From Candidatus Pacebacteria bacterium CG2_30_36_39 (GTDB taxonomy: Bacteria; Patescibacteriota; Microgenomatia; UBA1400; PJMF01): DNA of 64,000 nt. Under the pieces are notes generated by a model, which was not told the origin of the DNA, ran no database searches, and was given only the letters and a program-made list of their open reading frames with translations. This document shows positions 1 through 64,000 of the stretch, piece after piece (position 1 is the stretch's first letter; the number at the start of each line of letters is the position of its first letter). Both the position numbers and the translations under genes were made by a program. The stretch is from positions 14,030-78,029 of the forward strand of contig MNZB01000004.1 in assembly GCA_001873435.1 (NCBI GenBank), in the 5' to 3' direction.

Positions 1-817
1 CTCTAAAATAAAAAAATATTCAGCAATAACCTCGGCGCTCATCTCCTCTGTCATGGAAAAATTCTCCCAAACCTTTATTGCTTGCTCTTTTTGTGCTTTA
101 GTAAGTCTTTGCCATGAGGTTAGCGGCAAATGGGGATCATTTATTTCTACTTTTTCCCAAATAAAATATGTAGTTTTATCTTTTTCTTTTGACTGATAAC
201 CATCTGAACTATATGCCCTTGGATCAATCAACCAAGTATAGTGATATTCTCTTGAATGATTTTCCAACCCAGGAAAACTAGGTACATAATTTGACTCTTC
301 ATCAACAACATGTTTAATTACTTCCATATCAATACGAAAAAACGGATAACGCGGTATTAAAGATATGTCTTCATTTTGAATAGCAAAAATTTCTGGCAAC
401 TCCTCTTTTAAACCCCTCAATAAAGCAGCATTATATCCCTCAATCTTCACTTCCAATTTTTCTCTGAATGAAGCTCCACCAAGTTTGCGACGACGCTCGC
501 GACCATCATTAAAAACTTGTTTTTCTTCCCTAAGCAAAAAAGTCTCTCCGTCTTCATTTTGAGTATAGAGATAAGCACCAACTTGCTCGATACGACGAAC
601 TAATTTTCCCTCACTAGTAACATATAATTCTGCATCACCTTTTTGTATTTCTAAAAAAAGTCTTTCAATTGGCTTAGAACCAGAGGTAATACCCCATTGA
701 GAAAAATCAATTCCATATTGAGTTAAACAAGCTTTCAGATCTTCTAAAGTATTAATTGTGGGAGCAAATTCTCCAACCTCCTTATGATCTCCTTGTAATA
801 ATTCAGTTGCTACCATA
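1..817 (-). CDS. hypothetical protein, N-terminal part (start codon at 817; gene continues beyond the window start)
   Basis: Own translation of the minus strand from the ATG at 817 gives an uninterrupted frame (MVATELLQGDHKEVGEF...FREKLEVKIEGYNAALLRGLKEELPEIF...) running off the window. No family recognised. Confidence 0.4.
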
Positions 818-834
818 TGTTAATTCTAATCTAA

Positions 835-1791
835 TTACTTCAAATATTCAGCCAAATCCCATTGAGCCAAACCCTTTTCCTCAAACAAACGCTGCATCTC
901 AATATTCCAATCTTTTAAAGATAATTCTTGTCTTTTACTAAGAATTGGATGTTCAGAAGGAATTAAAATATTTCCATTTTGAGAAAAACGCTCTCTTAAT
1001 TTTTCTAATTTTAGTTCAGATGGAAACAGGATAATTGCTCTAGTTGAAAAATCATTTTTCCTAGGACAAGTCAAATATTTATTAATCTGATCAAAATCAG
1101 CGGTTCTATTTTTCCCATCCCAAATACTATCACCACGGCGATTAGCTACATCAGAATAAATTACTTTATCAGCAGACATTCCATGCAATATCTCAATATG
1201 TTTTCCAGGAGATAAATTATTTAGTCCCAATTCAGGAACAACTACATCACGAATAAAAAAATTATCCAAAGAAATAAGAACTATCCCGCCCAATTTTATT
1301 AAATCAGTCACAAAACTAGCATCAGAAAAATTAGTTAAAACCAATCCATCTAAACCAAATCTTCTAGCCAAAGAAATAATATATTGATGATATGCTTCAC
1401 CAGATTCATAATGGAAAGAAGGCAAACCCTTTTTGAAGTCACCATTAACAATATCACCAGAATCATTTAAATGACTCAAAACACCAGTTAGATAAAAATC
1501 AGCCTGAGTTAAAGCTTCATTGCCAAAACCAAAAGTTCTTTTTCCAAGCAAAATATTAATGGCAACCATTGCTGCAGTAGGCAAACAATTAATTCTGGCC
1601 AACATATCATCTGGAGTTTCTTTTAACTTTTGTAAGCCACGACTCTCCAATAATTTAATATCAAGATCGGCGACAACTTTACCAAAATCATCCTTTGCTT
1701 CAAACTGACAAATATATAGAGATGGGTCTAAAAATCTTCCAACAAATTCATTTGTGTAAACTAATTCTGTTGGCAGATCCTCTTTAATCAT
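835..1791 (-). CDS. peptidase C39-like (BtrH/C39_2-like) domain protein
   Basis: Motif NCLPTAAMVAINILLG resembles the catalytic-Cys block of C39-like peptidases (nCGp.s.aM.l.y.g). A later His block (HQYIISL) follows. Family assignment is by motif only. Confidence 0.45.
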   Translation of the reverse strand: MIKEDLPTELVYTNEFVGRFLDPSLYICQFEAKDDFGKVVADLDIKLLESRGLQKLKETPDDMLARINCLPTAAMVAINILLGKRTFGFGNEALTQADFYLTGVLSHLNDSGDIVNGDFKKGLPSFHYESGEAYHQYIISLARRFGLDGLVLTNFSDASFVTDLIKLGGIVLISLDNFFIRDVVVPELGLNNLSPGKHIEILHGMSADKVIYSDVANRRGDSIWDGKNRTADFDQINKYLTCPRKNDFSTRAIILFPSELKLEKLRERFSQNGNILIPSEHPILSKRQELSLKDWNIEMQRLFEEKGLAQWDLAEYLK

Positions 1792-1797
1792 AGTTTT

Positions 1798-2355
1798 CTA
1801 GCTTCTCTTAAAAAATTTATCAGGACTTTTCTCAACTTCTCTAGCAAAAAATAGTGCTAACTCAAAATTCTCCTGCTCCGCTGCTGGCATCTTAGACATA
1901 AAAACAGGCCTACCAGCCAACAAAAGTTCTTTGGAACCAGCTCTATCATTTTCCCAAGCAATATAACGCAAAGCTAGTCTGAATAAATCACCACTAATAC
2001 TAAGAGGCAATTCAATATATGAACCATCTTTGAAACTAACTCTCTCATGCTCCTTACTTCTATCTAAATCTGCCAATAATTTTCTTCCAGCCCCTAGGGT
2101 TAATTCTAAAGATAAAAATATATCTGTTGATCCAGATGAAATAGGTAATTCTTTTCCAACCTGATCATGGGTATAAACCATGGCCCGATAACCCTGCTCG
2201 TCTGGTCTAGTTCCATTGGTTGATAAAACAGTGACTTTCCAAGGAACCATATAATGATATTTTCCAGTTTCCTGAAGATTAGTAAGTGCCTCTATTGGCC
2301 TAACTCTACCGGAATTAAAAAGAAATTTTTCTGGTTTTTCTTGAGCTGAATTCAT
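1798..2355 (-). CDS. hypothetical protein
   Basis: 185-aa ORF immediately downstream of the C39-like gene and probably co-transcribed. No recognisable motif. Confidence 0.4.
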   Translation of the reverse strand: MNSAQEKPEKFLFNSGRVRPIEALTNLQETGKYHYMVPWKVTVLSTNGTRPDEQGYRAMVYTHDQVGKELPISSGSTDIFLSLELTLGAGRKLLADLDRSKEHERVSFKDGSYIELPLSISGDLFRLALRYIAWENDRAGSKELLLAGRPVFMSKMPAAEQENFELALFFAREVEKSPDKFFKRS

Positions 2356-2383
2356 AGAACTATATTATATCCCATATTTCAAA

Positions 2384-3445
2384 TTATATGTTCAAAATAT
2401 TACTTATTACCTCAATAAACTTTTTATTTATCTTTCTAGTCCTAGGACTCACTCTAACAAAATCATTACCCAAAACTGGAAAAGCCGTACCATTCACCAC
2501 TGAAACATTTAAATCAGCTAATTTTTCAACAAAATCATTAGAAGAAAGAAATAATGGTGTAACTTTTACCAATAAATTATTTGCCTCAGAATCAACAACC
2601 TCAAAGCTCATTTTTTTTAATTCTCTTGTTAAAAAACATCTTTCTTTAACCATAAATTTTCTTGTTTTATTCATAAACACTTGGTCATTTAAAGCAGCTA
2701 TCACTGCTTTCTGAGCAAATTTGTTAACCGCAAAAGGCTGGGCTATCATCTGCAACAAATTAACTCCTTGTGGGTTAGCAACACAAAAGCCAACTCTCAG
2801 ACCAGCTAAGCCAAAACCTTTAGAAAAAGTTCTTAAAACAATTAGATTATCAAAATTAGCTACTTCACTAATTACCGATTCACCACCAAATTCGATATTA
2901 GCCTCATCTACTATTACAAAGGCTTTGGTATTTTTAACTAATTGCAAAATATCTTTTTTAGCTAACAATTTACCAGTTGGATTATTGGGGTTACAAAGAA
3001 ATATTATTTTTGTCTCCTTAGATATTTTTTCTTTTATATCAATTAAATCTATAGAAAAATCACTCGTCATTGGTGATTGAATAACAATTCCACCAGCCAA
3101 AGCCACTGACTTCTCAAACATTGGAAAAGTTAGAACTGGAACAATAGCTTCTTCTCCTTTTGACATAAGAACTCTAGGTAAAAGCTGAATCAACGACTCA
3201 GAACCATTGCTAATAAAAAAGTTTTTTAAAGAAAGCTTAAATCTTTGAGCCAAATCAACCCTGATTAGATTACTATCTGGATCTGGGTAATCAAAACAAT
3301 CTATTTGAGTTATTTCTTTCATAACCCTAATTACTTCTAAAGAGCAACCAAGTGGATTTTCACTCAAAGAAAGATCAATAGCTTGTTTGTTGCCAAAAGC
3401 ATAAAGAGTTCTAAAACTAGCTGGAGGGAGAATAAGGTTTTTCAT
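2384..3445 (-). CDS. hisC: class I/II PLP-dependent aminotransferase, histidinol-phosphate aminotransferase-like
   Basis: Motifs ENPLG, FLCNPNNPTG, VIVDEA and RTFSKGFGLAGLRVGF (PLP-lysine region) are typical of HisC-type aminotransferases. The ORF track starts at a TTG (3457); the in-frame ATG at 3445 (MKNLILPP...) is preferred here. Confidence 0.7.
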   Translation of the reverse strand: MKNLILPPASFRTLYAFGNKQAIDLSLSENPLGCSLEVIRVMKEITQIDCFDYPDPDSNLIRVDLAQRFKLSLKNFFISNGSESLIQLLPRVLMSKGEEAIVPVLTFPMFEKSVALAGGIVIQSPMTSDFSIDLIDIKEKISKETKIIFLCNPNNPTGKLLAKKDILQLVKNTKAFVIVDEANIEFGGESVISEVANFDNLIVLRTFSKGFGLAGLRVGFCVANPQGVNLLQMIAQPFAVNKFAQKAVIAALNDQVFMNKTRKFMVKERCFLTRELKKMSFEVVDSEANNLLVKVTPLFLSSNDFVEKLADLNVSVVNGTAFPVLGNDFVRVSPRTRKINKKFIEVISNILNI

Positions 3446-3454
3446 ATTTTTCCA

Positions 3455-3480
3455 CAAAAAAACCTCCCTTAGGGAGGTTA
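3455..3480 (-). terminator. hairpin ACCTCCC-TTA-GGGAGGT with flanking A/T runs (terminator-like on the minus strand), just upstream of the aminotransferase start
   Basis: Perfect 7-bp GC-rich stem at 3462..3478 preceded by an A-run on the plus strand, which reads as a U-run on the minus strand. No obvious upstream minus-strand gene for it to terminate. Confidence 0.3.
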
Positions 3481-3610
3481 AATAATCTTGAAAATGGTTT
3501 TAAACTTTATGCCACCACAAAACTACCTAGCTCCCGAGGAGAGGTATACCACCAATGATATTGGACGGTAGTTTGGCTACACATAATATTCAGTATTATA
3601 TCCCAAATAC

Positions 3611-4273
3611 TTGATGTTACAATGTTTACCTATGGCAAATAATAATATTGGATTCAAACAAACAATTGAATGGTACGAAGCACACGCTGAAGAATATGCA
3701 CAAAAGGTAGCAGACAAACGCGATAGCTTCTTACTTGATAGATTTACAAAGAAACTCCCAGCTAAAGCCAAAATTTTAGATGCTGGTTGTGGAGCTGGAA
3801 GAGACTGCATGGCTTTGGCTGAAAAAGGTTTAATACCAACTGGCTTAGACCTTGCTGGTAACTTAATCAAACTGGCTAAAAAACACCAGCCAAAACTAAA
3901 TTTTATCAAAGGCAATTTTCTAGATCTGCCATTCCCAGACAATAGCTTTGATGGTGTTTGGGCCAATGCTTCCTTGGTTCATTTGGAAACAATTAAAGAA
4001 GTTAAACAAGCCTTAAAAGAATTTAGAAGAGTAATGAAACATAATGGCATTGCCCATATCTTTGTCAAACAACAACCTGGCGAGAAAAAAACAGAAGTTG
4101 TTGCTCACGGTCATTCTGATGATGTAGCTCTATTCTTCCGTTGGTTTACCAAAGCAGAATTAAAGAAACTCTTACAAGAATCTGGTTTTACAATTTTAAG
4201 CATTGAAGATAATTATTCCAGAAAAGGTGGACGCAAAAACATCAAATGGATTGCGGCCCTAGTACAGAAGTAG
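3611..4273 (+). CDS. class I SAM-dependent methyltransferase
   Basis: Motif I ILDAGCGAGRD, an acidic post-I residue, and a Methyltransf_11/25-like layout. Start could be a later Met (3632). Confidence 0.8.
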   Translation: MMLQCLPMANNNIGFKQTIEWYEAHAEEYAQKVADKRDSFLLDRFTKKLPAKAKILDAGCGAGRDCMALAEKGLIPTGLDLAGNLIKLAKKHQPKLNFIKGNFLDLPFPDNSFDGVWANASLVHLETIKEVKQALKEFRRVMKHNGIAHIFVKQQPGEKKTEVVAHGHSDDVALFFRWFTKAELKKLLQESGFTILSIEDNYSRKGGRKNIKWIAALVQK

Positions 4274-4284
4274 TCTTTAAAAAA

Positions 4285-5034
4285 TTAAATAACTAATCTA
4301 GCAAATATTGGTAAGTGATCAGAAACATCTGTTTCAATTATTTTTATTTCTTCTACCACAATGTTTTTTGTGCCAAAAATATAATCAAGTCTCCAGTTGA
4401 GCTCATTTTCTGCAAAACCATCTTTATCAAAAGGCTTGGTGGTCCAAGTTTTCTCAGAAAAATCTGGACCAAGATGTTTTAAATTATTTAAATTATTTAT
4501 TGAATTTATCAAAAAAGAATCTGGAGCAGCATTGAGATCTCCTGTAAAAATAAAGCTTTGTTTTTTCTTTTTCAAAATTTCTAATAAATTATTTGCTTCA
4601 TTCTTTCGCTGTTCAGTCATTTCAAAAAAAGGCGTATAAGACAAATGAGTTGTGCTAAAAATAATTCGTTTCCCTTCTTTTTCAACTGTTAGTTCAACAT
4701 AAACCCTACCTTCTTCAGCTGCATTAACAGGATTAGTTTTGGGTGGTTGAATATATTCGAATCTCTTATTTACAATTGGTAGTTTGGAAAAAATAGCATT
4801 ACCCTGAGTTTCTTTTTCTGGTCTATTTGTCCAACTTTCTGAAACTTGAAAAAAATATTTATAGCTCAATTTATCAGCAATATATTTTGCAGTATCCAAT
4901 GGAGGTTGAAGTTTTGAATGCTGAATAAATTCCTGAGCACAAATTACATCAGGATTTAATTCTTTGATTAATTGAATAATTTTATCAGGGTCCTCTTTGT
5001 ACCAAACATTCCATTGTAAAAGCGATATTTGCAT
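4285..5034 (-). CDS. endonuclease/exonuclease/phosphatase (EEP) family protein
   Basis: N-terminal LQWNVW, DVICAQEF, internal TGDLNAAPDS and C-terminal SDHLPIFARL are EEP hallmarks. Confidence 0.8.
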   Translation of the reverse strand: MQISLLQWNVWYKEDPDKIIQLIKELNPDVICAQEFIQHSKLQPPLDTAKYIADKLSYKYFFQVSESWTNRPEKETQGNAIFSKLPIVNKRFEYIQPPKTNPVNAAEEGRVYVELTVEKEGKRIIFSTTHLSYTPFFEMTEQRKNEANNLLEILKKKKQSFIFTGDLNAAPDSFLINSINNLNNLKHLGPDFSEKTWTTKPFDKDGFAENELNWRLDYIFGTKNIVVEEIKIIETDVSDHLPIFARLVI

Positions 5035-5102
5035 AATTTATATTTTAACAAAACTAAAAAAACTAATTTTCTCTTCACTCAACACACTTATCATAGCAAA
5101 AT

Positions 5103-6467
5103 TTACTCATCAATAACTGAAGTACTTATCTCTGGAAGTTGTAAAATATCAGCAAACATCTCATCCAAATACTCTCCTGTATGAGGATTTATTGCATTAT
5201 GCAATTCATTTTTAACTGTTTGCAACATTTCATTTGCCTCCACTGTTAAACCAGCATCTCGCAAATGCTCTAAAGCCTGCCTAACAAATAACATATTTAT
5301 TCTCCCAGAAGTACCTGGACTATCAAAAAAGGTGCCACAGCTAATCATTGCTGCCATAGCTGATGCCTTGGCAGCCAATAAAGAAGTTTCTGGATCACTA
5401 CTACCACCTTGATACATAAAAATATGTTCAAAATCATCAATTAACTTACTATTATAGTCATCTACTTCCATACTTATTATTCTCGTCATAACCTCATTTA
5501 ACTGACTTACTGCACTAGAAAAATTTGCTTTCCAACTACCATTGAAACCAGCATCACAAGGACAAGCACCATGCCACCTTATCAAATCTCCATGAGGACA
5601 ACTCCAAGCTGTTCTTTCCCGTAAATTACCTTCCAAAAAATCTCCTTCACCCCAGACACTCATTGCCTCATTAATACCCAACATTGCTACTCCAGCTTCT
5701 GGCAAAGCAGTCTCCATTAAATATCTCAAAAACATATCACCAAATTTAAAATGATGACCAAAAGTTTCTCCGTCCGTAAAAGCTATCATTGGCAAAGTGG
5801 CTGGTAAATTATCTAGTCTAGGAAATATCACTTCATCTGCAAACTGATTTGCATTTTCTTTTTTATGGTGAGCTAAAGCAGAAGAAACTGGTCGATCAAA
5901 AGCTAATAATAAAAACTGCTTACCATTGGGAAGAGGAATTTTCACTGGCCGATCATCAATCTCTTTATTGGGAACATCGATTTGTTCAGGAGCACATATT
6001 ACTCCGATATAACCAAATTCAGAAAGAACTTCTAATGTTTCCATATCCAAAGCCGTCTCTGGTGCCCAAAACCATTGTGGCAATTGCCCTGCTTGTTCAG
6101 CAAATAATTTTGCTCCAGCACCAATTAAAATCTGTTTGTCTCCATAAGAAAGATCTGGCAACAATACATGAAGATAGGGATCTCCAACTCCTCTTTCTTT
6201 CAAAGCTGATTCTAAATCAGGCAAAGATTCTGGAGATATATTTTCCATTTCTTTACGCATAGTCGCAAAGAAATCAAATGAAGAAAGCTCTAATAAGCCA
6301 GCTTGAATCTGTGGAACATAGCTTTCTCCAGCAATTACTCTATTCCAATCAACACCATATGGATCTGTCTGAATAGATTTAACCCGTTCGTGAGCTCCTT
6401 TTCTAGGAGGTTGATAAAAGTGCTCACCGAGAATCATGAAACGTTCTTGATTGTATCGAGCCATCAA
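5103..6467 (-). CDS. glycoside hydrolase family 57-like protein
   Basis: GEHFYQPPR (GH57 region I HQP-type), WAPETAL (WxPE nucleophile region) and TDGETFGHH (DGE acid/base region). Also a Cys cluster CPHGDLIRWHGACPC. Confidence 0.65.
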   Translation of the reverse strand: MMARYNQERFMILGEHFYQPPRKGAHERVKSIQTDPYGVDWNRVIAGESYVPQIQAGLLELSSFDFFATMRKEMENISPESLPDLESALKERGVGDPYLHVLLPDLSYGDKQILIGAGAKLFAEQAGQLPQWFWAPETALDMETLEVLSEFGYIGVICAPEQIDVPNKEIDDRPVKIPLPNGKQFLLLAFDRPVSSALAHHKKENANQFADEVIFPRLDNLPATLPMIAFTDGETFGHHFKFGDMFLRYLMETALPEAGVAMLGINEAMSVWGEGDFLEGNLRERTAWSCPHGDLIRWHGACPCDAGFNGSWKANFSSAVSQLNEVMTRIISMEVDDYNSKLIDDFEHIFMYQGGSSDPETSLLAAKASAMAAMISCGTFFDSPGTSGRINMLFVRQALEHLRDAGLTVEANEMLQTVKNELHNAINPHTGEYLDEMFADILQLPEISTSVIDE

Positions 6468-6506
6468 AAATCAAGCATATATTTATTTGAAACAATTTAA
6501 AAGAGG

Positions 6507-7778
6507 TTAATGCTTTAAAGCTTCTCTTTGTTCAATGCTGTGAAAAATTAAGATCACCAAAATCAAAGGAAAAAATGCCATTAAAGCAGTTTTATGTGAA
6601 CCAAAATTATCCAAAGCAAAACCAATAGCTGGAAACAATACAATAGAAATAATATTGCGCACAAGACTCTCCAAAGAACCAAGAGTAGCACGCATATTCT
6701 TTTGATAAAAATATTGTTTGAATGGACTCATGATTGGAGAAATTAATGAACTAAATGAGAAATAAACTACAAAAAATATTAAACCAGCAATAGGACCAGA
6801 AACAACAAATAAAGATGTTAAAACTAATAATCTAGCAACCATCATGATTTCCAAATATTTTTTTTCTGAAGAAAATTTCTTACTAAAATATTTAGGTACC
6901 AAACTAAAAACTGCCCCCATCAAAGAACCCAAGGCAACCATAATAGGTAAATTTCTTACATCCAATTTAAGATCCAATAAAAATGATTGATAAACTACAT
7001 CTGAAAAAAATAGGTTTACCACTTCACTAAAAATACCAACAAATAATAATTTTTTAACAACTGGATGAGAACTTGTATATTTAATTGCTTGTTTAGAAAT
7101 TTTAACTGTATCAGCAAAATTCTTTTTTAAAGAAAAAGTAACTTTTCTGGTTTTTTCTTTCAAACCAGAAAGAATCATGGCACCAACAAAATAACCCACA
7201 CAACCAGTTAACCACAAAAAATCTAAACCCTGGTGACTCTGACCAAAAACAAAATATTGAGTAGTAGCACCAACTAAGTACAAAAAGATAATTGCATTTA
7301 AATTTGAAAAAGCAGTAGCAAATTGATAAACAAACTCAAAGGTTGAATAAAACTTATTAATCAAATCTTCTCTTTTAGCTTTTTTGGCAATGTCGTAAGG
7401 TAAAGACTCAAAAGCTCCAGAACTAAATGTATAAGCAATTCCCTTTAAACTAAAAAGAAACCACATCATCCAAGGCTCAGTAATAAAGAAAAATAAGCCA
7501 AAAATTAAAGACTGCATCAACCAACTAACTTGAACAGATTTTCTTTTGCCATATAAATCTGCAAAAACTCCAGTTGGAATTTCTGCGATTAATAAAAATA
7601 ATGATTGCAAAGACAAACCAATACCAACCTGAGTTGCTGAAAAACCTTTGGCAAAAAAGAAGGCCATAATAACCATATCAATATCTGGAATAGAAACACC
7701 TGTTCCTAAACCTAAATAAATAGGGTTAAAAAGCTGCCATTCTTTTTGCTTAAAATAATTTTTTAGCTTCTTAAACAT
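6507..7778 (-). CDS. MFS-type transporter (host-like composition), last gene of the atypical operon
   Basis: About 12 hydrophobic segments. MFS loop motif GVFADLYGKRKS (GxxxDrxGrR-like). Only a 7-nt gap to the upstream gene. Confidence 0.65.
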   Translation of the reverse strand: MFKKLKNYFKQKEWQLFNPIYLGLGTGVSIPDIDMVIMAFFFAKGFSATQVGIGLSLQSLFLLIAEIPTGVFADLYGKRKSVQVSWLMQSLIFGLFFFITEPWMMWFLFSLKGIAYTFSSGAFESLPYDIAKKAKREDLINKFYSTFEFVYQFATAFSNLNAIIFLYLVGATTQYFVFGQSHQGLDFLWLTGCVGYFVGAMILSGLKEKTRKVTFSLKKNFADTVKISKQAIKYTSSHPVVKKLLFVGIFSEVVNLFFSDVVYQSFLLDLKLDVRNLPIMVALGSLMGAVFSLVPKYFSKKFSSEKKYLEIMMVARLLVLTSLFVVSGPIAGLIFFVVYFSFSSLISPIMSPFKQYFYQKNMRATLGSLESLVRNIISIVLFPAIGFALDNFGSHKTALMAFFPLILVILIFHSIEQREALKH

Positions 7779-7785
7779 AAGATTC

Positions 7786-8226
7786 TTATCTTACACAAAT
7801 TCGAGCAAAATGAATAATCATTTCCATTTCTTCAGTAAGCTCTAAGCCTTCTCTAGTTTTAACAGCAAATCTATCATCTTCGGCAACAATTGAAATAATT
7901 TCTAAAGTAGCAGTAGTGAAAAACTCACAACCAACTCCATTTACTAAGTATTCCAAAATATCCCAAAGTCTAATATTTCTCTTATCCCATTCCAAATCTT
8001 GGCCAGCCAAAAAATCTTCCTCTGCTAAAGCTAAAACATCTCTAGCTCCTTCACTTAATTGACCTGATTTGTTTTTTAACTGATAAATAATCAGCATGGC
8101 TGCAGCGCAACTAGCGGTATCAGTTGTGAGCATATGACCACATACATGATAAAGCAAATCGCAGTTACATTCCTCTGCTTGTTCTTCTGTTTCTAGAAGA
8201 TGTTTTGGTTTTTTTTCGTCAGACAT
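7786..8226 (-). CDS. hypothetical acidic Cys/His-containing protein
   Basis: 146 aa, acidic. EECNCDLLYHVCGHM could be a metal-binding cluster. Same strand and tight spacing with the operon genes. Confidence 0.4.
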   Translation of the reverse strand: MSDEKKPKHLLETEEQAEECNCDLLYHVCGHMLTTDTASCAAAMLIIYQLKNKSGQLSEGARDVLALAEEDFLAGQDLEWDKRNIRLWDILEYLVNGVGCEFFTTATLEIISIVAEDDRFAVKTREGLELTEEMEMIIHFARICVR

Positions 8227-8237
8227 AATATCCTTTA

Positions 8238-10151
8238 TTATTCTTTTTCTTGCTCATTAATAAAAAGTGCTACAGCACAGCTATCAGAATCAGCCGCTAA
8301 AGCCTGGGCACATAATTTTTCTAGTTCATTTAATTGAGAAGTTTGAATTCCTTCGTTTAATTCTTCGTCAGTAACATAAGTTGGAAAACTCATTGGTTCA
8401 GTTAGCATGAATCTTTCAGTATGAGTACTTTCGATTGGTTGAAAAATTTCTTCTGGACTTTGCAAATCTTTAAGCATTGCCTGCAAAATCTGCATCGGAC
8501 CTTCATGAGTAGAAACAACAACCTTCATTGATCTACCAGTCTCCTGATAAAACTGATTAACTGTTTCTAGTAAATCAATCATAAAAGACAAAGCTTTGAG
8601 ATGTACAAATGAGAAATTTTCACCACCAGCTATGGCATTAGAAAATGAATGCAAAACTTCTTCACCATATTCACTAGCTTTGTGTCCAACTCCAACTCCG
8701 AATGAACGCTCATTTAAACGCCAATCTCTAACAATAGCTGAAACTGGGAACGGCTCACCAATTGACCATAAAGCAACATCAATAGTTGCTAACGAAGAAG
8801 TTCTACCTGATGAAATTACTAAATCTGGAGCAGTAGTATCCCAAAGCTGAGTAGCAATATCATATGAACGTTGAGCACTTCTCTTGGCAATAGTGTCGTC
8901 AAGAATTCCATCGTTGGTATTAATTACACCAGGAAGTTTGCCAGCTCTTTGAGGAGTACTGTCGCCATTGCGAACTAAAAGCAAGTCCAAACCTGCTCCA
9001 TAATTCCAATTAGCTAATAATTCTTGATAACGAGTTCTAAGTTCATCAATACTTGGAATTAGTTCAAGAATTTCTGCTTTTTCTGGATTACTAGCAGTAA
9101 CAAAACTTGGTTCAGAAACTAATCTACCCAACTTACTAGGATCTCTTTGATTAACCCTATCTTTAACATATCCAGCTTGAGTTTCTTCATCCGCATTTTG
9201 AGCAGAAACAGAAACATCCTGAGTTAAACGATTGGTTTCCCAAAGTTTGAGAGCTCTTTTTTGATCTTCAGTTGGTTGATAATCTGGTTTTTCAACTGTA
9301 TGAGCACTCATAATACTTTCTACTTCGATACCATTTGGAAAAGAAAGTACACCAGTAGCATTAATAATAGGAGTAACCTCAGTTTGAAAATATCTAGTAC
9401 CATATTCTTGTGCCCAATAAAGCAAACCTGAAGTAAAAATTAAACGAGTGCCTGGTTTTAATTTGGCATCTTTATAAACTTCATGTTCAAGTAAAACTTT
9501 CTCTAGATCTTCACGCCAATTACGAGCTAATTTTTCGATTTCAGCTGGAAATGATTCCACACGACGAGCATCACCTGCTACATCATCAGCTTTAATACCT
9601 TCTATTTGAGCATTGAGTTGAGCACCATTAAAATCATCCCAGCCATCTATTTCAACCCACATGGGACTCATACCAGCAACTGGACCACTACCCCATACTT
9701 TGCCAGCTGGAGAAACATCTCTATTAGAAATGTCTTGATAAACTCCGGCGTGAGTGATTTTTATTCCACCATCTTCGGTAACTACAGCCATAATAGCTGT
9801 TTCACCTTCAATAGCGTATTTAACACCATGCAAAAGCTCTAAGTCGTTAAGATCTAGTCTTCCTTTTGAATTTGGTACTAATGACCAATCTGGAGGAAGT
9901 GGATCTTCATAATAGGTACCATCTGGAAGAGTTGTAGGAGCTGAATTCCATTTCAAAGTAAAAACATGATCTGGAGTCCATTCACTAAGAGGCATGACTT
10001 CTTTGATCTCGCCATCTTTTGCCACTGCAGCTACTAAGCCTTTTTGTCGCAACTCTGCTTCAAAAGCTCTTTTTTCTTCTTTGTTTGTCCAATCTACTCT
10101 TTCGAGAGAAAGATCAAATTCTTGACGTAATCTACTTATTTTTTCTGCCAT
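8238..10151 (-). CDS. hypothetical two-domain protein; C-terminal phosphoglycerate-mutase-like (histidine phosphatase superfamily) domain with RHG to RNG substitution
   Basis: C-terminal region aligns block by block with dPGM: LLLVRNGDSTPQ vs LVLVRHGESQWN, SSGRTSSLAT vs TSVLKRAIHT, PVSAIVRDWRLNERSFGVGVGHKASEYGEEV vs [33 protein letters not shown], and VVVSTHEG vs IIAAHGNS. The N-terminal 380 aa are unassigned. Confidence 0.55.
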   Translation of the reverse strand: MAEKISRLRQEFDLSLERVDWTNKEEKRAFEAELRQKGLVAAVAKDGEIKEVMPLSEWTPDHVFTLKWNSAPTTLPDGTYYEDPLPPDWSLVPNSKGRLDLNDLELLHGVKYAIEGETAIMAVVTEDGGIKITHAGVYQDISNRDVSPAGKVWGSGPVAGMSPMWVEIDGWDDFNGAQLNAQIEGIKADDVAGDARRVESFPAEIEKLARNWREDLEKVLLEHEVYKDAKLKPGTRLIFTSGLLYWAQEYGTRYFQTEVTPIINATGVLSFPNGIEVESIMSAHTVEKPDYQPTEDQKRALKLWETNRLTQDVSVSAQNADEETQAGYVKDRVNQRDPSKLGRLVSEPSFVTASNPEKAEILELIPSIDELRTRYQELLANWNYGAGLDLLLVRNGDSTPQRAGKLPGVINTNDGILDDTIAKRSAQRSYDIATQLWDTTAPDLVISSGRTSSLATIDVALWSIGEPFPVSAIVRDWRLNERSFGVGVGHKASEYGEEVLHSFSNAIAGGENFSFVHLKALSFMIDLLETVNQFYQETGRSMKVVVSTHEGPMQILQAMLKDLQSPEEIFQPIESTHTERFMLTEPMSFPTYVTDEELNEGIQTSQLNELEKLCAQALAADSDSCAVALFINEQEKE

Positions 10152-10152
10152 A

Positions 10153-11139
10153 TTATTTGCCCAATTTTTCAGCGTTTAAATTTGTAAAGTAGGTAAAATA
10201 ATCACCATCCAAAGGAGCATTGGTAGGAACAAAAGTTTCCTCAGTTCTAGCCACAGTCTTTCCAGGAATAACTGTCTCAACAACTTTATTTTCAGCTAAC
10301 TTCATTACACTTCTGGCAGTGAAACTTGGCATAATAGCTGGATCGATTGATCTAGCACCATCATCTTCAAGTAAAATTTGACCTGTTGATAATAAAAATG
10401 GCTTGCCTTCAACAATTCCTAGTTTGGCTAATTTTTCTGGAGAATAATTACCAACCCATTTGCCTAAGCGTTCACCCCAAAGCTTTAAAGAATTAACTTG
10501 AGCATTTGGAGTATGTAAAGCAACTTCACCTGTTTGGTCATAAACCCAATATTCCATTTCGATTTCGGCAATTTCTGACCAATCATTTACTTGAACCCAA
10601 GTAGTAGATAAACCAGAAGATCCTCCATTTTCAATACCACTAGTCCATGTTTTATATGTTCTGCCGGTATCATCTAAACGAGGAGTTCTATCACCAAAAT
10701 CAACCAAGGTACCAATATATAAAGGCTTCATTACTCCATTTTCTAGAACACCAACCACAGCTGCCTCAGCCTCTAAAACGTATTGTTTTTGACCCTCAAT
10801 CATACAAAGAGCTTCTGTTGAAGCAGTATCGTGAGCTTTTGGCAAAGGCTCGATATGAGGATTTGGTTTTGAAGTAGCAATATTAAAATGCATTAAATAT
10901 CCATGCTCTGGCAAAAATTCACCTCGAGTTTGATATTGCAAAGAATCATCACTACCTACCACCAAAACTATATCTAATGGCTTAAGCAACTCTTCTAATC
11001 TGCGATGTAAATCTGGTCTAGAAAATAGTTGAGTAGCTTTTAAATGAGATAAATCAATTTCTTTGGAAATTAAATCTATTCCAGATAATTTTTCATCTTT
11101 TTCTAGAAATTCTAAATCGATAATGATTGTTTCTTTCAT
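10153..11139 (-). CDS. hypothetical protein (acidic, Trp-rich)
   Basis: 328-aa ORF with a 1-nt gap to the downstream gene, in the operon. No recognisable motif. Confidence 0.45.
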   Translation of the reverse strand: MKETIIIDLEFLEKDEKLSGIDLISKEIDLSHLKATQLFSRPDLHRRLEELLKPLDIVLVVGSDDSLQYQTRGEFLPEHGYLMHFNIATSKPNPHIEPLPKAHDTASTEALCMIEGQKQYVLEAEAAVVGVLENGVMKPLYIGTLVDFGDRTPRLDDTGRTYKTWTSGIENGGSSGLSTTWVQVNDWSEIAEIEMEYWVYDQTGEVALHTPNAQVNSLKLWGERLGKWVGNYSPEKLAKLGIVEGKPFLLSTGQILLEDDGARSIDPAIMPSFTARSVMKLAENKVVETVIPGKTVARTEETFVPTNAPLDGDYFTYFTNLNAEKLGK

Positions 11140-11163
11140 ATAATCGTTCCTTTTAAGAATTCT

Positions 11164-12795
11164 TTAATGAGTTCCTGAGGCGACTCTTTGAGCGTGAACA
11201 GCCATTGTGTCGCTAGAATTTTGTAATGAACCAACTACGTTTACGTACTCTGGCAATCTCATTCCATCTCTGTGTCTATCAACATCGTGGAGAGTACCAA
11301 TAATACGACCACCTGGTTTAACTAACCTACTGGCTTCCTCAAAAATCTTACAAACTTGATGTCCACCTTCACAACAATCAGCAGCTGATGTTTGAACAAC
11401 TACCATGTCATAAAGTGGTTCTTCATAAAATTCACCAATTGGAATATTACCCAAGTCTTCAACGTTGCGGAAACGAACGTTCATAGCACGCATACCATTT
11501 AGAGCCTGCATGATGAAAGCTTGCTTACCTCTACCATGACTCATGATGTCAATACGACGAAGTGGATTTTTACCATCCTTGGCATTAGCAGCAGATAAAA
11601 TATTTGCTTCTTTATGACAACCAATGAATAAAACTCTTTGACGAGGATTTTCTCTTAGTTCGGCTAGAGCTTCAGCAATATTAGAGTCAGGAGTATGATC
11701 TTGTTTTCTCCATTCCTCATACTTTTCTTGGAAGAGAGATTCTACTTTATTCCAATCTAAAGATAGAACTTCAGCAGTATCTCTAATTCCTAAGGCACCT
11801 AAAACAAAAGCTTTTAATGGATAAAAGGTATTGTGACCAGCATCAGTCACTAAACTATAATCTCCAACCCAACTATTTACTTTAGCTTGAGCTGCAATTA
11901 CTGATCCCTCTCCAACATACATAGTTCTATAAAGAACTTTGGCTTCTTTAGCTACCCAAGCCCAATCACCAATAGTGACACCTGGGAAACTAGTATATTG
12001 ACGGACACGAGCAAGTTGAGAAGGTAGATCGGCTGGATGTTCTTGAGTAATAAAGTAGGCTTTTTGACCAACCCAAGCATTATCACCAATTTTTAAAGTT
12101 TCACCACCTTGTACGTTAAAGGCACCGCCAATACGAGCATAGCGACCAATAGAAACTCTAGGAATAGCACTCATTGGACCCATTGAAGAATCCATTTCTG
12201 GATGAGCAGAAGTGTTGTAACCAGAACTCTGAAAATGAGTAGGAAGAATAGCTTCAAAACCACGGCCAACATCAGTTGGAAGCATTTGTGAGCCACCTCT
12301 TAGCATATCAAAACTTAATGGATTGCCACTTGGACTAATTGTTTTTCCAGATTCTTCCAAAGGATGGACATGTAAAATAGGACCAGTAGTATCAATATAA
12401 AAATGTTCTTCTGGTAAGTTAAAAGCTGCTCTGAGTTCTCCGAGTTTTTCTTTCCAAAGAGCTGCCATGGCAATTTCATCGGTAAAGGTTTTAGCTTTGC
12501 TACCAATTTTCTTTAAATCAGCACAGATCATGGCCCAAGCATAGGCTGGGGTCATGTCACCCAAATGCAAAGCACCTTGAACAAACATTGCTACTTCAGC
12601 ATCAAATGGACGAGTGTATTCTGCCGGTTGATGCTCTTCAAAAACTACTGGTCTAGTAAGACCAAGTTCTTGAGCTAATTTCATTTGGTTGGAGGGATCA
12701 CGGTCGATAATTTGACCCGCAGGATTAATAGCCAGGACTTCACCTTGGCCTAATCGTCTATGAACTTCTTCTGTGTGTTCTGCCTTTTTTGCCAT
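11164..12795 (-). CDS. hypothetical multi-domain protein: N-terminal unknown domain, central left-handed beta-helix (hexapeptide-repeat) region, C-terminal class-I methyltransferase-like fold
   Basis: Hexapeptide-like periodicity in SIGRYARIGGAFNVQGGETLKIGDNAWVG...VTIGDWAWVAKEAKV...VGEGSVIAAQAKVN. The C-terminus has VLFIGCHKEA (degenerate motif I), YDMVVVQTSAAD (motif II-like) and LVKPGGRIIG (motif III). Start taken at ATG 12795 (MAKKAEH); the track starts at an upstream TTG. Confidence 0.5.
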   Translation of the reverse strand: MAKKAEHTEEVHRRLGQGEVLAINPAGQIIDRDPSNQMKLAQELGLTRPVVFEEHQPAEYTRPFDAEVAMFVQGALHLGDMTPAYAWAMICADLKKIGSKAKTFTDEIAMAALWKEKLGELRAAFNLPEEHFYIDTTGPILHVHPLEESGKTISPSGNPLSFDMLRGGSQMLPTDVGRGFEAILPTHFQSSGYNTSAHPEMDSSMGPMSAIPRVSIGRYARIGGAFNVQGGETLKIGDNAWVGQKAYFITQEHPADLPSQLARVRQYTSFPGVTIGDWAWVAKEAKVLYRTMYVGEGSVIAAQAKVNSWVGDYSLVTDAGHNTFYPLKAFVLGALGIRDTAEVLSLDWNKVESLFQEKYEEWRKQDHTPDSNIAEALAELRENPRQRVLFIGCHKEANILSAANAKDGKNPLRRIDIMSHGRGKQAFIMQALNGMRAMNVRFRNVEDLGNIPIGEFYEEPLYDMVVVQTSAADCCEGGHQVCKIFEEASRLVKPGGRIIGTLHDVDRHRDGMRLPEYVNVVGSLQNSSDTMAVHAQRVASGTH

Positions 12796-12853
12796 AATTC
12801 TCTCTTTTCTCCCCAATTAGTAATATTTGAGCAGTGCGAGAAGAAAAAAAAGG

Positions 12854-12898
12854 ATTATAGTCCTTTCATAATGAATTGTCAATACTTTATATAGGATA
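12854..12898 (-). promoter_or_regulatory. near-consensus sigma70 promoter (TTGACA-17-TATAAT) with upstream TATCCTATA element; drives the 11164..6507 operon
   Basis: Minus strand reads TATCCTATATAAAGTATTGACAattcattatgaaaggacTATAATcc. The -35 is at 12877..12882, the -10 at 12854..12859 and TATCCTATA at 12890..12898. Confidence 0.55.
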
Positions 12899-13233
12899 TA
12901 TATATTATCAATACCAGATCTGAAAAAAACATAAAAATAAATTATTACAAGATCTTTGAAAGACTAATAGTAATGTTTTTATTAAAATATAAGTCTATCA
13001 ATTATTTGTAAATAACAAAATAAAGGCCCATAATGAGAGTGTTAAATGTTTTCTACAGTAGCGTTCGCACTCGCTTATGGAATCATCTAACAAAATCCCT
13101 GCCTCATGGCAAGAAAGGAGACCATCATTGGAAAACTTCATTTGTCACCAATCTTTGCTTCTTGGTAATCCAAAACAAATCAATTCAGCATGCATGGGAG
13201 AGAACACAACGCCTCCCCCTATTTTCATATAAC

Positions 13234-14349
13234 TCAACTATTTATTATTTTTTCCCAACTATATTTTTCATTACCAAAATGCCCATAAACAGCAGTCTGC
13301 TTATAAATTGGTTGTTTTAAATTTAAATAATTAATTGTTCCAGCCACAGACAAATCAATTAGTTCTTTGGCAAATTTTTCTATTTTTTTATCACTAACTT
13401 TGGCTGTGCCAAAAGTCTCTATCTCCAACATAACTGGTTTTTGTGCTCCAATAAAATATGCCAAACGTACTTCAGCTTTTTTAGCTAAATTATTTCCAAC
13501 AATATTTTTAGCAATAAACCTAGCTGCATAAGCACCAGATCTATCAACTTTACTAGGATCTTTACCAGAAAATGCTCCCCCACCTACCCTGGCAAAACCA
13601 CCATATGTATCTACCACTATTTTTCTTCCAGTTACTCCAGTATCTGAGGCTGGACCACCTATATACCAAGCCCCAGTACCATTAACTACTAATTGATTTT
13701 TATTAATTGAAAAACCATAAAATTCTAATACTGGCAAAACTACTTGTTGATATAAATCATTTTTTACATCTACAAGTTTCATACTCTTTTGGTGCGGTAC
13801 AGCCAAAACTACTTGGACAATACCAACTGGTTTATCATTTTCATATTGAACACTAACTTGAGTTTTTCCATCTGGCCTAAGATATGAAAGTTGCTTACTT
13901 TCTCTAACACAATCTATTTTTTCAGCCAATTTATGTGCTAACTCTATTGGAAGTGGCATAAGATTTTTTGTGTCCTGACAAGCATAGCCAAACATCATTC
14001 CCTGATCTCCAGCTCCAGCACTATCAACTCCTATGGCAATTTCTGGAGACTGATTGTGAATATAGACATTTATTGGAGATAAATTAGTAAAACCAAGGAA
14101 CCACTTAGTAAATCCAAGTCTCTTGATTTCTTCTCTGGCAATTAATTCATAATTTGGTTTTTCACCAAGACAAGTAACTTCTCCAGCCATCACCACTTGA
14201 TTTGCTGTTACTAGGGTTTCTACAGCAACCCTTCCATTAGGATCCTGCTTAAGAACAGCATCAACTACTGCATCAGATATTTGATCACAGATCTTATCAG
14301 GGTGACCAGCACAGACTGATTCTGAAGTAAAAATATATGATTGTGGCAT
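13234..14349 (-). CDS. metK: S-adenosylmethionine synthetase
   Basis: GHPDKICDQISDAVVDA and other MetK blocks. Start taken at MPQSY (14349) because GAGGAG lies 9 nt upstream; the upstream in-frame Met at 14367 lies inside the RBS. Confidence 0.95.
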   Translation of the reverse strand: MPQSYIFTSESVCAGHPDKICDQISDAVVDAVLKQDPNGRVAVETLVTANQVVMAGEVTCLGEKPNYELIAREEIKRLGFTKWFLGFTNLSPINVYIHNQSPEIAIGVDSAGAGDQGMMFGYACQDTKNLMPLPIELAHKLAEKIDCVRESKQLSYLRPDGKTQVSVQYENDKPVGIVQVVLAVPHQKSMKLVDVKNDLYQQVVLPVLEFYGFSINKNQLVVNGTGAWYIGGPASDTGVTGRKIVVDTYGGFARVGGGAFSGKDPSKVDRSGAYAARFIAKNIVGNNLAKKAEVRLAYFIGAQKPVMLEIETFGTAKVSDKKIEKFAKELIDLSVAGTINYLNLKQPIYKQTAVYGHFGNEKYSWEKIINS

Positions 14350-14351
14350 AA

Positions 14352-14503
14352 AAAAAACTCCTCTCAATAATTAAGGAGGAGTTACTTATTTTTTTTGCCT
14401 ATTTCGGCCACATCATTCCCCCTTAAGCGAACTAGCACCGTATCCTTTGCCAAAAGGCTCGGTTGCTGGACAATGTATAAACATTGCCACTCTTGATGTT
14501 GAG
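14352..14503 (-). promoter_or_regulatory. SAM-I-clan (S-box-like, possibly SAM-I/IV variant) riboswitch leader with terminator hairpin overlapping the metK RBS and start codon
   Basis: Minus-strand RNA CUCAACAUCAAGAGUGGCAAUGUUUAUACAUUGUCCAGCAACCGAGCCUUUUGGCAAAGGAUACGGUGCUAGUUCGCUUAAGGGGGAAUGAUGUGG contains the S-box signatures AUCAAGAG, GCAACC and GGUGCUA plus a closing P1 (CAACAUC/GAUGUGG). It is followed by AACUCCUCC-uuaauuauuga-GAGGAGUU-UUUUUUUU(AUG). P2 is a simple hairpin without the classic GGAGGGA/GGCCC kink-turn, so the subtype is uncertain. Confidence 0.55.
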
Positions 14504-14538
14504 AAAAATTATATCAGACTAATATTTATTTGCACAGC

Positions 14539-15762
14539 TTAGTGCTGAAGAACGTTATGAATTTTTGCTTTAACCTGCTCGATTAAACTAGGATCTTTGA
14601 GATATCTGGCTGCAAATATAGCTGTCAAAATTAAGGTAATTGCTCCAAATAAATATGGTGACTGAGCACCAAGCTCTGCATAAATAATAGTACCGACAAT
14701 AGGACCAATCATACGAGCAATACTACCAACAGATTGACTAATACCCATAATGTTTCCTTGCTCATCGTCTGGTGAAAGTTTAGAAACCAAACCAGCAAGA
14801 ATTGGATTAGAAATACCATTAGCAAAAGCAAGTAAGGTAATGGCAACTAATAAAAATGGAATATTACCACCAAATGCTACCAATAATAGAGATATTGCCA
14901 TCATTAATATTCCTATTACTACTATCTTATTTTCTGGAATTAAACGAATTATTCTCTTGAGTAAAAATAGCTGGATAATTATTCCAACCAAACCAAGATA
15001 AGCAAAAAGATAACCATTTTGTTCTGCAGATAAATGCAGAGTATGTTCGGTAAATAAAGCAAATGTTCCTTGCAATAAAGAAAATGCTAACATCATAAAA
15101 AAGCTGATAGTGACAACTATGCCAACGTTGGGATGAGTTAAAACCTCATAGATTTCTTTAAAACTAAAAAATGCTCTTCTCTTTTTTTGAGGCAATATAC
15201 CTAAAATCTTTTTTTCTTTAATTGATTCTGGCAAGTAGAAATATGTTAGAACTGTGGCTATTAATGAAACCCCAGCAGCAACATAAGCAGGGACTGAATA
15301 ACCAAAACGAGACAGCAAGCCACCGGTAGCCGGACCAAGAATAAAACCCAAGCTCAATGCCGCCATTAAAAAACCCATTCCTTGGGTGCGATTCTCTTTA
15401 GAGGTAATATCTGCTACGTATGCTTGAGCAGTAGAAATGTTTCCACCAGAAGCACCATCAATAATGCGAGAAATAAATAATAGTGGTAGTGACTTGGCTA
15501 AACCCAAAAGAATAAATGAGATAGTAGTTCCGGCAAGAGAAAAAATAAGAATTGGTCTACGACCTACTTTATCTGAAAGCTCACCTAATATAGGTGCTGC
15601 CAACAACTGAAAAAGTGAGTATGTAGCAGATAATAAACCGATAGCAATAACTCCAGCACCCAAACTTTCAACATAATATGGGAGTAACGGCAAAATAATT
15701 CCAAAACCCAAAAAGTTGGTAAAAACAATTAAAAAAATAATCCACATTCTTTTATCAAGCAT
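14539..15762 (-). CDS. MFS multidrug-efflux-type transporter (DHA1/TetA-like)
   Basis: The N-terminus LGFGIILPLLPYYVESLGAG...LFQLLAAPILGELSDKVGRRPIL is the classic MFS motif A. Twelve predicted TM helices. Confidence 0.85.
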   Translation of the reverse strand: MLDKRMWIIFLIVFTNFLGFGIILPLLPYYVESLGAGVIAIGLLSATYSLFQLLAAPILGELSDKVGRRPILIFSLAGTTISFILLGLAKSLPLLFISRIIDGASGGNISTAQAYVADITSKENRTQGMGFLMAALSLGFILGPATGGLLSRFGYSVPAYVAAGVSLIATVLTYFYLPESIKEKKILGILPQKKRRAFFSFKEIYEVLTHPNVGIVVTISFFMMLAFSLLQGTFALFTEHTLHLSAEQNGYLFAYLGLVGIIIQLFLLKRIIRLIPENKIVVIGILMMAISLLLVAFGGNIPFLLVAITLLAFANGISNPILAGLVSKLSPDDEQGNIMGISQSVGSIARMIGPIVGTIIYAELGAQSPYLFGAITLILTAIFAARYLKDPSLIEQVKAKIHNVLQH

Positions 15763-15865
15763 ATGTTTCTCTAAAAATAAGTTTTCGGAAAATAATAAAT
15801 CTTAGGTAAGTTGATCCGAAGACAGCATTATACAGCGTCTATATTTGTAAAAATAGTGATTAAGA

Positions 15866-16657
15866 TTACCATTTAATTTTAATTAAATCAGATAATTCTT
15901 TTTTTGATTCTTTTGATGTTAGATCAAGACTCACTGGAGTAACTGAAATGCGTTCATTTTCCAAGGCATTAAGATCTGTGCCATTTGGATATCCCTTGGT
16001 ATTGGGTGGGGAACCTATATGTCTATATTTTTCTCCTTGCTTTGCAAAGAGCTTGCCATACTTATCTCTAGCAATATCAGTAACTTCACAAGGAGTATTC
16101 ATATCAGCTGCAAAAGGAATGTTGACTGAAATTAAATCAACATCATCCTTTAAATTTGCATTAATAGTAATTTCAACTAATTTGGCAGTGATCTTGGCTG
16201 GATTTTCATAAATATGATAAAAAGCTCGATCAAAATAATTAATTTCTTTATCATGATCCCAGGTTAAATGCAGTGATGATGCCAAGGCTTTTGTACCATC
16301 AATGGCTGCTTCCATTGCAGCTCCGGCAGTTCCAGAACTTAATATTCTTCCATGTCCAGCATTAAGACCAATGTTTATTCCTGAAACAACAAATTTTGGT
16401 CTACTAGGAGCTAAATCATAAAGACCAAGCTGTACGCAATCAGCTGGAGTACCACTAACTGCATATACTTCAAATTCTTCTAGTTTAACCTTATTTACTT
16501 CAAGGTCGTTGTAGCAAGTGATTGCCTTTCCCTGCCAACTTCTCTTGCGATCTGGAGCAACAGCAATTACATTAAATTTTTTTGCTAATTCCCTGAGTAA
16601 AGGATAAAAACCTATAGCTTGATATCCATCATCGTTAGTTAAAAGTATGTCGATCAT
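15866..16657 (-). CDS. surE: 5'/3'-nucleotidase SurE
   Basis: N-terminal MIDILLTNDDGY is the SurE signature. Length about 260 aa. Confidence 0.9.
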   Translation of the reverse strand: MIDILLTNDDGYQAIGFYPLLRELAKKFNVIAVAPDRKRSWQGKAITCYNDLEVNKVKLEEFEVYAVSGTPADCVQLGLYDLAPSRPKFVVSGINIGLNAGHGRILSSGTAGAAMEAAIDGTKALASSLHLTWDHDKEINYFDRAFYHIYENPAKITAKLVEITINANLKDDVDLISVNIPFAADMNTPCEVTDIARDKYGKLFAKQGEKYRHIGSPPNTKGYPNGTDLNALENERISVTPVSLDLTSKESKKELSDLIKIKW

Positions 16658-16677
16658 AATTAAATTATAGTCTAAGT

Positions 16678-17346
16678 TTATTTGATAATAGTTAATAAAT
16701 CAGTAAAAATTAAATTAATAATCTGTTTTTTTTGTTCATTAGTACTGTGAGTTGGAATTTCTGGAACCAACATTCTTTTTCCAGGTTTATATAGTTGTAC
16801 ATATTCGCTTAAACACCCCATGGCTTCTTTGAAACCAGGTTTATTAGTTGAAAAATATCCATTTACAAACTCAGTTCCAAGTTCTGGATCTTTTGGGTCA
16901 TCAATTCCATTTAAAACATTAATATTAAAATCATTTAACTTTTCAACAAAAGATTGCCACTTACTATTTTCTATCTCTCCATTGTCATATAAATAAAAAT
17001 CCTTATATTCAACGTCCTCATGAATAGATAAAAATGTTTTGAAATCAAATTGATTTATTATTAAAAGATTATCAATAGCTTCTTGTTCTGTTGCATTTTT
17101 TAAAAATTGACGGTTAAGATCTAAATTATTAATATTTCTTCTGGTTTTTTTCTCAACGGCAGAAGGACTTACTTTGGCTACATAAATAAAATCTGGAAGT
17201 TCTTTATAATGATTTTCAATATACTCCATAGTTGGCTCAATAACTCTCCATTCATCTCCATGTGTACCAGTATGAATAAGCAGCTCAGGATTTTCACCTT
17301 TTTGCCAATATGTAATCAGTCCAAGTTGTTTATTTTGTAGTTCCAC
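16678..17346 (-). CDS. M14-like zinc carboxypeptidase / AstE-AspA family hydrolase
   Basis: HTGTHGDEW (HxxE zinc ligands) and NLDLNRQF (DxNRNF-type signature). Confidence 0.6.
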   Translation of the reverse strand: MELQNKQLGLITYWQKGENPELLIHTGTHGDEWRVIEPTMEYIENHYKELPDFIYVAKVSPSAVEKKTRRNINNLDLNRQFLKNATEQEAIDNLLIINQFDFKTFLSIHEDVEYKDFYLYDNGEIENSKWQSFVEKLNDFNINVLNGIDDPKDPELGTEFVNGYFSTNKPGFKEAMGCLSEYVQLYKPGKRMLVPEIPTHSTNEQKKQIINLIFTDLLTIIK

Positions 17347-17367
17347 TTTTTATGTTTCTTTCAATTT

Positions 17368-17664
17368 TTATAAAGCCAAACCAAAGCTTGGATCTTTCGC
17401 ATAACGATAGGCAATTGATTTTACTTGATCTGTTGTGTCGGCGACTGTTGCCACCCACTTAGGCCAAATTCTAATATTTGGATTTAATCTAGAAGTTCTT
17501 CTATTAAATTCTTCCTCAGGAAATTCTCCTATTAATTTGACAATAATTCTGTTGCCTATTATCCCATCTGGAACAATGTTTTCAGTAAAACCAATTTCTC
17601 GTAATAACCTAATTAGTTCTTCAGTTTTATGATTAACTATTTCTGGATTATAAGTTTCTAACAT
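17368..17664 (-). CDS. hypothetical protein
   Basis: 98-aa ORF in the co-directional gene run. No motif recognised. Confidence 0.4.
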   Translation of the reverse strand: MLETYNPEIVNHKTEELIRLLREIGFTENIVPDGIIGNRIIVKLIGEFPEEEFNRRTSRLNPNIRIWPKWVATVADTTDQVKSIAYRYAKDPSFGLAL

Positions 17665-17697
17665 TAATTAATTTATTCTAATAAAATATTAAATATT

Positions 17698-18144
17698 TTA
17701 CTGCCTTAAATATTCACGATAAGCAGCTATTATTTTTGGTTGATCAAACGGTAAATCATCTAGTCTTGGATCATCTAGATCAACCCAAGCATAATCACCA
17801 ACATATTTGGGATTCATTCTAACTTCTTCTGTAGTTTTTGCTTTACATGAAAAAGCAACTGTTTCATCAACTAATTTATCATCGCTGATGGGAATTCTGA
17901 CTAATGGCTTAACATCTTCAATATTTAAACCAGTATCTACTTTGACTTCATCATAAACACCTTCTTCTGGTGTTTGACCAAATTTTGCAGAAGCACCAGT
18001 GCCACTAGGAAAAGCCCAACCAGGATTTCTTTTAATTCTATAAACCAATAAAATTTTACCCTCGTCATTTCTCACCACAGCAGCAATAACCTTAAATTTT
18101 TTATTTTCAGTTTCTTTATCTTTGATTTGTACAAATTTTTCCAT
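17698..18144 (-). CDS. NUDIX-like hydrolase (divergent Nudix box)
   Basis: VIAAVVRNDEGKILLVYR...GWAFPSGTGASAKFGQTPEEGVYDEVKVDTGL resembles GX5EX7REuXEExGu, with substitutions. Confidence 0.45.
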   Translation of the reverse strand: MEKFVQIKDKETENKKFKVIAAVVRNDEGKILLVYRIKRNPGWAFPSGTGASAKFGQTPEEGVYDEVKVDTGLNIEDVKPLVRIPISDDKLVDETVAFSCKAKTTEEVRMNPKYVGDYAWVDLDDPRLDDLPFDQPKIIAAYREYLRQ

Positions 18145-18149
18145 ATTTT

Positions 18150-19019
18150 TTAACCAGTCTTTTCTTCAATATCTTTTTCTTTTGCCTTAATCATATAACC
18201 ACCAAACAAACCAACCGCCCAACGCTTTAAAAAATCCTTTACTGACATTGTTTTAGACATACCTCCATTATGATTACTGGTCTCAGGATCATCATAGGTA
18301 ACTATACCATCTTTTACTCCAGTTAAAATAATTTCATGGAGAGTATTTTTGAGAAGACTGGATTCAACAAAACAAACAACAAAACAAGCAAATTGATCTT
18401 GTGTTTCTCTAGCTACTTCTTGCATCATCTTTACTAAATCAACAAAGTCACAACCCATAAATTCTTGACTGGAAAAATCTATTTCTGGAAATTGAGAAGC
18501 AAAAGATGAAGTGTTAACTAGTTTTAAAAAATTAATAAAATCATAGTCTCTTTCTCCTACAGCAATTTTTGATTTTTCTGTTTTACCAACATGAATAAGA
18601 GAAGACGAAAGCTGATGTTCAGAAATATTTACTTCATCGGTCAAACAACCTAAGAAAGTAGTTGCGTTAGCTACAGAACAAGATCTTGGTTCTTCTTGAG
18701 TAAAAATTCTTTCTGGAACTAAAATACCGTCTTCTTCCCCAATAGTTTCTTCACTAACTCTTGCTACTAGCTCAGCATCTTCACCAACTATTCTCATTCT
18801 GTTTAAGAAATCATTTCTTTGGGCATGTGGATTTGCTTCAATTTCTTTAATAATTCTGGGAAGCAACGATCCATTGTGACGTGGAGTCTGGATGACTTGA
18901 TCTATTTCTTTGGCAGCAGATAATAACCAATTTGGTATATCAACTTCTGCCAGAGGCTCTCTAGCTTTCACTATTTTAATTACTATTTCACCAGCATTCA
19001 TATGTTTATCATAAGACAT
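18150..19019 (-). CDS. C39-like (C39_2/BtrH-like) peptidase domain protein
   Basis: Cys block PRSCSVANATTFLGCL and His block HEIILTGVKDGIVTYDDPE (compare GHyvvvtGyd...DP). Confidence 0.45.
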   Translation of the reverse strand: MSYDKHMNAGEIVIKIVKAREPLAEVDIPNWLLSAAKEIDQVIQTPRHNGSLLPRIIKEIEANPHAQRNDFLNRMRIVGEDAELVARVSEETIGEEDGILVPERIFTQEEPRSCSVANATTFLGCLTDEVNISEHQLSSSLIHVGKTEKSKIAVGERDYDFINFLKLVNTSSFASQFPEIDFSSQEFMGCDFVDLVKMMQEVARETQDQFACFVVCFVESSLLKNTLHEIILTGVKDGIVTYDDPETSNHNGGMSKTMSVKDFLKRWAVGLFGGYMIKAKEKDIEEKTG

Positions 19020-19059
19020 TTTAGAAGCTGATCAACAATGAAGATTTTTTATCAATAAA

Positions 19060-20112
19060 CTATTTTGAATTAATATGAGCAACACTCTCACCTTGGGCAG
19101 CTAGCGAAGCAATTGTGAACTGTGCCTTATTCTGAAATTCTTTTATATTCTTTGCTCCAACATATGACATTGCACTGCGCAAGCCACCGACTAAATCATT
19201 TATAACCCATTCTGCTGATCCCTTATATGGAACCATGGTCATAATACCTTCTGCACTACGGAATTCACCCACTTTAGAACCGTTATCTTTCATGTAGTCT
19301 TCAGAGGCTTGGCCACGAGCTTTTTTAACTCCACCCTCAACCTCACCAGGAGTTTCTCCGGTGCCAGCGAGCATAGACCCAATCATAATTACTCTAGCAC
19401 CAGCGGCCATGGCTTTGGCAAAATCAGCTGGCTTTTTGATTCCACCATCAGCAATTATTTCTAATCCAGAGGATACAGTTTCAAAAACTGCTGATAATTG
19501 CGGAAAACCAGCTCCGGCTACCAAACGAGTGATACACATGCCGCCACCGCCAACACCAACTCTGGCAATTTTGAGTCCTGCTTTTTTGTAGGACATAGCT
19601 TGATCGTAACTCACAATATTTCCAGCTATAACAGTAATTTTTAATTTACTTTGAATTTCAGCAGCTGTTTCTACAATGTTTTTCATTCCACCATGAGCAA
19701 CATCCAGAAGAAGAGCTTTGACACCTAATTTTTTAAATTGTGTTGCATCATTTAAAGCATTTTTAAGACCTATGGAATAAATAGCTTCAATTTTATCTTT
19801 TTGCAAACGACTACAAGCTTCCAGTGCTTCATTTATAAAAACTCTTGGCATAAAAGTTAAACCACCCAATCGGTGCATTAAACGTGCCATTTTTTCACCA
19901 CTTATGGTATCCATTGGTGCAGTAACAATCGGTTTTTGTAAATTGAATGGACCAAATTTTACAGATATATCCGTTTCTCTTCTAGAATCAATCTCAGTTA
20001 AAGTTTGAGGAACTAATAGAACATCATCATAAGTAAGACTTGCTGGATGTGTACCACTCAGCTTTGGCCAAGTTTCAGTTTTTCCTAGTGAATGATAAAA
20101 ATTTAAAGACAC
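19060..20112 (-). CDS. IMP dehydrogenase / GMP reductase family enzyme (no CBS insert)
   Basis: TIM-barrel IMPDH blocks: catalytic Cys loop GVGGGGMCITRLVAG, GGIKKPADFAKAMAAGARVIMIGSMLAGTGETPGE. At 350 aa with no CBS pair, it is GuaC-like or a CBS-less IMPDH. Confidence 0.85.
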   Translation of the reverse strand: MSLNFYHSLGKTETWPKLSGTHPASLTYDDVLLVPQTLTEIDSRRETDISVKFGPFNLQKPIVTAPMDTISGEKMARLMHRLGGLTFMPRVFINEALEACSRLQKDKIEAIYSIGLKNALNDATQFKKLGVKALLLDVAHGGMKNIVETAAEIQSKLKITVIAGNIVSYDQAMSYKKAGLKIARVGVGGGGMCITRLVAGAGFPQLSAVFETVSSGLEIIADGGIKKPADFAKAMAAGARVIMIGSMLAGTGETPGEVEGGVKKARGQASEDYMKDNGSKVGEFRSAEGIMTMVPYKGSAEWVINDLVGGLRSAMSYVGAKNIKEFQNKAQFTIASLAAQGESVAHINSK

Positions 20113-20373
20113 TAAAATTTAGTATAAAGGAAATTAATTACTAATGTAAACACAAGTATTTTTTACTCGTAAAAATAATAATAAGACAGTATAATAATCA
20201 AAGTATATGAGAAAAAAGAAATCAAGAAAAGCCAACGAGCCAAATAAAAATAAAACAACTGATAATAGTAATTCTTCTTTACCTCAATTTAATCAAAAAA
20301 TTAATCAAAGAAACTTTAGAGCAGCAAGCATTTTTATGCCTCGCAGACCAAAATAGAGTCTCAAAAATAAATT

Positions 20374-20760
20374 ATGTCTAGCCAAGACCTAATAAAAAAA
20401 GTAAAGGGCGGGTTGCTGATTACCATCGGTTTTATTCTTTCGCCCCTATCATGGTGGAATGATTTGGTTGTTAATTTCCCTCTTTCATATATTATTGCTT
20501 TACCAATTGGTTTAATTAACCAATCATTTTTCTTACCTGCGTTTATTGCTGCATACTGGCTAACAAATATATTGGGACTGTTGTTTATTCACTTGGGCAG
20601 TAAAAAAATTGTTGAAACTAATGAACAAAAAAATCAGTTCAATGTAGAAGTCAAAAAAACATTATTCTGGAGTTTTCTTTACACAATATTAATTGTTGTT
20701 TTAATTCTAACCGGAATTTTAACAGTTCCCACAGAATTGCTAGATAAAATAAGTAAATAA
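20374..20760 (+). CDS. small integral membrane protein
   Basis: 128 aa with three to four hydrophobic helices. No family recognised. Confidence 0.45.
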   Translation: MSSQDLIKKVKGGLLITIGFILSPLSWWNDLVVNFPLSYIIALPIGLINQSFFLPAFIAAYWLTNILGLLFIHLGSKKIVETNEQKNQFNVEVKKTLFWSFLYTILIVVLILTGILTVPTELLDKISK

Positions 20761-20766
20761 AAAAAA

Positions 20767-21045
20767 TTATTTACGCTTGCCCCATTGCCAACGTGGTTTT
20801 TCACCAGTTTCATAAGTAATGTATATTAATAACAAAGTAAGCAAAATAATTGGTAATAACAAACCAAAAAAACCCTTACTATAAACGACTTCATTGTCTA
20901 ATAATAAAGTTAATAAAAATATCAAAAGCATATAAACTGCTAAAACTAACCAGCCCTGCCAGGTTATTGGAAACCAACCCCAACCATATAATTTTCTTCT
21001 AAACCATAATTTCTTTTTTGGAGCAAGTTTTTTGCTTTTGGACAT
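20767..21045 (-). CDS. small membrane protein, basic termini
   Basis: 92 aa with two hydrophobic helices flanked by K/R/W-rich ends. Confidence 0.4.
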   Translation of the reverse strand: MSKSKKLAPKKKLWFRRKLYGWGWFPITWQGWLVLAVYMLLIFLLTLLLDNEVVYSKGFFGLLLPIILLTLLLIYITYETGEKPRWQWGKRK

Positions 21046-21159
21046 TTTTTAATTATAGCAATATTTCAATCAAAAATTGTTATACCTATTTTTTCTTCTA
21101 ATTGTAATGAAATTGCTTGATACTAGGCTTAATTTCTTTTCAAGGTATAATATTGCCAG

Positions 21160-22140
21160 ATGGAAGGCACTAAAAGAAATCAAAACAATCCAGAAAATAA
21201 AGCAAGTGATTTAAGTAGAAAAGACTTTTTAAAACTGATAGCTGCTTTAGCCGCCGGTACTGCTGGTGCTTTTTTATTTTCTAATCTTCCTGATACAAGA
21301 AAATTTGATGTTTGGGAGAACGATTTGCCAGAACCAATTTTGGGAGCAAAAAGATTCTTATTAATTGGTGATGTTCACGCTGGAGATACTAATGATAGTG
21401 TCAGACAAACAAATACTAGATCTGCTGAAAATCTACAAAATGTAATTGACCATCTTGGAAACTATCCATTTGACCTACTCATTCAAATGGGCGATGTAAT
21501 CAAAGAAGGTAAAAATGAAGCTAGAAATATAGAAAATTACGAAACAGTAATTGATATATTGAAACAATTTCCACATCAAACAATTAATCTTTTAGGAAAC
21601 CATGATTTATGGGGAATTTCCCCTGAAAATATAAGTGCTATTTATGGAAGAAATAACTTGAACTCTCCTTACGGTGTACAGCAATTTGATGATTTTCAAA
21701 TTGTCTGGCTCGATGTCATAGCAGAAAAAAATATTCATGGTCTGCTTCCAGAAGAAAGAATTGATTGGTTGAAATCTATTATTTTTAGAGATACTCCAAC
21801 ATTTATTTTTTCTCATTATGCTCTGTTACCACAAGACATTTCTGAAAGTTATTATTTTGGAGGTGACTCAGCACAGACGGCATTTGGAAATGGTGAAAAA
21901 GTTTGGCGAGCTTTAGAGGGATTACCAGTTCATGGATTTATAAATGCTCATATTCATGAAGGAAAATATTCTAAAGTCAATAATACTCACATGATTACAA
22001 TTCCAGCTTTCGTAGAAAATACATTTGCAAATACCAATGAAAATTCTGGAGCATATTCAATTATGGAAATAACTTCCCCATACGAATGGTCTCTTAAGTC
22101 ATATTTGGGCAATACCTGCTTAATGGATATCACTATATGA
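21160..22140 (+). CDS. calcineurin-like metallophosphoesterase with Tat-like (RK variant) signal
   Basis: LSRKDFLKLIAALAAGTAGA signal; LLIGDVHAGD, MGDVI and LGNHD metallophosphoesterase motifs. Confidence 0.75.
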   Translation: MEGTKRNQNNPENKASDLSRKDFLKLIAALAAGTAGAFLFSNLPDTRKFDVWENDLPEPILGAKRFLLIGDVHAGDTNDSVRQTNTRSAENLQNVIDHLGNYPFDLLIQMGDVIKEGKNEARNIENYETVIDILKQFPHQTINLLGNHDLWGISPENISAIYGRNNLNSPYGVQQFDDFQIVWLDVIAEKNIHGLLPEERIDWLKSIIFRDTPTFIFSHYALLPQDISESYYFGGDSAQTAFGNGEKVWRALEGLPVHGFINAHIHEGKYSKVNNTHMITIPAFVENTFANTNENSGAYSIMEITSPYEWSLKSYLGNTCLMDITI

Positions 22141-22166
22141 CCAAAAAAAATAATGAAAACTATTAT

Positions 22167-22691
22167 TTAATTTTGGCGATATCTATCGGCGACAATTTTA
22201 AGTTCTTTTAATAATGATTCAATTGGTTGTTTATGGTTTTTCAAAAATGTTATTGATAATGAGTGAGCGCTATATTGAATTAAGCTAGATTTATCTATTG
22301 CAGATTCACCGTGTAATTCACGTCTATACTTAATTACTTTTTTTTCAGCTCTTTCTTTTAATTCCAGCCATGCTAATTTACCAGCATCTTCTGAAGATCT
22401 AACTGAGCCCCAAAGCTTTCCAATAATTGGAAACTTCATCACCGCATCCAAAAAGCCTTCAGAAATTTCTTGACTATGAAAAGCCTCAGCTGCCCAATAC
22501 ATCGCAAAATATGCTTGCCAAAGATCTTTTTCTCCATCAGCAAATCCTGTTAAATTGGTAATATCAAATTTTTCATCGAATTTTTTTGCTTCACTAATTG
22601 CTGAAGATTTAAACCAATCAGCTTTAGCTCTATCAATATCAGATGGCTTTAAGATCGATTCTGGTTGATTTTCTTTTTTCAATGACATCAA
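22167..22691 (-). CDS. hypothetical protein
   Basis: 174-aa ORF. No recognisable motif. Confidence 0.4.
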   Translation of the reverse strand: MMSLKKENQPESILKPSDIDRAKADWFKSSAISEAKKFDEKFDITNLTGFADGEKDLWQAYFAMYWAAEAFHSQEISEGFLDAVMKFPIIGKLWGSVRSSEDAGKLAWLELKERAEKKVIKYRRELHGESAIDKSSLIQYSAHSLSITFLKNHKQPIESLLKELKIVADRYRQN

Positions 22692-22737
22692 CTCAATTAT
22701 ATCTTAAGTTTAATAATATCCATTCTAAATAAGTTAA

Positions 22738-24690
22738 TTAGTCAATTTTAACTGGAAGAACTTCAATCGAAAGTTTTATATCTTTACCTAAGTCCAAATA
22801 TTCATCTGCTGATTTAGAGTTTTGATACATCAAGTGATAAAAACGAGCTTTGATTTTTAGAAGTAAGCTAATGGGAGGCGTAATAAAAAGTTTTTTTCTA
22901 GTTACATGAACCAACCAATTTTTTTGATTATTATCAATCTGGATATCATCGCGCAAAGAAAGTGCCTGTAAAGATTTTTCTACATTTCTCTCTTCCATAA
23001 AACCATAATTTATTCGTACTGCAATAATGCTACCTTGCTTTTTATCATCATAAAATCTGCGAATAGTAAAGCGATCTTCCTTGTAATAAGGAACAGAATG
23101 ATTATCAACTGTAACAAAAACAATATGATGAGGTAATAGTCCATAGCGATCAAGCAAAACATCAAATAATAAAGAAATTTTATGCTCTAATTTTTTAGGA
23201 CCAAATGGAGTCATAATAATAAAAGATTTTGGCATTTGTTGTTCAGCTTTTTCTTTCATACTAATTAACTGGTTGATTGTCATAGAAGAATATTTTTTGT
23301 ATTGTTGGTAGCTCATTTTTTTACCCCAATGCCATGTATTCATGATTACCATAAAACCGGCACCAATTAATAAAGGAATATAACCACCATCTAATATTTT
23401 TATTGAATTAGTAATTAGAAAAACCAAATCAATTAAGCCTAGCGGTAAAAAAATAAAAAATGTTTTAATAATAGACCAATTCCATAAATTACGAGCAATA
23501 TAAAAAATAGCAATTGTCGTTATCAACATTACATAAGAAACTGCTAGTCCATAGGCAGAAGCAAGGTTTGAGCTAGATTTAAAAATCAAAACTAATAACA
23601 AACAACCAATTAATAGAAACTGATTTACTAGAGGTAAATAAATTTGACCACTATGTGCTCTATGCGTATGAATAACTTTAAGATATGGGATATATCCCAA
23701 AGCAATCCCTTGGGCTACTAAGGAAAAGGCTCCTGTAATCAGTGCTTGAGAAGCAATAATTGCAGCCATAGTAGCGATAACTACCATAGGAATTAAGCCC
23801 CATTCTGGAACCATACTAAAAAATACATTGTGATTAATGAGAGGTTTGTTTCCAAGTAAAAAAGCACCCTGTCCCAAATAGTTAATGATTAATGCTGGAA
23901 AAGTTAAGCCAAACCAACCAAGCCTAATTGGTAATTTACCAAAATGTCCCATATCGGCATAAAGAGCTTCTCCACCAGTTACAACCAAAATAACAGAACC
24001 TAAAACTAAGAAAATAGTATGTAAATTATGAGAAAATAAAAATTTAATTGCATGGTAAGGGTTGAATGCTTGCAAAATTTCAGGGTGAATGAATATCTGT
24101 TTGAATCCAAGTAGCATTAAAGAAAAAAACCATACTGCAATAATCGGACCAAAAAGATTACCTATCTTAGCAGTTCCCTTTTGTTGAATCATAAATAAAG
24201 CTAATAAAATTGTGATAGTAATAGGCACTATATATGGTTCAAAGGCAGTAGTAACAATTCCCAAGCCTTCGATTGCTGAAATAACTGAAATGGCTGGAGT
24301 AATAATGCCGTCTCCCAATAAAAATCCCACAGCCAATAAAAGAAGAAAGCTTGTGGCTGCAATTCCCTTTTTGCCGATTCCTTTAACCAAGGAAAGTAAA
24401 GCAAAAACCCCACCCTCTCCCTCATTATCAGCTCTTAAAACTAAGACAATATATTTAAAGGCTATAATAATTATTAAAGCCCAAATAACTAAGCTGATAT
24501 AACCTAAAACGTTAACCAAATCTCTTCCAGATTCTCCCAAATGGTGATTTATTTCTTTAATAGCATAAAGAGGGGAAGTTCCAATATCACCAAAAACAAC
24601 GCCCAATGCTCCTAAAGAAAGAAGAACCGTATTTAACGATTTATTACGAATGAATTTAAACATAAAAAAAAATAAAAAAATAATTAACAA
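22738..24690 (-). CDS. kup: KUP/HAK/KT potassium uptake transporter
   Basis: The N-terminal LGALGVVFGDIGTSPLYA is the Kup signature. Twelve TM helices plus a C-terminal cytoplasmic domain. Length 650 aa. Confidence 0.9.
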   Translation of the reverse strand: MLIIFLFFFMFKFIRNKSLNTVLLSLGALGVVFGDIGTSPLYAIKEINHHLGESGRDLVNVLGYISLVIWALIIIIAFKYIVLVLRADNEGEGGVFALLSLVKGIGKKGIAATSFLLLLAVGFLLGDGIITPAISVISAIEGLGIVTTAFEPYIVPITITILLALFMIQQKGTAKIGNLFGPIIAVWFFSLMLLGFKQIFIHPEILQAFNPYHAIKFLFSHNLHTIFLVLGSVILVVTGGEALYADMGHFGKLPIRLGWFGLTFPALIINYLGQGAFLLGNKPLINHNVFFSMVPEWGLIPMVVIATMAAIIASQALITGAFSLVAQGIALGYIPYLKVIHTHRAHSGQIYLPLVNQFLLIGCLLLVLIFKSSSNLASAYGLAVSYVMLITTIAIFYIARNLWNWSIIKTFFIFLPLGLIDLVFLITNSIKILDGGYIPLLIGAGFMVIMNTWHWGKKMSYQQYKKYSSMTINQLISMKEKAEQQMPKSFIIMTPFGPKKLEHKISLLFDVLLDRYGLLPHHIVFVTVDNHSVPYYKEDRFTIRRFYDDKKQGSIIAVRINYGFMEERNVEKSLQALSLRDDIQIDNNQKNWLVHVTRKKLFITPPISLLLKIKARFYHLMYQNSKSADEYLDLGKDIKLSIEVLPVKID

Positions 24691-24812
24691 TATATGGTTG
24701 TATAAAGATACAAATCAATTATAGAAATTGTATAGAAAAGCTAACCAATAAGTTTTTATTGTATCAAATTAAAAATAAAAAAACTATTGTAACCAAAAGT
24801 TTCAATTAAAAT

Positions 24813-25286
24813 TTATGAAAAATTTGCAACTAAACGACCAACAAAATTGGTTATTATAATAACCAAAAAACTAATAAATAAGTGTTCGCTAATTACTTTA
24901 ATTGGATTTTCATTTTGTTCTTTTGCTAAAAAATAATTGAAAATAATCAAAGAAAATACTCCCCACAAAATACAAATTGCCACGGCATAAAATAGTGGAA
25001 GAAATAAGAATGGAAGAATAAAGATCAAAGCAGAAATAAATTTAGCAAAAAATGTGTAATAAGTAGTTAACCAAATTTCTTTATTTGTGTGTACATTTTC
25101 TGATTCTTCAGAAATATGAATACCCAATGCATCTGAAAATGCGTCAGCTATGGCAATGGTTAAAATACCACCAAGAATAGTCATTCTCGTTGCTGATCCA
25201 GCATGCAAACCAACAATTAAACCCAGAGTAGTAATTATTCCTGAAGTCAAACCAAAGCTTAAACCAGTTTTAAATGAATGGGTCAT
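24813..25286 (-). CDS. VIT1/CCC1-family-like membrane protein (short form)
   Basis: GLSFGLTSGIITTLGLIVGL and AIADAFSDALGIHISE resemble the G..DGLVS and AGA.SMA.GEYVS blocks of VIT-family transporters. Tentative. Confidence 0.4.
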   Translation of the reverse strand: MTHSFKTGLSFGLTSGIITTLGLIVGLHAGSATRMTILGGILTIAIADAFSDALGIHISEESENVHTNKEIWLTTYYTFFAKFISALIFILPFLFLPLFYAVAICILWGVFSLIIFNYFLAKEQNENPIKVISEHLFISFLVIIITNFVGRLVANFS

Positions 25287-25412
25287 ATAAACACATTGTA
25301 AATTACCATATAAAAAAAATTAGTACCAACTGGTTGAGTTGTTAAAATTTAATACTAATGAATAATTAAGATTATTTATATATACTTTATATAAGTTAAA
25401 GGATAGGTTGCT

Positions 25413-26408
25413 ATGCAAGAAACACTCAATGAAAATATTCCACTCTCTGAAAGATTAACTCCACCTGACTATAATCAGCATTTTCAATCATTGGTCGATT
25501 TATCCCCTAATTATGGTAAAAAACCAGATAAAATGTGGGCTAGAGTTCTTAGTATTTTTGGTGCTGAAGATCCAGAGTTAACCAAAGATAGATTAGATAG
25601 AATTTCAACTTTTTGGCAAGAATATGAGAAACATGTCGATGTTGCTCTCAGACTTGAACACGCTATTTCTTTACCAGGAATACCAGATGGTGAAAAAAGA
25701 GTGGCTAAAGCATATTTAGATGATTATGTAGCAGCTTTAGAACCAGCTATTTTAGCTTTACAAGCATTTGTTAAGGCTAAACCAGAAGAAAGAACTTGGG
25801 AAGATAATTGTTTGCCTATTAGCCAAGCAATTATTGATTTTAAAGATGCTGATTGCGGTTATTATGAAGAATCAATTATTGCTCTACTAGAAGCTATTTC
25901 TAATCACCCAAAGAGATTGGATGCCAGTGCAATAATGAGAAAAATAGCTCAAAATGCAATTATTGAGATCTGGGAAACTGTCAATTACTACCAATTAACT
26001 CAACAAGTGGAATATGAGAGTGATGATGAAGAAGATGTTTTAGAACTTGGTGATACTACATTAGATGATTTAGAGATGGAAAAAAATGAGTTTGTTGCTG
26101 GTTTGAACAAAAAAAATTGGAATGAAAAAACTCTTAAGGACAATCGCAAAGCTCTATTGAGACTAAAGAGAGCTATGGATGATGAGGATTTTACTGATGA
26201 GGTAAAGTTGATTTGGGCAGCTGTTCAGGGGAAGACTAAGAGAATTATTTTGGAGGATGATAGTACTAGAAAATCTAACGCTATTGATGTTGTTATTGCT
26301 GCAGAAGAAATTTTTCAATCTCTAAAAAGTGAAGGTGTTATTGACTGGGAGCCAGATGAAGAAGAGTCTGATGAAGACGATGACATGGATGATCCAGAGG
26401 ATGAGTAA
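25413..26408 (+). CDS. hypothetical acidic protein with poly-D/E C-terminal tail
   Basis: 331 aa. The C-terminus is EPDEEESDEDDDMDDPEDE. No family recognised. Confidence 0.45.
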   Translation: MQETLNENIPLSERLTPPDYNQHFQSLVDLSPNYGKKPDKMWARVLSIFGAEDPELTKDRLDRISTFWQEYEKHVDVALRLEHAISLPGIPDGEKRVAKAYLDDYVAALEPAILALQAFVKAKPEERTWEDNCLPISQAIIDFKDADCGYYEESIIALLEAISNHPKRLDASAIMRKIAQNAIIEIWETVNYYQLTQQVEYESDDEEDVLELGDTTLDDLEMEKNEFVAGLNKKNWNEKTLKDNRKALLRLKRAMDDEDFTDEVKLIWAAVQGKTKRIILEDDSTRKSNAIDVVIAAEEIFQSLKSEGVIDWEPDEEESDEDDDMDDPEDE

Positions 26409-26410
26409 GA

Positions 26411-26965
26411 TTAAATTCTTAGTGAACCACGAAATCCTCTGACTCCATAGTAAGATTGAGCTCCATTATGATAGATGAAAACATGGTTGTAGCGTCGATC
26501 AGCAAAAATGGCACCACCTAGTTTTCTGATTTCCTCAGGTGTCCTTAGCCAGCTAGATGTTTTTAGGTCAAAGTTTCCTAGTTTTTGCAGTTCTCTATAT
26601 TTCTCTTCTGTTAAAATTTCTATACCCATGTTCTTTGCCATGTTAATGGCGCTGTCTTTTGGTTTGTGTTCTTTTCTTGCATCAAGTGCTTCTTGGTCAT
26701 AGCAGATGTTTCTTCGTTCTTTGGGTGTTTCTTCTGAACAATCACAATATATGTATTCATTGGTTTTTTTATCGTATCCAATAACGTCTGGTTCTCCACC
26801 TGTTATTTCCATTTCATTGAGTGACCATAGTTTTGTTGGGTTGGCTTCAAATTTTGTTTGTACTTTGGACCATTCAATTTTTTGATGGCGATGGATGTTT
26901 TTTTCAAAGCGTATTTGCAGTGTTTTGAGTAGTTCTTTAGTTTGTTCTAGATCTAGTTTTGACAT
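26411..26965 (-). CDS. hypothetical protein (DUF4256-like, tentative)
   Basis: 184 aa, EITGGEPDVIGYDKKTNEYIYCDCSEE. Recalled resemblance to a DUF family only. Confidence 0.4.
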   Translation of the reverse strand: MSKLDLEQTKELLKTLQIRFEKNIHRHQKIEWSKVQTKFEANPTKLWSLNEMEITGGEPDVIGYDKKTNEYIYCDCSEETPKERRNICYDQEALDARKEHKPKDSAINMAKNMGIEILTEEKYRELQKLGNFDLKTSSWLRTPEEIRKLGGAIFADRRYNHVFIYHNGAQSYYGVRGFRGSLRI

Positions 26966-26985
26966 AATATTTAATCAATATTTTA

Positions 26986-27954
26986 CTACTTACACTGATA
27001 AGGATCATTTTCATTGACCATGGTCATGCAAACACAACCTAATGATAAGCAAACTGCTTTTTGCAATTGGGGCTGTTTCTCTATAATCAAAGAGTTGTTC
27101 ATTACTGCTGATAAGCCAACCTCAAAAACATTTCCATAATTTATATCTTCTCTGGAAAAACAAGGATTCAACTCACCCTTTGGATTAAGAACAAAATGAG
27201 TGGTTCCCATGTCACAGTTAATATTAGTAACTTTTTTGCCTGTAATAAGATCTAAACAGGCTTGGACATATAATGATAAAGAAGGTTTTTTTAATTTATC
27301 AATCCAATAGCTGAATCCATCAGTCATAACCTGTTTTTCATCTTCGCTCATAAGAGTTAAATCTAAAGGTTTAACTCTTGAAATATTGGGGTTTATTTCT
27401 GCTGGATCAAGCCATAGATTGAGGTTATTGTCATAACAAAAATCTACCATTTCGCGAATAGAGGAAATGTTTTTTCTAGTGACTGTCATCATTATTTCAA
27501 TTGCCATTGTTGGAGATTTCATTTTTAATAAACGATTTATTCCTTCTATAACACTAGTTGTTTTTCCTCTTAGGTAATCATTGGTTTGTTCGTCCAAAGA
27601 ATCCAAAGAAATAGAGACGCAATCCACTCCCAAACTAATTATTTTTTGGCAGTTTTCTGTTGTTAATAAAACACCATTGGATAATAAATCAACTTTAAGT
27701 CCTTGTTTTTTAGCAGCTGCAATTAAAGTAAATATGTCTGGATCAGTTAAAGCTTCTCCGCCAGTAAAAACAATTTCATCAAAGTATTCTGGAATTGAAT
27801 TGAATAATTCTAGTTTTTTTTCAATGGGAATTTCTATGGTTTTAGTTTTTTGCTTTAATGCTGTGTTGTAGTAACAGTATCTGCATCCGAGATTACATTT
27901 CTCAGTTTCTACCCAATATAGTTTTCTGAGTTTTTTTGGGTTGTTTGCGGGCAT
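26986..27954 (-). CDS. radical SAM enzyme with C-terminal SPASM/twitch-like Cys cluster
   Basis: CNLGCRYCYY (CxxxCxxC) near the N-terminus and GGEALTDPD. The C-terminus has CLSLGCVCMTM...CK and CDMG...NPC cysteines. Confidence 0.8.
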   Translation of the reverse strand: MPANNPKKLRKLYWVETEKCNLGCRYCYYNTALKQKTKTIEIPIEKKLELFNSIPEYFDEIVFTGGEALTDPDIFTLIAAAKKQGLKVDLLSNGVLLTTENCQKIISLGVDCVSISLDSLDEQTNDYLRGKTTSVIEGINRLLKMKSPTMAIEIMMTVTRKNISSIREMVDFCYDNNLNLWLDPAEINPNISRVKPLDLTLMSEDEKQVMTDGFSYWIDKLKKPSLSLYVQACLDLITGKKVTNINCDMGTTHFVLNPKGELNPCFSREDINYGNVFEVGLSAVMNNSLIIEKQPQLQKAVCLSLGCVCMTMVNENDPYQCK

Positions 27955-28108
27955 TATATAATTTTGAATTATATAGAAATAGATAAATTAAAACCAATGT
28001 AAAACAAAAAAATATATATTAATAAACTATTAAAATAACTTTTTTTAAGATATATTTAAACACAGTTTTAGTTGCTAATAAGGTTTAATTAAATAAGAAA
28101 GAAAAATC

Positions 28109-29068
28109 ATGAGACATCTTATTTCACTCAAAGAAAATTCTGCTGCTGAACTATTAGAGATCCTGTCTATTGCCGAAAAACTTAAGAAGCTTGGGAATGC
28201 TGGTAAAAAAATAGATTTACTTAAAAACCAAACTTTGATTATGTTATTTCAAAAGAGCTCTACTAGAACCAGGCTTTCTTTTGAAGCGGCCATGACTGAG
28301 CTTGGTGGTCACGCGATTTTTCTTGATGCAAAAACAACTCAATTTAGCTTAACTGACTTTAAAGATGAGATTAAGGCTGTAATGCGCTATGGCAGTGTTC
28401 TTATGTTTAGAGCTATGAAAGTAGCTGATGTGGAATTGGCAGCTAAACAAAATCAAATTCCAGTAATTGATGCTTGTAGTGAGAAATATCATCCTTGCCA
28501 AGCTTTGGGTGATTTATTAACTATGAGTGAAGTGGTTGGTGGGTTGAAGAAACTGAAAAAAATTGCCTGGCTTGGAACAGAAAATAATGTTTCTAATACT
28601 TTGAAGTTGGCTTGTGCTAAGTTGGGTGTTCAAGTTAGTTTGATTGCTCCGGAAATTAATCAAGCTAGTGTGGACCAAGAACTCAATGAGTTGGCCGAAA
28701 AAACTGGTTTAATTACTCATACCACTGATTTAGAAACTGGTTTGACTGATGTGCAGTTCATCCACACTGATACCTGGATGGATATGGAGTTTTTTGATCA
28801 GGGTAAGGTTAGAGCAGAATTTCAAACTGAGTATGAGCGTAGAAAAAAGGTGTTATTGCCATTTCAAGTGAATAAAAAATTGCTTGATACTTATTGCCCT
28901 CAAGCCAAGATTATGCACTGCATGCCTTGTCACGTTGGCTATGAGATTAGTAGAGATGCTATTGATCATCCTAACTCAGTTATTTTTGATCAAGCTGAAA
29001 ATCGTTTGCATATTCAAAAGGCTATTATTATTTGGTTGTTGGGATTAGAAAATTTGGTTTGTGTTTAA
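28109..29068 (+). CDS. ornithine-carbamoyltransferase-family (ATCase/OTCase) protein
   Basis: SSTRTRLSFEAA (STRTR), HPCQALGD (HPxQ), HTDTWMDME (compare TDVWVSMG) and MHCMPC (HCLP-like). Confidence 0.75.
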   Translation: MRHLISLKENSAAELLEILSIAEKLKKLGNAGKKIDLLKNQTLIMLFQKSSTRTRLSFEAAMTELGGHAIFLDAKTTQFSLTDFKDEIKAVMRYGSVLMFRAMKVADVELAAKQNQIPVIDACSEKYHPCQALGDLLTMSEVVGGLKKLKKIAWLGTENNVSNTLKLACAKLGVQVSLIAPEINQASVDQELNELAEKTGLITHTTDLETGLTDVQFIHTDTWMDMEFFDQGKVRAEFQTEYERRKKVLLPFQVNKKLLDTYCPQAKIMHCMPCHVGYEISRDAIDHPNSVIFDQAENRLHIQKAIIIWLLGLENLVCV

Positions 29069-29120
29069 AAAATATCTTATGCTTGTTGCTGATAAAAGCA
29101 AAATGTTATGATCGCTACAT

Positions 29121-29519
29121 ATGATTGAACATAGAAAAAAACGAAGAGAAGAAATTCCAGGTAAAGTCCAACAGGCTTTTGATAGGTTTTTTGAGATGGG
29201 AGTTGAAGCTCAAGACTTAGCACTGCCTTTAATTGAGGAGGCCACCATTCAAAGAGGCAGATTTTTTCCCAAGGGAGAAAGAGGTGTTGCCAATTTTAGA
29301 GCTGAACGAGCTGAGGGTTTGTGGGAACAATATATTTTGAGTTTGGGTGATAAACTAGCCAAACAACTTGACTCCTCATACTGGCCGGGTCATGGTGCTA
29401 ATAGTGAAGCAACTAATAGAAGTAGAAATATGTTGATTTTGATGCTCAAGGGTCAAACTGGTGATACGTTATTACAAACAAAAGAGCTGATTGAGCTTGT
29501 GCTTGATAGAAGAAGCTAA
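29121..29519 (+). CDS. hypothetical protein
   Basis: 132-aa ORF. No motif recognised. Confidence 0.4.
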   Translation: MIEHRKKRREEIPGKVQQAFDRFFEMGVEAQDLALPLIEEATIQRGRFFPKGERGVANFRAERAEGLWEQYILSLGDKLAKQLDSSYWPGHGANSEATNRSRNMLILMLKGQTGDTLLQTKELIELVLDRRS

Positions 29520-29551
29520 GTTTTTAAATAAAAAATAATTGATAAATTAAT

Positions 29552-29875
29552 CTAGATTTTTCCTAAAAAAAGTAAGGCTAAAATTACAGCTGTAATAATT
29601 GCAAAGATGCCAACTGTTTTGGCAAAGAAATCAACTGCTTGCTTTTTCTTTCCTTCAATAAAAAGCTGAAGTGGTTGGTAAAAAAATAGAAATGCCATCA
29701 CTGCAACTGAGAGAGTAAGCATAAATAGCATCATGATTGGAGCAAAAAAGGTGTCTGGCTTATCTCTTAATGGCTGGGTTACCAAGGTCATGACCGTAAC
29801 AACTAAGATGATATATGCCGAGGCGCATAGGGCGTTGATAAGTGGTTTTTTAGTCATACTTTGATTATACGCCAA
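29552..29875 (-). CDS. small integral membrane protein
   Basis: 107 aa with three hydrophobic helices. Confidence 0.45.
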   Translation of the reverse strand: MAYNQSMTKKPLINALCASAYIILVVTVMTLVTQPLRDKPDTFFAPIMMLFMLTLSVAVMAFLFFYQPLQLFIEGKKKQAVDFFAKTVGIFAIITAVILALLFLGKI

Positions 29876-29910
29876 TACTCATTTGATATTTTGTTTGAGT
29901 AAAAAAAACG

Positions 29911-30717
29911 TTGATATATAATAGCAACCTCAAATATATGTCTATTACAAAAGATCAATTGCGATATGTAGCATTAGATGATCAGGGTGCTGGCAGATGT
30001 GGCATTGGAGAAGCAGCTCTTGGTCATTTTTTGGGTGAGAAAAACACTGATTCTCCACCTAGTTTGGTTAGTCCAAATCTATATTCAAATATTATTAGGG
30101 CTGGGGTGAGACCACCGGAGTCTGGAAGAGCAGATTTACATCCCCTAGTAACTGACTTAATAAGGAATCGGTTGGGTATTGAGTTTATTGATAAAAAAAT
30201 TCACTTGCTTCAAGAAGCTGATATTAGCGCAAATACAATTGTTTTGGTTTTAACTACTGAGCTAAATTCAATTCCAGATTATGTGTTGCAACAAGCCTAC
30301 GATGTACTTCATGCTCCAATTATGGATCCATTTCCAAATTTGGAAAATGATTTAGGATCAGTGGCTACTCAAATCTATTTTTATGCTTTGTTGCTTTCGT
30401 ATGTTGTTGAGAATCATTTTGAGGAGTTGGGAGTGTCTAGGGATGAGAATGGAAAAATACTTCCTCGTGCTTTATTGGGTTTTCATCCAAAAGAATGGGA
30501 ACAAGAGTTTTTTGCAGATGTATTTGGAAGGGGTTCATTTAGATTTCCAGCTTCAGGAATGATAGTTCCATTGGAGTCTCAAGGGGTTGGCGCTGAATTT
30601 GATTATACTTTGGGCAAAGTTCCGCCAGAGCAAAGGAGCAGATCTTTTTTTGAGGATGAATGGGGTGAGACTCCGTCCATGCTTAAGCCATACTCTGTTA
30701 TGTCTCAAAGGTTTTAG
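29911..30717 (+). CDS. hypothetical protein
   Basis: 268-aa ORF. No motif recognised. Confidence 0.4.
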   Translation: MIYNSNLKYMSITKDQLRYVALDDQGAGRCGIGEAALGHFLGEKNTDSPPSLVSPNLYSNIIRAGVRPPESGRADLHPLVTDLIRNRLGIEFIDKKIHLLQEADISANTIVLVLTTELNSIPDYVLQQAYDVLHAPIMDPFPNLENDLGSVATQIYFYALLLSYVVENHFEELGVSRDENGKILPRALLGFHPKEWEQEFFADVFGRGSFRFPASGMIVPLESQGVGAEFDYTLGKVPPEQRSRSFFEDEWGETPSMLKPYSVMSQRF

Positions 30718-30800
30718 GTCGGTTTAATAAATAAAATATTTTTGGTAATTTTTAAAGTTAAATAATATTAATTCATTTTCTAAGGTAGAATTACTCTCTT

Positions 30801-32423
30801 ATGTTGCTTGATGCTTCTAATCTATCAAAATCAATTGGTGCAAAATATCTTTTTAAAGATATTTCATTTAGTATTACTCCTGGAAAGAAGGTTGCTTTAA
30901 TTGGTAGGAATGGGAATGGAAAGACTACTCTCCTGAAAATATTGAATAATGAAGATCATGATTTTGAGGGAAACATAATTACTGCCAAAGGGATTAGGAT
31001 TACTTTAACAAAGCAAGAACATATTCACAATTTAGATCAGTCTCCCCTTGATTATGTTATTAGTAGTGTCCCCAATTATTTTGAGTACAAAAAGATTATA
31101 GAGGACTATGAAAATGGTCTTGGCACAGATCTTAATAGGTATCTAAAAATATTGGAGTATTTTACAGAAAAAAAATTATTTAATCTTCCAGAGGCAGTGC
31201 TTAGTACTTTGTCTGACTTTAATATTCCACTTGAGTCTTCTCATCAGCCATTAGGGAATCTTTCTGGTGGTCAAAAACGATATGTGGAGATGACTCGCCT
31301 GATGTTCTCACAATCAGATTTGTTGTTGATTGATGAGCCTACCAATCATTTGGATTATCTTGGTAAGGAACGTTTCATTTCTTGGATGAGGGGTCTTAAG
31401 CAGACTGTTGTTGTTGTGACTCATGACAGGGATGTTCTTAGGTATGTTAATAAGATTTATGAGATAAAAGATAAGAGGCTTGAGACTTTTAATGGAAATT
31501 ACGATCACTATATTTCTAGGAATTCTTCAGAAACACTAAGTTCTGTTAAGGACTATACCAATCAGCTAAATCGGTTGAAGGAAGCAAAGAAAAAAGTGGA
31601 ATGGGGTTTGCAGATGCGTGCTAAAAGTAAGGCTTGGAAGACTCGCTACGATCATTGGTCGAAGGATTATGAAAAGATTAAGGCTGAGACTGTTAAACCT
31701 TCTTTTTGGATTGATCAGAGTTCTGTTGAGAATCTCGATAAAAAGGTTGTTGATTCTTATGATAAGTATAAGGAGAAGAATATTAAGATTAATATGGTTA
31801 CCCAGAGAGAGCGTGGTGCTGGGAGGTTGATGATTAGAGATTTGTCGTTGGGTTATGATAGGCCGATTTTTTCTGGTTTAAATTTTTCTTTAAGAGACAA
31901 TGATCGTGTTTTGATTAAGGGTGTGAATGGGGCTGGGAAAAGTTCTTTGGTTAAGACAATTTTGTCTTTAGCTAAAAATGAGGTGCCTGTGGCTAGTATT
32001 TTCCAAGGTCAGATTGTTCTTTCAGATCATGTTAGGATTGGTGAGTATCAGCAGGAGATAGATAAGAGATATTTGTCATTGCCTTTGGCAGAGGCTGTTA
32101 GATCTGCTTATCAAGAGAAAAATGTGTTGATAGCAGAGCAAGAAATAAAGAGTTTGTTGGCTCAGTATTTGTTTAATCCGACTTTGGATTCTCAGCAGTT
32201 GATAATGAATTTGTCTGGTGGGCAAAAGGCTCGTTTTCAAATAATTAAGATGTTGGTTGATAAGCCTAATTTATTGATTCTTGATGAGCCAACTAACCAT
32301 TTGGATTTGCCTTCTATTGAGGAGTTGGAGAATGCTTTGGTTAAGTTTGAAGGTTCTATTCTTTATATTTCGCATGATACTTATTTTATTAAAAAAATAG
32401 GCGGGAAGATGGTTGAGATATAG
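30801..32423 (+). CDS. ABC-F family ATPase (two tandem ABC domains, no transmembrane domain)
   Basis: Walker A GRNGNGKTT and GVNGAGKSS, signatures LSGGQKRYVE and LSGGQKARFQ, Walker B LLLIDEPTNHLD and LLILDEPTNHLD. Confidence 0.9.
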   Translation: MLLDASNLSKSIGAKYLFKDISFSITPGKKVALIGRNGNGKTTLLKILNNEDHDFEGNIITAKGIRITLTKQEHIHNLDQSPLDYVISSVPNYFEYKKIIEDYENGLGTDLNRYLKILEYFTEKKLFNLPEAVLSTLSDFNIPLESSHQPLGNLSGGQKRYVEMTRLMFSQSDLLLIDEPTNHLDYLGKERFISWMRGLKQTVVVVTHDRDVLRYVNKIYEIKDKRLETFNGNYDHYISRNSSETLSSVKDYTNQLNRLKEAKKKVEWGLQMRAKSKAWKTRYDHWSKDYEKIKAETVKPSFWIDQSSVENLDKKVVDSYDKYKEKNIKINMVTQRERGAGRLMIRDLSLGYDRPIFSGLNFSLRDNDRVLIKGVNGAGKSSLVKTILSLAKNEVPVASIFQGQIVLSDHVRIGEYQQEIDKRYLSLPLAEAVRSAYQEKNVLIAEQEIKSLLAQYLFNPTLDSQQLIMNLSGGQKARFQIIKMLVDKPNLLILDEPTNHLDLPSIEELENALVKFEGSILYISHDTYFIKKIGGKMVEI

Positions 32424-32461
32424 ATTAAGTATAAATAACAAATTTATAACTTACTTTTCTT

Positions 32462-33148
32462 TTAATTATTGATATTTGAGAAATCCCTTTTTAAATGCTC
32501 TGGGAAATTAGGAATCTGTCTCCAAACTGTCCACTGACCCTCTGGATCATCCAATTTAATCGGACGTTTTTTAATAAAAGTTGTTATCTTATCAAGTTCA
32601 AATTTCCATTTAACATGCTGAATTACATCGCTGCCAATGTCTTTACTTCCGTCTCCACTTAAACGACATTTGTTAACTCTGCAATCATTTGGAACAATAT
32701 CTAAAATATCTTGAGCCATTTGTTCTGCTCTAAGATTATAAAAAAGCGTCGTAAGATTATTGATCTTATTTTCTTTATTTATAATTACGTGCATCCTCAT
32801 TTCTCCATCAGCAAATATTTCAACGCCTTCCAATAGCTGGAGTAGTTCTCCATGGTTGCTTACCCCAAAACCCATCCAGCCCCTCCCTTCATATTCAACA
32901 ACACAGATTCTATCACTGGCTCTAGCAATTCGTTGCCACTCCTCAGCTGTTATTTTACTTCCAGGACCATAAATCTTAACTTCTTTAGAGAACTCACTAG
33001 AAAGTGGTATTTCAAATTGAAGCTCTAAGCCATTTTGAGAAGAACTTACTAGTTTTGCATCATTAGATCCTTCTGGAACAATAAAACCCTGTTCAGCTTT
33101 GGTGTCTCTCATGTTTTGTGTTTCTTCAGGAGCCGTTGTTTCTAACAT
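32462..33148 (-). CDS. hypothetical protein
   Basis: 228-aa ORF. No motif recognised. Confidence 0.4.
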   Translation of the reverse strand: MLETTAPEETQNMRDTKAEQGFIVPEGSNDAKLVSSSQNGLELQFEIPLSSEFSKEVKIYGPGSKITAEEWQRIARASDRICVVEYEGRGWMGFGVSNHGELLQLLEGVEIFADGEMRMHVIINKENKINNLTTLFYNLRAEQMAQDILDIVPNDCRVNKCRLSGDGSKDIGSDVIQHVKWKFELDKITTFIKKRPIKLDDPEGQWTVWRQIPNFPEHLKRDFSNINN

Positions 33149-33273
33149 ATGAAGAACACTATCTCAAATATTAGTAATAAAAAGCAACTAGAAAGAAAAT
33201 GATGGTTATAAGATAAAAATATCTATTAGCCACGACAGAATCAAGGAGAATAACAATAATTGATAAAACAATT

Positions 33274-33924
33274 TTATGGTTGGATATAAGCAAAATATTT
33301 AACAGCTATTAAATTTAGATCATTATCAACTAACCAATTAGTAAACATATCAGTTGAACTATTTGGTTTGACCAAAACATTAAAAAGTCTGGTCTTGCTA
33401 TTGTATTCTAATTTAAAAGACTCTGTTTCGACAGGCGCTATGCGTCTGAGCTCCCAAATTTGATCCCACATCATCATTTCTTCAGCTGTTGTGCCAAACC
33501 CAAGGATTGCTCCTGTTGAAATGGGTAGTGCTGGAGTAGGTGTTGCAATGCTGGTCGGTTGTACAGTGGGAATAGCAGTTGGAACAGCGGTTGGAGTTAG
33601 TGCTGGTGTTGGTGTAATGGTCGGAACAACAGTTTGCACCGTTACAATCGCTAATGTTGGAGTAACTACATTTATGGGAGTTGGGGTAATCACAGAAATG
33701 GTTGGGGTAGCTTCTAGGTTTTTAGAATTGACCAAAAGTGTGGATAACTTGCCGCCTTCTATATTATTTTTTTGTGGTTTATCAAGAATTGATAATTCAA
33801 TTTCTTTTTCAGTATCTTGTGGTTGGTCTGGCTTTTTTTCAAACACAAAATAAATAAACAATAATGTAGTAATAATTGCGCATGAAATAATTAAAAATAG
33901 TCCTAGTTTTTTTTGATTATTCAT
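33274..33924 (-). CDS. membrane-anchored/secreted protein with Thr/Pro-rich low-complexity linker
   Basis: N-terminal hydrophobic anchor. About 80 aa of TPT/PTP/AIPT repeats. Confidence 0.5.
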   Translation of the reverse strand: MNNQKKLGLFLIISCAIITTLLFIYFVFEKKPDQPQDTEKEIELSILDKPQKNNIEGGKLSTLLVNSKNLEATPTISVITPTPINVVTPTLAIVTVQTVVPTITPTPALTPTAVPTAIPTVQPTSIATPTPALPISTGAILGFGTTAEEMMMWDQIWELRRIAPVETESFKLEYNSKTRLFNVLVKPNSSTDMFTNWLVDNDLNLIAVKYFAYIQP

Positions 33925-33925
33925 T

Positions 33926-35035
33926 TTAAATACTATCAGCTCCTTGCGATGGAGGTACTACAACATAAACATCATTCTTTTGATTGCCCAAATCAAAACT
34001 GTAAGTTACGTTGTCTTTGCCAAGACAGTCATAGCCTTGAGAGTTGTTTCCCTTTGAAACGCATTCATCAATGCCAAAGTATGAGTCAACTACTTCAATT
34101 TTAGTTTGTGATGGTGATCCGTCTGGATTAAATTGGATAGGCGTTATATCAGTAATAGCAATGTAATGTGCAACACCGCCATTTGCCCCAAAGTTAGTTC
34201 CAACAAATAGTACTTCTCCATTTTCCAATAATTCTTCGCCTCTCCAAATGAGGTTGTTGTTGGTTGGTTCAAAAGTATAACCTAATTGATTTAATACTGA
34301 TTCATTCTTAAGAATATTTGTATCTTGATTGAAATATTCTCCATTTTCAAAATAATACTCACCATAATAAGTTTCTAAAAATGCTACTGGATTAATATTT
34401 GGGTTTTGTTGTTGAGCAATATATAAGGCTACCATAGCTCCACAGCTATGGTTCTCTGTCCATTCAGATCCCCACAATGGACTTGTTTGGTCAGGAACAC
34501 ACTTGCCTTCAACAGCCATAAAGGGTGCGACACAGTTTCCTGATGAGATGCCAGTGATTGTCGGAAGAACATAGGTGGTGGGGTTTGGTGAAACACTAGT
34601 GATGTCCACTGTCGTATCACTATTTCCTAAAACAGTTTGCTTGATTAGATTGGCCTGTTCTACTGGTACTAAAGAGCTAAAGCCTAAATCATTGTATTCT
34701 CCAGGCACTACCATATGAGTTCCACCTGGAAGAACTTCCCAATCTAAATAACAAACATTATTTACCCAAGCCCCTTTACCAGCACAGTTGCCTTGGGTTG
34801 TTGGTCTATTAAGATTTTCTTGATTGCCTAAATAAACGTTGTCTGTTGCTTGTTGACGTATGTCCTGATTTTTATTTAGCAATAAGATTGCAGTAATAAA
34901 AGAGGTTATGATAAATAAAAAGGAAAATACACCAAATATTATTTTTTTATTTAAGTTTAAATCACGAATATTTTCTTCTTCTTGATAAGAAGATGGGTTG
35001 GATCGATGGTCATTAGCTATTTGTGAATCAGGCAT
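33926..35035 (-). CDS. membrane-anchored extracytoplasmic C39-like peptidase domain protein
   Basis: N-terminal TM helix. Cys block NHSCGAMVALYIAQ and His block GVAHYIAITDI...VVDSYFG. Possibly co-transcribed with 33274..33924. Confidence 0.55.
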   Translation of the reverse strand: MPDSQIANDHRSNPSSYQEEENIRDLNLNKKIIFGVFSFLFIITSFITAILLLNKNQDIRQQATDNVYLGNQENLNRPTTQGNCAGKGAWVNNVCYLDWEVLPGGTHMVVPGEYNDLGFSSLVPVEQANLIKQTVLGNSDTTVDITSVSPNPTTYVLPTITGISSGNCVAPFMAVEGKCVPDQTSPLWGSEWTENHSCGAMVALYIAQQQNPNINPVAFLETYYGEYYFENGEYFNQDTNILKNESVLNQLGYTFEPTNNNLIWRGEELLENGEVLFVGTNFGANGGVAHYIAITDITPIQFNPDGSPSQTKIEVVDSYFGIDECVSKGNNSQGYDCLGKDNVTYSFDLGNQKNDVYVVVPPSQGADSI

Positions 35036-35133
35036 GGTTAAAGCAAATTAATTCTATAGAAAAAGTAAATTAAGAGCAATGATAATAATAGTTTGTCAAA
35101 AAATAAAAAGCGATGAGTTTGAGTAAGAAATGG

Positions 35134-35208
35134 ATGGCTCCCCCGGTAGGATTCGAACCTACAACCTTGTCGTTAACAGCGACCTGCTCTGCCATTGAGC
35201 TACAGGGG
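35134..35208 (-). tRNA. tRNA-Asn (anticodon GTT), CCA encoded
   Basis: Minus strand TCCCCTGTAGCTCAATGGCAGAGCAGGTCGCTGTTAACGACAAGGTTGTAGGTTCGAATCCTACCGGGGGAGCCA. 7-bp acceptor stem, anticodon loop CTGTTAA, T-loop GGTTCGAATCC. Confidence 0.85.
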
Positions 35209-35235
35209 ATTATATAAAGAACCTCAGTATTATAT

Positions 35236-36552
35236 CTATTCTAAGAAGTCTTGCAACTTCTTTCTGCGAGAAGGATGCTTAAGCTTTCTAAGAGCCTTAG
35301 CCTCAATTTGACGAATACGCTCACGAGTCACACCAAACTTCTTGCCCACCTCTTCAAGAGTCATAGTCTTATTACCCTGCAAACCAAAACGCATCTTCAA
35401 AACCTTGGCCTCACGATCTGACAAAGCACTAAGCACTTCCTCAATATTCTCACGCAACATCTGCTTACTAGTAGACTCATATGGAGAGATCTGCTTATCA
35501 TCAGCAATAAAATCACCCAAAATACTATCATCCTCACCATCACCCACTGGAGTCTCAAGAGAAGTAGTATTTTGTGAAATCTTTAGAATCTCACGAACCT
35601 TATCAGGCTCCATCTCCATCTTCTCACCAATCTCCTCGGGACTTGGCTCACGACCAAGATCTTGCATCAATCTTCTAGAAGTCCTCATCAACTTATTAAT
35701 GGTCTCAACCATATGAACTGGAATACGAATAGTTCTAGCCTGATCAGCAATAGAACGAGTAATAGCCTGACGAATCCACCAAGTAGCATAAGTAGAAAAC
35801 TTAAAACCCTTAGTCCAATCAAACTTCTCCACAGCACGAATCAAACCCTTATTACCCTCCTGAATCAAATCAAGAAAAGTCATACCACGACCAATATATT
35901 TCTTAGCAATAGAAACCACCAAACGCAAATTAGCATCAATCAACTGCTGCTTTGCCTCTGCACTACCAGCCTCAACTTCCTGAGCCAAACGAATTTCTTG
36001 CTCACGATTCAACAAAGGAATACGTCCAATTTCTTTCAAGTACATACGAACAGGATCTGCCACACCAGTACTCTTCATGCTACTAAGCATGTCTAGCTCT
36101 TGTTGTAACTCACCATCAACAACCTCTTCTTTTTCCTCAGAAACAGCCTCAAAAACATCGATATCAGCAACTACAATTTGATCGTAAAAATCATCAATCT
36201 GCTCTAAATAAAGTTCTGGCTCAACAAAAACATCAAGAATCTCTTCTTGAGTAACATAACCCTGTTTCTTAGCCTTAATAAACAAAGCATCAACCTGCTC
36301 TTGAGTTCTAGCAGGCAACTTCTTTTCTTCTTGTTGAGGACGAATCACAAAAGGCAAATCATTAGCAGCAGCCCTAACCTCTTCTTTAGTAGCAGGAGCC
36401 TGTTCTTCGATCTGCTCTGCCTGAAGCCTTGCCTCTTCTACCAATTTTTTACTAATCTTAGTTTTCTTGACTACTTCAGCAACCTTCTTAGGTTTTTTAG
36501 CTGCTTTATCAATATCTTTTTTATTAGTTTTGGGAGAAGATTTTGCGGTCAT
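35236..36552 (-). CDS. rpoD: RNA polymerase sigma-70 factor RpoD
   Basis: Regions 2 to 4 ([27 protein letters not shown], -35 recognition HTH near the C-terminus). Start taken at MTAKSS (36552). The longer ORF-track N-terminus is hydrophobic and is probably upstream read-through. Confidence 0.9.
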
Positions 36553-36605
36553 GAGATGTATAATTATACACATAAAAATCAATAGCGCCAGACTAAAAAT
36601 AGATA

Positions 36606-37613
36606 TTGTCAAATTCCCACAGAAACAGCCATATATACTTGTTTTTAATAACAAAACTACTGTTTAATAGACAAGTGCTAAAAAAAATCTGGTCACTTAT
36701 TCACCAACACGAACTACTCATTGGATTAACAGGATTTATTCTTAGCTTCCTCTACTATTGGTATAACCCAAACAAACCAATAACCTTATCTCACGCCATC
36801 CCTGGCCTTATCAATTGGTTCTGCGTCTTCCTCATCGGAGATTGGACCAACAGAATCCTAGGAGAAGGCTATGTTCTACCTCGTTATTGGCGCCAATACT
36901 TTAACTTTAAAGAAATTGTCTTAGCCAGCTTTATCATGAACCTCATCTCCGACATCACCGGCTCATGGCTCTTAAAACTCTGGTACTACCCACTATTCGA
37001 CAACCCATTACTCTACCTGCTCATTTTGGCCCCACTAGGCTATGTCCTCTTTGGCTTCATCCTTTATGTATTCTATCGAGCCATCAAACATCACTTTGAT
37101 TTTGCCATGAAAAAAGGTAGACTAAAAAAATCTCAACACCTTCTCTTTAAATTTTTAATTCATCTACAACTAATAGCAGGAATAATAGGCTTTGCTCTTA
37201 GCACCCAATACTATTACAACTTTGTGCAAAACAACCAAATTATTTGGTCAGCCTTCCACCAACCAATTAATGCTCCAGTACAAATCCAGTTCTTCATCAT
37301 GCTTTGGTTTAGTCTTTTCTGGATCTTCGAATACCTATGTTATAGAAACAAAAAAGAAACCCTAACCAGAGACCTAATAAGGGGAAATTGGTTACCAATC
37401 TGGGCAATCCTAGTTTCAAGCGCAGTCTGCATCAGCCTAGTAGAATTTGTAAACGCCCCATTCCAAATCTGGATTTTCACCAACTGGCCCTTCCAGGCAG
37501 CCAACTTCTTACACATCCCATTAGTAGCCTACTTAGTTTGGCCAACCCAATACCTACTGCTCCTATCCCTAATCAGACTCTTTGATAAAAATAATAGTGA
37601 AAACGTTTGGTAA
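36606..37613 (+). CDS. polytopic integral membrane protein, function unknown
   Basis: Many aromatic-rich TM segments. The track start is TTG. A downstream GTG (MLKKIW...) is an alternative start. Confidence 0.5.
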
Positions 37614-38393
37614 TTAACGAACTAAAGACCAATCCATAGTAGGAGTTAAAATCTCAGCATTCTTCTTACCAACCAAAACCATATACTCAAACATCACAGA
37701 ATTAGAACCATCCTTAGTTCTAACAGACCAACCATCTTGATCAGTGTAAAGATCGTTATCTCCAGCAATCACCTGAGCCTCCACACAAATCACCATACCC
37801 TCTTTAAGCTTTTGACCACGCCCTGGATCACCCCAAGCTGGAATCTGTGGCTCATCATGAAGAGTATGGCCAATACCATGACCAACATATTGCTCTGCCA
37901 CAGTAAAACCTTGCTCAAGACAAGTACTTTCCATTGCATCACCCAAATCTCCAGTAGTCTTACCCACCTTAGCCATACGAGCAGCCTTCAAAACAGCTGC
38001 CTTACCAGTTTCCATCAACAACTTATCTCCTACTGACAAATAATCTCCAATTACAACCGTAAAACAATGGTCAGTGTTATAACCATCTTTTTCCAAACCA
38101 AAATCCACTTTCACCAAATCACCTTTTTTCAAAGGAACATCCTTAGGCACACCATGAACCACCGTATCATTAACAGCAATACAAGTTGCATGTTTAAAAG
38201 GATTACGAGGACCACCTACACCAATAAAATTAGGTCTAACACCTGCTCCTGCACATAACTTTCTAGCCAAAGCATCGATCTCCAACGAAGTAACCCCTTC
38301 TTTAGTAAATTGATGGAGCTGCTTCAAGATCCCTGTCGATAAAAGACAGATCTCTTTATATTGATTAATTTCTGCTGGTGAACGCAAGATCAT
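37614..38393 (-). CDS. map: methionine aminopeptidase type I
   Basis: Pita-bread fold motifs (VCHGIP-like VVHGVP, HGIGHTLHDEPQIPAWG, metal ligands D/D/H/E/E). Confidence 0.9.
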   Translation of the reverse strand: MILRSPAEINQYKEICLLSTGILKQLHQFTKEGVTSLEIDALARKLCAGAGVRPNFIGVGGPRNPFKHATCIAVNDTVVHGVPKDVPLKKGDLVKVDFGLEKDGYNTDHCFTVVIGDYLSVGDKLLMETGKAAVLKAARMAKVGKTTGDLGDAMESTCLEQGFTVAEQYVGHGIGHTLHDEPQIPAWGDPGRGQKLKEGMVICVEAQVIAGDNDLYTDQDGWSVRTKDGSNSVMFEYMVLVGKKNAEILTPTMDWSLVR

Positions 38394-38402
38394 AAAGGTA
38401 TT

Positions 38403-39614
38403 TTACACCGTAAACATACCATCACGGTAAATAACCTTACTAGAACCATCCGCTAGGTATGCTGTAACAACCCGATCAGTAGTAGAAACCATATCTGTGT
38501 GTTCTGCAGAATTATTATATCCAAGCTCCTGCCATTCAACATCAGTTAATTTACTAGGATCTTCTAAGAAACAATCACGATAAGAATTACCAATAGCCAC
38601 ATGAGTATTGCCAAAAGGACCACCGATATTCTCATCAAACAAAGTCTCAGCCATAATATGAGTAATGCGAGAAGTACGTTTGTCTGTTAAAGAAAACTCA
38701 CCCAACTTATCAGCATTATTACTCTTTAACATCTCTTGTAAAAACTCATTACCCCTCTTGGCTGAAGCACTAACCACATGACCACGCTCAAATTTCATAG
38801 AAATATTATTCACAATATGACCATAACGATAGAGAGGTTGATTAAAATTCACCCAACCCTCTGTTCCACGCCAATCTGGAGAAGTAAAAATTTCAAAACT
38901 AGGAATATTACGTCCTTCACCACCCTTCCACTTACGTTTTTCACCAATCCTCACTCGCAAATCAATATCATCACCTTTAACAGTGACATACTCAATTTTC
39001 ATATCATCCAAAGCATGTTTAACTCTCTTTTGAAACTGAGCGATATTGCGCCATTCCTGAATTGGATCTGCCTTATCAAGGTAGCAAGCTTGAATAATTT
39101 GATCCCAATAATCTTCTAAACTCAAACCCACTTCCTTAGCCTTAGCCTCTACACCCCACAAGCCAATAGTCCAGGTATATTTACCAGCTTGTTCTTTGGC
39201 ATCCAACCAATCACGCAAAGCCTTTTTTGAATCACGAGCAGTAATGATTTTCTTAGGATTAACCCCAGCAAGCTCATCGGGATCTGGATCGGCTAAAATA
39301 CCCAAAGTATGGTCTATTAACTCCACTTGATTCTGATGATATTTTTTAGGAAAAAAACTCAATTGATCCTCATTAGCCAAGTTATAGAAATCGCGATCAA
39401 AACCAGTAGGTAAAAACTTCATCATTGGATGAGCACCTGCCTTTAACACCGCATTTTGCAATTCCAAACCAAGAGCCTTAGCAACATCTGGAACCACCAA
39501 TCTAACTACTTCTCCCGACTTAACTCCATTCCCAGAATTAAGCGCAAAATTTACTAATAAATCAGCATATTTCCTCAATATTTCCTGTGATAAAAATGGT
39601 GGTTTTGCAAACAT
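38403..39614 (-). CDS. M29-family aminopeptidase (AmpS/PepS-like)
   Basis: N-terminal LLVNFALNSGNGVKSGEVVRLVVPD and overall Peptidase_M29 architecture. 10-nt gap to map, so an aminopeptidase operon. Confidence 0.75.
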   Translation of the reverse strand: MFAKPPFLSQEILRKYADLLVNFALNSGNGVKSGEVVRLVVPDVAKALGLELQNAVLKAGAHPMMKFLPTGFDRDFYNLANEDQLSFFPKKYHQNQVELIDHTLGILADPDPDELAGVNPKKIITARDSKKALRDWLDAKEQAGKYTWTIGLWGVEAKAKEVGLSLEDYWDQIIQACYLDKADPIQEWRNIAQFQKRVKHALDDMKIEYVTVKGDDIDLRVRIGEKRKWKGGEGRNIPSFEIFTSPDWRGTEGWVNFNQPLYRYGHIVNNISMKFERGHVVSASAKRGNEFLQEMLKSNNADKLGEFSLTDKRTSRITHIMAETLFDENIGGPFGNTHVAIGNSYRDCFLEDPSKLTDVEWQELGYNNSAEHTDMVSTTDRVVTAYLADGSSKVIYRDGMFTV

Positions 39615-39707
39615 TACTAACCTCTCTCGTGTGTTACACTATGGCAGGGATTTTACCACGTAACAACCTAGAAAAAATGTAGTCATTTATACTAGAAAGA
39701 TCAGCAA

Positions 39708-40322
39708 ATGACCTCTGTCAAAAATATTTTTCAACCAACAACAGAAAATGAAATAGCTCCAGGCATTCATCGCACTAGCATTGATGGCCTCTTATATATT
39801 CAAAACAAACAATTCATTGACGATCGTGGCTTCTTTGCTGATATCACCGGATTAAAAAATCTAGAAAAAATTATTGGCAAACGCATGGAAATTAAACAGC
39901 TAAACCTAGCCTATTCACATACCAATGTCATTCGTGGCCTACATGCAGAGGGCTGGAACAAACTAGTAACCACATTTACTGGTAAAGCCTTTTCTGCTCT
40001 CGCAGATATACGTCAAACCTCACCAACTTTTGGCAAAGTAGAATACTTTATGTTTGAACCAGAACCAAATAAAGACCTCAGAACTAGTCTCTATGTACCA
40101 ATGGGTGTTGCTAATTCTGTTTGTGTCATTGAAGGCCCAGTATTTTACCATTACGCAGTCGATGCTTTTTATGATGAGCGAGACGTTTCTGGAGACAAAG
40201 CTCTTTCTTTATTTGACCCAGATCTTGCTATTGAATGGCCAATTCCTCGTGAACAAATGATTTTATCTCAAAGAGATGTAGATAGTTTGAGCCTCAAGGA
40301 AATGATTGCTCAAAAAAACTAA
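39708..40322 (+). CDS. rfbC: dTDP-4-dehydrorhamnose 3,5-epimerase (RmlC cupin)
   Basis: FIDDRGFF, RGLHAEGW, and the His/Tyr catalytic pair YHYAVDAFYD. Confidence 0.8.
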   Translation: MTSVKNIFQPTTENEIAPGIHRTSIDGLLYIQNKQFIDDRGFFADITGLKNLEKIIGKRMEIKQLNLAYSHTNVIRGLHAEGWNKLVTTFTGKAFSALADIRQTSPTFGKVEYFMFEPEPNKDLRTSLYVPMGVANSVCVIEGPVFYHYAVDAFYDERDVSGDKALSLFDPDLAIEWPIPREQMILSQRDVDSLSLKEMIAQKN

Positions 40323-42064
40323 TTAATTATTGGTTTCAAAATAGCTAATTCCTGAAATATTTCTGAAAAATTAAATTGTTGATAAAACTTTAAAAGCAAA
40401 TCCAAGTGATTGTCGTAACGAGAATATTTCTCTTGAATTTCAGTGGTTTTTAAAACATCAACATCTTTCGTAATTCTATCTTTTGCCAATGGAGTAATTT
40501 TCTGTACTAAAAAATATTCATTAAGCTTATTTAAAAAACTTTCCCAAATATTTTTATATTCTATTGAACTAGAATTATTTTTTTCAAAATTAAGCTCAAT
40601 TATTTGTGAACCAAAATTATTTTCTATTTGATGATCAATTAAATGAATGGTTGGCTCAGCATCTTGGGTATAAGTATAAAGACTGGATTCTAATAATTCT
40701 CCATCAAAATCACTAGTAATAAACTCAATTGAATATTTTCCTACTTCTGGTTTTTCAATAACCGTAAAAGCCATTGATTTGGCAGTAGAAATATTTTCTT
40801 CCCATTCTTTAGTCTCAATGAGTGTTTGTTCCTCATTATAAAATTTAACCAATACACTTGGATCATGAACAACAACAATGGCACTCAAATCAGTAAAACT
40901 TGGCTGAAAAACTCTTATTGATTGGATCGGTTCATGCTCATGTTCATATTTTTTTTCGAATAAGGGATCTAACAATTTGAACTCATTCAAAACCTGATCA
41001 AAACCATTTAGTACAAAAAAGTGACCAGGTATTTGTGCAATCACTGGCTGCTTAGCTGCTAAAAAAACCTGAGCAGCTTCCCGCCATCCCTGCTTAAGAA
41101 AAGAAAATTCCAGTTTTGGTAGAAGCACTGACTGAGCTTGATCACTTAATATTCTAGTTAGACGTGTGATCGCCCACCAATTAACCAAACCTTCTCCTAA
41201 ATATCCATCTTGCTGATCTATTAACCATTTATTTAAACTAGCTGGATTTAATTCTTCTCCAGAAAGAAATTCTGAAAATCCATGAAAACGCAAAACCATA
41301 GCAGCAGAAGTTAAAGCACATCCCCAACGACTAATTGTTGGCCTATCATTACCAACCCAAAGAGAGGCGCTATCATAAATATCATCACTCCAAAAAGGGT
41401 CATTTTGCCAAAAGTGAATGAGTGAAATTGACTCATCAGCTTCTTTATTTATTTGATTATTTTTTAAAATTGTCTTAACAGGAAAAACACTGCCAGGAGA
41501 CATTTTTATTCCCCAACTACCCACGCTAGCAATTTCATCATAGGTCCAGTCATAAAAATGAAACACTTCAACATTATCAACTAAGATACTCAACAGCCCA
41601 TTCTTTCTAGAAATACTTATCAAATAACTTTGCCCAATATTCCAATTAAAATTAATACCTCTTGCCAACATTTCTTGACCACCAATAAAATGATTTACCC
41701 ACAAAGCTCCAGCCGAGAAATGTAATTGATAATAGTTTTTGTTATCCACAAACCCCCAGACCAAATTATGATCAACACCAAACTGAGGAATTAAATCAAA
41801 CTGCCAAATAAAATCTTTAGTTGGTAAAAAATATTCTGCCTTTGTAATTAAAAAAGTTGGAGGAGTTACCTGGTCAGCTCTACCAGAAACAACTTCATTC
41901 TCGCTTCCTTCATTGCTCAACTCCCAAAACACACTAGGACTTAAATTAAATTCAGACCATTGAGTAAAAGCAAATATTCTTTCCGTAGAAAAAATAAATA
42001 TTAATAAATAAAAAATAAATACTTTAATAAAAAAATAAAATCTTTGCACCAAACAATTAAACAA
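40319..42064 (-). CDS. secreted C39-like peptidase domain protein (581 aa)
   Basis: N-terminal signal/TM. Cys block RWGCALTSAAMVLRFHG and His block IPGHFFVLNGFD...DP. Confidence 0.55.
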   Translation of the reverse strand: MFNCLVQRFYFFIKVFIFYLLIFIFSTERIFAFTQWSEFNLSPSVFWELSNEGSENEVVSGRADQVTPPTFLITKAEYFLPTKDFIWQFDLIPQFGVDHNLVWGFVDNKNYYQLHFSAGALWVNHFIGGQEMLARGINFNWNIGQSYLISISRKNGLLSILVDNVEVFHFYDWTYDEIASVGSWGIKMSPGSVFPVKTILKNNQINKEADESISLIHFWQNDPFWSDDIYDSASLWVGNDRPTISRWGCALTSAAMVLRFHGFSEFLSGEELNPASLNKWLIDQQDGYLGEGLVNWWAITRLTRILSDQAQSVLLPKLEFSFLKQGWREAAQVFLAAKQPVIAQIPGHFFVLNGFDQVLNEFKLLDPLFEKKYEHEHEPIQSIRVFQPSFTDLSAIVVVHDPSVLVKFYNEEQTLIETKEWEENISTAKSMAFTVIEKPEVGKYSIEFITSDFDGELLESSLYTYTQDAEPTIHLIDHQIENNFGSQIIELNFEKNNSSSIEYKNIWESFLNKLNEYFLVQKITPLAKDRITKDVDVLKTTEIQEKYSRYDNHLDLLLKFYQQFNFSEIFQELAILKPIIN

Positions 42065-42088
42065 TAAAAAACTGACTTTAATTAGAAA

Positions 42089-45000
42089 TTATTCAGCAGC
42101 CTCTTCATCAATAAAATCACCTGACTCAACCTTGATCTTTTTATCTTTTCTCTTCAAAACAGACACCAACAAAAACAACGTCGTTATTAACACAACAACA
42201 AAAGCTACCAAAGTAATCAACTCAGGCAAATAGAAAACAACCAATGTCCCCTTACCACTAACTTGCCACAGATTAGCCCAATTATTTAAACGATAGTGAG
42301 GTAAAAATTCATTACCACCCTTTACAAAACCCAACCATAAATCATCATAAGTCTGATCTAATCCCAAGTAACATTTTTCTCCCAAACATTGAAATGACAC
42401 TTCATGAATAGCATCGAAAGAAAGCTTATCTTCACCAACCTTAATCCTATTTAAAACAGCTTCTTGACCAATCAAACTAAGCTTTAATTGAGCCAACTGA
42501 TTGAGAGCTAATGGTTGTAAATAAATACCATCTATTTCATTCACACTCTCTTTGCCAAAAGACCTTGTTTCCCAATTTAAATAAAAGGAAGAAAAAGAAT
42601 CTTTACTAACCTGATTTAAAGTAATATACGAATCAAATACTTCATCCTGCTCCAAATAATCCTCGGCTAAAACATTAGAATCTCCATAATTAATAAAAAA
42701 CTTAGTTCCCCGACCACGATAGTTTTTCCCCATCAACCTCATCACATAAGAGTAGGAAGATGAAATATCCTTAAAACTATAACCATTGCAATTTACGGCT
42801 CTTGAATCAGCCTCATAAATTGCTCGACCATTTTCAAATTTAGTTTTTATCTCTCCTACTTGGTGATTAACACAATTAACTGAAGGATTTTGAGCCAAAT
42901 CCAACTTAATCACAGGGAAATATGAAATCAAACCAAGCTGCTCAATTTCAGGGGTTCGCAACACCAAATCTCTTTGAATAATCGCCCAATCTGGATCTAA
43001 TTCAGCAACTTCTATTGAATCGAATGAAGAACCTTTTGCCATTCCATTTTCATAAGAAATTTCGGTGGGCTTAGCAGCATATTCAATTTTAATTTTTTCT
43101 CCAACAACCAAATCCAAAACTGGATAAATAGGTTGGTTTTTATCAACAATAACCCCAAAGTTATTAAAGAAAATTACTATGCTATCAGCAACAAAGTTAT
43201 CTTCTAATTTAAACTCAAAATTCTCTAACTGAGGCAACTTAAGACTTTGCTCTCCCAAGACCAAAGTTGATTGAGGAAAATCCACAGACACCTTACCATC
43301 AGTATATTTTATGGCAGCTGGCACAAGATAAGAACTATCCTTATATCCTGGCATTAACAGCTCATACACAGCCCTAGGAACTTTGTTTACAACCTTAACC
43401 CCCAAATCATCAAATTGAAGATTTTTGGGATAGTGAGTCATTAATTCAGAAAAAGGAAACACAACATTTGGTGATTCACTGGTTAAAACATAATCACCCT
43501 CTTGTTGATATAAATAGTCTGTTCTAGTTCTATTATTATTAGCTTCAGCAAATTGAACCTTATTCGGCACCAAAATCTCTGTTTCTTTGTCAATAGCATT
43601 ACGCTCATAAATACTTAGAAAGTCCTTAGACCAAAGCTCTGAAAAGCCAGCTGCATGCAACAAAGCATGGTCAACAGCAAAGTCATGTTGGCGACTAGGA
43701 TCCATCCTAGTTTCATCTACAATCACCAAATCCACATTATATTTTTTAGCAATTTGAGCAAAATGATTGGCATTATAAGTATCAAGAGAAGTTTTTAATT
43801 CATAATAGAAAAAATCATTAGTTTCTATCCAACGATCAAAATCTCTCATTAGCAATGGTTGAGGGAAACCAAAAAAATTAAAACCCATACCTTGATAGCC
43901 ATTACCCTCACGTAAAAACTGCCAATCATAATATTCCCAACCAGCATGAGTAAATTGTGGTAACTGTAAAACTCTCAAGTCTTTGTCTAGAGTATTCATG
44001 TAATCAAACATTTCCTGATACTGAGATGGATATTTAATTTGTAGTTTTTCACTTAAAAAATGACCTTGGAATGAAGGCAATGAAATATAGATTATGATCA
44101 AAAATAAGCCGCCAATTATTGTGTTGGCAGCAAACAACCAAAGCTTTACTATTTTTTTACGAGAACACAAAAATATAGTAATTTTTTCAATTATTCCAAT
44201 AAATAATAAAATCGAAACAAAAGAATAAAGAATTGATAGCTTAGTAAATGGATTGCGAAAAGCCTCACGAAATGTAGCTGATTTATACAGCTTGTCGAGA
44301 ATTACGCTGGTAGGCAATAAATCTACCCAAATAAAAATTAGACAAAAAATATACATCAATAAAACAGCCCAGCGTTTCCAGTTTTTTTCTCGATCAAAAA
44401 TAATAGATAAACTACCTAGAATTGTTAAAATTCCCAAACCCTGCATTAAATATCTGACTAAAGATTTGTTTAAATGACTATCCCATTCATTAAAAATAAG
44501 ATCAAAGTTCTTGTTTTTAAAAGAATAATCCATCCAATTAAATAAATATTGAGTACCAGCAGTTAGGTTCTCAATAGTTCCAGATTCGCGAACACTCCAA
44601 ACAGACTCTGGTGCAAACAACTGATTATCACGGCTTTCTTGAACGTAGCGAGCGTTGTGAGAAACATAATATAAATTAGGTAAAATCCAGTAAGCATTAG
44701 CAAAAAAAGTTAGTAAGCCAACAAAAAAACTCATTTGAATCGCTGACCAAAAAGACCTTTTTTGCAGAGAAACAAAAAAGACATAAAGTAAAGAAAAAAC
44801 TACAGCCAAATAAAAAACGGTTTGCGTATGAGCGCTAGGAGCCATTAAAAACTGTAATAAAATAAAAGAAAAAACCGTTTTAATACTTACTTTATTAATT
44901 AAACTATGGAGATTGAGCAATAGAAATGGCAAGAAAGCAAATTGAATCGTAAACATCTCAAAGCTGATATAAAACTGTTGTAAAGTTAAAATATGTAAAA

Positions 45001-45433
45001 GATAAAAAACTGCGCCCAAACTAGCTAACCAATTCTTAAAATTACCAAGCTTATTGCCTAACCAAATTTTAATCAAATAAAAATACATACCAATGCCACC
45101 TAAAAGATACATTGAAAAAATAAAGACATATCTAATCAAATTAGCTGGTAATAAAATTTTTAATAAAAAAATAAACGGTAAACGTAAAATCTCTGCCGAC
45201 TGCCCCTGAGCAGCTGGACCACCCAATCCCTGATGTTCTACCCAGGCACCAAAAAATACTTGGCGAGCATAACGAGGTAAATCAAATTCTGCTTGGATAT
45301 TATCCCAACCAGAATAAATAGAGTTTGGATGGATATTAACTACAGCAATCCACAAAGCCACCACTACCACTAATAGTAGTGGTAATAAACTCAAAATTTT
45401 AGCTAATTTAAATTGCTGAAATAGCTTTTGCAA
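42089..45433 (-). CDS. large polytopic membrane protein with big extracytoplasmic domain and C-terminal TM anchor (possibly a GT-C/YfhO-like glycosyltransferase)
   Basis: About 14 N-terminal TM helices, a roughly 600-aa soluble region and a final TM helix plus acidic tail. TTG start. Family call is speculative. Confidence 0.45.
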   Translation of the reverse strand: MQKLFQQFKLAKILSLLPLLLVVVVALWIAVVNIHPNSIYSGWDNIQAEFDLPRYARQVFFGAWVEHQGLGGPAAQGQSAEILRLPFIFLLKILLPANLIRYVFIFSMYLLGGIGMYFYLIKIWLGNKLGNFKNWLASLGAVFYLLHILTLQQFYISFEMFTIQFAFLPFLLLNLHSLINKVSIKTVFSFILLQFLMAPSAHTQTVFYLAVVFSLLYVFFVSLQKRSFWSAIQMSFFVGLLTFFANAYWILPNLYYVSHNARYVQESRDNQLFAPESVWSVRESGTIENLTAGTQYLFNWMDYSFKNKNFDLIFNEWDSHLNKSLVRYLMQGLGILTILGSLSIIFDREKNWKRWAVLLMYIFCLIFIWVDLLPTSVILDKLYKSATFREAFRNPFTKLSILYSFVSILLFIGIIEKITIFLCSRKKIVKLWLFAANTIIGGLFLIIIYISLPSFQGHFLSEKLQIKYPSQYQEMFDYMNTLDKDLRVLQLPQFTHAGWEYYDWQFLREGNGYQGMGFNFFGFPQPLLMRDFDRWIETNDFFYYELKTSLDTYNANHFAQIAKKYNVDLVIVDETRMDPSRQHDFAVDHALLHAAGFSELWSKDFLSIYERNAIDKETEILVPNKVQFAEANNNRTRTDYLYQQEGDYVLTSESPNVVFPFSELMTHYPKNLQFDDLGVKVVNKVPRAVYELLMPGYKDSSYLVPAAIKYTDGKVSVDFPQSTLVLGEQSLKLPQLENFEFKLEDNFVADSIVIFFNNFGVIVDKNQPIYPVLDLVVGEKIKIEYAAKPTEISYENGMAKGSSFDSIEVAELDPDWAIIQRDLVLRTPEIEQLGLISYFPVIKLDLAQNPSVNCVNHQVGEIKTKFENGRAIYEADSRAVNCNGYSFKDISSSYSYVMRLMGKNYRGRGTKFFINYGDSNVLAEDYLEQDEVFDSYITLNQVSKDSFSSFYLNWETRSFGKESVNEIDGIYLQPLALNQLAQLKLSLIGQEAVLNRIKVGEDKLSFDAIHEVSFQCLGEKCYLGLDQTYDDLWLGFVKGGNEFLPHYRLNNWANLWQVSGKGTLVVFYLPELITLVAFVVVLITTLFLLVSVLKRKDKKIKVESGDFIDEEAAE

Positions 45434-45535
45434 AACATCTCATTGTAGAACAATATTGAGTAAGTTTTGTAGGCTCATTTTATTTTACAAACCAAAAGAA
45501 ACAAAAATTATTAATAATTATTACCTTTGGTTTGT

Positions 45536-45556
45536 TGGGGCGGTCTAGGACCGCCC
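45536..45556 (-). terminator. perfect GC-rich palindrome GGGGCGGTC-TAG-GACCGCCCC downstream of the GC-rich lipoprotein gene (no U-tract)
   Basis: 9-bp perfect stem 28 nt past the stop of 45584..46414. Confidence 0.4.
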
Positions 45557-45583
45557 CAACATGGGTATAACAAGGTGAGAAAA

Positions 45584-46414
45584 TTACGGAGCAACAACGT
45601 TGCTGGCAACCAAGGTCCATCCCGTCGCGTTTGTATGGCGAAGAATGGTCCAGGCGCCGTTGTTCACATCGAAGAAAACGACGTAAACAACTTTGCAACC
45701 CTGAAGTCCGCAGTTGTACAAGTGGCTGTTCGCCGCTTGCTGATAGATGTACGGCTGATCCATGAAGCCGCCAGCATTCTCTTTGACCTGATATTGCGTC
45801 ACCGTGGTTGCGCCAGGGTGATATCTGGAGAAGTTAACATCCAGATTCAGGTCTCCGGGTCCAGAATTGCGACCGCGGAGATAGATTTGCCATTCCACAT
45901 CCGGCTGGGGATTGGCGACAATCGAGTAGTTGCCAAACTTCATGACAACTCCAGCAGTAGTAGTCAGCTGGTAACCGCCTTCGTGAACGAATTTGGTTGC
46001 GGTGGCATTTTCCAACGACTCTTGCGAGTCAGGAGAAATGAGAGCCGCACTCGGATTGGCTTTGCGTTCGGCTTCGGTTTCGACGCCGACGACGCCGGGT
46101 TTGCCGCAGAAATCTTTACCGCCGGGAAGTGTGCAGACGTTTTCGTTGAAAACGCCATCTGCCCAACGATAAGCGGTGACCTTATAAGGGGCACCTTTGA
46201 TTTCGTAGCTCGGAGGTTGGATCTTGGCATTGCTTTGAGAAGGGCTGTCGTTTGATGGACCGCCTTGACCGGTGGAAACCGATTGAGTCGGGGCTACCGC
46301 AGTCACAGCAGGCTGTTCGCCGCCAGACATGTGGAAGTTACCGATATCAATGTTCCAGGGAGCGCAAGCGCTCAAAAGCACGGTCAACAACACTAGGGTT
46401 AGGGTCTTTTTCAT
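45584..46414 (-). CDS. lipoprotein, compositionally atypical (high GC, E. coli-like codon usage), function unknown
   Basis: MKKTLTLVLLTVLLSAC lipobox. RBS AAGGAG. GC-rich codons (CTG, GCG, CCG). A plus-strand shadow ORF overlaps it. Confidence 0.6.
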   Translation of the reverse strand: MKKTLTLVLLTVLLSACAPWNIDIGNFHMSGGEQPAVTAVAPTQSVSTGQGGPSNDSPSQSNAKIQPPSYEIKGAPYKVTAYRWADGVFNENVCTLPGGKDFCGKPGVVGVETEAERKANPSAALISPDSQESLENATATKFVHEGGYQLTTTAGVVMKFGNYSIVANPQPDVEWQIYLRGRNSGPGDLNLDVNFSRYHPGATTVTQYQVKENAGGFMDQPYIYQQAANSHLYNCGLQGCKVVYVVFFDVNNGAWTILRHTNATGWTLVASNVVAP

Positions 46415-46772
46415 CTTTCGTTACTCCTTGAGAGGTTTGATAGCAGTTTCGCCGCTCTAGTCCACGCTGGACTAGAGTCAGTTCACGCAATTAAAAACCA
46501 TATAAAAAGTTTCTAATTGCGCGAACCGATGGCTCAACTTCAAACTTCAAAAGAAGTAAAATTTCTCACTTGTTAAAGAGCGACTGAATTAACAGTCACC
46601 GTTGCTAAAAAGTATTTCGCTTAGAACATTCGTAGTGAATGAGTAGCGAGCAAGCTCTTCAGCCAAAAATCTTTTTATAAAAAACAAGACTTTTGGCTAA
46701 AGATCTGAAAGCAAAAAATTATTTTAATTAACTAATACTCTTGGTATATATATGTTTTTTTACACCAGGCTT

Positions 46773-46813
46773 AAGTATAGCACTAAAAGACCATTTTGTC
46801 AATGTTATAGGAT
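46773..46813 (-). promoter_or_regulatory. sigma70 promoter TTGACA-17-TATACT with upstream TATCCTATA element (drives 45584..46414 through a ~350-nt structured leader)
   Basis: Minus strand TATCCTATAACATTGACAaaatggtcttttagtgcTATACTtaagcctgg. Confidence 0.55.
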
Positions 46814-46845
46814 ATATTTTGGCTTATTTTATAATTAAAAGTTTC

Positions 46846-46875
46846 AGATCCCTGCCCATGTAAATGGACAGGGAT
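46846..46875 (-). terminator. hairpin GATCCCTG-N14-CAGGGATC downstream of 46892..47320
   Basis: 8-bp stem 17 nt after the stop. On the minus strand it is followed by TGAAACTTTT. Confidence 0.4.
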
Positions 46876-46891
46876 CTTGGCCAATTACGGC

Positions 46892-47320
46892 CTATGGAGT
46901 TGGTGTTGGGGTTGGAGTAAGAGTAAACACCGGCGTGAGCGTCGGTGGTGGTGTGGGTGTCCAAGACTGAGCAGTTGCAGTTTTTGCTGCCACCGCTATT
47001 GCCTTGTTCTCTGCCTCGATCTTTTTATCGATCTCGGAGATATCACCTTCAACCTTTTCGAGTTGAGCCTTTCCTTCTTCGATTTTTGCTTCGATCTCAA
47101 CTTTGCTGTCAAGCAAAATCAATTTCTGACAAATCAGAGGAAGTTCATCCTCTGGCATACTGGTGATTGAACCGAATTCATTTTCTCGGCCAATCACTTT
47201 TAATGCATCGTAGCAGGAGGCTGCCGCTTTTTCCTTTTCAGTTGCGAAAAGGCCGGAGCAGCTGCTCAACACAAAAATCCCTACTACTGCCAACAACAGG
47301 AAGATGTGAATCTTCTTCAT
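46892..47320 (-). CDS. small lipoprotein with coiled-coil segment and C-terminal Thr/Pro repeat tail, compositionally atypical (higher GC)
   Basis: MKKIHIFLLLAVVGIFVLSSC lipobox. A/E/K-rich heptad-like stretch. C-terminal TPTPPPTLTPVFTLTPTPTPTP. RBS GGAG. Confidence 0.6.
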   Translation of the reverse strand: MKKIHIFLLLAVVGIFVLSSCSGLFATEKEKAAASCYDALKVIGRENEFGSITSMPEDELPLICQKLILLDSKVEIEAKIEEGKAQLEKVEGDISEIDKKIEAENKAIAVAAKTATAQSWTPTPPPTLTPVFTLTPTPTPTP

Positions 47321-47403
47321 TGTTGCTCCGTCACTCCATGAGATTTAGATCCGTCACAGCGCAAGCGCTGTAACGATCCCCCTTCTAGAGAAGTGACCTG
47401 GTA

Positions 47404-47444
47404 AGTATAACAAAATAGATCAAAATAGTCAATGTTATAGGATA
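47404..47444 (-). promoter_or_regulatory. sigma70 promoter TTGACT-17-TATACT with upstream TATCCTATA element (drives 46892..47320)
   Basis: Minus strand TATCCTATAACATTGACTattttgatctattttgtTATACTtaccagg. The leader contains the palindrome ACAGCGC-AA-GCGCTGT. Confidence 0.55.
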
Positions 47445-47450
47445 AAAAAA

Positions 47451-48854
47451 CTATTTTCTTTTTAACTCATAGCCATATAAATGGCGTAAAAAGATAGCAG
47501 GAGGATCTTCTAATAAAAACTGCTGAAACTCTTGATAAAGGGCTTTGCGTTCTTCTTGATCCAAAGTGGTTCTAGCTTTCTCCAATAAACTATCAATACG
47601 AGTATTCTTGTAATTAGTAAAATTTGTTGATTGACCAGAATGCCAAAGGAAATATTGATCTGGATCAACTGGTGATTCCTGACCTATTAAGAGTAACTGA
47701 AAATCATTTGTATCTGGAAAACTACTAACTTTTAAGTTAACCTTAATTTCTAGAAAACCACAAAGTTCTTTTTCTTTTACAGCACTAGATTTCTGACAAT
47801 CGGCAACAGCTTTTTTACCTAGCTCAGTCCACTGTTGAACAATGCTTTCAGCATCTTTCTCAAAAGTTTGAGTCGTAGTTAAATAAAGCTCTAGTGGTTG
47901 TCTAGGCATATCGTCAAAAAAACGTTCTGTAGCTCTATTTAAATCTTTTTCATAATTCTTCCCACCCTCAAGATATGCCCATGAAGTTGGATCTATTGGA
48001 CCTCTAGCTTGAGTGCCATCGCGTGGACTCTCTAGACCGTAAGATAAGGCCTGTCTCACAGATTTGGTCATCAAAGGATCGGCATTATTAAAAAATACAG
48101 CCAAATATCTATCAGTATGAAGAATTGGAGTGCTTTCAACATTTTTCCAATCTTTTAGATCTGCAGGATCAGCTATATCTGGAATAATATCTATCTCTCC
48201 CTTTTTGAAAGCATTAATTAAATCAGTTTCTGTTAGATAAAAACGATAAACAAGCTTTTTATCTGGAGTTTCCACCACAAGCTCACTTAAACGATTACCT
48301 TTTTTAGTGTAATCTGCAATTCTATTTGGCCCAATACCAATAAGGGTTTGTCTAGAAAAAAACCATAGATATTTTTCAGTTCCTTGACGAAATACTGGTT
48401 CTGATAGCACAGATGGAAATGGAGAAAATGCGTCTGGTAATTTAAAAACTAAGTCATTGGGTGTTGCCACAGTTTCAACATCAACAAATTGATATTTAAT
48501 ATCTGCTGGCTCAACTTCTTTACCATCCTGCCAAACAACATCCTTTTTTAAAACAAAACGATATTGTTTACCATCATCTTCCACCACCCAGCGTTGAGCT
48601 AAATATGGTTTCGCTTCTTTGGTTTCGGTTATTTGAGTTAAGCCTACACTTAACTGATTTTTAATAGTCTGGGGTAAAGTATTGAGAGTGAAACTACCAA
48701 TCATCCCAATATATTCTTTTTTCTTGAAATTAAGACGATCTACTAGGAATGGAATAAAAAGAGAGAAAATAATAATTGCTCCAACTAATGAAGTAATTAA
48801 AATCGGGCCATGTTTTTTGGCATAAGCAGTTAGATACCAGTACAAACGTCTCAT
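47451..48854 (-). CDS. ABC transporter substrate-binding protein, family 5 (peptide/nickel type), membrane-anchored
   Basis: SBP_bac_5-like blocks (RFVLKKDVVWQDGKEVEPADIKYQF, PDQYFLWHS). N-terminal TM anchor. Confidence 0.7.
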   Translation of the reverse strand: MRRLYWYLTAYAKKHGPILITSLVGAIIIFSLFIPFLVDRLNFKKKEYIGMIGSFTLNTLPQTIKNQLSVGLTQITETKEAKPYLAQRWVVEDDGKQYRFVLKKDVVWQDGKEVEPADIKYQFVDVETVATPNDLVFKLPDAFSPFPSVLSEPVFRQGTEKYLWFFSRQTLIGIGPNRIADYTKKGNRLSELVVETPDKKLVYRFYLTETDLINAFKKGEIDIIPDIADPADLKDWKNVESTPILHTDRYLAVFFNNADPLMTKSVRQALSYGLESPRDGTQARGPIDPTSWAYLEGGKNYEKDLNRATERFFDDMPRQPLELYLTTTQTFEKDAESIVQQWTELGKKAVADCQKSSAVKEKELCGFLEIKVNLKVSSFPDTNDFQLLLIGQESPVDPDQYFLWHSGQSTNFTNYKNTRIDSLLEKARTTLDQEERKALYQEFQQFLLEDPPAIFLRHLYGYELKRK

Positions 48855-48918
48855 CTATCTCCTATTCTAGGGCAGAAACAATGATTTTGCCAAGAGAAAT
48901 AATAAGCTAGAAATTTAT

Positions 48919-49131
48919 TTATGCTATGGCAGCAATAGAAACAGCTGCAAAAAGAACAATGGCTACTATAGTTAAAATGAAAACCACTCGCTCTACACCT
49001 CGACGGGTGTGATAAGTTTCTCCACCACCACCCCAGGTTGAGCCTAGTCCACTACCTTGTGCTTGTAAGAGTATAAAAGCAGTAATTATTATTGCTAAGA
49101 TAATTTGGATTACCAATAAAGCACTATTCAT
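48919..49131 (-). CDS. secG: preprotein translocase subunit SecG
   Basis: 70 aa, two TM helices. Central LLQAQGSGLGSTWGGGGETYHTRRGVE matches the SecG Gly-rich loop. Confidence 0.8.
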   Translation of the reverse strand: MNSALLVIQIILAIIITAFILLQAQGSGLGSTWGGGGETYHTRRGVERVVFILTIVAIVLFAAVSIAAIA

Positions 49132-49199
49132 TTTTTCCTTTATTTTTTATCTTGCTGCCAGCCCAAATATTTTACAATTCAAACTGGCAGTCTAATTAG

Positions 49200-50798
49200 C
49201 TATTTTGTTTTTACTTCAGCTCTATTTTCTCTAATAACAGTAACTCTAACACTACCAGGAACCATAACTTTCTCCTGGATCTCGTCGCGAATTTTGACTG
49301 CTAAAACCTCCACATCATCATCTTTAGATTTTTCTGCTTCTAGTAAAACGCGTAATTCACGTCCTGCTTGAACAGCATAAGCCTGTTTAACTTCTGGATA
49401 TGAAGTAGCAATTAATTCTAGGTCTTCTAGACGTTTAATATATTCTTCATGGTTCTCATAACGAGCACCTGGTCTAGCGCCAGAGATAGCATCAGCTACA
49501 TAAACAGCCATTTGTTCTGGACCAGTAAAAGGTTCGTCTTCATGGTGTTGAGCGATACAATCAACTACTGCCTGTGGCATACCAAATTTTTTGGCAATAC
49601 GTACACCCAGAGCAATATGGTTATCATCTGGATCTTCAGCTACTTTACCAATATCGTGTAGCAAACAACCCAATTTAACTATATTTACATCTAAACCAAG
49701 TTCATGAGCAACTTTAGTACCGATTTTAGTTTCCTCCATGGTGTGAGTAATCATGTTTTGACCATAAGAAAAACGATATTTAAAGCGACCCAACATAGCA
49801 ATTAAGCCAGAGGGAAGATTATAAACACCCACAGCATGACAAAGTTGTTTACCAGCTTCAAAAATTACCTTTTCAATTTCTTTTTCGACTTTATCAACAA
49901 CTTCTTCAATGCGAGTTGGTTGAATGCGACCATCTTTAACTAGTCTTTCCAAAGAAATTCTAGCAATTTCACGACGAACTGGGTCAAAACAAGAAAGTTT
50001 TACTTCTGTTGGTGAAGCATCAAGATCCACATCAACACCAGTGCGACGTTCAAATGAGTGAATGTTTCTACCACTCTTGCCAATGATTTTGCCTTTGATT
50101 TCTTCAGAGGGGATATCTACGACTGATACTGTGTATTCTGCTACGTTATCAGTGGCACCATATTTCATAGCGTCAATTAAGATTTGAGCAGCTTTATCGT
50201 CAGCTTCTTGCTTGGCTACTTCTTCTTGTTCACGGATGTACTTAGCCATTTCACTGGCCATTTTCTTTTCCAAACCATCCATGAGCATTCTCTTGGCTTC
50301 ATCTTGAGATAGTTTTGAAACTTTTTGAAGATTTTCTAAGATTTTTTCTTTAGTTTTTTCAATTTCCAATTTGGTATTGGCAATTTTTTCTTTTTCTTGC
50401 TCTAGATAGTCTTCTTTGCGCTCTAGGCCAGAGAGACGGTCATCTAGGCGATCTAATTTATTTTCCAAAAACTTTTGTTGTTCTTCCAATTGTTTTTCAA
50501 TTTTGCGAGCTTTTTTCTCAGCTTCAGTATGAATAGCCATTGCTTCATCTTTGGCTTCAACAATAATTTCTCGAGCTTTTGCTTGAGCTTCACGAAGAGC
50601 AACCTGATTATCAACGCTTAGTTGAATAGGTCTAACTACCGGTTGAGCTTGTGGGGCAACTGGATTTTTGCTTTTAGCTGGCTTTGCCTTTTCAGGTTTT
50701 TTAGCTAATTTGAGTTGTGGTGCGTTTGCCTGAGGAGCTTTTGCTCCACTAGGAAGCTGTTCACCAAACAGCCTAGATAGATTATTAAAAAATGACAT
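49200..50798 (-). CDS. rny: ribonuclease Y
   Basis: N-terminal TM and coiled-coil, KH domain (GKIIGKSGRNIHSFERRTGVDVDLD), HD domain (LLHDIGK...HH). RBS AAGAGG. Confidence 0.9.
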   Translation of the reverse strand: MSFFNNLSRLFGEQLPSGAKAPQANAPQLKLAKKPEKAKPAKSKNPVAPQAQPVVRPIQLSVDNQVALREAQAKAREIIVEAKDEAMAIHTEAEKKARKIEKQLEEQQKFLENKLDRLDDRLSGLERKEDYLEQEKEKIANTKLEIEKTKEKILENLQKVSKLSQDEAKRMLMDGLEKKMASEMAKYIREQEEVAKQEADDKAAQILIDAMKYGATDNVAEYTVSVVDIPSEEIKGKIIGKSGRNIHSFERRTGVDVDLDASPTEVKLSCFDPVRREIARISLERLVKDGRIQPTRIEEVVDKVEKEIEKVIFEAGKQLCHAVGVYNLPSGLIAMLGRFKYRFSYGQNMITHTMEETKIGTKVAHELGLDVNIVKLGCLLHDIGKVAEDPDDNHIALGVRIAKKFGMPQAVVDCIAQHHEDEPFTGPEQMAVYVADAISGARPGARYENHEEYIKRLEDLELIATSYPEVKQAYAVQAGRELRVLLEAEKSKDDDVEVLAVKIRDEIQEKVMVPGSVRVTVIRENRAEVKTK

Positions 50799-50886
50799 AG
50801 TTTACCTCTTTCATATAAGTACTAACATATTTCTTTTCTCAAAAAAACATTTGAGAGAAAAGAGTTAACTTAGGATTTTGATATGG

Positions 50887-51103
50887 AAAAACTAGAGGAG
50901 TTTCCTCTAGACAGACGCGAAGAGCGATCGGGGACCGACAGGCTGATTTATTGCATTACTGCGAGTCATAATATTAATAAGTTTGTCCGATATATTCGAT
51001 AATTCTGTTTGCGTTTTTTCCATTTAGACTTAAATTTTTTCAAACTCAAGTCACTTCGCAAGTTACTGGCTGAGATTATATGCCCTCTTGGCACTTTAGT
51101 CAA
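50887..51103 (-). ncRNA. candidate ~180-nt sRNA or terminator-attenuated rny leader: consensus promoter (TTGACT-17-TATAAT) followed by intrinsic terminator
   Basis: Minus strand TTGACTaaagtgccaagagggcaTATAAT (-35 at 51098..51103, -10 at 51075..51080). About 180 nt downstream lies CTAGAGGA-aac-TCCTCTAG followed by TTTTTCC (50887..50910), 90 nt before the rny start. Confidence 0.35.
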
Positions 51104-51176
51104 TGAAAAACATTTTCAATAACTTAAAGTATAGGACTATATATCAATCCTTTTGGCACTTTTACACCTAATTTGG

Positions 51177-52235
51177 CTATTTTTTAGCTGCTTCCTCGCT
51201 ATTTTGGATAGATTCCCAGATTTTTTTCTCAATTTCTTTGCATAAAGGGTGATCTTCTATCAAGCGCTGTTTAGCAGCCTCTCTGCCTTGAGCAAGAACT
51301 TCTCCATTGTATTTAAAGAAGCTTCCTGATTTTTCAATCACTCCCTTTTCTACACCAATGTCTACCACATCTCCTTCTCTGGAAATACCGTTTACATCCA
51401 TATCAAATTCAGCAGCTTTAAAAGGTGGGGCCATTTTGTTTTTCTTGACCTTCACACGATGGCGGCTACCTACAATATTCTCACCTTCTTGGATATTACC
51501 AATTTTACGAATATCCAAACGCAATGAAGCATAAAATTTCAAGGCATTGCCACCAGTAGTAGTTTCTGGACTACCGAACATAACTCCAATCTTCATACGA
51601 ATTTGATTGGTGAAAATCATTAAGGTATTGGTTTTGCTTAGAGCTGCAGTTAATTTGCGCATAGCTTGAGACATTAAACGAGCCTGGGTACCCATTTGAT
51701 GATCACCCATGTCTCCTTCTATTTCAGATTTAGGAACTAAGGCTGCCACTGAATCAACAACAACTATATCAACTCCACCAGATCTGACTAGGGTTTCTGC
51801 AATTTCCAATGCTTGCTCACCATAGTCTGGTTGAGAAATTAATAATTCATCTAAATTGACACCAATTTTTTCTGCACGAACTGGATCCAAAGCATGTTCA
51901 ACATCAATAAAAGCTGCTACTCCGCCATGTTTTTGAACTTCAGCGATGGCATGCAAACACAAAGTGGTTTTACCAGAGGCTTCTGGACCATAAATTTCAA
52001 CAATTCTTCCCCTAGGAAAACCTCCTACGCCTAAGGCCATATTCAAAGCTAAAGAACCAGTAGAAACTACTGGGATTTTGGGCATATTTTTTAAAGATTC
52101 ACCCATTTTCATGATTGAACCCTTGCCAAATTGATGTTCAATTTGTTGCATGGCAATGCCAACAGCTTGATTTTTTCCATCTTGAGTACTGGTTAGATTA
52201 TCATTTTCTGAAGAAATGGATTTTTTTCGTGCCAT
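51177..52235 (-). CDS. recA: recombinase RecA
   Basis: Walker [11 protein letters not shown]1/L2 loops, IDVEHALDP, 352 aa. Unmistakable RecA. Confidence 0.97.
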
Positions 52236-52435
52236 ATTTTTCTTTCTATACTAATTGCGTATACCCACACATTACCCCAAACAATATGTCATAGCAAGTC
52301 GTGAATTATTGACTTGGAGAAGAATGTTTACTAACAAGAGTCTATAGGTAAAAAATAACAACTATATGACACGTTAAATAAACTTGTTATTAGTTTTCAG
52401 TAAGTTTTGATACAATCAGGGCACCCTAAAAAAAA

Positions 52436-52509
52436 CGGAGAGTGGCGCAGATGGCTAGCGCGCGCGCATGGGGTGCGCGAGGTCGCAGGTTCGAGTCCTG
52501 TCTCTCCGA
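52436..52509 (+). tRNA. tRNA-Pro (anticodon GGG), C1:G72 acceptor, no encoded CCA
   Basis: CGGAGAG-TG-GCGC-AGATGGCTA-GCGC-G-CGCGC-ATGGGGT-GCGCG-AGGTC-GCAGG-TTCGAGT-CCTGT-CTCTCCG-A. Cloverleaf is consistent. Anticodon loop AUGGGGU. Confidence 0.85.
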
Positions 52510-54143
52510 CAATCAGAAAAAAAGCCCTTTTTCTCAAAAGTAGCGAATGGTTCTTCTAATTGATACTTCGCTACTTTTTTGTTATTCACACGTAGGTTCG
52601 AGAAGATTTTTTCAATCAAATAATTTTTTCTACTTAGAGATTTGGTTTTGACGATCTCATCGGGCAATTTCTTAACTTGTTCGGTGAATTTAGAAAATGT
52701 CAAAATACTTGATTTGTTATTCTCAATCTGTTTTTCAATCTCAATTAATGCTGATTCAAATTCTTTGAGCTTTTTTCTATTTTCTTTCAGCTCTGATTCA
52801 TAATCTTCTCGTAGCTCTCGATCAGATATATCAAGTAGATACTTTTTGATTTTGATATTTTGCTGATTTAGACCAGCTTTTTGCGTAACAATTGATTTTT
52901 GTTCTACCCTGAGTAAAGCTAACCTATCTTTTTGAACCCTTTTAGACTCCTCTACATAATGCTCATATACCTCTTTTGTGGCAATGTTGGTATTTTTAAG
53001 AAAATCAACAACAAAATCTACTAAAACTCTAGCTCTAACGTGGTGTTGAACTTTTTTACCTGAGATATTTTTAAAAGAACATTTTTTGTTGTCACATCTA
53101 AAATAAAACTTGTTACCTTTGCTTGGTGAAGTGATTGAAACATACATTGTTTCACCACAATGATCACAAATAACTCGACCATTAAGTAGTCTACCCTTAA
53201 CATTCTTTTTCACTCTCTTGTCATATCTCCTCAAGAATGATTCTCTGTTTTTCTTAGTAATATTATTGATCTTGAAAAAGTGAGCAGGGCTAACTACTGG
53301 CACGAAATCAAATATCTCCATCAAATTAATAACCTTATCGCCATATCGCATTACCCCTGCATAAATTGGATCTGAAAACATTTCACTCAGACGTTTTTGA
53401 TCAAATGAATAGGGTTTTCTTTGATTTATCTTATTCGTTACTGGCTTAGTAAAATTATGTGTGTTGAGATACTCCTCAATTTCTCTATATATAGCCCCCT
53501 CAAACCTCATTTTCCAAGCTTCCCTGATCAAGACATAGTTATCACCATCGGGCTGTAATCGGTGCATATCGTCTTTAAAATAACCGTGTTTTGGTACTGT
53601 TAGCCAACCACCCTCTTCGGCTCTCTTATGAAGCCCTCTTTTTACATCTTTACTCAGAGCATCTGAATATTGTTTTGATAAAACAAAAGTAATGCCCAAC
53701 ATCACCTTGCCTGATTCATTATTTTCAAAGGAAAAAGAGGGAAATTTTAGATCCTTGATAATTCCTTTATCAAGCAGATCAATAATTTCACCTGCTTCTT
53801 TCATATTTCGAGCTAAACGATTTGGATGCCAAGCTAAAATACCTTGATACTTACCAGCCTTTACATCTTCAATCATTTTTCTAAACTTAGGACGAATATC
53901 AGGGTCTTTAGCACTCTCTTTTTCCTGAATATATGGCTCTATAACAATGAGCTTCTCTTTTCGAGCAAAGTTAAGGCACTCATCAATCTGGTCTGGAAGT
54001 GATTTCTCTTGTTTATCTTTGTCTTTTGTTGATCTTCGAGCATACAAAACATACTTGTATGATTTTGGATCATCTTCAACAATGGTATCTGCTTTTAAAT
54101 TTTTGAAGTATTCAAAAAAATCTTTTTGAGTAATATCAACCAT
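52455..54143 (-). CDS. large serine recombinase (resolvase/invertase catalytic domain + recombinase domain + zinc ribbon + coiled coil)
   Basis: N-terminal YARRSTKDKDKQEKSLPDQ (catalytic Ser), zinc ribbon CDHCGETMYVS...FRCDNKKC, 562 aa. The 3' 55 nt overlap the tRNA-Pro on the opposite strand. Confidence 0.85.
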   Translation of the reverse strand: MVDITQKDFFEYFKNLKADTIVEDDPKSYKYVLYARRSTKDKDKQEKSLPDQIDECLNFARKEKLIVIEPYIQEKESAKDPDIRPKFRKMIEDVKAGKYQGILAWHPNRLARNMKEAGEIIDLLDKGIIKDLKFPSFSFENNESGKVMLGITFVLSKQYSDALSKDVKRGLHKRAEEGGWLTVPKHGYFKDDMHRLQPDGDNYVLIREAWKMRFEGAIYREIEEYLNTHNFTKPVTNKINQRKPYSFDQKRLSEMFSDPIYAGVMRYGDKVINLMEIFDFVPVVSPAHFFKINNITKKNRESFLRRYDKRVKKNVKGRLLNGRVICDHCGETMYVSITSPSKGNKFYFRCDNKKCSFKNISGKKVQHHVRARVLVDFVVDFLKNTNIATKEVYEHYVEESKRVQKDRLALLRVEQKSIVTQKAGLNQQNIKIKKYLLDISDRELREDYESELKENRKKLKEFESALIEIEKQIENNKSSILTFSKFTEQVKKLPDEIVKTKSLSRKNYLIEKIFSNLRVNNKKVAKYQLEEPFATFEKKGFFSDCRRDRTRTCDLAHPMRAR

Positions 54144-54160
54144 ATCATCATTTTAAACCT

Positions 54161-54640
54161 TTAAGATGGTGGTGTAAGAGTGTAACCCATATTATCTAGT
54201 ATTCTTTGATACGCACCTAGTAAGTTATTAATTGTTTTTGGATCATTTTTAACACTCTCTATTGCTTGATTTTCGGCTTCTTTGATCTCATCTCGACTGA
54301 ACTCTTCCTTTGTTGCTCTGCTGTTTGTTGCAACCCATTGAATGAACTTGATCTGATCTCTGGTAAGTCCAGAGCCACCTGCTTGTTTGGTTTTAATCAA
54401 TTCTAATTCGTTGCTAACAATCTCGGCTACTACTATTGACAGGTGGTTTTGGGCTACCTCAATTCTTTCCGCAAATTCTGAATTTTCAGATTGCAAATCA
54501 TAGATGGTTGACTTTGGTATTTGGGCTTTAAGACAGGCTTTATTGATACTCAAACCAGCCTTTAAGTATGGTTCTAGTTTTCGGAAGAGTGTATCAACTT
54601 GTTTATCACTTAGGGCTGGTCTGCCTATATTTTGACTCAT
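54161..54640 (-). CDS. HTH DNA-binding protein resembling phage terminase small subunit N-terminus (tentative)
   Basis: GRPALSDKQVDTLFRKLEPYLKAGLSINKACLKAQIPKSTIYDL follows the GRP...e.i...G.s...c...gis..T pattern of TerS-type HTH domains. Confidence 0.4.
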   Translation of the reverse strand: MSQNIGRPALSDKQVDTLFRKLEPYLKAGLSINKACLKAQIPKSTIYDLQSENSEFAERIEVAQNHLSIVVAEIVSNELELIKTKQAGGSGLTRDQIKFIQWVATNSRATKEEFSRDEIKEAENQAIESVKNDPKTINNLLGAYQRILDNMGYTLTPPS

Positions 54641-54707
54641 ACTTTAATTATAAAAGAAATAAATCAGATTTTTCTGTTTTTGATGTGTTTATAATGCGTT
54701 ATAAAGA

Positions 54708-54740
54708 ATGCAAAAAGGGCTAATGTTTAATTAGCCCTTT
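54708..54740 (-). terminator. intrinsic terminator AAAGGGCTAAT-gttta-ATTAGCCCTTT plus U-run, after the Ltp gene
   Basis: Perfect 11-bp stem followed by TTTTTGCATTC on the minus strand. Confidence 0.6.
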
Positions 54741-54767
54741 AGTATTCGATTAAACAGATTGGTGATG

Positions 54768-55316
54768 TTATAAACCTACAGCATCAGCTCCATAACTGGC
54801 TTGTTCTGTTGTAAAGCCTTCAAACTCTAATTGATTTATTAAGCTTTCTCTTGAATAACCAGAAATATCTAGGTACGACTTAGCCTTTTTTGAGGCTTGT
54901 TCATTCCAATCAGCCCCAACTGCATCAACTGCATAAGTAGCATCTTCTGTAGAGAACTTTTCAAACTCTAGTTGTTTTATTAAGCCACTTCTTGAATAGC
55001 CTGAAATACTCAAATATGACTTTGCTTTTCTAACAGCATTTTTTTGAGATACAGTTTCGGAAGCATTACTATCTTCCGATTTGGTTGTGTCACTTTCTTC
55101 AATGACTTCTGTATTAGGTGATATGGTATTAGATTGGCTAGTTGGTGTATCACTACCACCAGAACTAGCTCCAATTACAATAAAGAGAAGGATAATTCCT
55201 AGAATACCAGTTAATATCGGGTGACGTTGTGCCCAATTACCCTGCTTTTCTTGACAATACGGACATTTTTTTGCTTTGTTATCGATTTCTTTTTGACAGC
55301 TACGACATTTTTTCAT
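54768..55316 (-). CDS. Ltp-family (host cell surface-exposed lipoprotein) superinfection-exclusion-like protein with N-terminal zinc ribbon and TM anchor
   Basis: CRSCQKEIDNKAKKCPYCQ ribbon, TM helix, Ser/Thr-rich linker, then two copies of AKSYL.ISGYSR.GLI.QLEFE.F..E.A.Y..DAVG (the Ltp repeat known from TP-J34-like prophages). Confidence 0.7.
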   Translation of the reverse strand: MKKCRSCQKEIDNKAKKCPYCQEKQGNWAQRHPILTGILGIILLFIVIGASSGGSDTPTSQSNTISPNTEVIEESDTTKSEDSNASETVSQKNAVRKAKSYLSISGYSRSGLIKQLEFEKFSTEDATYAVDAVGADWNEQASKKAKSYLDISGYSRESLINQLEFEGFTTEQASYGADAVGL

Positions 55317-55358
55317 AGGGTAACCCTTTCGTTGTTCTAATCTTGTGGTTAATTATAT

Positions 55359-55405
55359 AGCAAATTGGGTGTTTACAACATAACTAATCCAATGTCTACA
55401 ACGTG
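55359..55405. promoter_or_regulatory. operator-like repeat cluster between divergent Ltp and XRE genes
   Basis: GTGTTTACAACATAACTAATCCAATGTCTACAACGTGGTGTAAACAT: imperfect inverted repeat (GTGTTTACA / TGTAAACAt) and direct repeat TACAAC. Confidence 0.35.
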
Positions 55406-55438
55406 GTGTAAACATAGGAATGGCACAACAATTAGAAT

Positions 55439-55711
55439 GTGTCATCTGCTAAATATAAACCATCATTGTCTAAACCTGAACAAGATAAATTAAGAAAACA
55501 ATTTACTCGAAAATTAGCAATTCATCTCAGGTCTGTTAGAGAGGAAAAAGGTCTTACTCAGGAAGACTTGGCTTTTAAAGCTGGAATCAACACAGCTTAT
55601 TACAGCCATTTAGAGCGTGGTGTTTATAGTCCAACTATGTTTGTAATTTGGAAAATAGCAGAAGCTCTTAAAATTGATTTAGAAAATTTTATGAAAGGTT
55701 TTGACTATTAA
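55439..55711 (+). CDS. XRE-family (Cro/CI-type) HTH transcriptional regulator
   Basis: LRSVREEKGLTQEDLAFKAGINTAYYSHLERG is the canonical HTH_XRE. Confidence 0.8.
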   Translation: MSSAKYKPSLSKPEQDKLRKQFTRKLAIHLRSVREEKGLTQEDLAFKAGINTAYYSHLERGVYSPTMFVIWKIAEALKIDLENFMKGFDY

Positions 55712-55752
55712 GTAGCAAATACATAATTAATTCGGTGAGATTAATGTAGATA

Positions 55753-55890
55753 TTAATAGTCTAAGGTAATAACATCACCATCGTCACTTATAGCCTGATC
55801 ATCATCCAAATCTTGGCTGGGTTCATTATCTTGGTTGTCATTATCAACCTCATCAACTAAATCGGTTAAATAATCTTTTTGTGAGTTCAT
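55753..55890 (-). CDS. 45-aa highly acidic small protein (own ORF call, below the track size cutoff)
   Basis: Own translation MNSQKDYLTDLVDEVDNDNQDNEPSQDLDDDQAISDDGDVITLDY. Inside the integrative element. Confidence 0.3.
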   Translation of the reverse strand: MNSQKDYLTDLVDEVDNDNQDNEPSQDLDDDQAISDDGDVITLDY

Positions 55891-56133
55891 ATCACTATTA
55901 TAGCGTGATTGCTTGATATTTTTCTTCACTAATTTTTACATTTCCCTTGAAGTAATCTGTATAGTAATCAACAACTATTGATAATTCTGGTAGTTGAGAG
56001 ATGATGGTATCATAGAGAAGTTCGGGATAGCTTTCCCGTTTTCGACAAAACTTTTTAATCATATAGTTTTCATCCAATAAATTAGCTTTGGCTGGGTAAA
56101 AAGAGCTATAATGTCTTTTTTAAAGAAAAAAAT

Positions 56134-57897
56134 ATGATCTCTGTATTCAAACGTCTCTACCACTTCATTTGGCAACGCAAATGGCCATTCATTCTTGGCA
56201 CCATCCCAATGATGTCTTCTATGTGTCTATATAATTTGGCGCCATTTTTTGTCAAGTGGCTTACTCAAGCAGTACAAGATAACTCAATGGATCATGCTTT
56301 CCAATTAGTTCTTTTTTTTGGCTTAATTCTTTTTATCAGCAATCTATTGGAAAACATTGGTTACTATGTCACCGATAAAAATATGGTTGGTACCTCAAAT
56401 GACATTTCCAAAGCTGTTCTAACTCATATCCACAATCTAGACTTTGCTTATCACACCAACAAGAGCTCTGGCAAACTAATTAGCTTAATGAAAAGAGGTG
56501 ACGACGCTTTTTTTGCTTACTACGACATTATCAATCGCCAGTTTTTAAACTTAGCCATTAGTTTTGCAGTGATGTTCTTTGCCTTTGCTAGACTACGTTT
56601 TGACTACTTACTCTTTGTCATTTCGCTCATCGCCATTACTATTTTTGTTGCTTACTTTTTAATCAAATTCAATATTAAAAGACGTCAAGAATTCAATGAC
56701 GCTGACGACAATGTTTCTTCAGCTAGAGTCGATAATTTAGTTAATTTTGATACTGTCAAATACTTTGCTAATGAAAAATTTGAGCAGACTCGTTTTTCCA
56801 ATCTCCTCGCAATTTGGAATAAAAAGTTACAAGGCTATTTCTTCACCTTCCGTTATTTTGATGGCATTGTTGGCAATCTAATTAATTTTGCTTTGGTAGG
56901 AATTATGTTTCTTGCTGTTAGAGACCTGCAAAACCAACAAATTGTTTTGGCAGATTTCATGCTTGTAGTCACTTTTTCAATGACTCTTTTCCCAAAAATG
57001 ATGCAGCTACTTTTTAACTTGCGTGAACTTGCTAAAAAAAGCACCGACATCAGCACATATCTTGATTTGTTAGATGAAAAAATAACTGTTCCAGATCCAG
57101 ATCAACCACAAAAGATACAAAATATTAAAGGAGAGATTTCTTTCAATGAAGTTGGTTTTTCCTACGAAAACAAACAATCTGTTCTAAAAGATTTTTCTCT
57201 TAAAATAGAAAGTGGTGAGGCCATTGCTTTGGTTGGTTTTTCAGGAGCCGGAAAAACTACCATTGCTAAACTAATAATGCGTATGTATGACCCAACTAGT
57301 GGTCAAATTTCAATTGATGGCGTTGCTATTAATAAATTGCTCAAAAATGATTTGCGTAAAATAGTTGGAGTAGTTCCTCAAGATCCGCTGTTGTTCAACA
57401 ACACTGTTTACTTCAATATTGCCTATGCCAACCAAAAAGCCACTAAAGAAGAGGTTTTGGCAGCCGCTAAAGCAGCTCAAGTAGATGTTTTTATCAAAGA
57501 CCTACCAAATGGCTATGAAACCATAGTTGGTGAACGTGGTATTAAATTATCAGGTGGTCAAAGACAACGTCTAGCTATTGCTAGAATGCTTCTAGAAAAG
57601 CCTAAAGTTATTATCTTGGATGAAGCTACTAGCTCGTTGGATAGTGCCTCAGAGCAAATAATTCAAAAAGCTTTTTGGGACCTAGTTAGAGATCGAGAAA
57701 ATCCTCGTACCAGCATTATTATTGCTCACCGTCTTTCTACTATCATCCAGACCGATCGCATTGTTGTTATGAATGAAGGTCAAATCGCAGAGATCGGAAC
57801 GCACGAAGAATTGATTGAAAAAGATGGTGGTATTTACCAAAGACTTTGGTCTCTACAGCGCAATGGCTTTATTGGTGATGGAGAAAGTGATCAATAA
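56134..57897 (+). CDS. ABC exporter, fused permease and ATPase (MsbA/type-I exporter-like)
   Basis: Six N-terminal TM helices, Walker A GFSGAGKTT, signature LSGGQRQRLAIAR, Walker B IILDEATS, H-loop AHRL. Confidence 0.9.
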   Translation: MISVFKRLYHFIWQRKWPFILGTIPMMSSMCLYNLAPFFVKWLTQAVQDNSMDHAFQLVLFFGLILFISNLLENIGYYVTDKNMVGTSNDISKAVLTHIHNLDFAYHTNKSSGKLISLMKRGDDAFFAYYDIINRQFLNLAISFAVMFFAFARLRFDYLLFVISLIAITIFVAYFLIKFNIKRRQEFNDADDNVSSARVDNLVNFDTVKYFANEKFEQTRFSNLLAIWNKKLQGYFFTFRYFDGIVGNLINFALVGIMFLAVRDLQNQQIVLADFMLVVTFSMTLFPKMMQLLFNLRELAKKSTDISTYLDLLDEKITVPDPDQPQKIQNIKGEISFNEVGFSYENKQSVLKDFSLKIESGEAIALVGFSGAGKTTIAKLIMRMYDPTSGQISIDGVAINKLLKNDLRKIVGVVPQDPLLFNNTVYFNIAYANQKATKEEVLAAAKAAQVDVFIKDLPNGYETIVGERGIKLSGGQRQRLAIARMLLEKPKVIILDEATSSLDSASEQIIQKAFWDLVRDRENPRTSIIIAHRLSTIIQTDRIVVMNEGQIAEIGTHEELIEKDGGIYQRLWSLQRNGFIGDGESDQ

Positions 57898-57928
57898 TAA
57901 GAATTTGTGTATATTTACTAGAAAATAA

Positions 57929-57970
57929 TATCCTATAACTATTGATTAATTACATATTTTGTTATACAAT
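57929..57970 (+). promoter_or_regulatory. sigma70-like promoter TTGATT-17-TACAAT with upstream TATCCTATA element; ~195-nt leader to the GC-rich small membrane protein gene
   Basis: Plus strand TATCCTATAACTATTGATTaattacatattttgttaTACAAT. Fourth occurrence of the TATCCTATA-N3..7-(-35) arrangement. Confidence 0.5.
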
Positions 57971-58170
57971 GATAGATTCTGCAAAATAAATAAAGTTGTG
58001 TTATCGCAACACTTATTTTTGTTTAGTCTGCAGTAAGTTCTTTAAAAAAACTTGTTGTAATTATTCTTTGGCGATCAGCACTCAAGATATCTATTTTGGT
58101 ATTTTGAGCGCTGTTCACCAAGAATGGCCATCTTACCCATTCCGGGTGAGACGTAGATTTGGAGGAAGTT

Positions 58171-58380
58171 ATGAACTTCGCAATCCTATTCTTTGGCGGG
58201 TTATTGCTGATTGTGGTGGGCTTTGTGCTCATCTTGATCAACATGGCTAAAGCCAGAAAACGCGAGTCAACCGGTAAAACTATCGGCGGACACTGCGGCG
58301 GCATGGCAATTATGTTCGTAGGAATTGTCGTTACCCTCTCGGGAACGATTGGTTGGCTCATCGCCAACTTTCCTTTCTAA
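58171..58380 (+). CDS. 69-aa two-TM small membrane protein, compositionally atypical (higher GC)
   Basis: MNFAILFFGGLLLIVVGFVLILINMAKARKRESTGKTIGGHCGGMAIMFVGIVVTLSGTIGWLIANFPF. RBS GGAGG 5 nt upstream of the ATG. The track start is an upstream TTG. Confidence 0.55.
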   Translation: MNFAILFFGGLLLIVVGFVLILINMAKARKRESTGKTIGGHCGGMAIMFVGIVVTLSGTIGWLIANFPF

Positions 58381-58403
58381 CGAATTGCTCAACAAGTTAT
58401 TCA

Positions 58404-58436
58404 AAGCGCCGGGTTCTGCCTGGCGCTTTTTTTATT
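58404..58436 (+). terminator. canonical intrinsic terminator AAGCGCCgGG-ttctg-CCtGGCGCTT plus T8
   Basis: GC-rich stem followed by TTTTTTTATTT, 24 nt after the stop of the small membrane protein gene. Confidence 0.6.
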
Positions 58437-58514
58437 TCAACAATCAGAGATATAATGTAAGTATTAACAATAATCATAGCTTTTTTTGATATAGCTTGAT
58501 ATAATATAGGACAT

Positions 58515-58952
58515 ATGAACATTGAAAGTTCCTCAAAAACCTGGGCTGTAATTTTTGCAGTCTTAGTATTAGGTATCGTCGGTTATTTTGGCTACAAATT
58601 CTATTTTCCTCGCGAAGAAGAAATTGTATTTGAAAAAACCACAGAACCAACCCCTACCCCAGCTCCATTCCGTTGGGATAAATATCTTGGTGGCGATGAA
58701 GCAACAAAGAGTGGTGAAGTAGAAATTACCACCAAAGGTGGCGTAGCTGAAAAAGGTGCTTCAACAACTAAAGAAGTAAGTGTTACAGAGCCAGCAACCA
58801 CTAAAAAAGAAACTACTGTTACCGTAACTACTTCTACTAGTGAAAATGGTCAAAAGACAACCGAAACCAAGACATACTCTACAACTGATGAAAATTGGTC
58901 AATTGAAGTTAAGGCCGAAGCTCACGCTGAGTCTTCAAGTTCTTCAAACTAA
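58515..58952 (+). CDS. membrane-anchored Thr/Glu/Lys-rich low-complexity protein
   Basis: N-terminal TM helix, then a TTKE/TTE-rich region. 145 aa. Confidence 0.45.
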   Translation: MNIESSSKTWAVIFAVLVLGIVGYFGYKFYFPREEEIVFEKTTEPTPTPAPFRWDKYLGGDEATKSGEVEITTKGGVAEKGASTTKEVSVTEPATTKKETTVTVTTSTSENGQKTTETKTYSTTDENWSIEVKAEAHAESSSSSN

Positions 58953-58960
58953 TTAATTCA

Positions 58961-58992
58961 TAATTACTTTGTTAAATTCAAAAACCGTAAGC
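58961..58992 (+). terminator. intrinsic terminator (AAAACCGTAAGC-TTGC-TTGCGGTTTT plus T-run)
   Basis: Hairpin plus TTTTTTG right after 58515..58952. Confidence 0.5.
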
Positions 58993-59035
58993 TTGCTTGC
59001 GGTTTTTTGTTTCACAAACCTGTTACACTGATTAC

Positions 59036-59509
59036 ATGTTAAAAATAGATCAAATTGCTCCATTAGATGTTAAAGTCCTCAATCAATCTGGAGAAACGAC
59101 TTCATTGCGCTCGCTTTTAGGCAAATATATTGTGTTGTATTTTTATCCAAAAGATAATACTCCGGGATGTACTGTTGAAGCCTGTGGTTTTCGCGATGTC
59201 AATCAAGAAATTACAAAGATGGGAGCTACTGTGATAGGTATCAGCAATGACTCAGAAGATACTCATAATAAGTTTTCTGAAAAACACCAGCTGAACTTCC
59301 CATTATGGTCTGATCAAGAACATACTTTACTGGAAGCTTTTGGTGCTTGGGGAGAAAAAAATCGCTTTGGCAAGCTATACATGGGTATTATTCGCTCAAC
59401 ATTTATTATTGATCCAAGTGGAAAAATAATTAAGACTTGGGAAAAAGTTAAGCCAGAAAACCATCCAGAAGAAGTTTTAACATTCTTAAAAGAATATTTA
59501 AAAAAATAG
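59036..59509 (+). CDS. bcp: thiol peroxidase Bcp (peroxiredoxin, AhpC/TSA family)
   Basis: YFYPKDNTPGCTVEACGFRD (peroxidatic Cys in the TPGCT context plus a resolving Cys 5 aa later, Bcp-type). Start taken at MLKIDQ; the track start is an upstream Met. Confidence 0.85.
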   Translation: MLKIDQIAPLDVKVLNQSGETTSLRSLLGKYIVLYFYPKDNTPGCTVEACGFRDVNQEITKMGATVIGISNDSEDTHNKFSEKHQLNFPLWSDQEHTLLEAFGAWGEKNRFGKLYMGIIRSTFIIDPSGKIIKTWEKVKPENHPEEVLTFLKEYLKK

Positions 59510-59513
59510 AAAA

Positions 59514-60158
59514 TTATTCTAGAGGAAATTTTTCCTGTATCCATTTAGCAATTTTTTCAAAAGAACTCAATGGTGGTTTTTGTTGCAATAAAACCTCAGA
59601 TAGAATCTCAGATACAACCTCTTTTTTGTCTTTTGGCAAAACTAAGATTAGTCTGCCTGGGAAACGAATGGTCTCTATCATCAATAAAGTTGAGTCATGT
59701 TTTGTATCAAACCAAAATCTTCCTAGCTCTTCCCAATAATAAAGATTTCCCTCGACATTAATACCAAATGTAGTAATACGATGAGAAACTTCTGGTGGTG
59801 GAACAACAGCCAAAACATAATTGAGAAAGACTACTGAAAATACCATGGCAATTGGTAGAAATTGACCAGAGAAAAACAAAATTAAAGAAATTAATAAGGC
59901 TATAACTAAAACAGTAGTAAAAAACTGGCGATTTCTTTTACGAAATGGCCTACTAAGAGCCATCCATTCGTAAATCATTTTTTCAGGTACAGGTTTATAC
60001 ATTCCAGGAGCAATTTTGGACATTTCTGGCTCTGATCCACCAGAAAAACTTGGTTCTTCATTATCAAATTGAGCGTTTGGATCAAAATTCTCTACATCGG
60101 CTGTAGCTGAATTCTTACCACGTAAAAAATCTCGAACAATTCCCTGTGCTTTTTCCAT
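59514..60158 (-). CDS. hypothetical membrane protein
   Basis: 214 aa with two central TM helices. No family recognised. Confidence 0.4.
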   Translation of the reverse strand: MEKAQGIVRDFLRGKNSATADVENFDPNAQFDNEEPSFSGGSEPEMSKIAPGMYKPVPEKMIYEWMALSRPFRKRNRQFFTTVLVIALLISLILFFSGQFLPIAMVFSVVFLNYVLAVVPPPEVSHRITTFGINVEGNLYYWEELGRFWFDTKHDSTLLMIETIRFPGRLILVLPKDKKEVVSEILSEVLLQQKPPLSSFEKIAKWIQEKFPLE

Positions 60159-60233
60159 TGCTATTAATATACACCAATTTGCTGTTGCACTGAAAGTAGC
60201 ACCAGATGGTACAATTACTACCTAACATCTCTA

Positions 60234-60319
60234 GGAAGGGTCGCATAGTGGTTCATTGCACAGGTCTTGAAAACCTGCGGCTCACGCCATCGCGGGTTCG
60301 AATCCCGCCCCTTCCGCCA
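60234..60319 (+). tRNA. tRNA-Ser (anticodon TGA), long variable arm, CCA encoded
   Basis: GGAAGGG-TC-GCA-TAGTGGTTCAT-TGC-A-CAGGT-CTTGAAA-ACCTG-CGGCTCACGCCATC-GCGGG-TTCGAAT-CCCGC-CCCTTCC-G-CCA. Confidence 0.85.
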
Positions 60320-60336
60320 AATAAATAGGATTTTAA

Positions 60337-60797
60337 TGCGCATTTGGAGTATTCATCCCAGTTATTTAGATATCAAAGGCTTGGTCGCGGTTTGGCGAGA
60401 GGGCTTGTTAGCTCTTCATGTTTTATCTGGGAAAACAACTGGTTACACCAAACACCCTCAATTACAAAGATTTAAGGAACACTGTGCTCCAGTAGAAGTA
60501 ATAACTGCTTATTTACACGCCATTGTCGATGAAGCAGAAAAAAGAAATTATAAATTTAATCGTCAAAAACTCCAACCAATTAAGAAAGTAAATAAAATTA
60601 CTGTAACTCGTGATCAATTGGAATATGAAACAAAGCACTTAAAAGAAAAGCTGAAAAATAGAGATCCGCAAAAATTTATTGCATTAGAGCAACAGCTGAT
60701 CTTCTCTGTTCATCCTCTTTTTGAATTAGTAGATGGACCAGTTGCTAGTTGGGAAAAAATTGTTGTATACAAAAAAACAGAAAAAATATTTGAGTAA
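60337..60797 (+). CDS. pyrimidine-dimer DNA glycosylase-like protein (T4 endonuclease V/DenV family), tentative
   Basis: MRIWSIHPSYLDIKGLVAVWREGLLALHVL resembles the N-terminal block of bacterial DenV-like proteins (..HP.YLD..GL.A.WRE.LLA). Start chosen after the tRNA; the track ORF reads through the tRNA. Confidence 0.4.
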
Positions 60798-60842
60798 AAA
60801 TACTTTTTTTGCTTTAATTTTTTGTCATTACTGACAAAAATA

Positions 60843-61838
60843 TCAAATCGCATTAAATAAATAACCCATAAAAATAATGCCAATGATAGTAATGCCAAAG
60901 AAAACTATTAGTAGTTCTTTTTTCATTAATTTAGCTAGCATCAAACCAGAAGGAATCGATAGTGTGGTTGAAGCAGTCATAAAGGCAAGAGCAGTGCCCA
61001 TTGGCACACCTTTATTAATTAAGGCTTCTACCACGGGAATAACACCAATTGAATTAGTGTACAAAGGGGTACCAATTAGGACTGCTATTGGTACCACCCA
61101 CCAAGCTTTACTAGATAAATAATTAGCAACTAATGACTCTGGTACAAAGCCATGAATTAAGGCACCAATTCCAACTCCAAGTAGTACGTAAGGAAAAACT
61201 GTTTTGGTAATTGTCCAAACCTGACCTTGCCATAACTTTACTAGATCTTTAAAAGGGACTTTTGCATTTTCATACTCAGCTTCCACTTGCTTTCTTGATT
61301 TAAGCTTCAAAAATTCAGGTCTAATATATTTTTCCATGTTCATTTTTTGAATCAACATGCCTCCCAACATGGCAATTAGAATTCCTACAACGTTATAAAG
61401 CAAAGTCACTTGCAAACCAAAGATACTGGGAAACAAATACAGCGAAGCTTCATTGATTAGAGGTGAACTAATTAAGAAAGCAAAGGTCACACCTAGCGGA
61501 ATCTTCGCTGAAATGAAGCCTATGAATAGTGGAATGGATGAACAAGAACAAAAAGGAGTAACTACTCCAAGTAGAGCAGCTACTAAATAATCTAAACCAT
61601 AGAGACGACGCTTAGTGAGAATATCTCGCACCTTTTCCATGGGGAAATAATATTCTGTAATCGTCACGACAGTGTTAATCACAAACATCAACAAACCTAT
61701 CTTAATGACGTCATAAATAAAGAAGTTGACACCGTCTCCCAAATAAGTCTGAGCAGTAATTCCTAACCATTGATAAGTAACTAGATCTGTAAATTGTTGA
61801 ATGGGTGTGAAGATACTCATCCTAACAATTTTCTCCAC
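60843..61838 (-). CDS. predicted permease (DUF318/PF03773-type, CSC motif), ars-like cluster
   Basis: TPFCSCSSIPLFIGF motif, about 8 TM helices in two halves. Typical partner of ArsR plus the thioredoxin-like redox-active disulfide protein. Confidence 0.7.
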   Translation of the reverse strand: MEKIVRMSIFTPIQQFTDLVTYQWLGITAQTYLGDGVNFFIYDVIKIGLLMFVINTVVTITEYYFPMEKVRDILTKRRLYGLDYLVAALLGVVTPFCSCSSIPLFIGFISAKIPLGVTFAFLISSPLINEASLYLFPSIFGLQVTLLYNVVGILIAMLGGMLIQKMNMEKYIRPEFLKLKSRKQVEAEYENAKVPFKDLVKLWQGQVWTITKTVFPYVLLGVGIGALIHGFVPESLVANYLSSKAWWVVPIAVLIGTPLYTNSIGVIPVVEALINKGVPMGTALAFMTASTTLSIPSGLMLAKLMKKELLIVFFGITIIGIIFMGYLFNAI

Positions 61839-62157
61839 AACTGCAGATTTTAACTTTCAAAGATTCTTGGTTATATTCACAATCATCTGAGTATTTGCTG
61901 CCTGCTTTTTTAGTTTTGCCACTAATTAAAGATTTAATTTTTTCAACATCACCATTGAAGCCAGTTATTACGATCTGATCATCGATAGCTAAAACAGGAC
62001 TACTCATAGCTCCTAGCTCCACGATTTTAGTAACACCTTCAGGCCCAGATAGATACTCAACCTGTTTTTCTAAATTGAGTTCCTTAGCTGCTTTAAGTAC
62101 TACTTCATGTAATTTTTGACAGGTTGGACAACCAGAACCTAAAACTTGAATTTTCAT
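61822..62157 (-). CDS. thioredoxin-fold redox-active disulfide protein 2-like, with extra Cys-rich C-terminal tail
   Basis: MKIQVLGSGCPTCQKL (CPTC active site). C-terminal CEYNQESLKVKICSCGENC. Overlaps the permease start by 17 nt. Confidence 0.8.
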   Translation of the reverse strand: MKIQVLGSGCPTCQKLHEVVLKAAKELNLEKQVEYLSGPEGVTKIVELGAMSSPVLAIDDQIVITGFNGDVEKIKSLISGKTKKAGSKYSDDCEYNQESLKVKICSCGENC

Positions 62158-62162
62158 AAAAT

Positions 62163-62483
62163 TTATCTTTCTTCTATTATTTGAAATAATGCACGAGTAA
62201 TATATTGGCCTTTTTTTGATAAAGAGTAATAAACTCTTTGACCTCTTTTTTCATCACTAACCACACCGATATCTTTTAAATCTTTTAAGTGATGAGAGAC
62301 TAAACTTTGAGAAAAATCTACGTGCTCCATGATTTCACAAACACAGTGTTCACCCTTTTTCAAAATACACATTAATTTAAGACGAGATTGTTCAGCTACA
62401 ATTTTAAGAATTGAGGCTAAGTTTTCAACCTGTTTACCTTCTTTGGAAGAATTAGAACAGCATTTGTATGAACTCATATTCAT
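62163..62483 (-). CDS. arsR: ArsR/SmtB-family metalloregulator
   Basis: HTH SQSLVSHHLKDLKDIGVV, metal-site ExCVCE (EHCVCEI), 106 aa. Confidence 0.85.
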   Translation of the reverse strand: MNMSSYKCCSNSSKEGKQVENLASILKIVAEQSRLKLMCILKKGEHCVCEIMEHVDFSQSLVSHHLKDLKDIGVVSDEKRGQRVYYSLSKKGQYITRALFQIIEER

Positions 62484-62610
62484 ATATTATGAACTTGAAT
62501 CGATTGCTGTCAATAAATCAAATACAAAAATATATAAACACTTTAAACAAAAACTGAATATGCTAGGTTAATAGAAAAAACTTAGGTCATACAAAAATTT
62601 CAAGAAAACA

Positions 62611-63513
62611 CTAAGTTCCGTGTGGTAAAAATCCTACCAACTTTGCGGTTTCAATCAAACCAATAATTGCCAAAACTACAAAAGCTAAACTTCCCAAAAA
62701 TGAAATAACTGGCTGCTTAACCGCAGCAATAGTTCTCTTTGGTGATAAAAATAAAAAGATATTCAAGAGCATGTGTCCCAAAAAGACTCCAATAGAAAAT
62801 CCAAAGACATTAACTACATTAAAAAGAGGTATATAACCAGCGAAATCATCTAAACCCAAAATGAAAGGTACTGAAAAAGAAAGGAAAAACAAAGCCTTAA
62901 AACCTGTTTTTAAATCATTATCAGCAATAGAAAGACGTGGCACAATTTTATTCAATACCGGAGCTAAAGCACGATTGAAATTTGATAAATATTTTTCAAA
63001 TAATCTCACAAAACCAAATAATGCGAACCTATAATTTCCTTCAGCATCCTTAACATGATCTAAACCTTCTTCTGCTAGACGAAGCAAAACTAAAGATGCA
63101 ATTAAGATCATTGCTGCCATTAAAAATCTTACTTCACGAAATAAATCCCAAAGCAATAAAATGGCAAATGTACCAAGTGCATTACCAAAGGCCGTCCCTA
63201 TCTCGATCATAATCCTATTCTTCCAACCAGGAAATTTAGACATTAGGCGACCGATGAAAATAGCAAAATCAATTGATGTTTTTAAATAGATTGTCATTCC
63301 CACGGCAATATCAGTCCAAGAAAGATGAATTAAAATTTGTTCTCTAGCAATCACGAAACGATTTAATCCAAAAACCTCTAGAAACAATAGGCCAACCATG
63401 ACAAAAAAAACTACCACAGTAAGAATAAGTGGAATAATTTGATCAGGATAAAACGGCTGTTTTTCTTCAGGCATAACAGGGATTAATCTTAAACTTTTTT
63501 GAAAAATAATCAA
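62611..63513 (-). CDS. polytopic integral membrane protein, function unknown
   Basis: 300 aa with about 8 TM helices. No Cys pairs, so not CcdA/DsbD-like. Confidence 0.4.
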   Translation of the reverse strand: MIIFQKSLRLIPVMPEEKQPFYPDQIIPLILTVVVFFVMVGLLFLEVFGLNRFVIAREQILIHLSWTDIAVGMTIYLKTSIDFAIFIGRLMSKFPGWKNRIMIEIGTAFGNALGTFAILLLWDLFREVRFLMAAMILIASLVLLRLAEEGLDHVKDAEGNYRFALFGFVRLFEKYLSNFNRALAPVLNKIVPRLSIADNDLKTGFKALFFLSFSVPFILGLDDFAGYIPLFNVVNVFGFSIGVFLGHMLLNIFLFLSPKRTIAAVKQPVISFLGSLAFVVLAIIGLIETAKLVGFLPHGT

Positions 63514-63561
63514 GGAAAGTAAATATGTCGTGTTAATAAAACTTTAAAAAACTAGGACTTG

Positions 63562-63598
63562 ATGAGGATCTCCTTACAGAGACCCTCATCAAATTGCC
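63562..63598 (-). terminator. intrinsic terminator after the GC-rich lipoprotein gene (TTGATGAGG-N16-CCTCATCAA plus T-run)
   Basis: 9-bp stem; on the minus strand it is followed by gtcctagTTTTTT. Confidence 0.5.
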
Positions 63599-63616
63599 AA
63601 GTCTTATTCTTCGCTC

Positions 63617-63946
63617 CTACTTTTTGTACCAGTTGTTCACCAGGGTGATTTTGTCCACATGATTCACATCAGTGGTGGCAAATTTCTCCGTGCCATAGAA
63701 AAAGTTCGTGGTGCCTTGAACAACCGACACACAAGTGGAATCTCCACCAGTGTTATCGTTTGTACAGGACCACTCGCCATTTCCGAGGTTCGTCAGCGTC
63801 GCCACGGCGGTGCCGTTGGTGAGCTGGATGCTACTGTTGACAGCAACATCAATGGGAGTGGGAGCAATTGGAGTCGCTGGCGCGCAAGCGGCCAACAACA
63901 AGAGAAAGAGCGAAATGACCAGAATGGTCGGGAAAGGGTGCCTCAT
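63617..63946 (-). CDS. small lipoprotein, compositionally atypical (high GC)
   Basis: MRHPFPTILVISLFLLLLAAC lipobox. RBS AGGAG 6 nt upstream. GC-rich codons. Confidence 0.55.
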   Translation of the reverse strand: MRHPFPTILVISLFLLLLAACAPATPIAPTPIDVAVNSSIQLTNGTAVATLTNLGNGEWSCTNDNTGGDSTCVSVVQGTTNFFYGTEKFATTDVNHVDKITLVNNWYKK

Positions 63947-64000
63947 GAGCTACTCCTAAATTTTATTTGGGAAAGTTTTTTGACAACTCGCCCAGCCTAA

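What the first reader, a model, noticed from the sequence alone, without database searches (positions are those of the whole stretch)
6507..12816. Five-gene operon of large acidic proteins of unknown function (550, 328, 637 and 146 aa, plus MFS transporter) with non-host composition
Genes at 11164..12795, 10153..11139, 8238..10151 and 7786..8226 are separated by 1 to 24 nt. They are visibly GC-richer than their neighbours and encode Asp/Glu/Trp-rich proteins, unlike the Lys/Ile/Asn-rich host proteome. No family could be assigned to whole proteins, only to sub-domains (see the separate findings). The gene order suggests an enzymatic pathway with a dedicated exporter or importer. This is the strongest candidate in the window for an undescribed system, possibly biosynthesis or modification of a phosphorylated small molecule.
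Basis: partly seen in the sequence, partly recalled or inferred. Interest (0 to 1): 0.75.

Follow-up and report, generated by a model that had tools for sequence, protein, structure and literature searches.

The report
Rare orphan enzyme-plus-transporter operon
This is a real, self-contained five-gene operon found in only about ten uncultured groundwater-type bacteria; its "unknown" proteins are very divergent versions of known enzyme folds plus a membrane transporter, so it probably modifies and transports an unidentified small molecule.

Summary
The five minus-strand genes exist as described: A 11164..12795, B 10153..11139, C 8238..10151, D 7786..8226 and the MFS gene E 6507..7778, with gaps of 1-24 nt. 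They sit behind a perfect TTGACA-17-TATAAT promoter. The order A-B-C-(D)-MFS recurs in every related contig with different flanks. B+C and C+D fusions occur, and the promoter travels with the genes, so this is one functional module and not a chimera.

The families are extremely rare: 8-10 clusters among 5.8 billion, and no distant relatives in an exhaustive HMMER search.

"Non-host composition" is not supported. GC is 0.35-0.40 against 0.354±0.038 for the other genes, and GC3 is below the host mean. The extra GC reflects acidic, K/I/N-poor proteins.

Folds are assignable:
- The C-half of C is a histidine-phosphatase fold lacking the nucleophilic His.
- A combines an unknown N-domain, a LacA/Mat-like hexapeptide acyltransferase and a class I methyltransferase fold.
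- D is a weakly conserved, dispensable adaptor.

Most likely this is a metal-dependent keto-acid-type conversion plus acetylation, coupled to dedicated transport. The substrate is unknown. The phosphorylated-metabolite idea is weakened.

The parts
12854..12882 (-). Promoter of the cassette: TTGACA, 17 nt, TATAAT (12 of 12 consensus positions), about 55 nt upstream of the ATG of A.
   Evidence: the only 12/12 site in 6300..13400; sequence. Both hexamers are conserved upstream of A in L005, L009, L011 and L013.
12890..12896 (-). Invariant TCCTATA motif 7 nt upstream of the -35 box in the window (5-7 nt in the other loci). It may be a regulator or UP-type site.
   Evidence: Invariant columns T65-A71 in the alignment of five upstream regions. 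Its function was not tested.
11164..12795 (-). Gene A, 543 aa (550 aa from the alternative TTG at 12816), a three-part protein. Residue numbers below count from the TTG at 12816.
   Evidence: 10 homologue clusters at 47-77% identity and 101 invariant columns.
12262..12795 (-). A, N-terminal domain (residues 8-185). The fold is unassigned. It has highly conserved motifs (GDMTPAYAWAM, ILHVHP).
   Evidence: conservation. (helical model, pLDDT 60-85). No hit in Pfam, NCBIfam or PDB.
11812..12261 (-). A, left-handed beta-helix (hexapeptide) acyltransferase domain of the LacA/Mat/WcaF/XAT type (residues ~186-335). His260 is invariant in the motif QEH(P)A.
   Evidence: NCBIfam WcaF family 3.7e-7, below its cut-off. 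Pfam Hexapep 7.7e-4, below its cut-off. PDB galactoside/maltose acetyltransferases at 1.8e-3, with H260 aligned to the His of ATHPLN. The AF2 model is unreliable here (pLDDT < 50).
11182..11664 (-). A, class I (Rossmann) methyltransferase-fold domain (residues ~385-545). Its glycine loop is atypical (VLFIGCHKEAN instead of GxGxG). Asp423 is invariant.
   Evidence: Foldseek against PDB: 458 hits at E<=1e-3. The 50 matches listed are almost all SAM methyltransferases (CbiT 3e05 3e-6, NodS 3ofj, DhpI, TehB). pLDDT is 73-88. Weak Methyltransf_11/31 hits occur in some members.
10153..11139 (-). Gene B, 328 aa, a divergent FAH-fold (fumarylacetoacetate hydrolase superfamily) protein. Invariant residues are E123, E125, D147 and K163; R151 is nearly invariant.
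9267..10151 (-). Gene C, N-terminal half (residues 1-~295), a paralogue of B. It has the same FAH-type residue pattern: E115, E117, D140, R144, K151.
   Evidence: BLASTP of B vs C: 1e-10, 23% identity over 306 columns. Joint alignment. Motif positions.
8352..8996 (-). Gene C, C-terminal histidine-phosphatase-fold domain (residues ~386-600) lacking the nucleophilic His (VRNG instead of RHG).
   Evidence: NCBIfam phosphoglyceromutase 6.4e-4. The family profile hits genuine His_Phos_1 proteins at 4.5e-12 to 4.6e-4. The alignment with them shows RHG replaced by RNG/RSG/RNT in 8 of 8, the second His as H or Q, and the 'SPLxR' Arg not conserved.
8238..10151 (-). Gene C as a whole, 637 aa: FAH-like domain, ~90-aa linker, dead phosphatase-like domain and a short tail homologous to the start of D.
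7786..8226 (-). Gene D, 146 aa, an acidic and weakly conserved protein. It is fused to the C-terminus of C in three homologues and absent in two loci, so it is probably a non-catalytic adaptor.
   Evidence: The tails of the fusions P0004, P0005 and P0007 align with D; BLASTP supports this for two of them, 36% and 27% identity. Only 5 columns are invariant and no Cys or His is conserved. D is absent in L008 and L017.
6507..7778 (-). Gene E, 423 aa, an MFS transporter dedicated to the cassette.
   Evidence: Pfam MFS_1 9.2e-15, above its cut-off. It lies adjacent in every locus long enough to show it, and its identity falls in step with A-C (72%, 60% and 55% in L005, L006 and L008).

Best explanation
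The cassette is a self-contained accessory operon with its own strong promoter. It encodes a cytoplasmic multi-enzyme assembly and a dedicated MFS transporter, and it acts on an unidentified small, probably carboxylated (2-oxo-acid or 1,3-dicarbonyl-like, possibly sugar-acid-derived) molecule.

Proposed steps:
1. B and the N-half of C are paralogous FAH-fold domains that pair with each other. Each uses a divalent metal held by Glu-x-Glu…Asp, plus a Lys, to bind and convert the keto-acid part of the substrate. The chemistry would be tautomerisation, (de)hydration, decarboxylation or C-C cleavage. The absence of an invariant His favours the hydratase/dehydratase/isomerase type.
2. A uses its LacA/Mat-like hexapeptide domain, with a conserved catalytic His, to transfer an acetyl or acyl group from acyl-CoA to a hydroxyl or amine of the same molecule. 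Its methyltransferase-fold domain either methylates the molecule or only binds a nucleotide-like ligand.
3. The phosphatase-fold domain of C and protein D are non-catalytic. They bind an anionic ligand or scaffold the complex.
4. The MFS protein moves the substrate or the product across the membrane. I favour export of a modified, neutralised compound (a detoxification/tailoring-and-efflux module) over uptake.

What is shown and what is inferred:
- Shown: the genes, the operon, its conservation, the gene fusions, the rarity of the families, the fold assignments, and the loss of the phosphatase nucleophile.
- Inferred: the metal site, complex formation, the chemistry, the substrate class and the direction of transport.
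For: Operon and module:
- Tight spacing and a perfect promoter.
- The promoter is conserved together with the genes.
- The order A-B-C-(D)-MFS recurs with different flanks: L005, L006/7, L008, L009/10, L011, L012, L013, L014, L016 and L017.
- The MFS protein co-diverges with A-C.

Physical association:
- P0008 is a B+C fusion. P0004, P0005 and P0007 are C+D fusions.

FAH fold:
- Foldseek gives 36 FAH-only hits at E<=1e-3.

Proposed active site:
- E123, E125, D147 and K163 are invariant across both paralogues, and R151 is nearly so.
- Their order and spacing match YcgM (E70/E72/D101/R105/K122) and KdaD (E143/E145/residue 164/K182; PMC9795676).
- E-x-E and D sit on the two strands of one predicted hairpin, residues 120-133 and 136-148.

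Acyltransferase: family-level hits with the catalytic His aligned and invariant.

Methyltransferase fold.

Dead phosphatase.

Export/detoxification leaning:
- The best MFS family matches are efflux types, HP1165, Tet(40) and MdtH at 1.8e-6 to 2e-4.
- Acetylation and methylation are tailoring or detoxifying reactions, not catabolic ones.
- Neighbours elsewhere are resistance-type genes: a Cu-ATPase operon in L005, L009 and L013, an aminoglycoside nucleotidyltransferase in L012, and TspO and EamA in L011.
- The cassette contains no regulator gene and has a consensus promoter.
Against: - No sequence method links B or C to FAH. The profile against PDB finds nothing. hhalign against YcgM or a 5-sequence FAH alignment gives probability below 5%. 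The residue equivalences therefore rest on inspection plus a predicted model.
- B and C have no invariant His for the His/Glu-water dyad that C-C-cleaving FAH enzymes use (bioRxiv 10.1101/2023.06.26.546597).
- The AF2 model of A is poor over the hexapeptide part (pLDDT < 50).
- All hexapeptide hits are below curated cut-offs.
- The methyltransferase domain lacks the GxGxG loop, so SAM binding is doubtful.
- One domain is clearly dead, so others could be too.
- MFS family matches are weak and include an importer, the D-galactonate transporter at 1e-4. The direction of transport is open.
- The neighbourhood argument is circumstantial.
- No substrate is identified.
Confidence: 0.45

Rival explanations
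1. Biosynthetic cluster. B/C build or rearrange a keto-acid scaffold, A tailors it by acetylation and methylation, and the MFS protein secretes the product (a signal, antimicrobial or symbiosis factor of these episymbiotic bacteria).
For: The enzyme set is the same as in the best explanation. Acetyl and methyl tailoring plus a dedicated exporter is a classical cluster layout. The top structural matches for the methyltransferase domain include natural-product and Nod-factor tailoring enzymes: NodS, DhpI, CcbJ, CalS10 and TylM1. The cassette is rare and patchy, as specialised metabolism tends to be.
Against: There is no core scaffold-forming enzyme: no synthase, ligase, NRPS, PKS or glycosyltransferase. 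There is no regulator gene. FAH enzymes are overwhelmingly catabolic or repair enzymes (PMC9795676). The promoter is a plain consensus one.
Confidence: 0.2
2. Uptake-and-catabolism module for a host- or environment-derived sugar acid or organic acid. The MFS protein imports it and B/C dehydrate or cleave it, as in the Weimberg-type 2-keto-3-deoxy-acid step. A plays a LacA-like safety-valve role, acetylating non-metabolisable analogues.
For: [quoted passage not shown] The closest solved relatives of A's hexapeptide domain are galactoside/maltose acetyltransferases. The MFS protein has a weak hit to the D-galactonate transporter. The lac operon also pairs an MFS permease with a hexapeptide transacetylase (textbook knowledge).
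Against: No conserved neighbour feeds the product into central metabolism: there is no dehydrogenase, aldolase or kinase. A is the largest and best conserved protein, which is odd for an accessory safety valve. The methyltransferase fold is not expected in catabolism. Efflux-type MFS matches score better than the importer match.
Confidence: 0.15
3. One reading: a pathway that makes or modifies a phosphorylated small molecule, with the phosphoglycerate-mutase-like domain of C as an active phosphatase or mutase.
For: C contains a genuine histidine-phosphatase-fold domain. The conserved Arg of the R-x-G motif and the Glu of NERSFG could still bind a phosphate group.
Against: The nucleophilic His is Asn or Ser in all 8 homologues. 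The second His is Gln in 3 of 8. The Arg that follows the SPL stretch in ordinary family members is missing or shifted. Established knowledge of this superfamily says catalysis needs a phospho-His intermediate on the RHG histidine. No kinase or other phospho-transfer enzyme is present in the cassette.
Confidence: 0.08
4. Cell-envelope glycan modification. A O-acetylates and methylates a surface polysaccharide or lipid-linked sugar, and the MFS protein acts as a flippase or exporter.
For: The top NCBIfam hits of A are exopolysaccharide O-acetyltransferases: WcaF, HpsU and WbbJ. In this genome a GH57-like gene follows with no terminator between. From memory only, the mycobacterial methylglucose-lipopolysaccharide locus also combines a hexapeptide acetyltransferase, methyltransferases and a GH57 enzyme. 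This was not tested.
Against: GH57 is not linked to the cassette in any other locus. There is no glycosyltransferase, no polymerase, and no signal peptide or membrane anchor in A-D. The two FAH-fold proteins have no role in such pathways.
Confidence: 0.07

Closest known systems
Fumarylacetoacetate hydrolase (FAH) superfamily: KdaD (2q18), HpcE, FAHD1/YcgM, fumarylpyruvate and maleylpyruvate hydrolases, YisK
   Different: Sequence methods detect no similarity (9-15% identity). No invariant His exists for the His/Glu-water dyad. The two paralogues are always encoded side by side or fused, which suggests an obligate heteromer, whereas known members are homo-oligomers. One paralogue carries a dead phosphatase domain, an architecture not found elsewhere in 1.84 billion representatives.
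LacA / Mat / WcaF-type and XAT (CatB, Vat) hexapeptide acyltransferases
   Same: The same repeat region is present, and the His-containing loop (QEHPAD vs ATHPLN) aligns with the catalytic His. The matches are consistent at family level.
   Different: All scores are below curated cut-offs. The domain is embedded between a ~180-aa unknown N-domain and a methyltransferase-fold domain, whereas known members are ~180-220-aa single-domain trimers. The AF2 model did not form a confident beta-helix.
Class I SAM-dependent methyltransferases (CbiT, NodS, TehB, DhpI)
   Same: The C-terminus of A has the Rossmann-type methyltransferase fold (Foldseek 3e-6, probability 1.0). An acidic residue (D423) ends the second strand, and there is an LVKPGG-type motif.
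   Different: Motif I lacks the glycine-rich GxGxG loop and its preceding acidic residue (VLFIGCHKEAN). SAM binding is unproven.
Histidine phosphatase superfamily, branch 1 (dPGM, PhoE/GpmB)
   Same: The fold-level sequence signature is present: the Arg-x-Gly N-terminal motif, the Glu of the NERSFG motif, the hEGP motif, and a C-terminal W/F-P tail shared with the nearest ordinary relatives P0028-P0032.
   Different: The phospho-accepting His is replaced by Asn or Ser in every member, and other catalytic residues are eroded. This predicts a pseudo-enzyme or binding domain.
lac-operon logic (LacY MFS permease plus LacA hexapeptide transacetylase next to a hydrolase)
   Same: An MFS transporter, a LacA-like acyltransferase and hydrolase/lyase-type enzymes are transcribed together.
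   Different: There is no homology between the hydrolytic components. The substrate is unknown and the transport direction is unknown. This is an analogy only.

Membership tests
FAH superfamily (B and the N-half of C) | Mixed beta-sandwich roll FAH-domain fold | tested here: met
FAH superfamily (B and the N-half of C) | Sequence match to the family profile (Pfam FAA_hydrolase) or to solved members | tested here: not met
   No Pfam hit at E<=0.1 for any of the 17 members. The profile against PDB finds nothing. hhalign probability is below 5%.
FAH superfamily (B and the N-half of C) | Three acidic metal ligands (Glu-x-Glu plus Asp/Glu) and a catalytic Lys | tested here: inconclusive
   E123, E125, D147 and K163 are invariant in both paralogues. 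Their order and spacing match KdaD and YcgM, and they lie on one predicted hairpin. However, no residue-level structural superposition was available, and the only profile alignment placing D147/R151 on YcgM D101/R105 is not significant.
FAH superfamily, C-C-cleaving subgroup | His/Glu-water catalytic dyad | tested here: not met
   No invariant or nearly invariant His occurs in the B/C alignment. The dyad is described in bioRxiv 10.1101/2023.06.26.546597.
Hexapeptide (LbH) acyltransferases, LacA/Mat/XAT type (A, residues 186-335) | Hexapeptide repeats recognised by family models at curated cut-off | tested here: not met
   Pfam Hexapep scores 19.5 bits against a cut-off of 27. NCBIfam WcaF family scores 30 bits against a cut-off of 192. 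The hits are significant by E-value (3.7e-7) but below the cut-offs.
Hexapeptide (LbH) acyltransferases, LacA/Mat/XAT type (A, residues 186-335) | Catalytic His in the loop after the repeat core | tested here: met
   H260 aligns with the His of ATHPLN in 3ftt and 3v4e and is invariant in 10 of 10 homologues.
Hexapeptide (LbH) acyltransferases, LacA/Mat/XAT type (A, residues 186-335) | Left-handed beta-helix fold, trimeric, acyl-CoA-dependent transfer | tested here: inconclusive
   The AF2 model has pLDDT < 50 across residues 167-336. Oligomeric state and activity cannot be tested with these tools.
Class I SAM methyltransferases (A, residues 385-545) | Rossmann-like seven-strand methyltransferase fold | tested here: met
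   Foldseek PDB top hits at 3e-6, probability 1.0. There are 458 hits at E<=1e-3, and the 50 listed are almost all SAM methyltransferases. pLDDT is 73-88.
Class I SAM methyltransferases (A, residues 385-545) | Motif I glycine-rich loop (E/D-x-G-x-G-x-G) that binds SAM | tested here: not met
   The aligned stretch is VLFIG(C/S/A)(H/K/N/R/E)… and only the first Gly (G399) is conserved.
Histidine phosphatase superfamily branch 1 (C, residues 386-600) | Homology to His_Phos_1 | tested here: met
   NCBIfam PGM 6.4e-4. Pfam His_Phos_1 hits 4 of 8 C homologues, best 9.6e-4. The family profile retrieves genuine His_Phos_1 proteins at 4.5e-12. The alignment is clean.
Histidine phosphatase superfamily branch 1 (C, residues 386-600) | RHG motif with the phospho-accepting His | tested here: not met
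   The motif is RNG, RSG or RNT in all 8 homologues, while the five ordinary relatives with this region keep R-H.
Major facilitator superfamily (E) | Match to MFS_1 above the gathering score over ~12 TM segments | tested here: met
   PF07690 scores 54.8 bits against a cut-off of 33.4, over residues 35-380. Subfamily and transport direction are not resolved.
Known anti-phage defence systems | Any PADLOC model hit | tested here: not met
   0 hits for A-E at E<=0.1.

The most novel reading that the evidence does not exclude
The cassette encodes a previously undescribed enzyme complex. Its catalytic core would be an obligate heteromer of two deeply divergent FAH-fold paralogues, scaffolded by a dead histidine-phosphatase domain and protein D. 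This core would work with a unique three-domain acyltransferase/methyltransferase-fold protein. The complex would make or neutralise a metabolite not yet known from Candidate Phyla Radiation bacteria, which a private MFS transporter then moves across the membrane. That would be a new small-molecule pathway (a resistance or interaction factor) confined to a handful of episymbiotic lineages.
Probability: 0.3. Interest if true: 0.6.

Novelty: new variant of a known kind. Interest (0 to 1): 0.42.

Why it matters
Candidate Phyla Radiation bacteria have tiny genomes and few recognisable accessory pathways, and most of their genes of unknown function remain unclassified. This work turns four "no family" proteins into testable enzymes: two metal-dependent FAH-fold domains, an acyltransferase, a methyltransferase-fold domain and a pseudo-phosphatase. 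It also shows they form one conserved, promoter-equipped module with its own transporter.

If the chemistry is worked out, it would add a new branch to the FAH superfamily, one invisible to sequence profiles. It would also provide a clear example of a histidine-phosphatase pseudo-enzyme, and possibly a metabolite or resistance trait relevant to how these episymbionts deal with hosts or toxic compounds.

The significance is limited by the cassette's extreme rarity (about ten lineages in 15 billion proteins) and by the unknown substrate.

Tried and rejected
1. Foreign-island reading. GC3 and total GC are host-like. There are no flanking direct or inverted repeats. No integrase lies nearby: the only recombinase in the window is 40 kb away. 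B has no hits in plasmids or phages, and A has none in IMG/VR. Rejected as a recent transfer. The different flanks in relatives show it has moved over longer time.
2. Assembly chimera. Rejected, because the locus is identical in independent assemblies.
3. Sequence-level proof of FAH membership. This failed with the profile against PDB, hhalign against YcgM, and hhalign in global and local mode against a 5-sequence FAH alignment.
4. A sixth conserved gene. The 289-aa and 298-aa genes upstream of A in L006 and L008 are unrelated to each other and to window genes. GH57 and the EEP nuclease are not linked elsewhere.
5. A riboswitch or leader that might reveal the ligand. Rfam finds nothing in the A leader. 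The only riboswitch is the SAM-I/IV element belonging to metK upstream, and the predicted 5' UTR is only ~55 nt.
6. Anti-phage defence. No PADLOC hit.
7. A metal- or redox-binding role for D through its Cys residues. The Cys residues are not conserved, and the FrhG hit is spurious.
8. Widening the family. A pattern scan of metagenome contigs found nothing new. A genome scan of 185,579 species gave only 2 loci.
9. The AFDB fold library was not available.
10. Literature searches for this gene combination returned nothing relevant.
11. The 'Pseudomonadales' and 'Gammaproteobacteria' labels on L013 and L014. For L013 the label is doubted, because it shares 62-74% identical orthologues with the window outside the cassette. 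The window organism has RNase Y and a Firmicutes-type RpoD.

Full report
**Observation**

The window carries, on the minus strand, ORFs at 11164..12816 (A), 10153..11139 (B), 8238..10151 (C), 7786..8226 (D) and 6507..7778 (E).
- A has an internal ATG at 12795. This is the likely start: GGGGAG precedes it and all homologues begin at the equivalent Met.
- The gaps are 24, 1, 11 and 7 nt.
- A perfect sigma-70 consensus promoter (TTGACA, 17 nt, TATAAT) lies at 12882..12854 on the same strand. It is the only 12/12 match in the region.
- A terminator-like hairpin at 13115..13096 follows the upstream metK gene, and metK has its own SAM-I/IV riboswitch. The cassette is therefore its own transcription unit.
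- No terminator-like site lies between the MFS stop codon and the end of the EEP gene at 4285. In this genome, read-through into the GH57-like and EEP genes is possible.

**Composition**

The "non-host composition" claim does not hold.
- The four genes have GC 0.349-0.401, against 0.354 ± 0.038 for the other 44 genes of at least 150 aa.
- GC3 is 0.17-0.22, below the window mean of 0.25.
- The excess is at first codon positions (0.525 vs 0.469).
- It reflects protein composition. B, C and D are acidic (pI 4.5-4.8) and all four are poor in K+I+N (ranks 41-46 of 49).
- Trp is only marginally raised.

**Source and reality of the locus**

The exact C protein lies on contigs from independent ENA, JGI and NCBI assemblies with identical neighbours. 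One is GCA_002772855.1, named Candidatus Pacebacteria bacterium, from groundwater. This excludes a chimera. RNase Y and a Firmicutes-type RpoD in the window fit a non-proteobacterial, CPR-type organism.

**Rarity**

- Word-indexed searches of 5.8 billion cluster representatives find 8 clusters for C, 10 for A and 9 for B.
- An exhaustive HMMER search of 1.84 billion 50%-identity representatives with a B+C profile finds only three family representatives. It also finds five weak hits that are ordinary His_Phos_1 proteins.
- A scan of one genome per 185,579 species finds two loci.
- Nothing is found in plasmids, phages or IMG/VR.

**Conserved module**

- Every related contig long enough to show it carries A-B-C-(D)-MFS in the same order. 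These are L005, L006/7/14, L008, L009/10/13, L011, L012, L016 and L017.
- The flanks differ. A copper-resistance operon and NUDIX flank it in L005, L009 and L013. An aminoglycoside nucleotidyltransferase is nearby in L012, and TspO and EamA in L011.
- The MFS protein diverges in step with A-C: 72%, 60% and 55% identity in L005, L006 and L008. GH57 and EEP are not linked elsewhere.
- The promoter, with an invariant TCCTATA just upstream of the -35 box, is conserved in L005, L009, L011 and L013.
- L005 and L013 share other orthologues with the window at 61-80% identity. They are relatives in which the cassette sits at another position. Other carriers have 37-44% GC.
- No repeats or integrase mark the borders.

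**Fusions**

- P0008 (885 aa) is B fused to C.
- P0004, P0005 and P0007 (719-740 aa) are C fused to D.
- D is absent in L008 and L017. It has only five invariant columns and no conserved Cys or His.
- B, C and D therefore very probably act together physically, and D is dispensable.

**What the proteins are: B and C**

B and the first ~300 residues of C are paralogues (BLASTP 1e-10).
- An AlphaFold2 model of B has pLDDT 77.5 and pTM 0.82.
- Foldseek independently gives 36 hits at E<=1e-3, all FAH, followed by E 0.046.
- Sequence methods do not see this relationship.

The columns invariant across both paralogues include E123, E125, D147 and K163, and R151 is nearly invariant.
- Their order and spacing match the FAH metal ligands and catalytic Lys. 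KdaD has E143/E145/residue 164/K182 (PMC9795676). YcgM has E70/E72/D101/R105/K122.
- E-x-E and D lie on the two strands of one predicted hairpin.
- The C paralogue reads D-[IMV]-S-[ND]-R-D, much like the DLTLRD and DMTARD stretches of YcgM and FAHD1 seen.
- This equivalence is an inference. The only profile alignment that reproduces it is not significant.
- No invariant His exists for the His/Glu-water dyad of C-C-cleaving members.

**C-terminal half of C**

It aligns cleanly with genuine His_Phos_1 proteins. However:
- the RHG histidine is Asn or Ser in all eight homologues;
- the second His is Gln in three;
- the Arg that follows the SPL stretch in ordinary members is not conserved.

By the established mechanism of this superfamily (a phospho-His intermediate), it cannot be a conventional phosphatase or mutase.

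**Protein A**

A has three parts.
- Residues ~186-335 match LacA/Mat/WcaF/XAT-type hexapeptide acyltransferases: NCBIfam 3.7e-7 and PDB 1.8e-3, all below curated cut-offs. The catalytic His is aligned and invariant.
- Residues ~385-545 adopt a class I methyltransferase fold: Foldseek 3e-6, with 458 hits at E<=1e-3, and the 50 listed are almost all SAM methyltransferases. This domain lacks the GxGxG loop.
- The first ~180 residues are conserved but unassigned.
- The AF2 model of A is poor in the hexapeptide part.

**Protein E**

E is an MFS_1 transporter. Its weak best matches are to efflux families, and a weaker one is to the D-galactonate importer.

**Mechanism**

The most economical reading is a cytoplasmic complex comprising a B/C FAH-type heteromer, D and possibly A.
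- It binds a keto-acid-like small molecule at two metal centres and converts it.
- A acetylates it and perhaps methylates it.
- The dedicated MFS protein moves the substrate or the product.

I lean towards modification and export, for four reasons:
- the reactions are of the tailoring type;
- the MFS matches are efflux-like;
- the neighbours in other genomes are resistance-type genes;
- the promoter is a consensus one and the cassette has no regulator.

All of this is circumstantial. Biosynthesis of a secreted metabolite and import with catabolism of a sugar acid remain live rivals. The phosphorylated-metabolite idea is weakened by the dead phosphatase domain. No PADLOC defence model matches.

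**Comparison and novelty**

Each domain belongs, at fold level, to a known superfamily, but several things are undescribed:
- the FAH-fold family is invisible to sequence profiles;
- it always occurs as a pair of paralogues;
- one paralogue is fused to a pseudo-phosphatase;
- the acyltransferase is embedded in a unique three-domain protein.

No paper was found for this combination. I rate it a new variant of a known kind, namely a small-molecule-modifying operon with a private MFS transporter. Interest is moderate. The anatomy is now clear and testable, but the substrate is unknown and the distribution is very narrow.

Noticed in passing
window 45550..46450 and 46800..47400: Two GC-rich islands (52-55% and 45-49% GC) sit in a ~35% GC genome. 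They are covered only by overlapping mechanical ORFs on both strands (45527..46255 +, 45584..46414 -). No Rfam family matches at E<=0.1 apart from a chance miRNA hit. They could be a large structured non-coding RNA or foreign DNA.
   Followed up: partly
window 14381..14504 (-): A SAM-I/IV riboswitch (54.5 bits, above the gathering score) lies directly upstream of metK (13234..14367, -). A terminator-like hairpin at 13115..13096 separates metK from the cassette.
   Followed up: partly
window 52436..54143: A large serine recombinase (562 aa, XisF/Ccr-like, 3.6e-23) at 52455..54143 (-) overlaps a tRNA gene at 52436..52509 (+). This may be the edge of an integrated element.
   Followed up: no
window 30801..32423 (+): An ABC-F protein best matches the ribosomal-protection-like ABC-F family (3.6e-101, slightly below the cut-off).
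   Followed up: no
window 12890..12896 (-); L005, L009, L011 and L013 upstream of gene A: An invariant TCCTATA motif lies 5-7 nt upstream of the conserved -35 box of the cassette promoter in all five loci, although the surrounding sequence has diverged. It may be a binding site for an unknown regulator.
   Followed up: partly
L013 (CAYSQA010000002.1) and L014 (CAZYTL010000025.1): These MAG contigs are labelled 'uncultured Pseudomonadales' and 'uncultured Gammaproteobacteria'. L013 shares non-cassette orthologues with the window at 62-74% identity. The window organism has RNase Y and a Firmicutes-type RpoD. The public taxonomic label of at least L013 looks wrong.
   Followed up: partly
window 5103..6467 (-) and 4285..5034 (-): A divergent GH57-like protein (Pfam 5.4e-9) and an EEP-family nuclease/phosphatase follow the cassette on the same strand with no terminator-like site between them. 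They are absent from the cassette's neighbourhood in all other genomes.
   Followed up: yes
P0028-P0032 (database proteins, not in the window): These five proteins form a small group of ordinary His_Phos_1 proteins with an intact RH motif. They share with the dead domain of C an N-terminal helix and a C-terminal W/F-P tail, and are probably the active ancestors of that domain.
   Followed up: partly

What the first reader, a model, noticed from the sequence alone, without database searches (positions are those of the whole stretch)
8238..10151. Phosphoglycerate-mutase-like domain with the phospho-acceptor His replaced by Asn (RHG to RNG)
The C-terminal 200 aa align block for block with cofactor-dependent PGM / histidine phosphatase branch 1, including the LNER general-acid block and the C-terminal His block. 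The invariant RHG nucleophile motif reads RNG (LLLVRNGDSTPQ). The fold is therefore retained but the canonical phospho-His chemistry is impossible. The domain could be a pseudo-enzyme or phospho-ligand binding module, or it could use another nucleophile. It is fused to an unassigned 380-aa N-terminal domain.
Basis: partly seen in the sequence, partly recalled or inferred. Interest (0 to 1): 0.65.

Follow-up and report, generated by a model that had tools for sequence, protein, structure and literature searches.

The report
Dead phosphatase domain on FAH-like enzyme
A rare protein from a candidate-phyla-radiation bacterium carries a well-conserved histidine-phosphatase (phosphoglycerate-mutase-like) domain that has lost its catalytic histidine and most of its phosphate pocket. 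The domain is fused to a fumarylacetoacetate-hydrolase-like domain, so it most likely acts as a binding or assembly module, not as a phosphatase.

Summary
ORF 8238-10151 (minus strand, 637 aa, Candidatus Pacebacteria) ends in a genuine histidine-phosphatase branch-1 (HP) domain, residues 385-592. The evidence is a family profile against yeast PGM1 (E=1e-5), BLASTP E=1e-24 to a canonical His_Phos_1 protein, and Foldseek E=2.5e-7 to TIGAR and dPGM.

The nucleophile position is Asn in 6 of 8 orthologs, Ser in 2, and never His. It is His in 35 of 35 aligned outgroup relatives.

- The Asn17 equivalent is Gln or Glu.
- The Arg62 equivalent is Ser or Thr.
- The second His is Gln in 3 of 8 orthologs.
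- No His or Cys is invariant anywhere in the domain.

Arg394, Glu481 and the block RDWRLNER are nevertheless invariant. The domain is as conserved as the rest of the protein, so it is functional.

The "unassigned" N-terminal domain has a fumarylacetoacetate-hydrolase (FAH)-like fold. This is fold-level evidence only. It is a paralog of the upstream gene.

The gene sits in a five-gene module conserved in four genomes: hexapeptide acetyltransferase, FAH-like, FAH-like+HP, small helical protein, MFS transporter.

Best reading: a non-phosphatase ligand-binding or assembly module. It is a new variant of a known kind and of moderate interest.

The parts
8238..10151 (-). 637-aa ORF: FAH-like domain + helical linker + degenerate histidine-phosphatase (HP*) domain + poorly conserved helical tail
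   Evidence: ORF list. It is 100% identical to hypothetical protein PIR64835.1 of Candidatus Pacebacteria. Full-length AlphaFold model: pLDDT 73.9, pTM 0.71.
9267..10094 (-). FAH-like domain (residues 20-295), paralog of the upstream 328-aa gene
   Evidence: BLASTP to the upstream ORF E=1e-10. Domain model pLDDT 81. The top 34 Foldseek PDB hits are all FAH superfamily, from 4pfz at 5.5e-7 through FAHD1, YcgM and YisK, followed by a sharp cliff. There is no sequence-level signal.
9801..9809 (-). E115-G-E117, candidate metal-binding ExE. With D140 (DISNRDV, 9714-9734) and K151 (9699-9701) it resembles by eye the FAH motifs ExE / DxxxRDV / K.
   Evidence: Y112, E115, E117, G136, D140 and K151 are invariant across 16 sequences of both paralog families. 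The correspondence to YcgM motifs was read by eye and is not statistically supported.
9000..9266 (-). Helical linker (residues 296-384), less conserved
   Evidence: Mean pairwise identity 37% against 57% for the two domains. Secondary structure.
8376..8999 (-). HP* domain (residues 385-592): histidine-phosphatase branch-1 fold with a dismantled catalytic core
8964..8972 (-). R394-N395-G396 in place of RHG. Arg is kept and the nucleophile His is replaced.
   Evidence: Translation. The column is N in 6 and S in 2 of the clade, against H in 35/35 outgroup sequences.
8949..8951 (-). Q401 at the position of the conserved Asn (E. coli GpmA N17)
   Evidence: The column is Q/E in the clade and N in 35/35 outgroup sequences. 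The pairwise alignment with P0018 agrees.
8796..8804 (-). R450-T-S452. S452 sits at the position of the second catalytic Arg (GpmA R62). R450 lies two residues earlier and is not invariant.
   Evidence: The column is S/T in the clade and R in 64/64 outgroup sequences. R450 is R in 6/8, against L in 86% of the outgroup.
8706..8729 (-). RDWRLNER (475-482), invariant in all 8 orthologs. It contains E481, the equivalent of the general acid/base Glu (GpmA E89).
8499..8510 (-). T-H549-E550-G. The second catalytic His is present here but is Gln in 3/8 orthologs. E550 is invariant and specific to the clade.
   Evidence: E at this column in 1% of the outgroup.
10153..11139 (-). 328-aa FAH-like paralog, 1 nt upstream. 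It is fused to the N-terminus of the ortholog P0008.
11164..12816 (-). 550-aa protein: conserved N-terminal domain of unknown type, a left-handed beta-helix O-acetyltransferase domain (residues about 215-325, with an 'EHP' His), and a C-terminal domain of unknown type
   Evidence: NCBIfam WcaF-family E=3.7e-7. PDB galactoside O-acetyltransferase 3ftt E=4e-4 with the family profile. Conserved in 4 genomes.
7786..8226 (-). 146-aa helical protein. It is fused as a C-terminal extension in orthologs P0004, P0005 and P0007.
   Evidence: No Pfam or PDB match. The Cys residues are not conserved.
6507..7778 (-). MFS transporter, last conserved gene of the module
   Evidence: Pfam MFS_1 E=9e-15. Syntenic in L001, L002 and L010 at 55-72% identity.
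12854..12882 (-). Promoter-like site with a perfect TTGACA-17-TATAAT consensus, 38 nt upstream of the 550-aa ORF
   Evidence: 12/12 matches. Gaps between the module genes are 24, 1, 11 and 7 nt.

Best explanation
The C-terminal domain (residues 385-592) descends from a small standalone histidine phosphatase. It was fused to a FAH-like enzyme domain and then lost phosphoryl-transfer catalysis. The changes are: nucleophile His to Asn/Ser, Asn17-equivalent to Gln/Glu, Arg62-equivalent to Ser/Thr, second His dispensable (His/Gln), and an insertion in the pocket loop.

The domain is kept under purifying selection as a non-phosphatase module. It most likely uses the re-shaped former active-site pocket to bind a small anionic or polar ligand and/or to hold together a multi-subunit complex. 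The pocket residues I have in mind are R394, E481, R475/R478/R482, E511/N512 and E550. The ligand would plausibly be an oxo-acid or sugar-acid related to the substrate of the FAH-like domains.

The proposed complex consists of the 328-aa FAH-like paralog, this protein and the 146-aa helical protein. It would work together with a hexapeptide O-acetyltransferase and an MFS transporter encoded in the same operon.

Shown:
- Homology and fold of the domain.
- The pattern of residue loss across orthologs, and the level of conservation.
- Gene fusions and synteny.

Inferred:
- Absence of phosphatase activity.
- Ligand binding.
- Formation of the complex (by Rosetta-stone logic from the fusions).
- The chemical class of the ligand.
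For: Homology and fold:
- establish the HP fold and homology.

Catalytic-core census:
- H11 column: 0/8 His, against 35/35 in the outgroup.
- N17 column: 0/8 Asn, against 35/35.
- R62 column: 0/8 Arg, against 64/64.
- H184 column: 5/8 His, against 99% in the outgroup.
- No invariant His or Cys in the domain.

Evidence that the domain is still functional:
- It is as conserved as the FAH-like domain: 57% mean pairwise identity and 25% invariant columns, against 37% for the linker and 21% for the tail.
- RDWRLNER, R394, E481, E511 and the clade-specific E550 are invariant.

Fusions and synteny:
- P0008 fuses the upstream paralog with this protein. P0004, P0005 and P0007 fuse the 146-aa protein.
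- The five-gene module is conserved in four genomes at 41-77% identity.
- Intergenic gaps are tight and a consensus promoter precedes the module.

Precedent:
- Flea HP-superfamily proteins that lack both catalytic His have no phosphatase activity. They bind amines and lipids, with the ligand carboxylate pointing at the substituted catalytic residues (PMC10728186).
Against: - No biochemical data exist.
- Loss of the nucleophile alone does not prove inactivity. PMC10728186 notes that His-to-Ala fructose-2,6-bisphosphatase loses less than ten-fold activity.
- Strict invariance of E481, the general acid/base, and of several Arg residues is what one would also expect of a still-catalytic site.
- The model's pocket loops (residues 401-422 and 484-489) are low-confidence, and the coordinates could not be inspected. 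Pocket geometry and its position relative to the FAH-like site are therefore unknown.
- Only 8 orthologs support the residue statistics.
- The FAH assignment of the partner domain is fold-level only.
Confidence: 0.55

Rival explanations
1. The HP fold has acquired a new catalytic function. The retained and newly fixed residues (R394, E481, E550, R475/R478/R482, N/S395, Q/E401) would catalyse a reaction without phospho-His. Possible chemistries are hydrolysis, isomerisation or tautomerisation of a carboxylate-bearing intermediate made by the FAH-like or acetyltransferase partners, or acyl-phosphate or metal-assisted chemistry through Glu.
For: - The invariant RDWRLNER block and E481 are kept although the phosphate pocket is gone.
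- A new acidic residue, E550, is fixed next to the former second His. It occurs in 1% of the outgroup.
- Conservation equals that of the presumed catalytic FAH-like domain.
- The gene sits in a tight metabolic-looking operon.
Against: - To my knowledge no member of the HP superfamily is known to catalyse anything but phosphoryl transfer or hydrolysis.
- Two pocket positions tolerate N/S and H/Q exchange. That suits hydrogen-bonding or binding roles better than a precisely tuned catalytic residue.
- No metal-site or nucleophile geometry could be checked.
Confidence: 0.2
2. The domain is still a weak phosphatase. Water attacks directly, assisted by E481, and the substrate phosphate is held by R394, R450, R478, R482 and H549, as in His-to-Ala mutants of fructose-2,6-bisphosphatase.
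For: - R394 and E481 are invariant.
- H549 is present in the window protein and in 5/8 orthologs. R450 is present in 6/8 and lies near the lost Arg.
- There is a literature precedent for residual activity after loss of the His.
- JGI auto-annotation calls P0008 'broad specificity phosphatase PhoE'.
Against: - Three pocket residues are lost together (H11, N17 and R62 equivalents) in all 8 orthologs.
- The second His is lost in 3/8, and R450 is absent in 2/8.
- A negative charge (E550, and E401 in 5/8) has been introduced at the pocket.
- The JGI name is automatic transfer of a family name.
Confidence: 0.1
3. The domain is a pure structural scaffold or oligomerisation domain with no ligand pocket. 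Conservation would then reflect protein-protein interfaces with the FAH-like paralog and the 146-aa protein.
For: - Rosetta-stone fusions on both sides.
- pTM of 0.71 for the full-length model suggests a defined inter-domain arrangement.
Against: The invariant residues are concentrated in the classical active-site motifs (RxG, the LNER block, GE[NS], HxG), not spread over a surface. That argues for continued use of the pocket.
Confidence: 0.12
4. The resemblance to histidine phosphatases is a chance or low-complexity match, or the ORF is a decaying pseudogene.
For: - The direct Pfam scan gives no hit at E<=1.
- The single-sequence PDB search is negative.
Against: - Profile, transitive and fold evidence are all significant and agree in register.
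- The ORF is intact in 8 orthologs at 41-100% identity with a strongly conserved domain.
Confidence: 0.01

Closest known systems
Histidine phosphatase superfamily branch 1 (Pfam PF00300 His_Phos_1): small PhoE/GpgP/PspA-like phosphatases, TIGAR, cofactor-dependent PGM
   Same: - Same alpha/beta fold (Foldseek E 2.5e-7 to 3e-6, TM 0.55-0.68 on the target).
- Same motif order: RxG, S..(R)..T, LNER, GE[SN], HxG.
- R10 and E89 equivalents are invariant.
- The nearest sequence relative, P0018, is a canonical member.
   Different: - Nucleophile His is Asn/Ser, Asn17 is Gln/Glu, Arg62 is Ser/Thr, and the second His is not conserved.
- A 7-10 residue insertion follows the RxG strand, and an acidic residue is fixed after the second His.
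- It scores below every curated family threshold.
- It is fused to a FAH-like domain. All 77 more distant relatives found are standalone proteins of about 130-380 aa.
[quoted passage not shown]
   Same: - HP fold with the RHG His and the second His naturally substituted.
- Shown experimentally to lack phosphatase activity.
- The old catalytic pocket has been re-used to bind small molecules, with a fatty-acid carboxylate facing the substituted residues.
   Different: - Branch 2, eukaryotic, secreted and single-domain, with His replaced by Gly and by Ser/Pro.
- The case here is branch 1, bacterial (CPR), cytoplasmic-looking, fused to an enzyme domain, and still has Arg and Glu of the core.
FAH superfamily (PF01557): FAHD1, E. 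coli YcgM, HpcE/HpaG, fumarylpyruvate hydrolases, 2-keto-3-deoxy-sugar-acid dehydratases
   Same: - The N-terminal domain and the upstream paralog give only FAH structures as significant Foldseek hits (also ranks 13 and 24).
- Tandem or fused FAH-like domains in P0008 recall the two-FAH-domain HpcE/HpaG (from my own knowledge).
- The invariant E-x-E, D-x-S-x-R-D-V and K resemble FAH metal and catalytic motifs by eye.
   Different: - No detectable sequence homology.
- TM scores are only 0.45-0.59, with rmsd of about 6-7 A.
- The domain is about 80 residues longer.
- No known FAH protein carries an HP domain, to my knowledge.

Membership tests
Histidine phosphatase superfamily, branch 1 (His_Phos_1) | Three-layer alpha/beta/alpha fold shared with dPGM, TIGAR and PhoE | tested here: met
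   Foldseek against PDB: 158 hits at E<=1e-3, headed by TIGAR 3e9d (2.5e-7), dPGMs, GpgP and PspA.
Histidine phosphatase superfamily, branch 1 (His_Phos_1) | Significant sequence homology to family members | tested here: met
   Profile against PDB: yeast PGM1 E=1.1e-5. BLASTP to P0018 E=1e-24, and P0018 matches Pfam His_Phos_1 at E=3.9e-23. The direct Pfam scan of the window protein is negative at E<=1.
Histidine phosphatase superfamily, branch 1 (His_Phos_1) | Phospho-accepting His in the RHG motif | tested here: not met
   Asn in 6/8 and Ser in 2/8 orthologs. His in 35/35 aligned outgroup proteins.
Histidine phosphatase superfamily, branch 1 (His_Phos_1) | First Arg of the phosphate pocket (R of RHG) | tested here: met
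   R394 is invariant.
Histidine phosphatase superfamily, branch 1 (His_Phos_1) | Second Arg of the phosphate pocket (GpmA R62) | tested here: not met
   The column is S/T in 8/8 orthologs and R in 64/64 outgroup sequences. A nearby R450 is present in only 6/8.
Histidine phosphatase superfamily, branch 1 (His_Phos_1) | Conserved Asn after RHG (GpmA N17) | tested here: not met
   Q/E in 8/8 orthologs and N in 35/35 outgroup sequences.
Histidine phosphatase superfamily, branch 1 (His_Phos_1) | Second catalytic His (GpmA H184, HxG motif) | tested here: inconclusive
   H549 is present in the window protein and in 5/8 orthologs, and is Gln in 3/8. The outgroup has His in 99%.
Histidine phosphatase superfamily, branch 1 (His_Phos_1) | General acid/base Glu (GpmA E89, LNER block) | tested here: met
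   E481 is invariant within the invariant RDWRLNER block.
Histidine phosphatase superfamily, branch 1 (His_Phos_1) | Phosphatase or mutase activity via a phospho-His intermediate | not testable with these tools
   Needs enzyme assays. The sequence argues against it.
Cofactor-dependent phosphoglycerate mutase (GpmA, NCBIfam PRK14120 / TIGR01258) | Score above the curated equivalog or subfamily cut-off | tested here: not met
   19.1 bits against a cut-off of 366, and 13.4 bits against 81.7.
FAH superfamily (PF01557), for the N-terminal domain | FAH C-terminal-domain fold | tested here: met
   The top 34 Foldseek PDB hits are all FAH proteins (E 5.5e-7 to 8e-4, TMt 0.44-0.59), and the next hit is at E=3e-3 with prob 0.5. 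The full-length model reproduces this (ranks 13 and 24).
FAH superfamily (PF01557), for the N-terminal domain | Sequence match to the family profile | tested here: not met
   No Pfam hit for any of 16 members at E<=10. hhalign against YcgM or a YcgM alignment gives E 0.13-0.23. Smith-Waterman is no better than shuffles. The PDB profile search is negative.
FAH superfamily (PF01557), for the N-terminal domain | Glu-Glu-Asp metal triad and catalytic Lys | tested here: inconclusive
   E115, E117, D140 and K151 are invariant in both paralog families and resemble YcgM's HEVEL / DLTLRDV / KAKAF by eye. No significant alignment fixes the register.
Pseudo-enzyme (pseudophosphatase) in the operational sense | Enzyme fold retained, catalytic residues substituted, sequence under purifying selection | tested here: met
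   for fold and substitutions. Conservation equals that of the neighbouring domain.
Pseudo-enzyme (pseudophosphatase) in the operational sense | Demonstrated lack of the ancestral activity | not testable with these tools
   Requires biochemistry.

The most novel reading that the evidence does not exclude
The histidine-phosphatase fold has been re-tooled into an enzyme of different chemistry. It would have no phospho-His and would use E481, E550 and R394 on a carboxylate or ester intermediate. It would work inside a CPR-specific five-gene pathway (hexapeptide acetyltransferase, two divergent FAH-like domains, a helical subunit, an MFS transporter) whose substrate class is unknown. That would be the first non-phosphoryl-transfer activity in this superfamily and a new metabolic module in Candidatus Pacebacteria.
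Probability: 0.15. Interest if true: 0.75.

Novelty: new variant of a known kind. Interest (0 to 1): 0.42.

Why it matters
Naturally degenerate histidine-phosphatase domains are documented in eukaryotes, for example the flea salivary binders. I found no described bacterial branch-1 example in the few full-text searches I ran, and none that is fused to another enzyme fold. This one shows an ordered dismantling of the phosphate pocket while the Arg/Glu half of the site stays invariant, which makes it a clean natural experiment in how the fold is repurposed.

It also warns against automatic annotation. One ortholog is labelled 'broad specificity phosphatase PhoE'.

Finally, it marks a tightly conserved and very rare five-gene operon in CPR bacteria. 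Apart from the MFS transporter, none of its proteins passes a curated family threshold. The family occurs as 8 protein clusters among 5.8 billion and in 2 of 185,579 species genomes. The practical impact is limited until a substrate is known.

Tried and rejected
Direct family searches on the 637-aa protein:
- Pfam, single-sequence PDB and PADLOC scans found nothing useful.

Sequence-level tests of the FAH assignment, all negative (the assignment stays fold-level):
- Profile against PDB.
- hhalign against the real E. coli YcgM.
- Pfam scan of all 16 members at E<=10.
- Smith-Waterman with shuffles (39 of 300 shuffles reach the score).
- hhalign against a YcgM-family alignment.

- The last homolog search, on YcgM, listed only relatives of at least 78% identity. 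It added no diversity.
- The genome scan found only 2 loci.
- The metagenome scan found 2 short matches (about 26-43 query residues, 47-57% identity). I did not examine them and they added no full-length member of the family.

Libraries not available:
- Model coordinates are not exposed, so pocket geometry, domain interface and docking could not be examined.

Ideas rejected:
- The tail of the 637-aa protein duplicates the start of the 146-aa ORF: no BLAST similarity.
- The 146-aa protein is a Cys/metal-cluster protein: its Cys residues are not conserved.
- MetK (upstream) and the GH57-like gene (downstream) belong to the module: they are not syntenic in L001, L002 or L010. MetK is also separated by 417 nt with a terminator-like and a promoter-like site.
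- The closest canonical relative shares the context: P0018 lies in a purine-biosynthesis operon instead.
- Anti-phage defence: no PADLOC hit.
Full report
**1. What is at the coordinates**

The ORF is exactly 8238..10151 on the minus strand and encodes 637 aa. It is identical to a 'hypothetical protein' of Candidatus Pacebacteria (CG10_big_fil_rev MAG), a candidate-phyla-radiation bacterium. LLLVRNGDSTP is encoded at 8952-8984, and R394-N395-G396 at 8964-8972.

**2. Is the phosphoglycerate-mutase likeness real?**

Direct tests are weak:
- Pfam His_Phos_1 gives no hit even at E<=1.
- NCBIfam phosphoglyceromutase scores 19 bits against a cut-off of 366 (E=6e-4).
- phmmer against PDB gives nothing relevant.

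Three independent routes then make it significant, and they agree in register:
- **Profile against PDB.** A profile of the C-terminal domains of the 8 known orthologs (alignment A2) hits yeast PGM1 at E=1.1e-5. It pairs LLLVRNGDS with LVLVRHGQS and RDWRLNERSFG with RSWRLNERHYG. hhalign against the real E. coli GpmA (fetched) aligns 168 columns at E=4.5e-4. It pairs N395 with H11, E481 with E89 and H549 with H184.
- **Exhaustive profile search.** The same profile, searched against 1.84 billion representative proteins, finds 79 proteins at E<=1e-3. Two of them are members of the clade itself. The other 77 are proteins of about 130-380 aa. The closest, P0018, gives BLASTP E=1e-24 over 250 aa and is a bona fide Pfam His_Phos_1 protein at E=3.9e-23. 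The six others I scanned are also His_Phos_1 proteins.
- **Fold search.** The AlphaFold model of the full protein has pLDDT 73.9 and pTM 0.71. Foldseek against PDB gives TIGAR, dPGMs, glucosyl-3-phosphoglycerate phosphatase and phosphoserine phosphatase PspA at E=2.5e-7 and below, with probability 1.00.

Its refutation criterion, a His appearing at the nucleophile position after proper gapping, is not met.

**3. The catalytic core across orthologs and outgroup**

I aligned all 86 domain matches to the clade HMM and counted columns.

| Position (E. coli GpmA numbering) | Clade (8 orthologs) | Outgroup |
|---|---|---|
| Nucleophile H11 | N in 6, S in 2 | H in 35/35 |
| N17 | Q in 3, E in 5 | N in 35/35 |
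| R62 | S in 6, T in 2 | R in 64/64 |
| H184 | H in 5, Q in 3 | H in 99% |
| R10 | R in 8/8 | R in 100% |
| E89 | E in 8/8 | E in 100% |

Other features of the clade:
- An Arg two residues before the R62 position (R450) is present in only 6 of 8.
- E550, directly after the second His, is invariant and clade-specific. It occurs in 1% of the outgroup, where the residue is M, V or A.
- There is a 7-10 residue insertion in the loop after the RxG strand. AlphaFold models this loop with low confidence (residues 401-422).
- No His and no Cys is invariant anywhere in residues 385-592.

Phospho-His chemistry is therefore excluded, both at the canonical site and by a substitute His. The classical phosphate pocket has lost three of its five polar ligands in every ortholog.

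**4. Is the domain decaying?**

No. Mean pairwise identity is 57%, and 25% of columns are invariant. Those are the same values as for the N-terminal domain. The linker scores 37% and the C-terminal tail 21%.

The invariant residues sit in the classical active-site motifs: R394, RDWRLNER at 475-482, G510-E511-N512, and E550-G551. Clade-specific invariants are K423, Y430, W437, R475 and W477. The pocket region is being maintained, but for something other than phosphoryl transfer through His.

**5. The rest of the protein**

Residues about 20-295 are paralogous to the gene immediately upstream, 10153-11139, 328 aa (BLASTP E=1e-10). A joint alignment of 16 sequences from both families gave an AlphaFold model with pLDDT 81.3 and pTM 0.82.

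Its 34 significant Foldseek PDB hits are all fumarylacetoacetate-hydrolase (FAH) superfamily proteins. They include 4pfz at 5.5e-7, fumarylpyruvate hydrolases, FAHD1, E. coli YcgM, YisK, and 2-keto-3-deoxy-sugar-acid enzymes. The next hit is at E=3e-3 with probability 0.5. The full-length model had also found FAH proteins (ranks 13 and 24).

At the sequence level nothing supports this assignment, so I call the domain FAH-like at fold level only.

By eye, residues invariant in both paralog families resemble YcgM's motifs:
- Y112, E115-x-E117 resembles HEVEL.
- G136 and D140-I-S-N-R144-D-V resemble DLTLRDV.
- K151 resembles KAKAF.

That correspondence is suggestive but untested. Residues 296-384 form a less conserved helical linker.

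**6. Genomic context**

Five genes are co-linear, with gaps of 24, 1, 11 and 7 nt. They follow a perfect TTGACA-17-TATAAT promoter-like site at 12882..12854.

| Gene | Window coordinates | What it is | Evidence |
|---|---|---|---|
| 550 aa | 11164-12816 | Contains a left-handed beta-helix O-acetyltransferase domain | |
| 328 aa | 10153-11139 | FAH-like paralog | |
| 637 aa | 8238-10151 | The protein under study | |
| 146 aa | 7786-8226 | Helical protein with no known family | |
| 423 aa | 6507-7778 | MFS transporter | |

The same five-gene order recurs in three other genomes at 41-77% protein identity: L001, L002/L003 (the same contig is also L011) and L010. Two kinds of fusion occur. P0008 joins the 328-aa paralog to this protein. 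P0004, P0005 and P0007 join the 146-aa protein to its C-terminus. By Rosetta-stone logic the three products form one complex.

MetK (upstream) and the GH57-like gene (downstream) are not syntenic elsewhere.

The family is extremely rare:
- 8 clusters among 5.8 billion proteins.
- 2 of 185,579 species-representative genomes.
- No full-length member from the metagenome scan, which returned two short unexamined matches.

**7. Mechanism**

Most likely (about 0.55): a small standalone histidine phosphatase was captured by fusion and lost phosphoryl-transfer catalysis. It is retained as a ligand-binding and/or assembly module of a FAH-like hetero-complex. The surviving basic and acidic pocket residues suggest an anionic or polar small ligand. 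An oxo-acid or sugar-acid related to FAH-type chemistry is a reasonable guess, not a result.

A direct precedent exists in the same superfamily. Flea acid-phosphatase-like proteins that lack both catalytic His have no phosphatase activity. They bind biogenic amines and lipids, and the ligand's carboxylate faces the substituted catalytic residues (PMC10728186).

Rivals:
- A new catalytic activity based on E481, E550 and R394 (about 0.2).
- Residual His-independent phosphatase activity (about 0.1). The same paper notes that fructose-2,6-bisphosphatase His-to-Ala mutants lose less than ten-fold activity. Here, however, N17 and R62 are lost as well, and acidic residues have been added.
- A pure scaffold (about 0.12).
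- A chance match or pseudogene (about 0.01, refuted).

**8. Comparison with what is known, and novelty**

The domain is homologous to His_Phos_1 but fails three defining catalytic features: the nucleophile His, the second Arg and the Asn. A fourth, the second His, is not conserved. I therefore file it as a degenerate derivative of the superfamily, not as a functional phosphatase or mutase. It is certainly not GpmA.

Pseudo-enzymes as such are common, so this is a new variant of a known kind. Interest is moderate at 0.42. It is a clean and rare case with an intriguing conserved operon, but there is no substrate and no experimental handle yet.

Noticed in passing
L006 8001-8834; L007 2985-3818: The closest canonical relative (P0018, 277 aa, RHT...N...R...H intact) lies inside a purine de novo biosynthesis operon. 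It sits between purM and a purQ-like amidotransferase. It is followed by a nucleoside-deoxyribosyltransferase-like gene and a flavodoxin-like gene, then purC, purE, purB, purF and purD. That is an unusual place for a histidine phosphatase.
   Followed up: no
window 12854-12882 (-): A perfect sigma-70 consensus (TTGACA, 17 nt, TATAAT; 12/12) lies 38 nt upstream of the 550-aa ORF. A terminator-like hairpin at 13115..13096 follows metK. Together they define the start of the five-gene operon.
   Followed up: partly
window 11164-12816 (-): The 550-aa first gene combines three parts. The first is a strongly conserved N-terminal domain of unknown type (motif EAILPTHxQxSxYxTxxHPEM). The second is a galactoside/xenobiotic-type hexapeptide O-acetyltransferase core with an 'EHP' His. 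The third is a C-terminal region that by eye looks like a degenerate Rossmann methyltransferase (VLFIGCH..., LVKPGGRIIGTL), but it has no Pfam support and is truncated in L002.
   Followed up: partly
L010 and L011 (genome contigs records CAYSQA010000002.1, CAZYTL010000025.1): The two species-representative MAGs that carry the module are titled 'uncultured Pseudomonadales' and 'uncultured Gammaproteobacteria'. L010 has 35% GC and its proteins are 62-85% identical to those of this Pacebacteria window, so its label looks wrong. L011 is less clear, at 44% GC and about 51% identity.
   Followed up: no
window 5103-6467 (-): A 454-aa ORF 39 nt downstream of the MFS gene has only a partial glycoside-hydrolase family 57 match (Pfam E=5e-9, residues 68-270) and no NCBIfam hit. 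It is not syntenic with the module in the other genomes.
   Followed up: partly
window 13234-17346 (-): Upstream neighbours on the same strand are metK (SAM synthetase), a second MFS transporter, surE (5'/3'-nucleotidase) and a succinylglutamate-desuccinylase/aspartoacylase-like ORF. No link to the module was found.
   Followed up: no
P0008 (L001 4942-7599): JGI's automatic annotation names the triple-fusion ortholog 'broad specificity phosphatase PhoE', although it has RNT in place of RHG and lacks the pocket Arg. This is probably over-annotation.
   Followed up: yes

What the first reader, a model, noticed from the sequence alone, without database searches (positions are those of the whole stretch)
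11164..12795. Unusual fusion: unknown N-terminal domain plus left-handed beta-helix plus degenerate Rossmann methyltransferase fold
Hexapeptide periodicity (acyl/nucleotidyl-transferase-like LbH) is followed by motifs resembling MTase motifs II/III (YDMVVVQTSAAD, LVKPGGRIIG). The glycine-rich motif I is absent (VLFIGCHKEA), which suggests an altered or lost SAM site. Taken as a single polypeptide, this order of domains is not a standard architecture I recognise.
Basis: partly seen in the sequence, partly recalled or inferred. Interest (0 to 1): 0.55.

Follow-up and report, generated by a model that had tools for sequence, protein, structure and literature searches.

The report
Acyltransferase fused to methyltransferase-like domain
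This is one intact gene of an uncultured groundwater bacterium (Candidatus Pacebacteria) that joins a sugar/xenobiotic-type acetyltransferase domain to a methyltransferase-shaped domain lacking the usual cofactor loop; it leads a conserved five-gene operon of unnamed proteins ending in an efflux-type transporter, so it is a rare uncharacterised enzyme system, not an artefact.

Summary
Window 11164..12795 (minus strand) is one uninterrupted 543-aa ORF, and every quoted motif is at the stated place. It has four parts:
- An N-terminal region with no detectable relatives.
- A conserved His/Tyr-rich segment.
- A left-handed beta-helix of the Maa/LacA/WcaF acetyltransferase type, with the catalytic His (H253) invariant.
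- A C-terminal class I methyltransferase fold (Foldseek E 5e-7) with no GxGxG loop in any of 47 family members.

Pfam thresholds are not met. The domain calls rest on NCBIfam, PDB profile searches and AlphaFold2/Foldseek.

Only 10 close homologues exist among 5.8 billion proteins. A sister family of about 40 clusters (Agrobacterium vitis, Citrobacter, Streptomyces and others) shares the helix-plus-methyltransferase-like core.

The gene has its own consensus sigma-70 promoter. It leads a conserved operon: two paralogous proteins that are probably FAH-fold, one fused to a phosphoglycerate-mutase-like domain lacking the nucleophilic His; a small helical protein; and an MFS transporter. The sister family keeps the same logic: fusion, FAH-fold protein and, in most loci, an EamA or MFS transporter.

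Best reading: an acyl-CoA-dependent tailoring enzyme in a pathway that modifies and exports a small carboxylated metabolite. The substrate is unknown. It is a new variant of known kinds, of moderate interest.

The parts
12854..12882 (-). Sigma-70 consensus promoter (TTGACA-17 nt-TATAAT, 12 of 12 matches), about 60 nt upstream of the ATG at 12795
   Evidence: only 12/12 match in 9.6 kb scanned; sequence read. A terminator-like hairpin at 13115..13096 separates it from metK. Function not tested.
11164..12795 (-). Gene A: 543-aa fusion protein (NCBI OIP73586.1, 'hypothetical protein AUK08_03370', Candidatus Pacebacteria bacterium CG2_30_36_39)
12406..12795 (-). N-terminal region, residues 1-130. 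Residues 1-60 form a small alpha/beta unit specific to this subfamily. Residues 83-125 form two long helices shared with the sister family. No known relatives.
   Evidence: AF2 secondary structure, block pLDDT about 51-94, mostly above 70; no hits; conservation
12160..12267 (-). Conserved pre-helix segment GRGFEAILPTHFQSSGYNTSAHPEMD...IP (residues 177-212). T186, Y193, H198 and P212 are invariant in 47 sequences. It is the most conserved block of the protein.
   Evidence: mean identity 0.75 within the subfamily
11821..12159 (-). Left-handed beta-helix acyltransferase domain (residues 213-325), Maa/LacA/WcaF/XAT type. The catalytic-His candidate H253 (codon 12037..12039) lies in an 'EHP' motif that aligns with 'THP' of 3ftt.
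   Evidence: alignments; H253 invariant; block pLDDT 47-92; residues 301-307 below 50
11641..11820 (-). Helical linker (residues 326-385) with invariant P326, K328 and W348
11164..11640 (-). Class I methyltransferase-fold domain (residues 386-543, plus stop). Features: degenerate motif I RVLFIGCHKEAN (11602..11637); invariant beta2 Asp D416 (11548..11550); beta4 YDMVVV (11377..11412); beta5 LVKPGGRIIG.
   Evidence: Foldseek; PDB profile, YcgJ E 0.006; motif I across 47 sequences; coordinates
10153..11139 (-). Gene B: 328-aa protein, a paralogue of the N-half of gene C. It carries invariant E123-x-E125 ... D147 ... R151 ... K163. Probably FAH fold.
   Evidence: BLASTP E 1e-10 to gene C; invariants; hhalign score 28 vs shuffles 14.3 +/- 2.6; rank enrichment
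8238..10151 (-). Gene C: 637-aa protein. The N-half (9252..10151) is FAH-like, with EGE ... QDISNRD. The C-half (about 8442..8999) is a cofactor-dependent phosphoglycerate-mutase-like histidine-phosphatase fold in which the RHG nucleophile is Asn (VRNGDS, 8958..8975).
   Evidence: (PDB 1qhf E 7.4e-5)
7786..8226 (-). Gene D: 146-aa protein. It appears equivalent, by position and a short visible motif, to the C-terminal extension of the 730-740-aa gene C homologues in L003/L005.
   Evidence: read by eye; not tested statistically
6507..7778 (-). Gene E: 423-aa MFS transporter whose closest families are efflux types
   Evidence: MFS_1 E 9e-15; HP1165, Tet(40), MdtH efflux families, all weak

Best explanation
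Gene A encodes a multidomain acyl-CoA-dependent acyltransferase.

Domains:
- The catalytic module is a left-handed beta-helix of the maltose/galactoside/WcaF/xenobiotic O-acetyltransferase type. It uses the invariant His253 as general base.
- An invariant Thr/Tyr/His-rich segment precedes the helix and probably forms part of the acceptor site.
- A domain descended from a UbiE/YcgJ-type class I methyltransferase follows. It has lost the glycine-rich SAM loop in the whole superfamily but keeps the fold, the beta2 Asp and the beta4/beta5 motifs. I infer that it no longer methylates and instead serves as a ligand-holding or assembly module.

Operon:
- The gene is transcribed from its own strong promoter as the first gene of a five-gene operon.
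- The partners are two paralogous, probably FAH-fold (Glu-x-Glu/Asp metal site) proteins. One carries a phosphoglycerate-mutase-like domain without the phospho-accepting His, so it is probably a binding module rather than a phosphatase.
- A small helical subunit and an MFS efflux-type transporter complete the operon.

Together these most likely convert a small carboxylated (2-oxo-acid or sugar-acid-like) metabolite, acylate it, and export it.

Shown: domain identities, conservation, operon conservation, gene fusions. Inferred: acyl transfer, loss of methylation, substrate class, export.
For: Beta-helix domain and catalytic His:
- NCBIfam WcaF-family E 3.6e-7.
- PDB hits to SACOL2570/LacA/Maa/CatB/Vat, with the window's 'QEHPAD' aligned on 'TATHPL'.
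- H253 is invariant in 47 sequences.

Methyltransferase fold:
- Foldseek E 5e-7, probability 1.0, top 50 hits all of that fold.
- The profile search hits 38 PDB chains, nearly all methyltransferases.
- No GxGxG in 47 of 47 sequences.
- The domain is less conserved than the beta-helix: mean identity 0.55 vs 0.68 within the subfamily, 0.21 vs 0.33 between subfamilies.
- Two members (P0028, P0033) end right after beta4.

Operon:
- The same gene order occurs in all 5 independent related loci with enough flank.
- B+C are fused in L002, and C+D appear fused in L003/L005.

Sister family:
- It keeps fusion + FAH-fold partner in all 7 independent loci examined. The partner was scanned directly in C. 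koseri and Streptomyces (NCBIfam GguC/AraD1, E 7e-23 and 3.7e-23).
- A six-locus profile matches PDB KdaD 2q18 at E 1.9e-9. The L014 partner matches that profile at E 1.2e-57.
- An EamA transporter lies inside the cassette in 4 of the 7 loci, and an MFS gene lies nearby in a fifth.

Promoter.
Against: - No curated Pfam threshold is met.
- No member of either subfamily has been characterised; no relevant paper was found.
- The FAH assignment for the window's own proteins B and C rests on a motif, one weak hhalign match (E 0.005) and a rank statistic. HMM searches against PDB and Pfam found nothing.
- SAM binding cannot be excluded, because D416 is invariant and some methyltransferases tolerate unusual motif I sequences.
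- The direction of transport and the substrate are unknown.
- A detoxification role fits the same parts equally well.
Confidence: 0.55

Rival explanations
1. Truly bifunctional enzyme: the beta-helix acylates and the C-terminal domain is still an active SAM-dependent methyltransferase with an atypical SAM loop. The product would be both acylated and methylated.
For: - Complete seven-strand methyltransferase fold.
- Invariant beta2 Asp D416, plus the beta4 and beta5 motifs.
- A few sister members have a partial loop, LDxNPGxGN.
- In this genome, metK with its SAM riboswitch lies immediately upstream.
Against: - No GxGxG in 47 of 47 sequences, and the loop sequence is not conserved between subfamilies.
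- The domain is the fastest-evolving folded part, and it is truncated in P0028/P0033.
- metK adjacency is absent from all other loci, and gene A has its own promoter after a terminator-like hairpin.
Confidence: 0.2
2. Detoxification or resistance cassette rather than biosynthesis. The enzyme would inactivate an incoming toxin or antibiotic by O-acetylation, as Vat, CatB or Maa do. The FAH-like proteins would degrade it and the transporter would pump it or its product out.
For: - The closest solved relatives include xenobiotic, chloramphenicol and streptogramin acetyltransferases.
- The MFS protein's best families are drug-efflux types.
- Sister cassettes carry a divergent LysR regulator in four of seven loci (a LysR gene lies nearby in a fifth). 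Two sit among integrases or transposases, in C. koseri and A. vitis.
Against: - All similarities to resistance enzymes are far below their curated cut-offs.
- No copy was found on 72,556 plasmids or 50,697 phage records.
- The five-gene operon with fused partner proteins looks more like a pathway than a single-step resistance gene.
- In L011 the cassette follows luxI.
Confidence: 0.2
3. Not a real fusion: either two adjacent genes read through by error, or a chance ORF.
For: One homologue (P0009) is split into 488 + 52 aa.
Against: - The ORF is uninterrupted, and nine homologues of 47-77% identity are collinear over the full length.
- The same protein sequence was recovered on 21 contigs from several sources.
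- The split in P0009 is near the C-terminus, not at a domain boundary.
Confidence: 0.01

Closest known systems
Maltose/galactoside O-acetyltransferases (E. coli Maa 1ocx, LacA 1kqa; S. aureus SACOL2570 3ftt) and WcaF/xenobiotic acetyltransferases
   Same: Left-handed beta-helix of about 100 residues. An extended loop carries a His-Pro motif, and the window's H253 aligns with that His. The best NCBIfam match is the WcaF family.
   Different: - Those enzymes are about 180-210 aa and stand alone.
- Here the helix is embedded in a 543-aa protein, with a 212-aa unrelated N-terminal part in place of the short Mac-type N-terminus and a 220-aa methyltransferase-like C-terminus.
- Scores are an order of magnitude below the family cut-offs (30 vs 192 bits).
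Class I SAM-dependent methyltransferases of the UbiE/YcgJ/TehB type (1xxl, 2xva, DhpI 3ou6)
   Same: Same fold by Foldseek (E 5e-7; TM-score on the target 0.5-0.6). The pattern '...LP...YD.VV....E..R.LKPGG.I' is the same.
   Different: The GxGxG SAM loop is missing throughout the superfamily. No Pfam methyltransferase model reaches threshold.
Methyltransferase-fold domains that do not bind SAM, such as the anamorsin N-terminal domain (the SAM-free property is recalled from memory)
   Same: A retained Rossmann methyltransferase fold with a degenerate cofactor loop. Anamorsin chains appear among the weak profile hits (E about 0.09).
   Different: No specific relationship is shown. The resemblance is one of evolutionary fate, not ancestry.
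Uncharacterised sister family annotated 'acyltransferase' or 'hypothetical protein' (e.g. WP_186648430.1 Fluviispira vulneris, ACM35396.1 Agrobacterium vitis, Citrobacter koseri, Streptomyces, Nocardia, Gluconobacter)
   Same: - Shared helices, the PTHF...Y...H segment, the beta-helix with the same invariant His, the linker and the methyltransferase-like domain: 29 invariant positions.
- Always followed by an FAH-fold gene, and usually accompanied by an exporter.
   Different: - Only 23-28% identical to the window protein.
- Lacks the first ~60 residues and the 35-residue insert (residues ~142-176).
- Its partner is a single KdaD/GguC-like protein and the exporter is EamA. The window has two divergent paralogues, a mutase-like domain, a small subunit and an MFS transporter.

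Membership tests
Hexapeptide-repeat (left-handed beta-helix) acyltransferases, Maa/LacA/WcaF/XAT clade | Tandem hexapeptide repeats detectable by family profiles | tested here: met
   NCBIfam WcaF-family E 3.6e-7; PDB phmmer 3ftt E 1.7e-4 and LacA 1kqa E 0.004. However, Pfam Hexapep scores 19.6 bits against a gathering cut-off of 27.
Hexapeptide-repeat (left-handed beta-helix) acyltransferases, Maa/LacA/WcaF/XAT clade | Catalytic His in the loop that interrupts the helix (the 'HP' motif; LacA His115 recalled from memory) | tested here: met
   H253 in 'QEHPAD' aligns with 'TATHPL' of 3ftt and 'TASHSL' of 3ect. It is invariant in 47 sequences.
Hexapeptide-repeat (left-handed beta-helix) acyltransferases, Maa/LacA/WcaF/XAT clade | Trimer with the acyl-CoA site between subunits; measurable acyl transfer | not testable with these tools
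Class I SAM-dependent methyltransferases | Seven-stranded Rossmann-like methyltransferase fold | tested here: met
   Foldseek against PDB: top 50 hits all of this fold, E 5e-7, probability 1.00. AF2 strand order beta1-beta7 at residues 387-535.
Class I SAM-dependent methyltransferases | Glycine-rich motif I (E/DxGxGxG) that wraps SAM | tested here: not met
   VLFIGCHKE aligns to VLDIGAGAG. None of 47 superfamily members has GxGxG.
Class I SAM-dependent methyltransferases | Acidic residue at the end of beta2 that binds the ribose hydroxyls | tested here: inconclusive
   D416 is invariant in 47 sequences. In the HMM alignment to YcgJ it lies 3 columns before the canonical Asp, and the geometry could not be inspected.
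Class I SAM-dependent methyltransferases | Curated family-model score and actual SAM binding or methyl transfer | tested here: not met
   The best Pfam methyltransferase hit for the window domain is E 0.07, 13.3 bits against a cut-off of 27. Binding itself is not testable here.
Fumarylacetoacetate hydrolase (FAH) superfamily (for operon genes B and C, N-half) | Significant profile match to FAH-family models or structures | tested here: inconclusive
   - The window proteins have no hit in Pfam or PDB.
- hhalign to the sister-family partner scores 28, E 0.005, against column shuffles of 14.3 +/- 2.6 with 0 of 60 reaching 28.
- 2 of the top 3 non-family hits among 657 ORFs are those partners.
- The partners themselves are FAH-fold (GguC/AraD1 E 7e-23; KdaD 2q18 E 1.9e-9).
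Fumarylacetoacetate hydrolase (FAH) superfamily (for operon genes B and C, N-half) | Glu-x-Glu ... Asp metal triad, with Arg and Lys downstream | tested here: met
   E-x-E, D, R and K are invariant in all 10 sequences of both paralogue groups. Gene C reads EGE...QDISNRD, like KdaD EPE...DDVSARD. This is a pattern match only.
Histidine phosphatase superfamily, cofactor-dependent phosphoglycerate mutase branch (for gene C, C-half) | Sequence similarity to dPGM | tested here: met
   PDB 1qhf/1bq3 E 7e-5 over profile positions 390-504, including RDWRLNERSFG vs RSWRLNERHYG. NCBIfam PRK14120 E 6e-4.
Histidine phosphatase superfamily, cofactor-dependent phosphoglycerate mutase branch (for gene C, C-half) | Arg-His-Gly motif with the phospho-accepting His | tested here: not met
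   The position is Asn in four sequences and Ser in one (VRNGDS/VRSGTG/VRNTDT). The second His is Gln in L001.

The most novel reading that the evidence does not exclude
The beta-helix/methyltransferase-fold fusion may be a new kind of two-site enzyme. The former SAM pocket (invariant Asp, no glycine loop) would hold an adenosyl- or amino-acid-type acceptor, and the beta-helix would acylate it from acyl-CoA or acyl-ACP. Together with FAH-fold partners and a dedicated exporter, it would make a secreted acylated small molecule.

The cassette is shared by horizontal transfer between an ultra-small CPR bacterium and Proteobacteria or Actinobacteria. In one genome it sits directly behind luxR-rsaM-luxI. 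The product could therefore be a signal or an interaction factor. For a host-dependent Pacebacterium, it could be a molecule aimed at its partner cell.
Probability: 0.12. Interest if true: 0.75.

Novelty: new variant of a known kind. Interest (0 to 1): 0.45.

Why it matters
All five proteins of this operon are 'hypothetical' or generic in public annotation. Yet the operon is conserved, has a consensus promoter and takes up 6.3 kb of the genome of a CPR bacterium, a group known for very small genomes.

It pairs a recognisable catalytic core (an acetyltransferase with its catalytic His) with two domains that look like disabled enzymes: a methyltransferase fold without the SAM loop and a mutase fold without the nucleophile. 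It also has a dedicated transporter.

If the product is a secreted metabolite, this would be one of few candidate small-molecule pathways in Patescibacteria. It would also give a function to about 50 orphan protein clusters, including genes in Agrobacterium vitis, Citrobacter koseri and Streptomyces.

If instead it is a routine detoxification module, it adds only a new domain arrangement to a well-known enzyme class.

Tried and rejected
- **Two genes or a frameshift:** rejected.
- **Functional link to the upstream metK and SAM riboswitch:** rejected. The adjacency is absent in all related loci, and a terminator-like hairpin plus a dedicated promoter lie between them.
- **Anti-phage defence system:** no PADLOC hit for any of the five proteins.
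- **Plasmid or phage cargo:** tblastn of the window protein found nothing in plasmids or phages, and the sister protein P0016 found nothing in plasmids.
- **Identity of the N-terminal 212 residues:** Pfam, NCBIfam and a PDB profile search gave nothing. The best hit is 1g2r at E 0.63.
- **Direct FAH assignment of genes B and C by HMM:** failed against PDB and Pfam. Only profile-profile and rank evidence remain.
- **Second protein search with the mixed alignment:** returned only the same 10 proteins.
- **Metagenome contig scan:** found no extra loci.
- **Literature searches** on the domain combination and on GguC/AraD1: nothing relevant.
Full report
**The ORF**

Window 11164..12795 (minus strand) is one uninterrupted ORF of 543 codons from an ATG. 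A TTG seven codons upstream (12816) gives the 550-aa form that some pipelines call. Homologues begin at the ATG-equivalent Met. An AG-rich stretch lies just upstream of the ATG. The 'unnoticed stop or frameshift' refutation therefore fails. Only one homologue (P0009) carries a frameshift, and it is near the C-terminus.

**Host**

RecA, RNase Y, an M29 aminopeptidase and GMP reductase from the window are exact matches to proteins of 'Candidatus Pacebacteria bacterium CG2_30_36_39', a CPR/Patescibacteria genome. The target itself is OIP73586.1, 'hypothetical protein AUK08_03370'. The operon's GC content (0.358) equals that of the window (0.349), so nothing in composition marks it as foreign.

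**Rarity and relatives**

A word-indexed search of 5.8 billion proteins returned only 10 relatives (47-100% identity). All are about 540-560 aa and collinear, apart from the frameshifted P0009.

An exhaustive HMMER search of 1.84 billion cluster representatives found 17 proteins at E < 1e-30. It revealed a sister family of 410-520-aa proteins matching profile positions ~173-500. That range covers the conserved pre-helix segment, the beta-helix and the C-terminal domain.

Querying with one sister protein gave 41 clusters. They come from Agrobacterium vitis, Citrobacter koseri, Pseudomonas, Streptomyces, Nocardia, Gluconobacter, Komagataeibacter, Fluviispira and MAGs. Annotations are 'acyltransferase', 'hypothetical protein' or, at JGI, 'acetyltransferase-like isoleucine patch superfamily enzyme/SAM-dependent methyltransferase'.

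A 47-sequence alignment has 29 invariant positions. They include T186, Y193, H198, H253, D312, W348, D416, R441, Y462, E487 and R490.

**Domain by domain**

1. *Residues 1-212.* No hit in Pfam, NCBIfam or a PDB profile search.
   - The AF2 model shows a small alpha/beta unit (residues 1-60, specific to this subfamily) and two long helices (83-125, shared with the sister family).
   - Residues 177-212 (GRGFEAILPTHFQSSGYNTSAHPEMD) form the best conserved block of the protein.
2. *Residues 213-325.* A left-handed beta-helix of the acetyltransferase kind.
   - Pfam Hexapep is below threshold (19.6 vs 27 bits). NCBIfam WcaF-family gives E 3.6e-7, with CatB, Vat, Maa and LacA models behind it.
   - The window's own sequence finds S. 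aureus galactoside acetyltransferase 3ftt (E 1.7e-4), LacA 1kqa, CatB8, Vat, Maa and PaXAT in the PDB.
   - In those alignments 'QEHPAD' lies on 'TATHPL'. From memory of the LacA/Maa literature, that His is the general base. It is invariant here.
3. *Residues 386-543.* A class I methyltransferase fold.
   - Two AF2 models (mean pLDDT 59 with 10 sequences, 79 with 47) both give confident C-domains. Their top 50 Foldseek PDB hits are all of this fold: TehB, DhpI, CbiT, NodS, TrmN, cap methyltransferases and relatives, at E about 5e-7 and probability 1.00.
   - A profile of the domain hits 38 PDB chains, nearly all methyltransferases, best YcgJ at E 0.006. The alignment places VLFIGCHKE on VLDIGAGAG, and 'YDMVVV...EEASRLVKPGGRI' on the canonical beta4/beta5 motifs.
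   - None of the 47 relatives has a GxGxG loop. The loop differs between subfamilies. The domain is less conserved than the helix, and two relatives end after beta4.
   - The beta2 Asp (D416) is nevertheless invariant. A residual nucleoside-type pocket therefore cannot be excluded.

**Operon**

A perfect TTGACA-17-TATAAT promoter lies at 12882..12854. A terminator-like hairpin follows metK at 13115..13096.

Four further minus-strand genes follow gene A with gaps of 1-24 bp:

| Gene | Coordinates | Length |
|---|---|---|
| B | 10153..11139 | 328 aa |
| C | 8238..10151 | 637 aa |
| D | 7786..8226 | 146 aa |
| E (MFS transporter) | 6507..7778 | 423 aa |

The same order recurs in L001, L006, L003/L004, L005 and L002, whereas the flanking genes differ. 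B and C are fused into one 885-aa protein in L002. C and D appear fused in L003/L005, judged by position and a short visible motif. These fusions argue that B, C and D work as a unit.

B is a paralogue of the N-half of C (BLASTP E 1e-10). Across both groups E-x-E, D, R and K are invariant, and C reads EGE...QDISNRD. That is the pattern of the FAH-superfamily metal site; compare KdaD EPE...DDVSARD.

Direct HMM searches do not confirm the fold. The remaining evidence is indirect:
- The profile aligns to the sister family's partner protein with hhalign score 28 (E 0.005), against 14.3 +/- 2.6 for 60 column shuffles.
- Two of the top three non-family hits in a 657-ORF decoy set are those partners.

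I rate the FAH fold for B and C as probable, not shown.

The C-half of gene C matches cofactor-dependent phosphoglycerate mutase (1qhf E 7e-5; RDWRLNERSFG vs RSWRLNERHYG). However, the RHG nucleophile is Asn or Ser, and the second His is not conserved. It is unlikely to be a phosphatase or mutase.

**Sister-family context**

All seven independent sister loci examined have the fusion gene followed by a ~250-316-aa gene.
- An EamA transporter lies between the two genes in four of the seven loci, and an MFS gene lies nearby in a fifth.
- A divergent LysR regulator is present in four of the seven loci (A. vitis, Streptomyces, Gluconobacter, C. koseri), and a LysR gene lies nearby in L011.
- The partner is FAH-fold. 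NCBIfam GguC/AraD1 gives E 7e-23 and 3.7e-23 for the two partners scanned directly. A six-locus profile matches KdaD 2q18 at E 1.9e-9.
- In one MAG the cassette follows luxR, a DUF4902 (RsaM-like) gene and luxI with a 53-bp gap.
- Two loci sit among integrases or transposases, which fits the patchy taxonomic spread.

The conserved logic across both subfamilies is: acyltransferase fusion + FAH-fold protein, usually with an exporter.

**Interpretation**

- *Shown:* the anatomy, the conservation pattern, the operon and the fusions.
- *Inferred:* the beta-helix transfers an acyl group using H253. The methyltransferase-like domain has lost methylation and acts as a ligand-holding or assembly module. 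The pathway handles a small carboxylated metabolite, because FAH-fold enzymes act on 2-oxo, diketo and sugar acids (established family knowledge), and the C. koseri EamA best matches 'carboxylate/amino acid/amine transporter'. The MFS protein exports the product.
- *Rivals:* a truly bifunctional acetyl-/methyltransferase, and a detoxification-plus-efflux cassette. The data cannot separate biosynthesis from detoxification.
- *Excluded:* defence-system membership, plasmid or phage carriage, and a functional link to metK.

**Verdict**

It is made of recognisable parts and belongs to a wider, uncharacterised family already present in cultured bacteria. It is a new variant of known kinds. The conserved CPR operon and the two apparently disabled enzyme folds give it moderate interest.

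Noticed in passing
window 14381..14504 (-): SAM-I/IV riboswitch aptamer (RF01725, 54.5 bits against a gathering score of 41.1) directly upstream of metK (13234..14367, minus strand). This is a classical SAM feedback arrangement, here in a CPR genome.
   Followed up: partly
window 52436..54143: A 562-aa large serine recombinase (Resolvase + Recombinase + Zn_ribbon_recom) on the minus strand. Its 3' end overlaps tRNA-Pro(ggg) at 52436..52510 (+). With tRNA-Ser at 60234..60319, this may mark an integrated mobile element.
   Followed up: no
window 40319..45433 (-): A 1114-aa ORF with no Pfam hit, immediately upstream of a 581-aa ORF with a weak Peptidase_C39_2-like domain. Both are unexplained.
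   Followed up: no
L006 and L001 (homologous operons, 75-77% identity, GC 0.34): The closest homologous operon lies in a MAG titled 'uncultured Pseudomonadales bacterium', and another (L003/L007) in 'uncultured Gammaproteobacteria'. The window itself is Candidatus Pacebacteria. Either the MAG labels are unreliable or the operon moved between phyla.
   Followed up: partly
L011 3979..9507: In a Pseudomonadota MAG, the sister cassette (fusion, EamA, FAH-fold gene) directly follows luxR, a DUF4902/RsaM-like gene and luxI on the same strand. This suggests quorum-sensing control there.
   Followed up: no
L002 4942..7599; L003 12703..14895; L005 4645..6867: Gene fusions among the partner proteins. 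Genes B and C are one 885-aa ORF in L002. Gene C carries what appears to be the gene D sequence as a C-terminal extension in L003 and L005.
   Followed up: yes
window 8958..8975 (-), gene C residues 393-398: A phosphoglycerate-mutase-like domain has VRNGDS in place of the RHG motif, so the phospho-accepting His is replaced by Asn. This looks like a pseudo-enzyme domain.
   Followed up: partly
window 5103..6467 (-): A GH57-family glycoside hydrolase-like gene lies 40 bp downstream of the MFS gene on the same strand. It is not part of the conserved operon in other loci (NUDIX follows in L001).
   Followed up: partly
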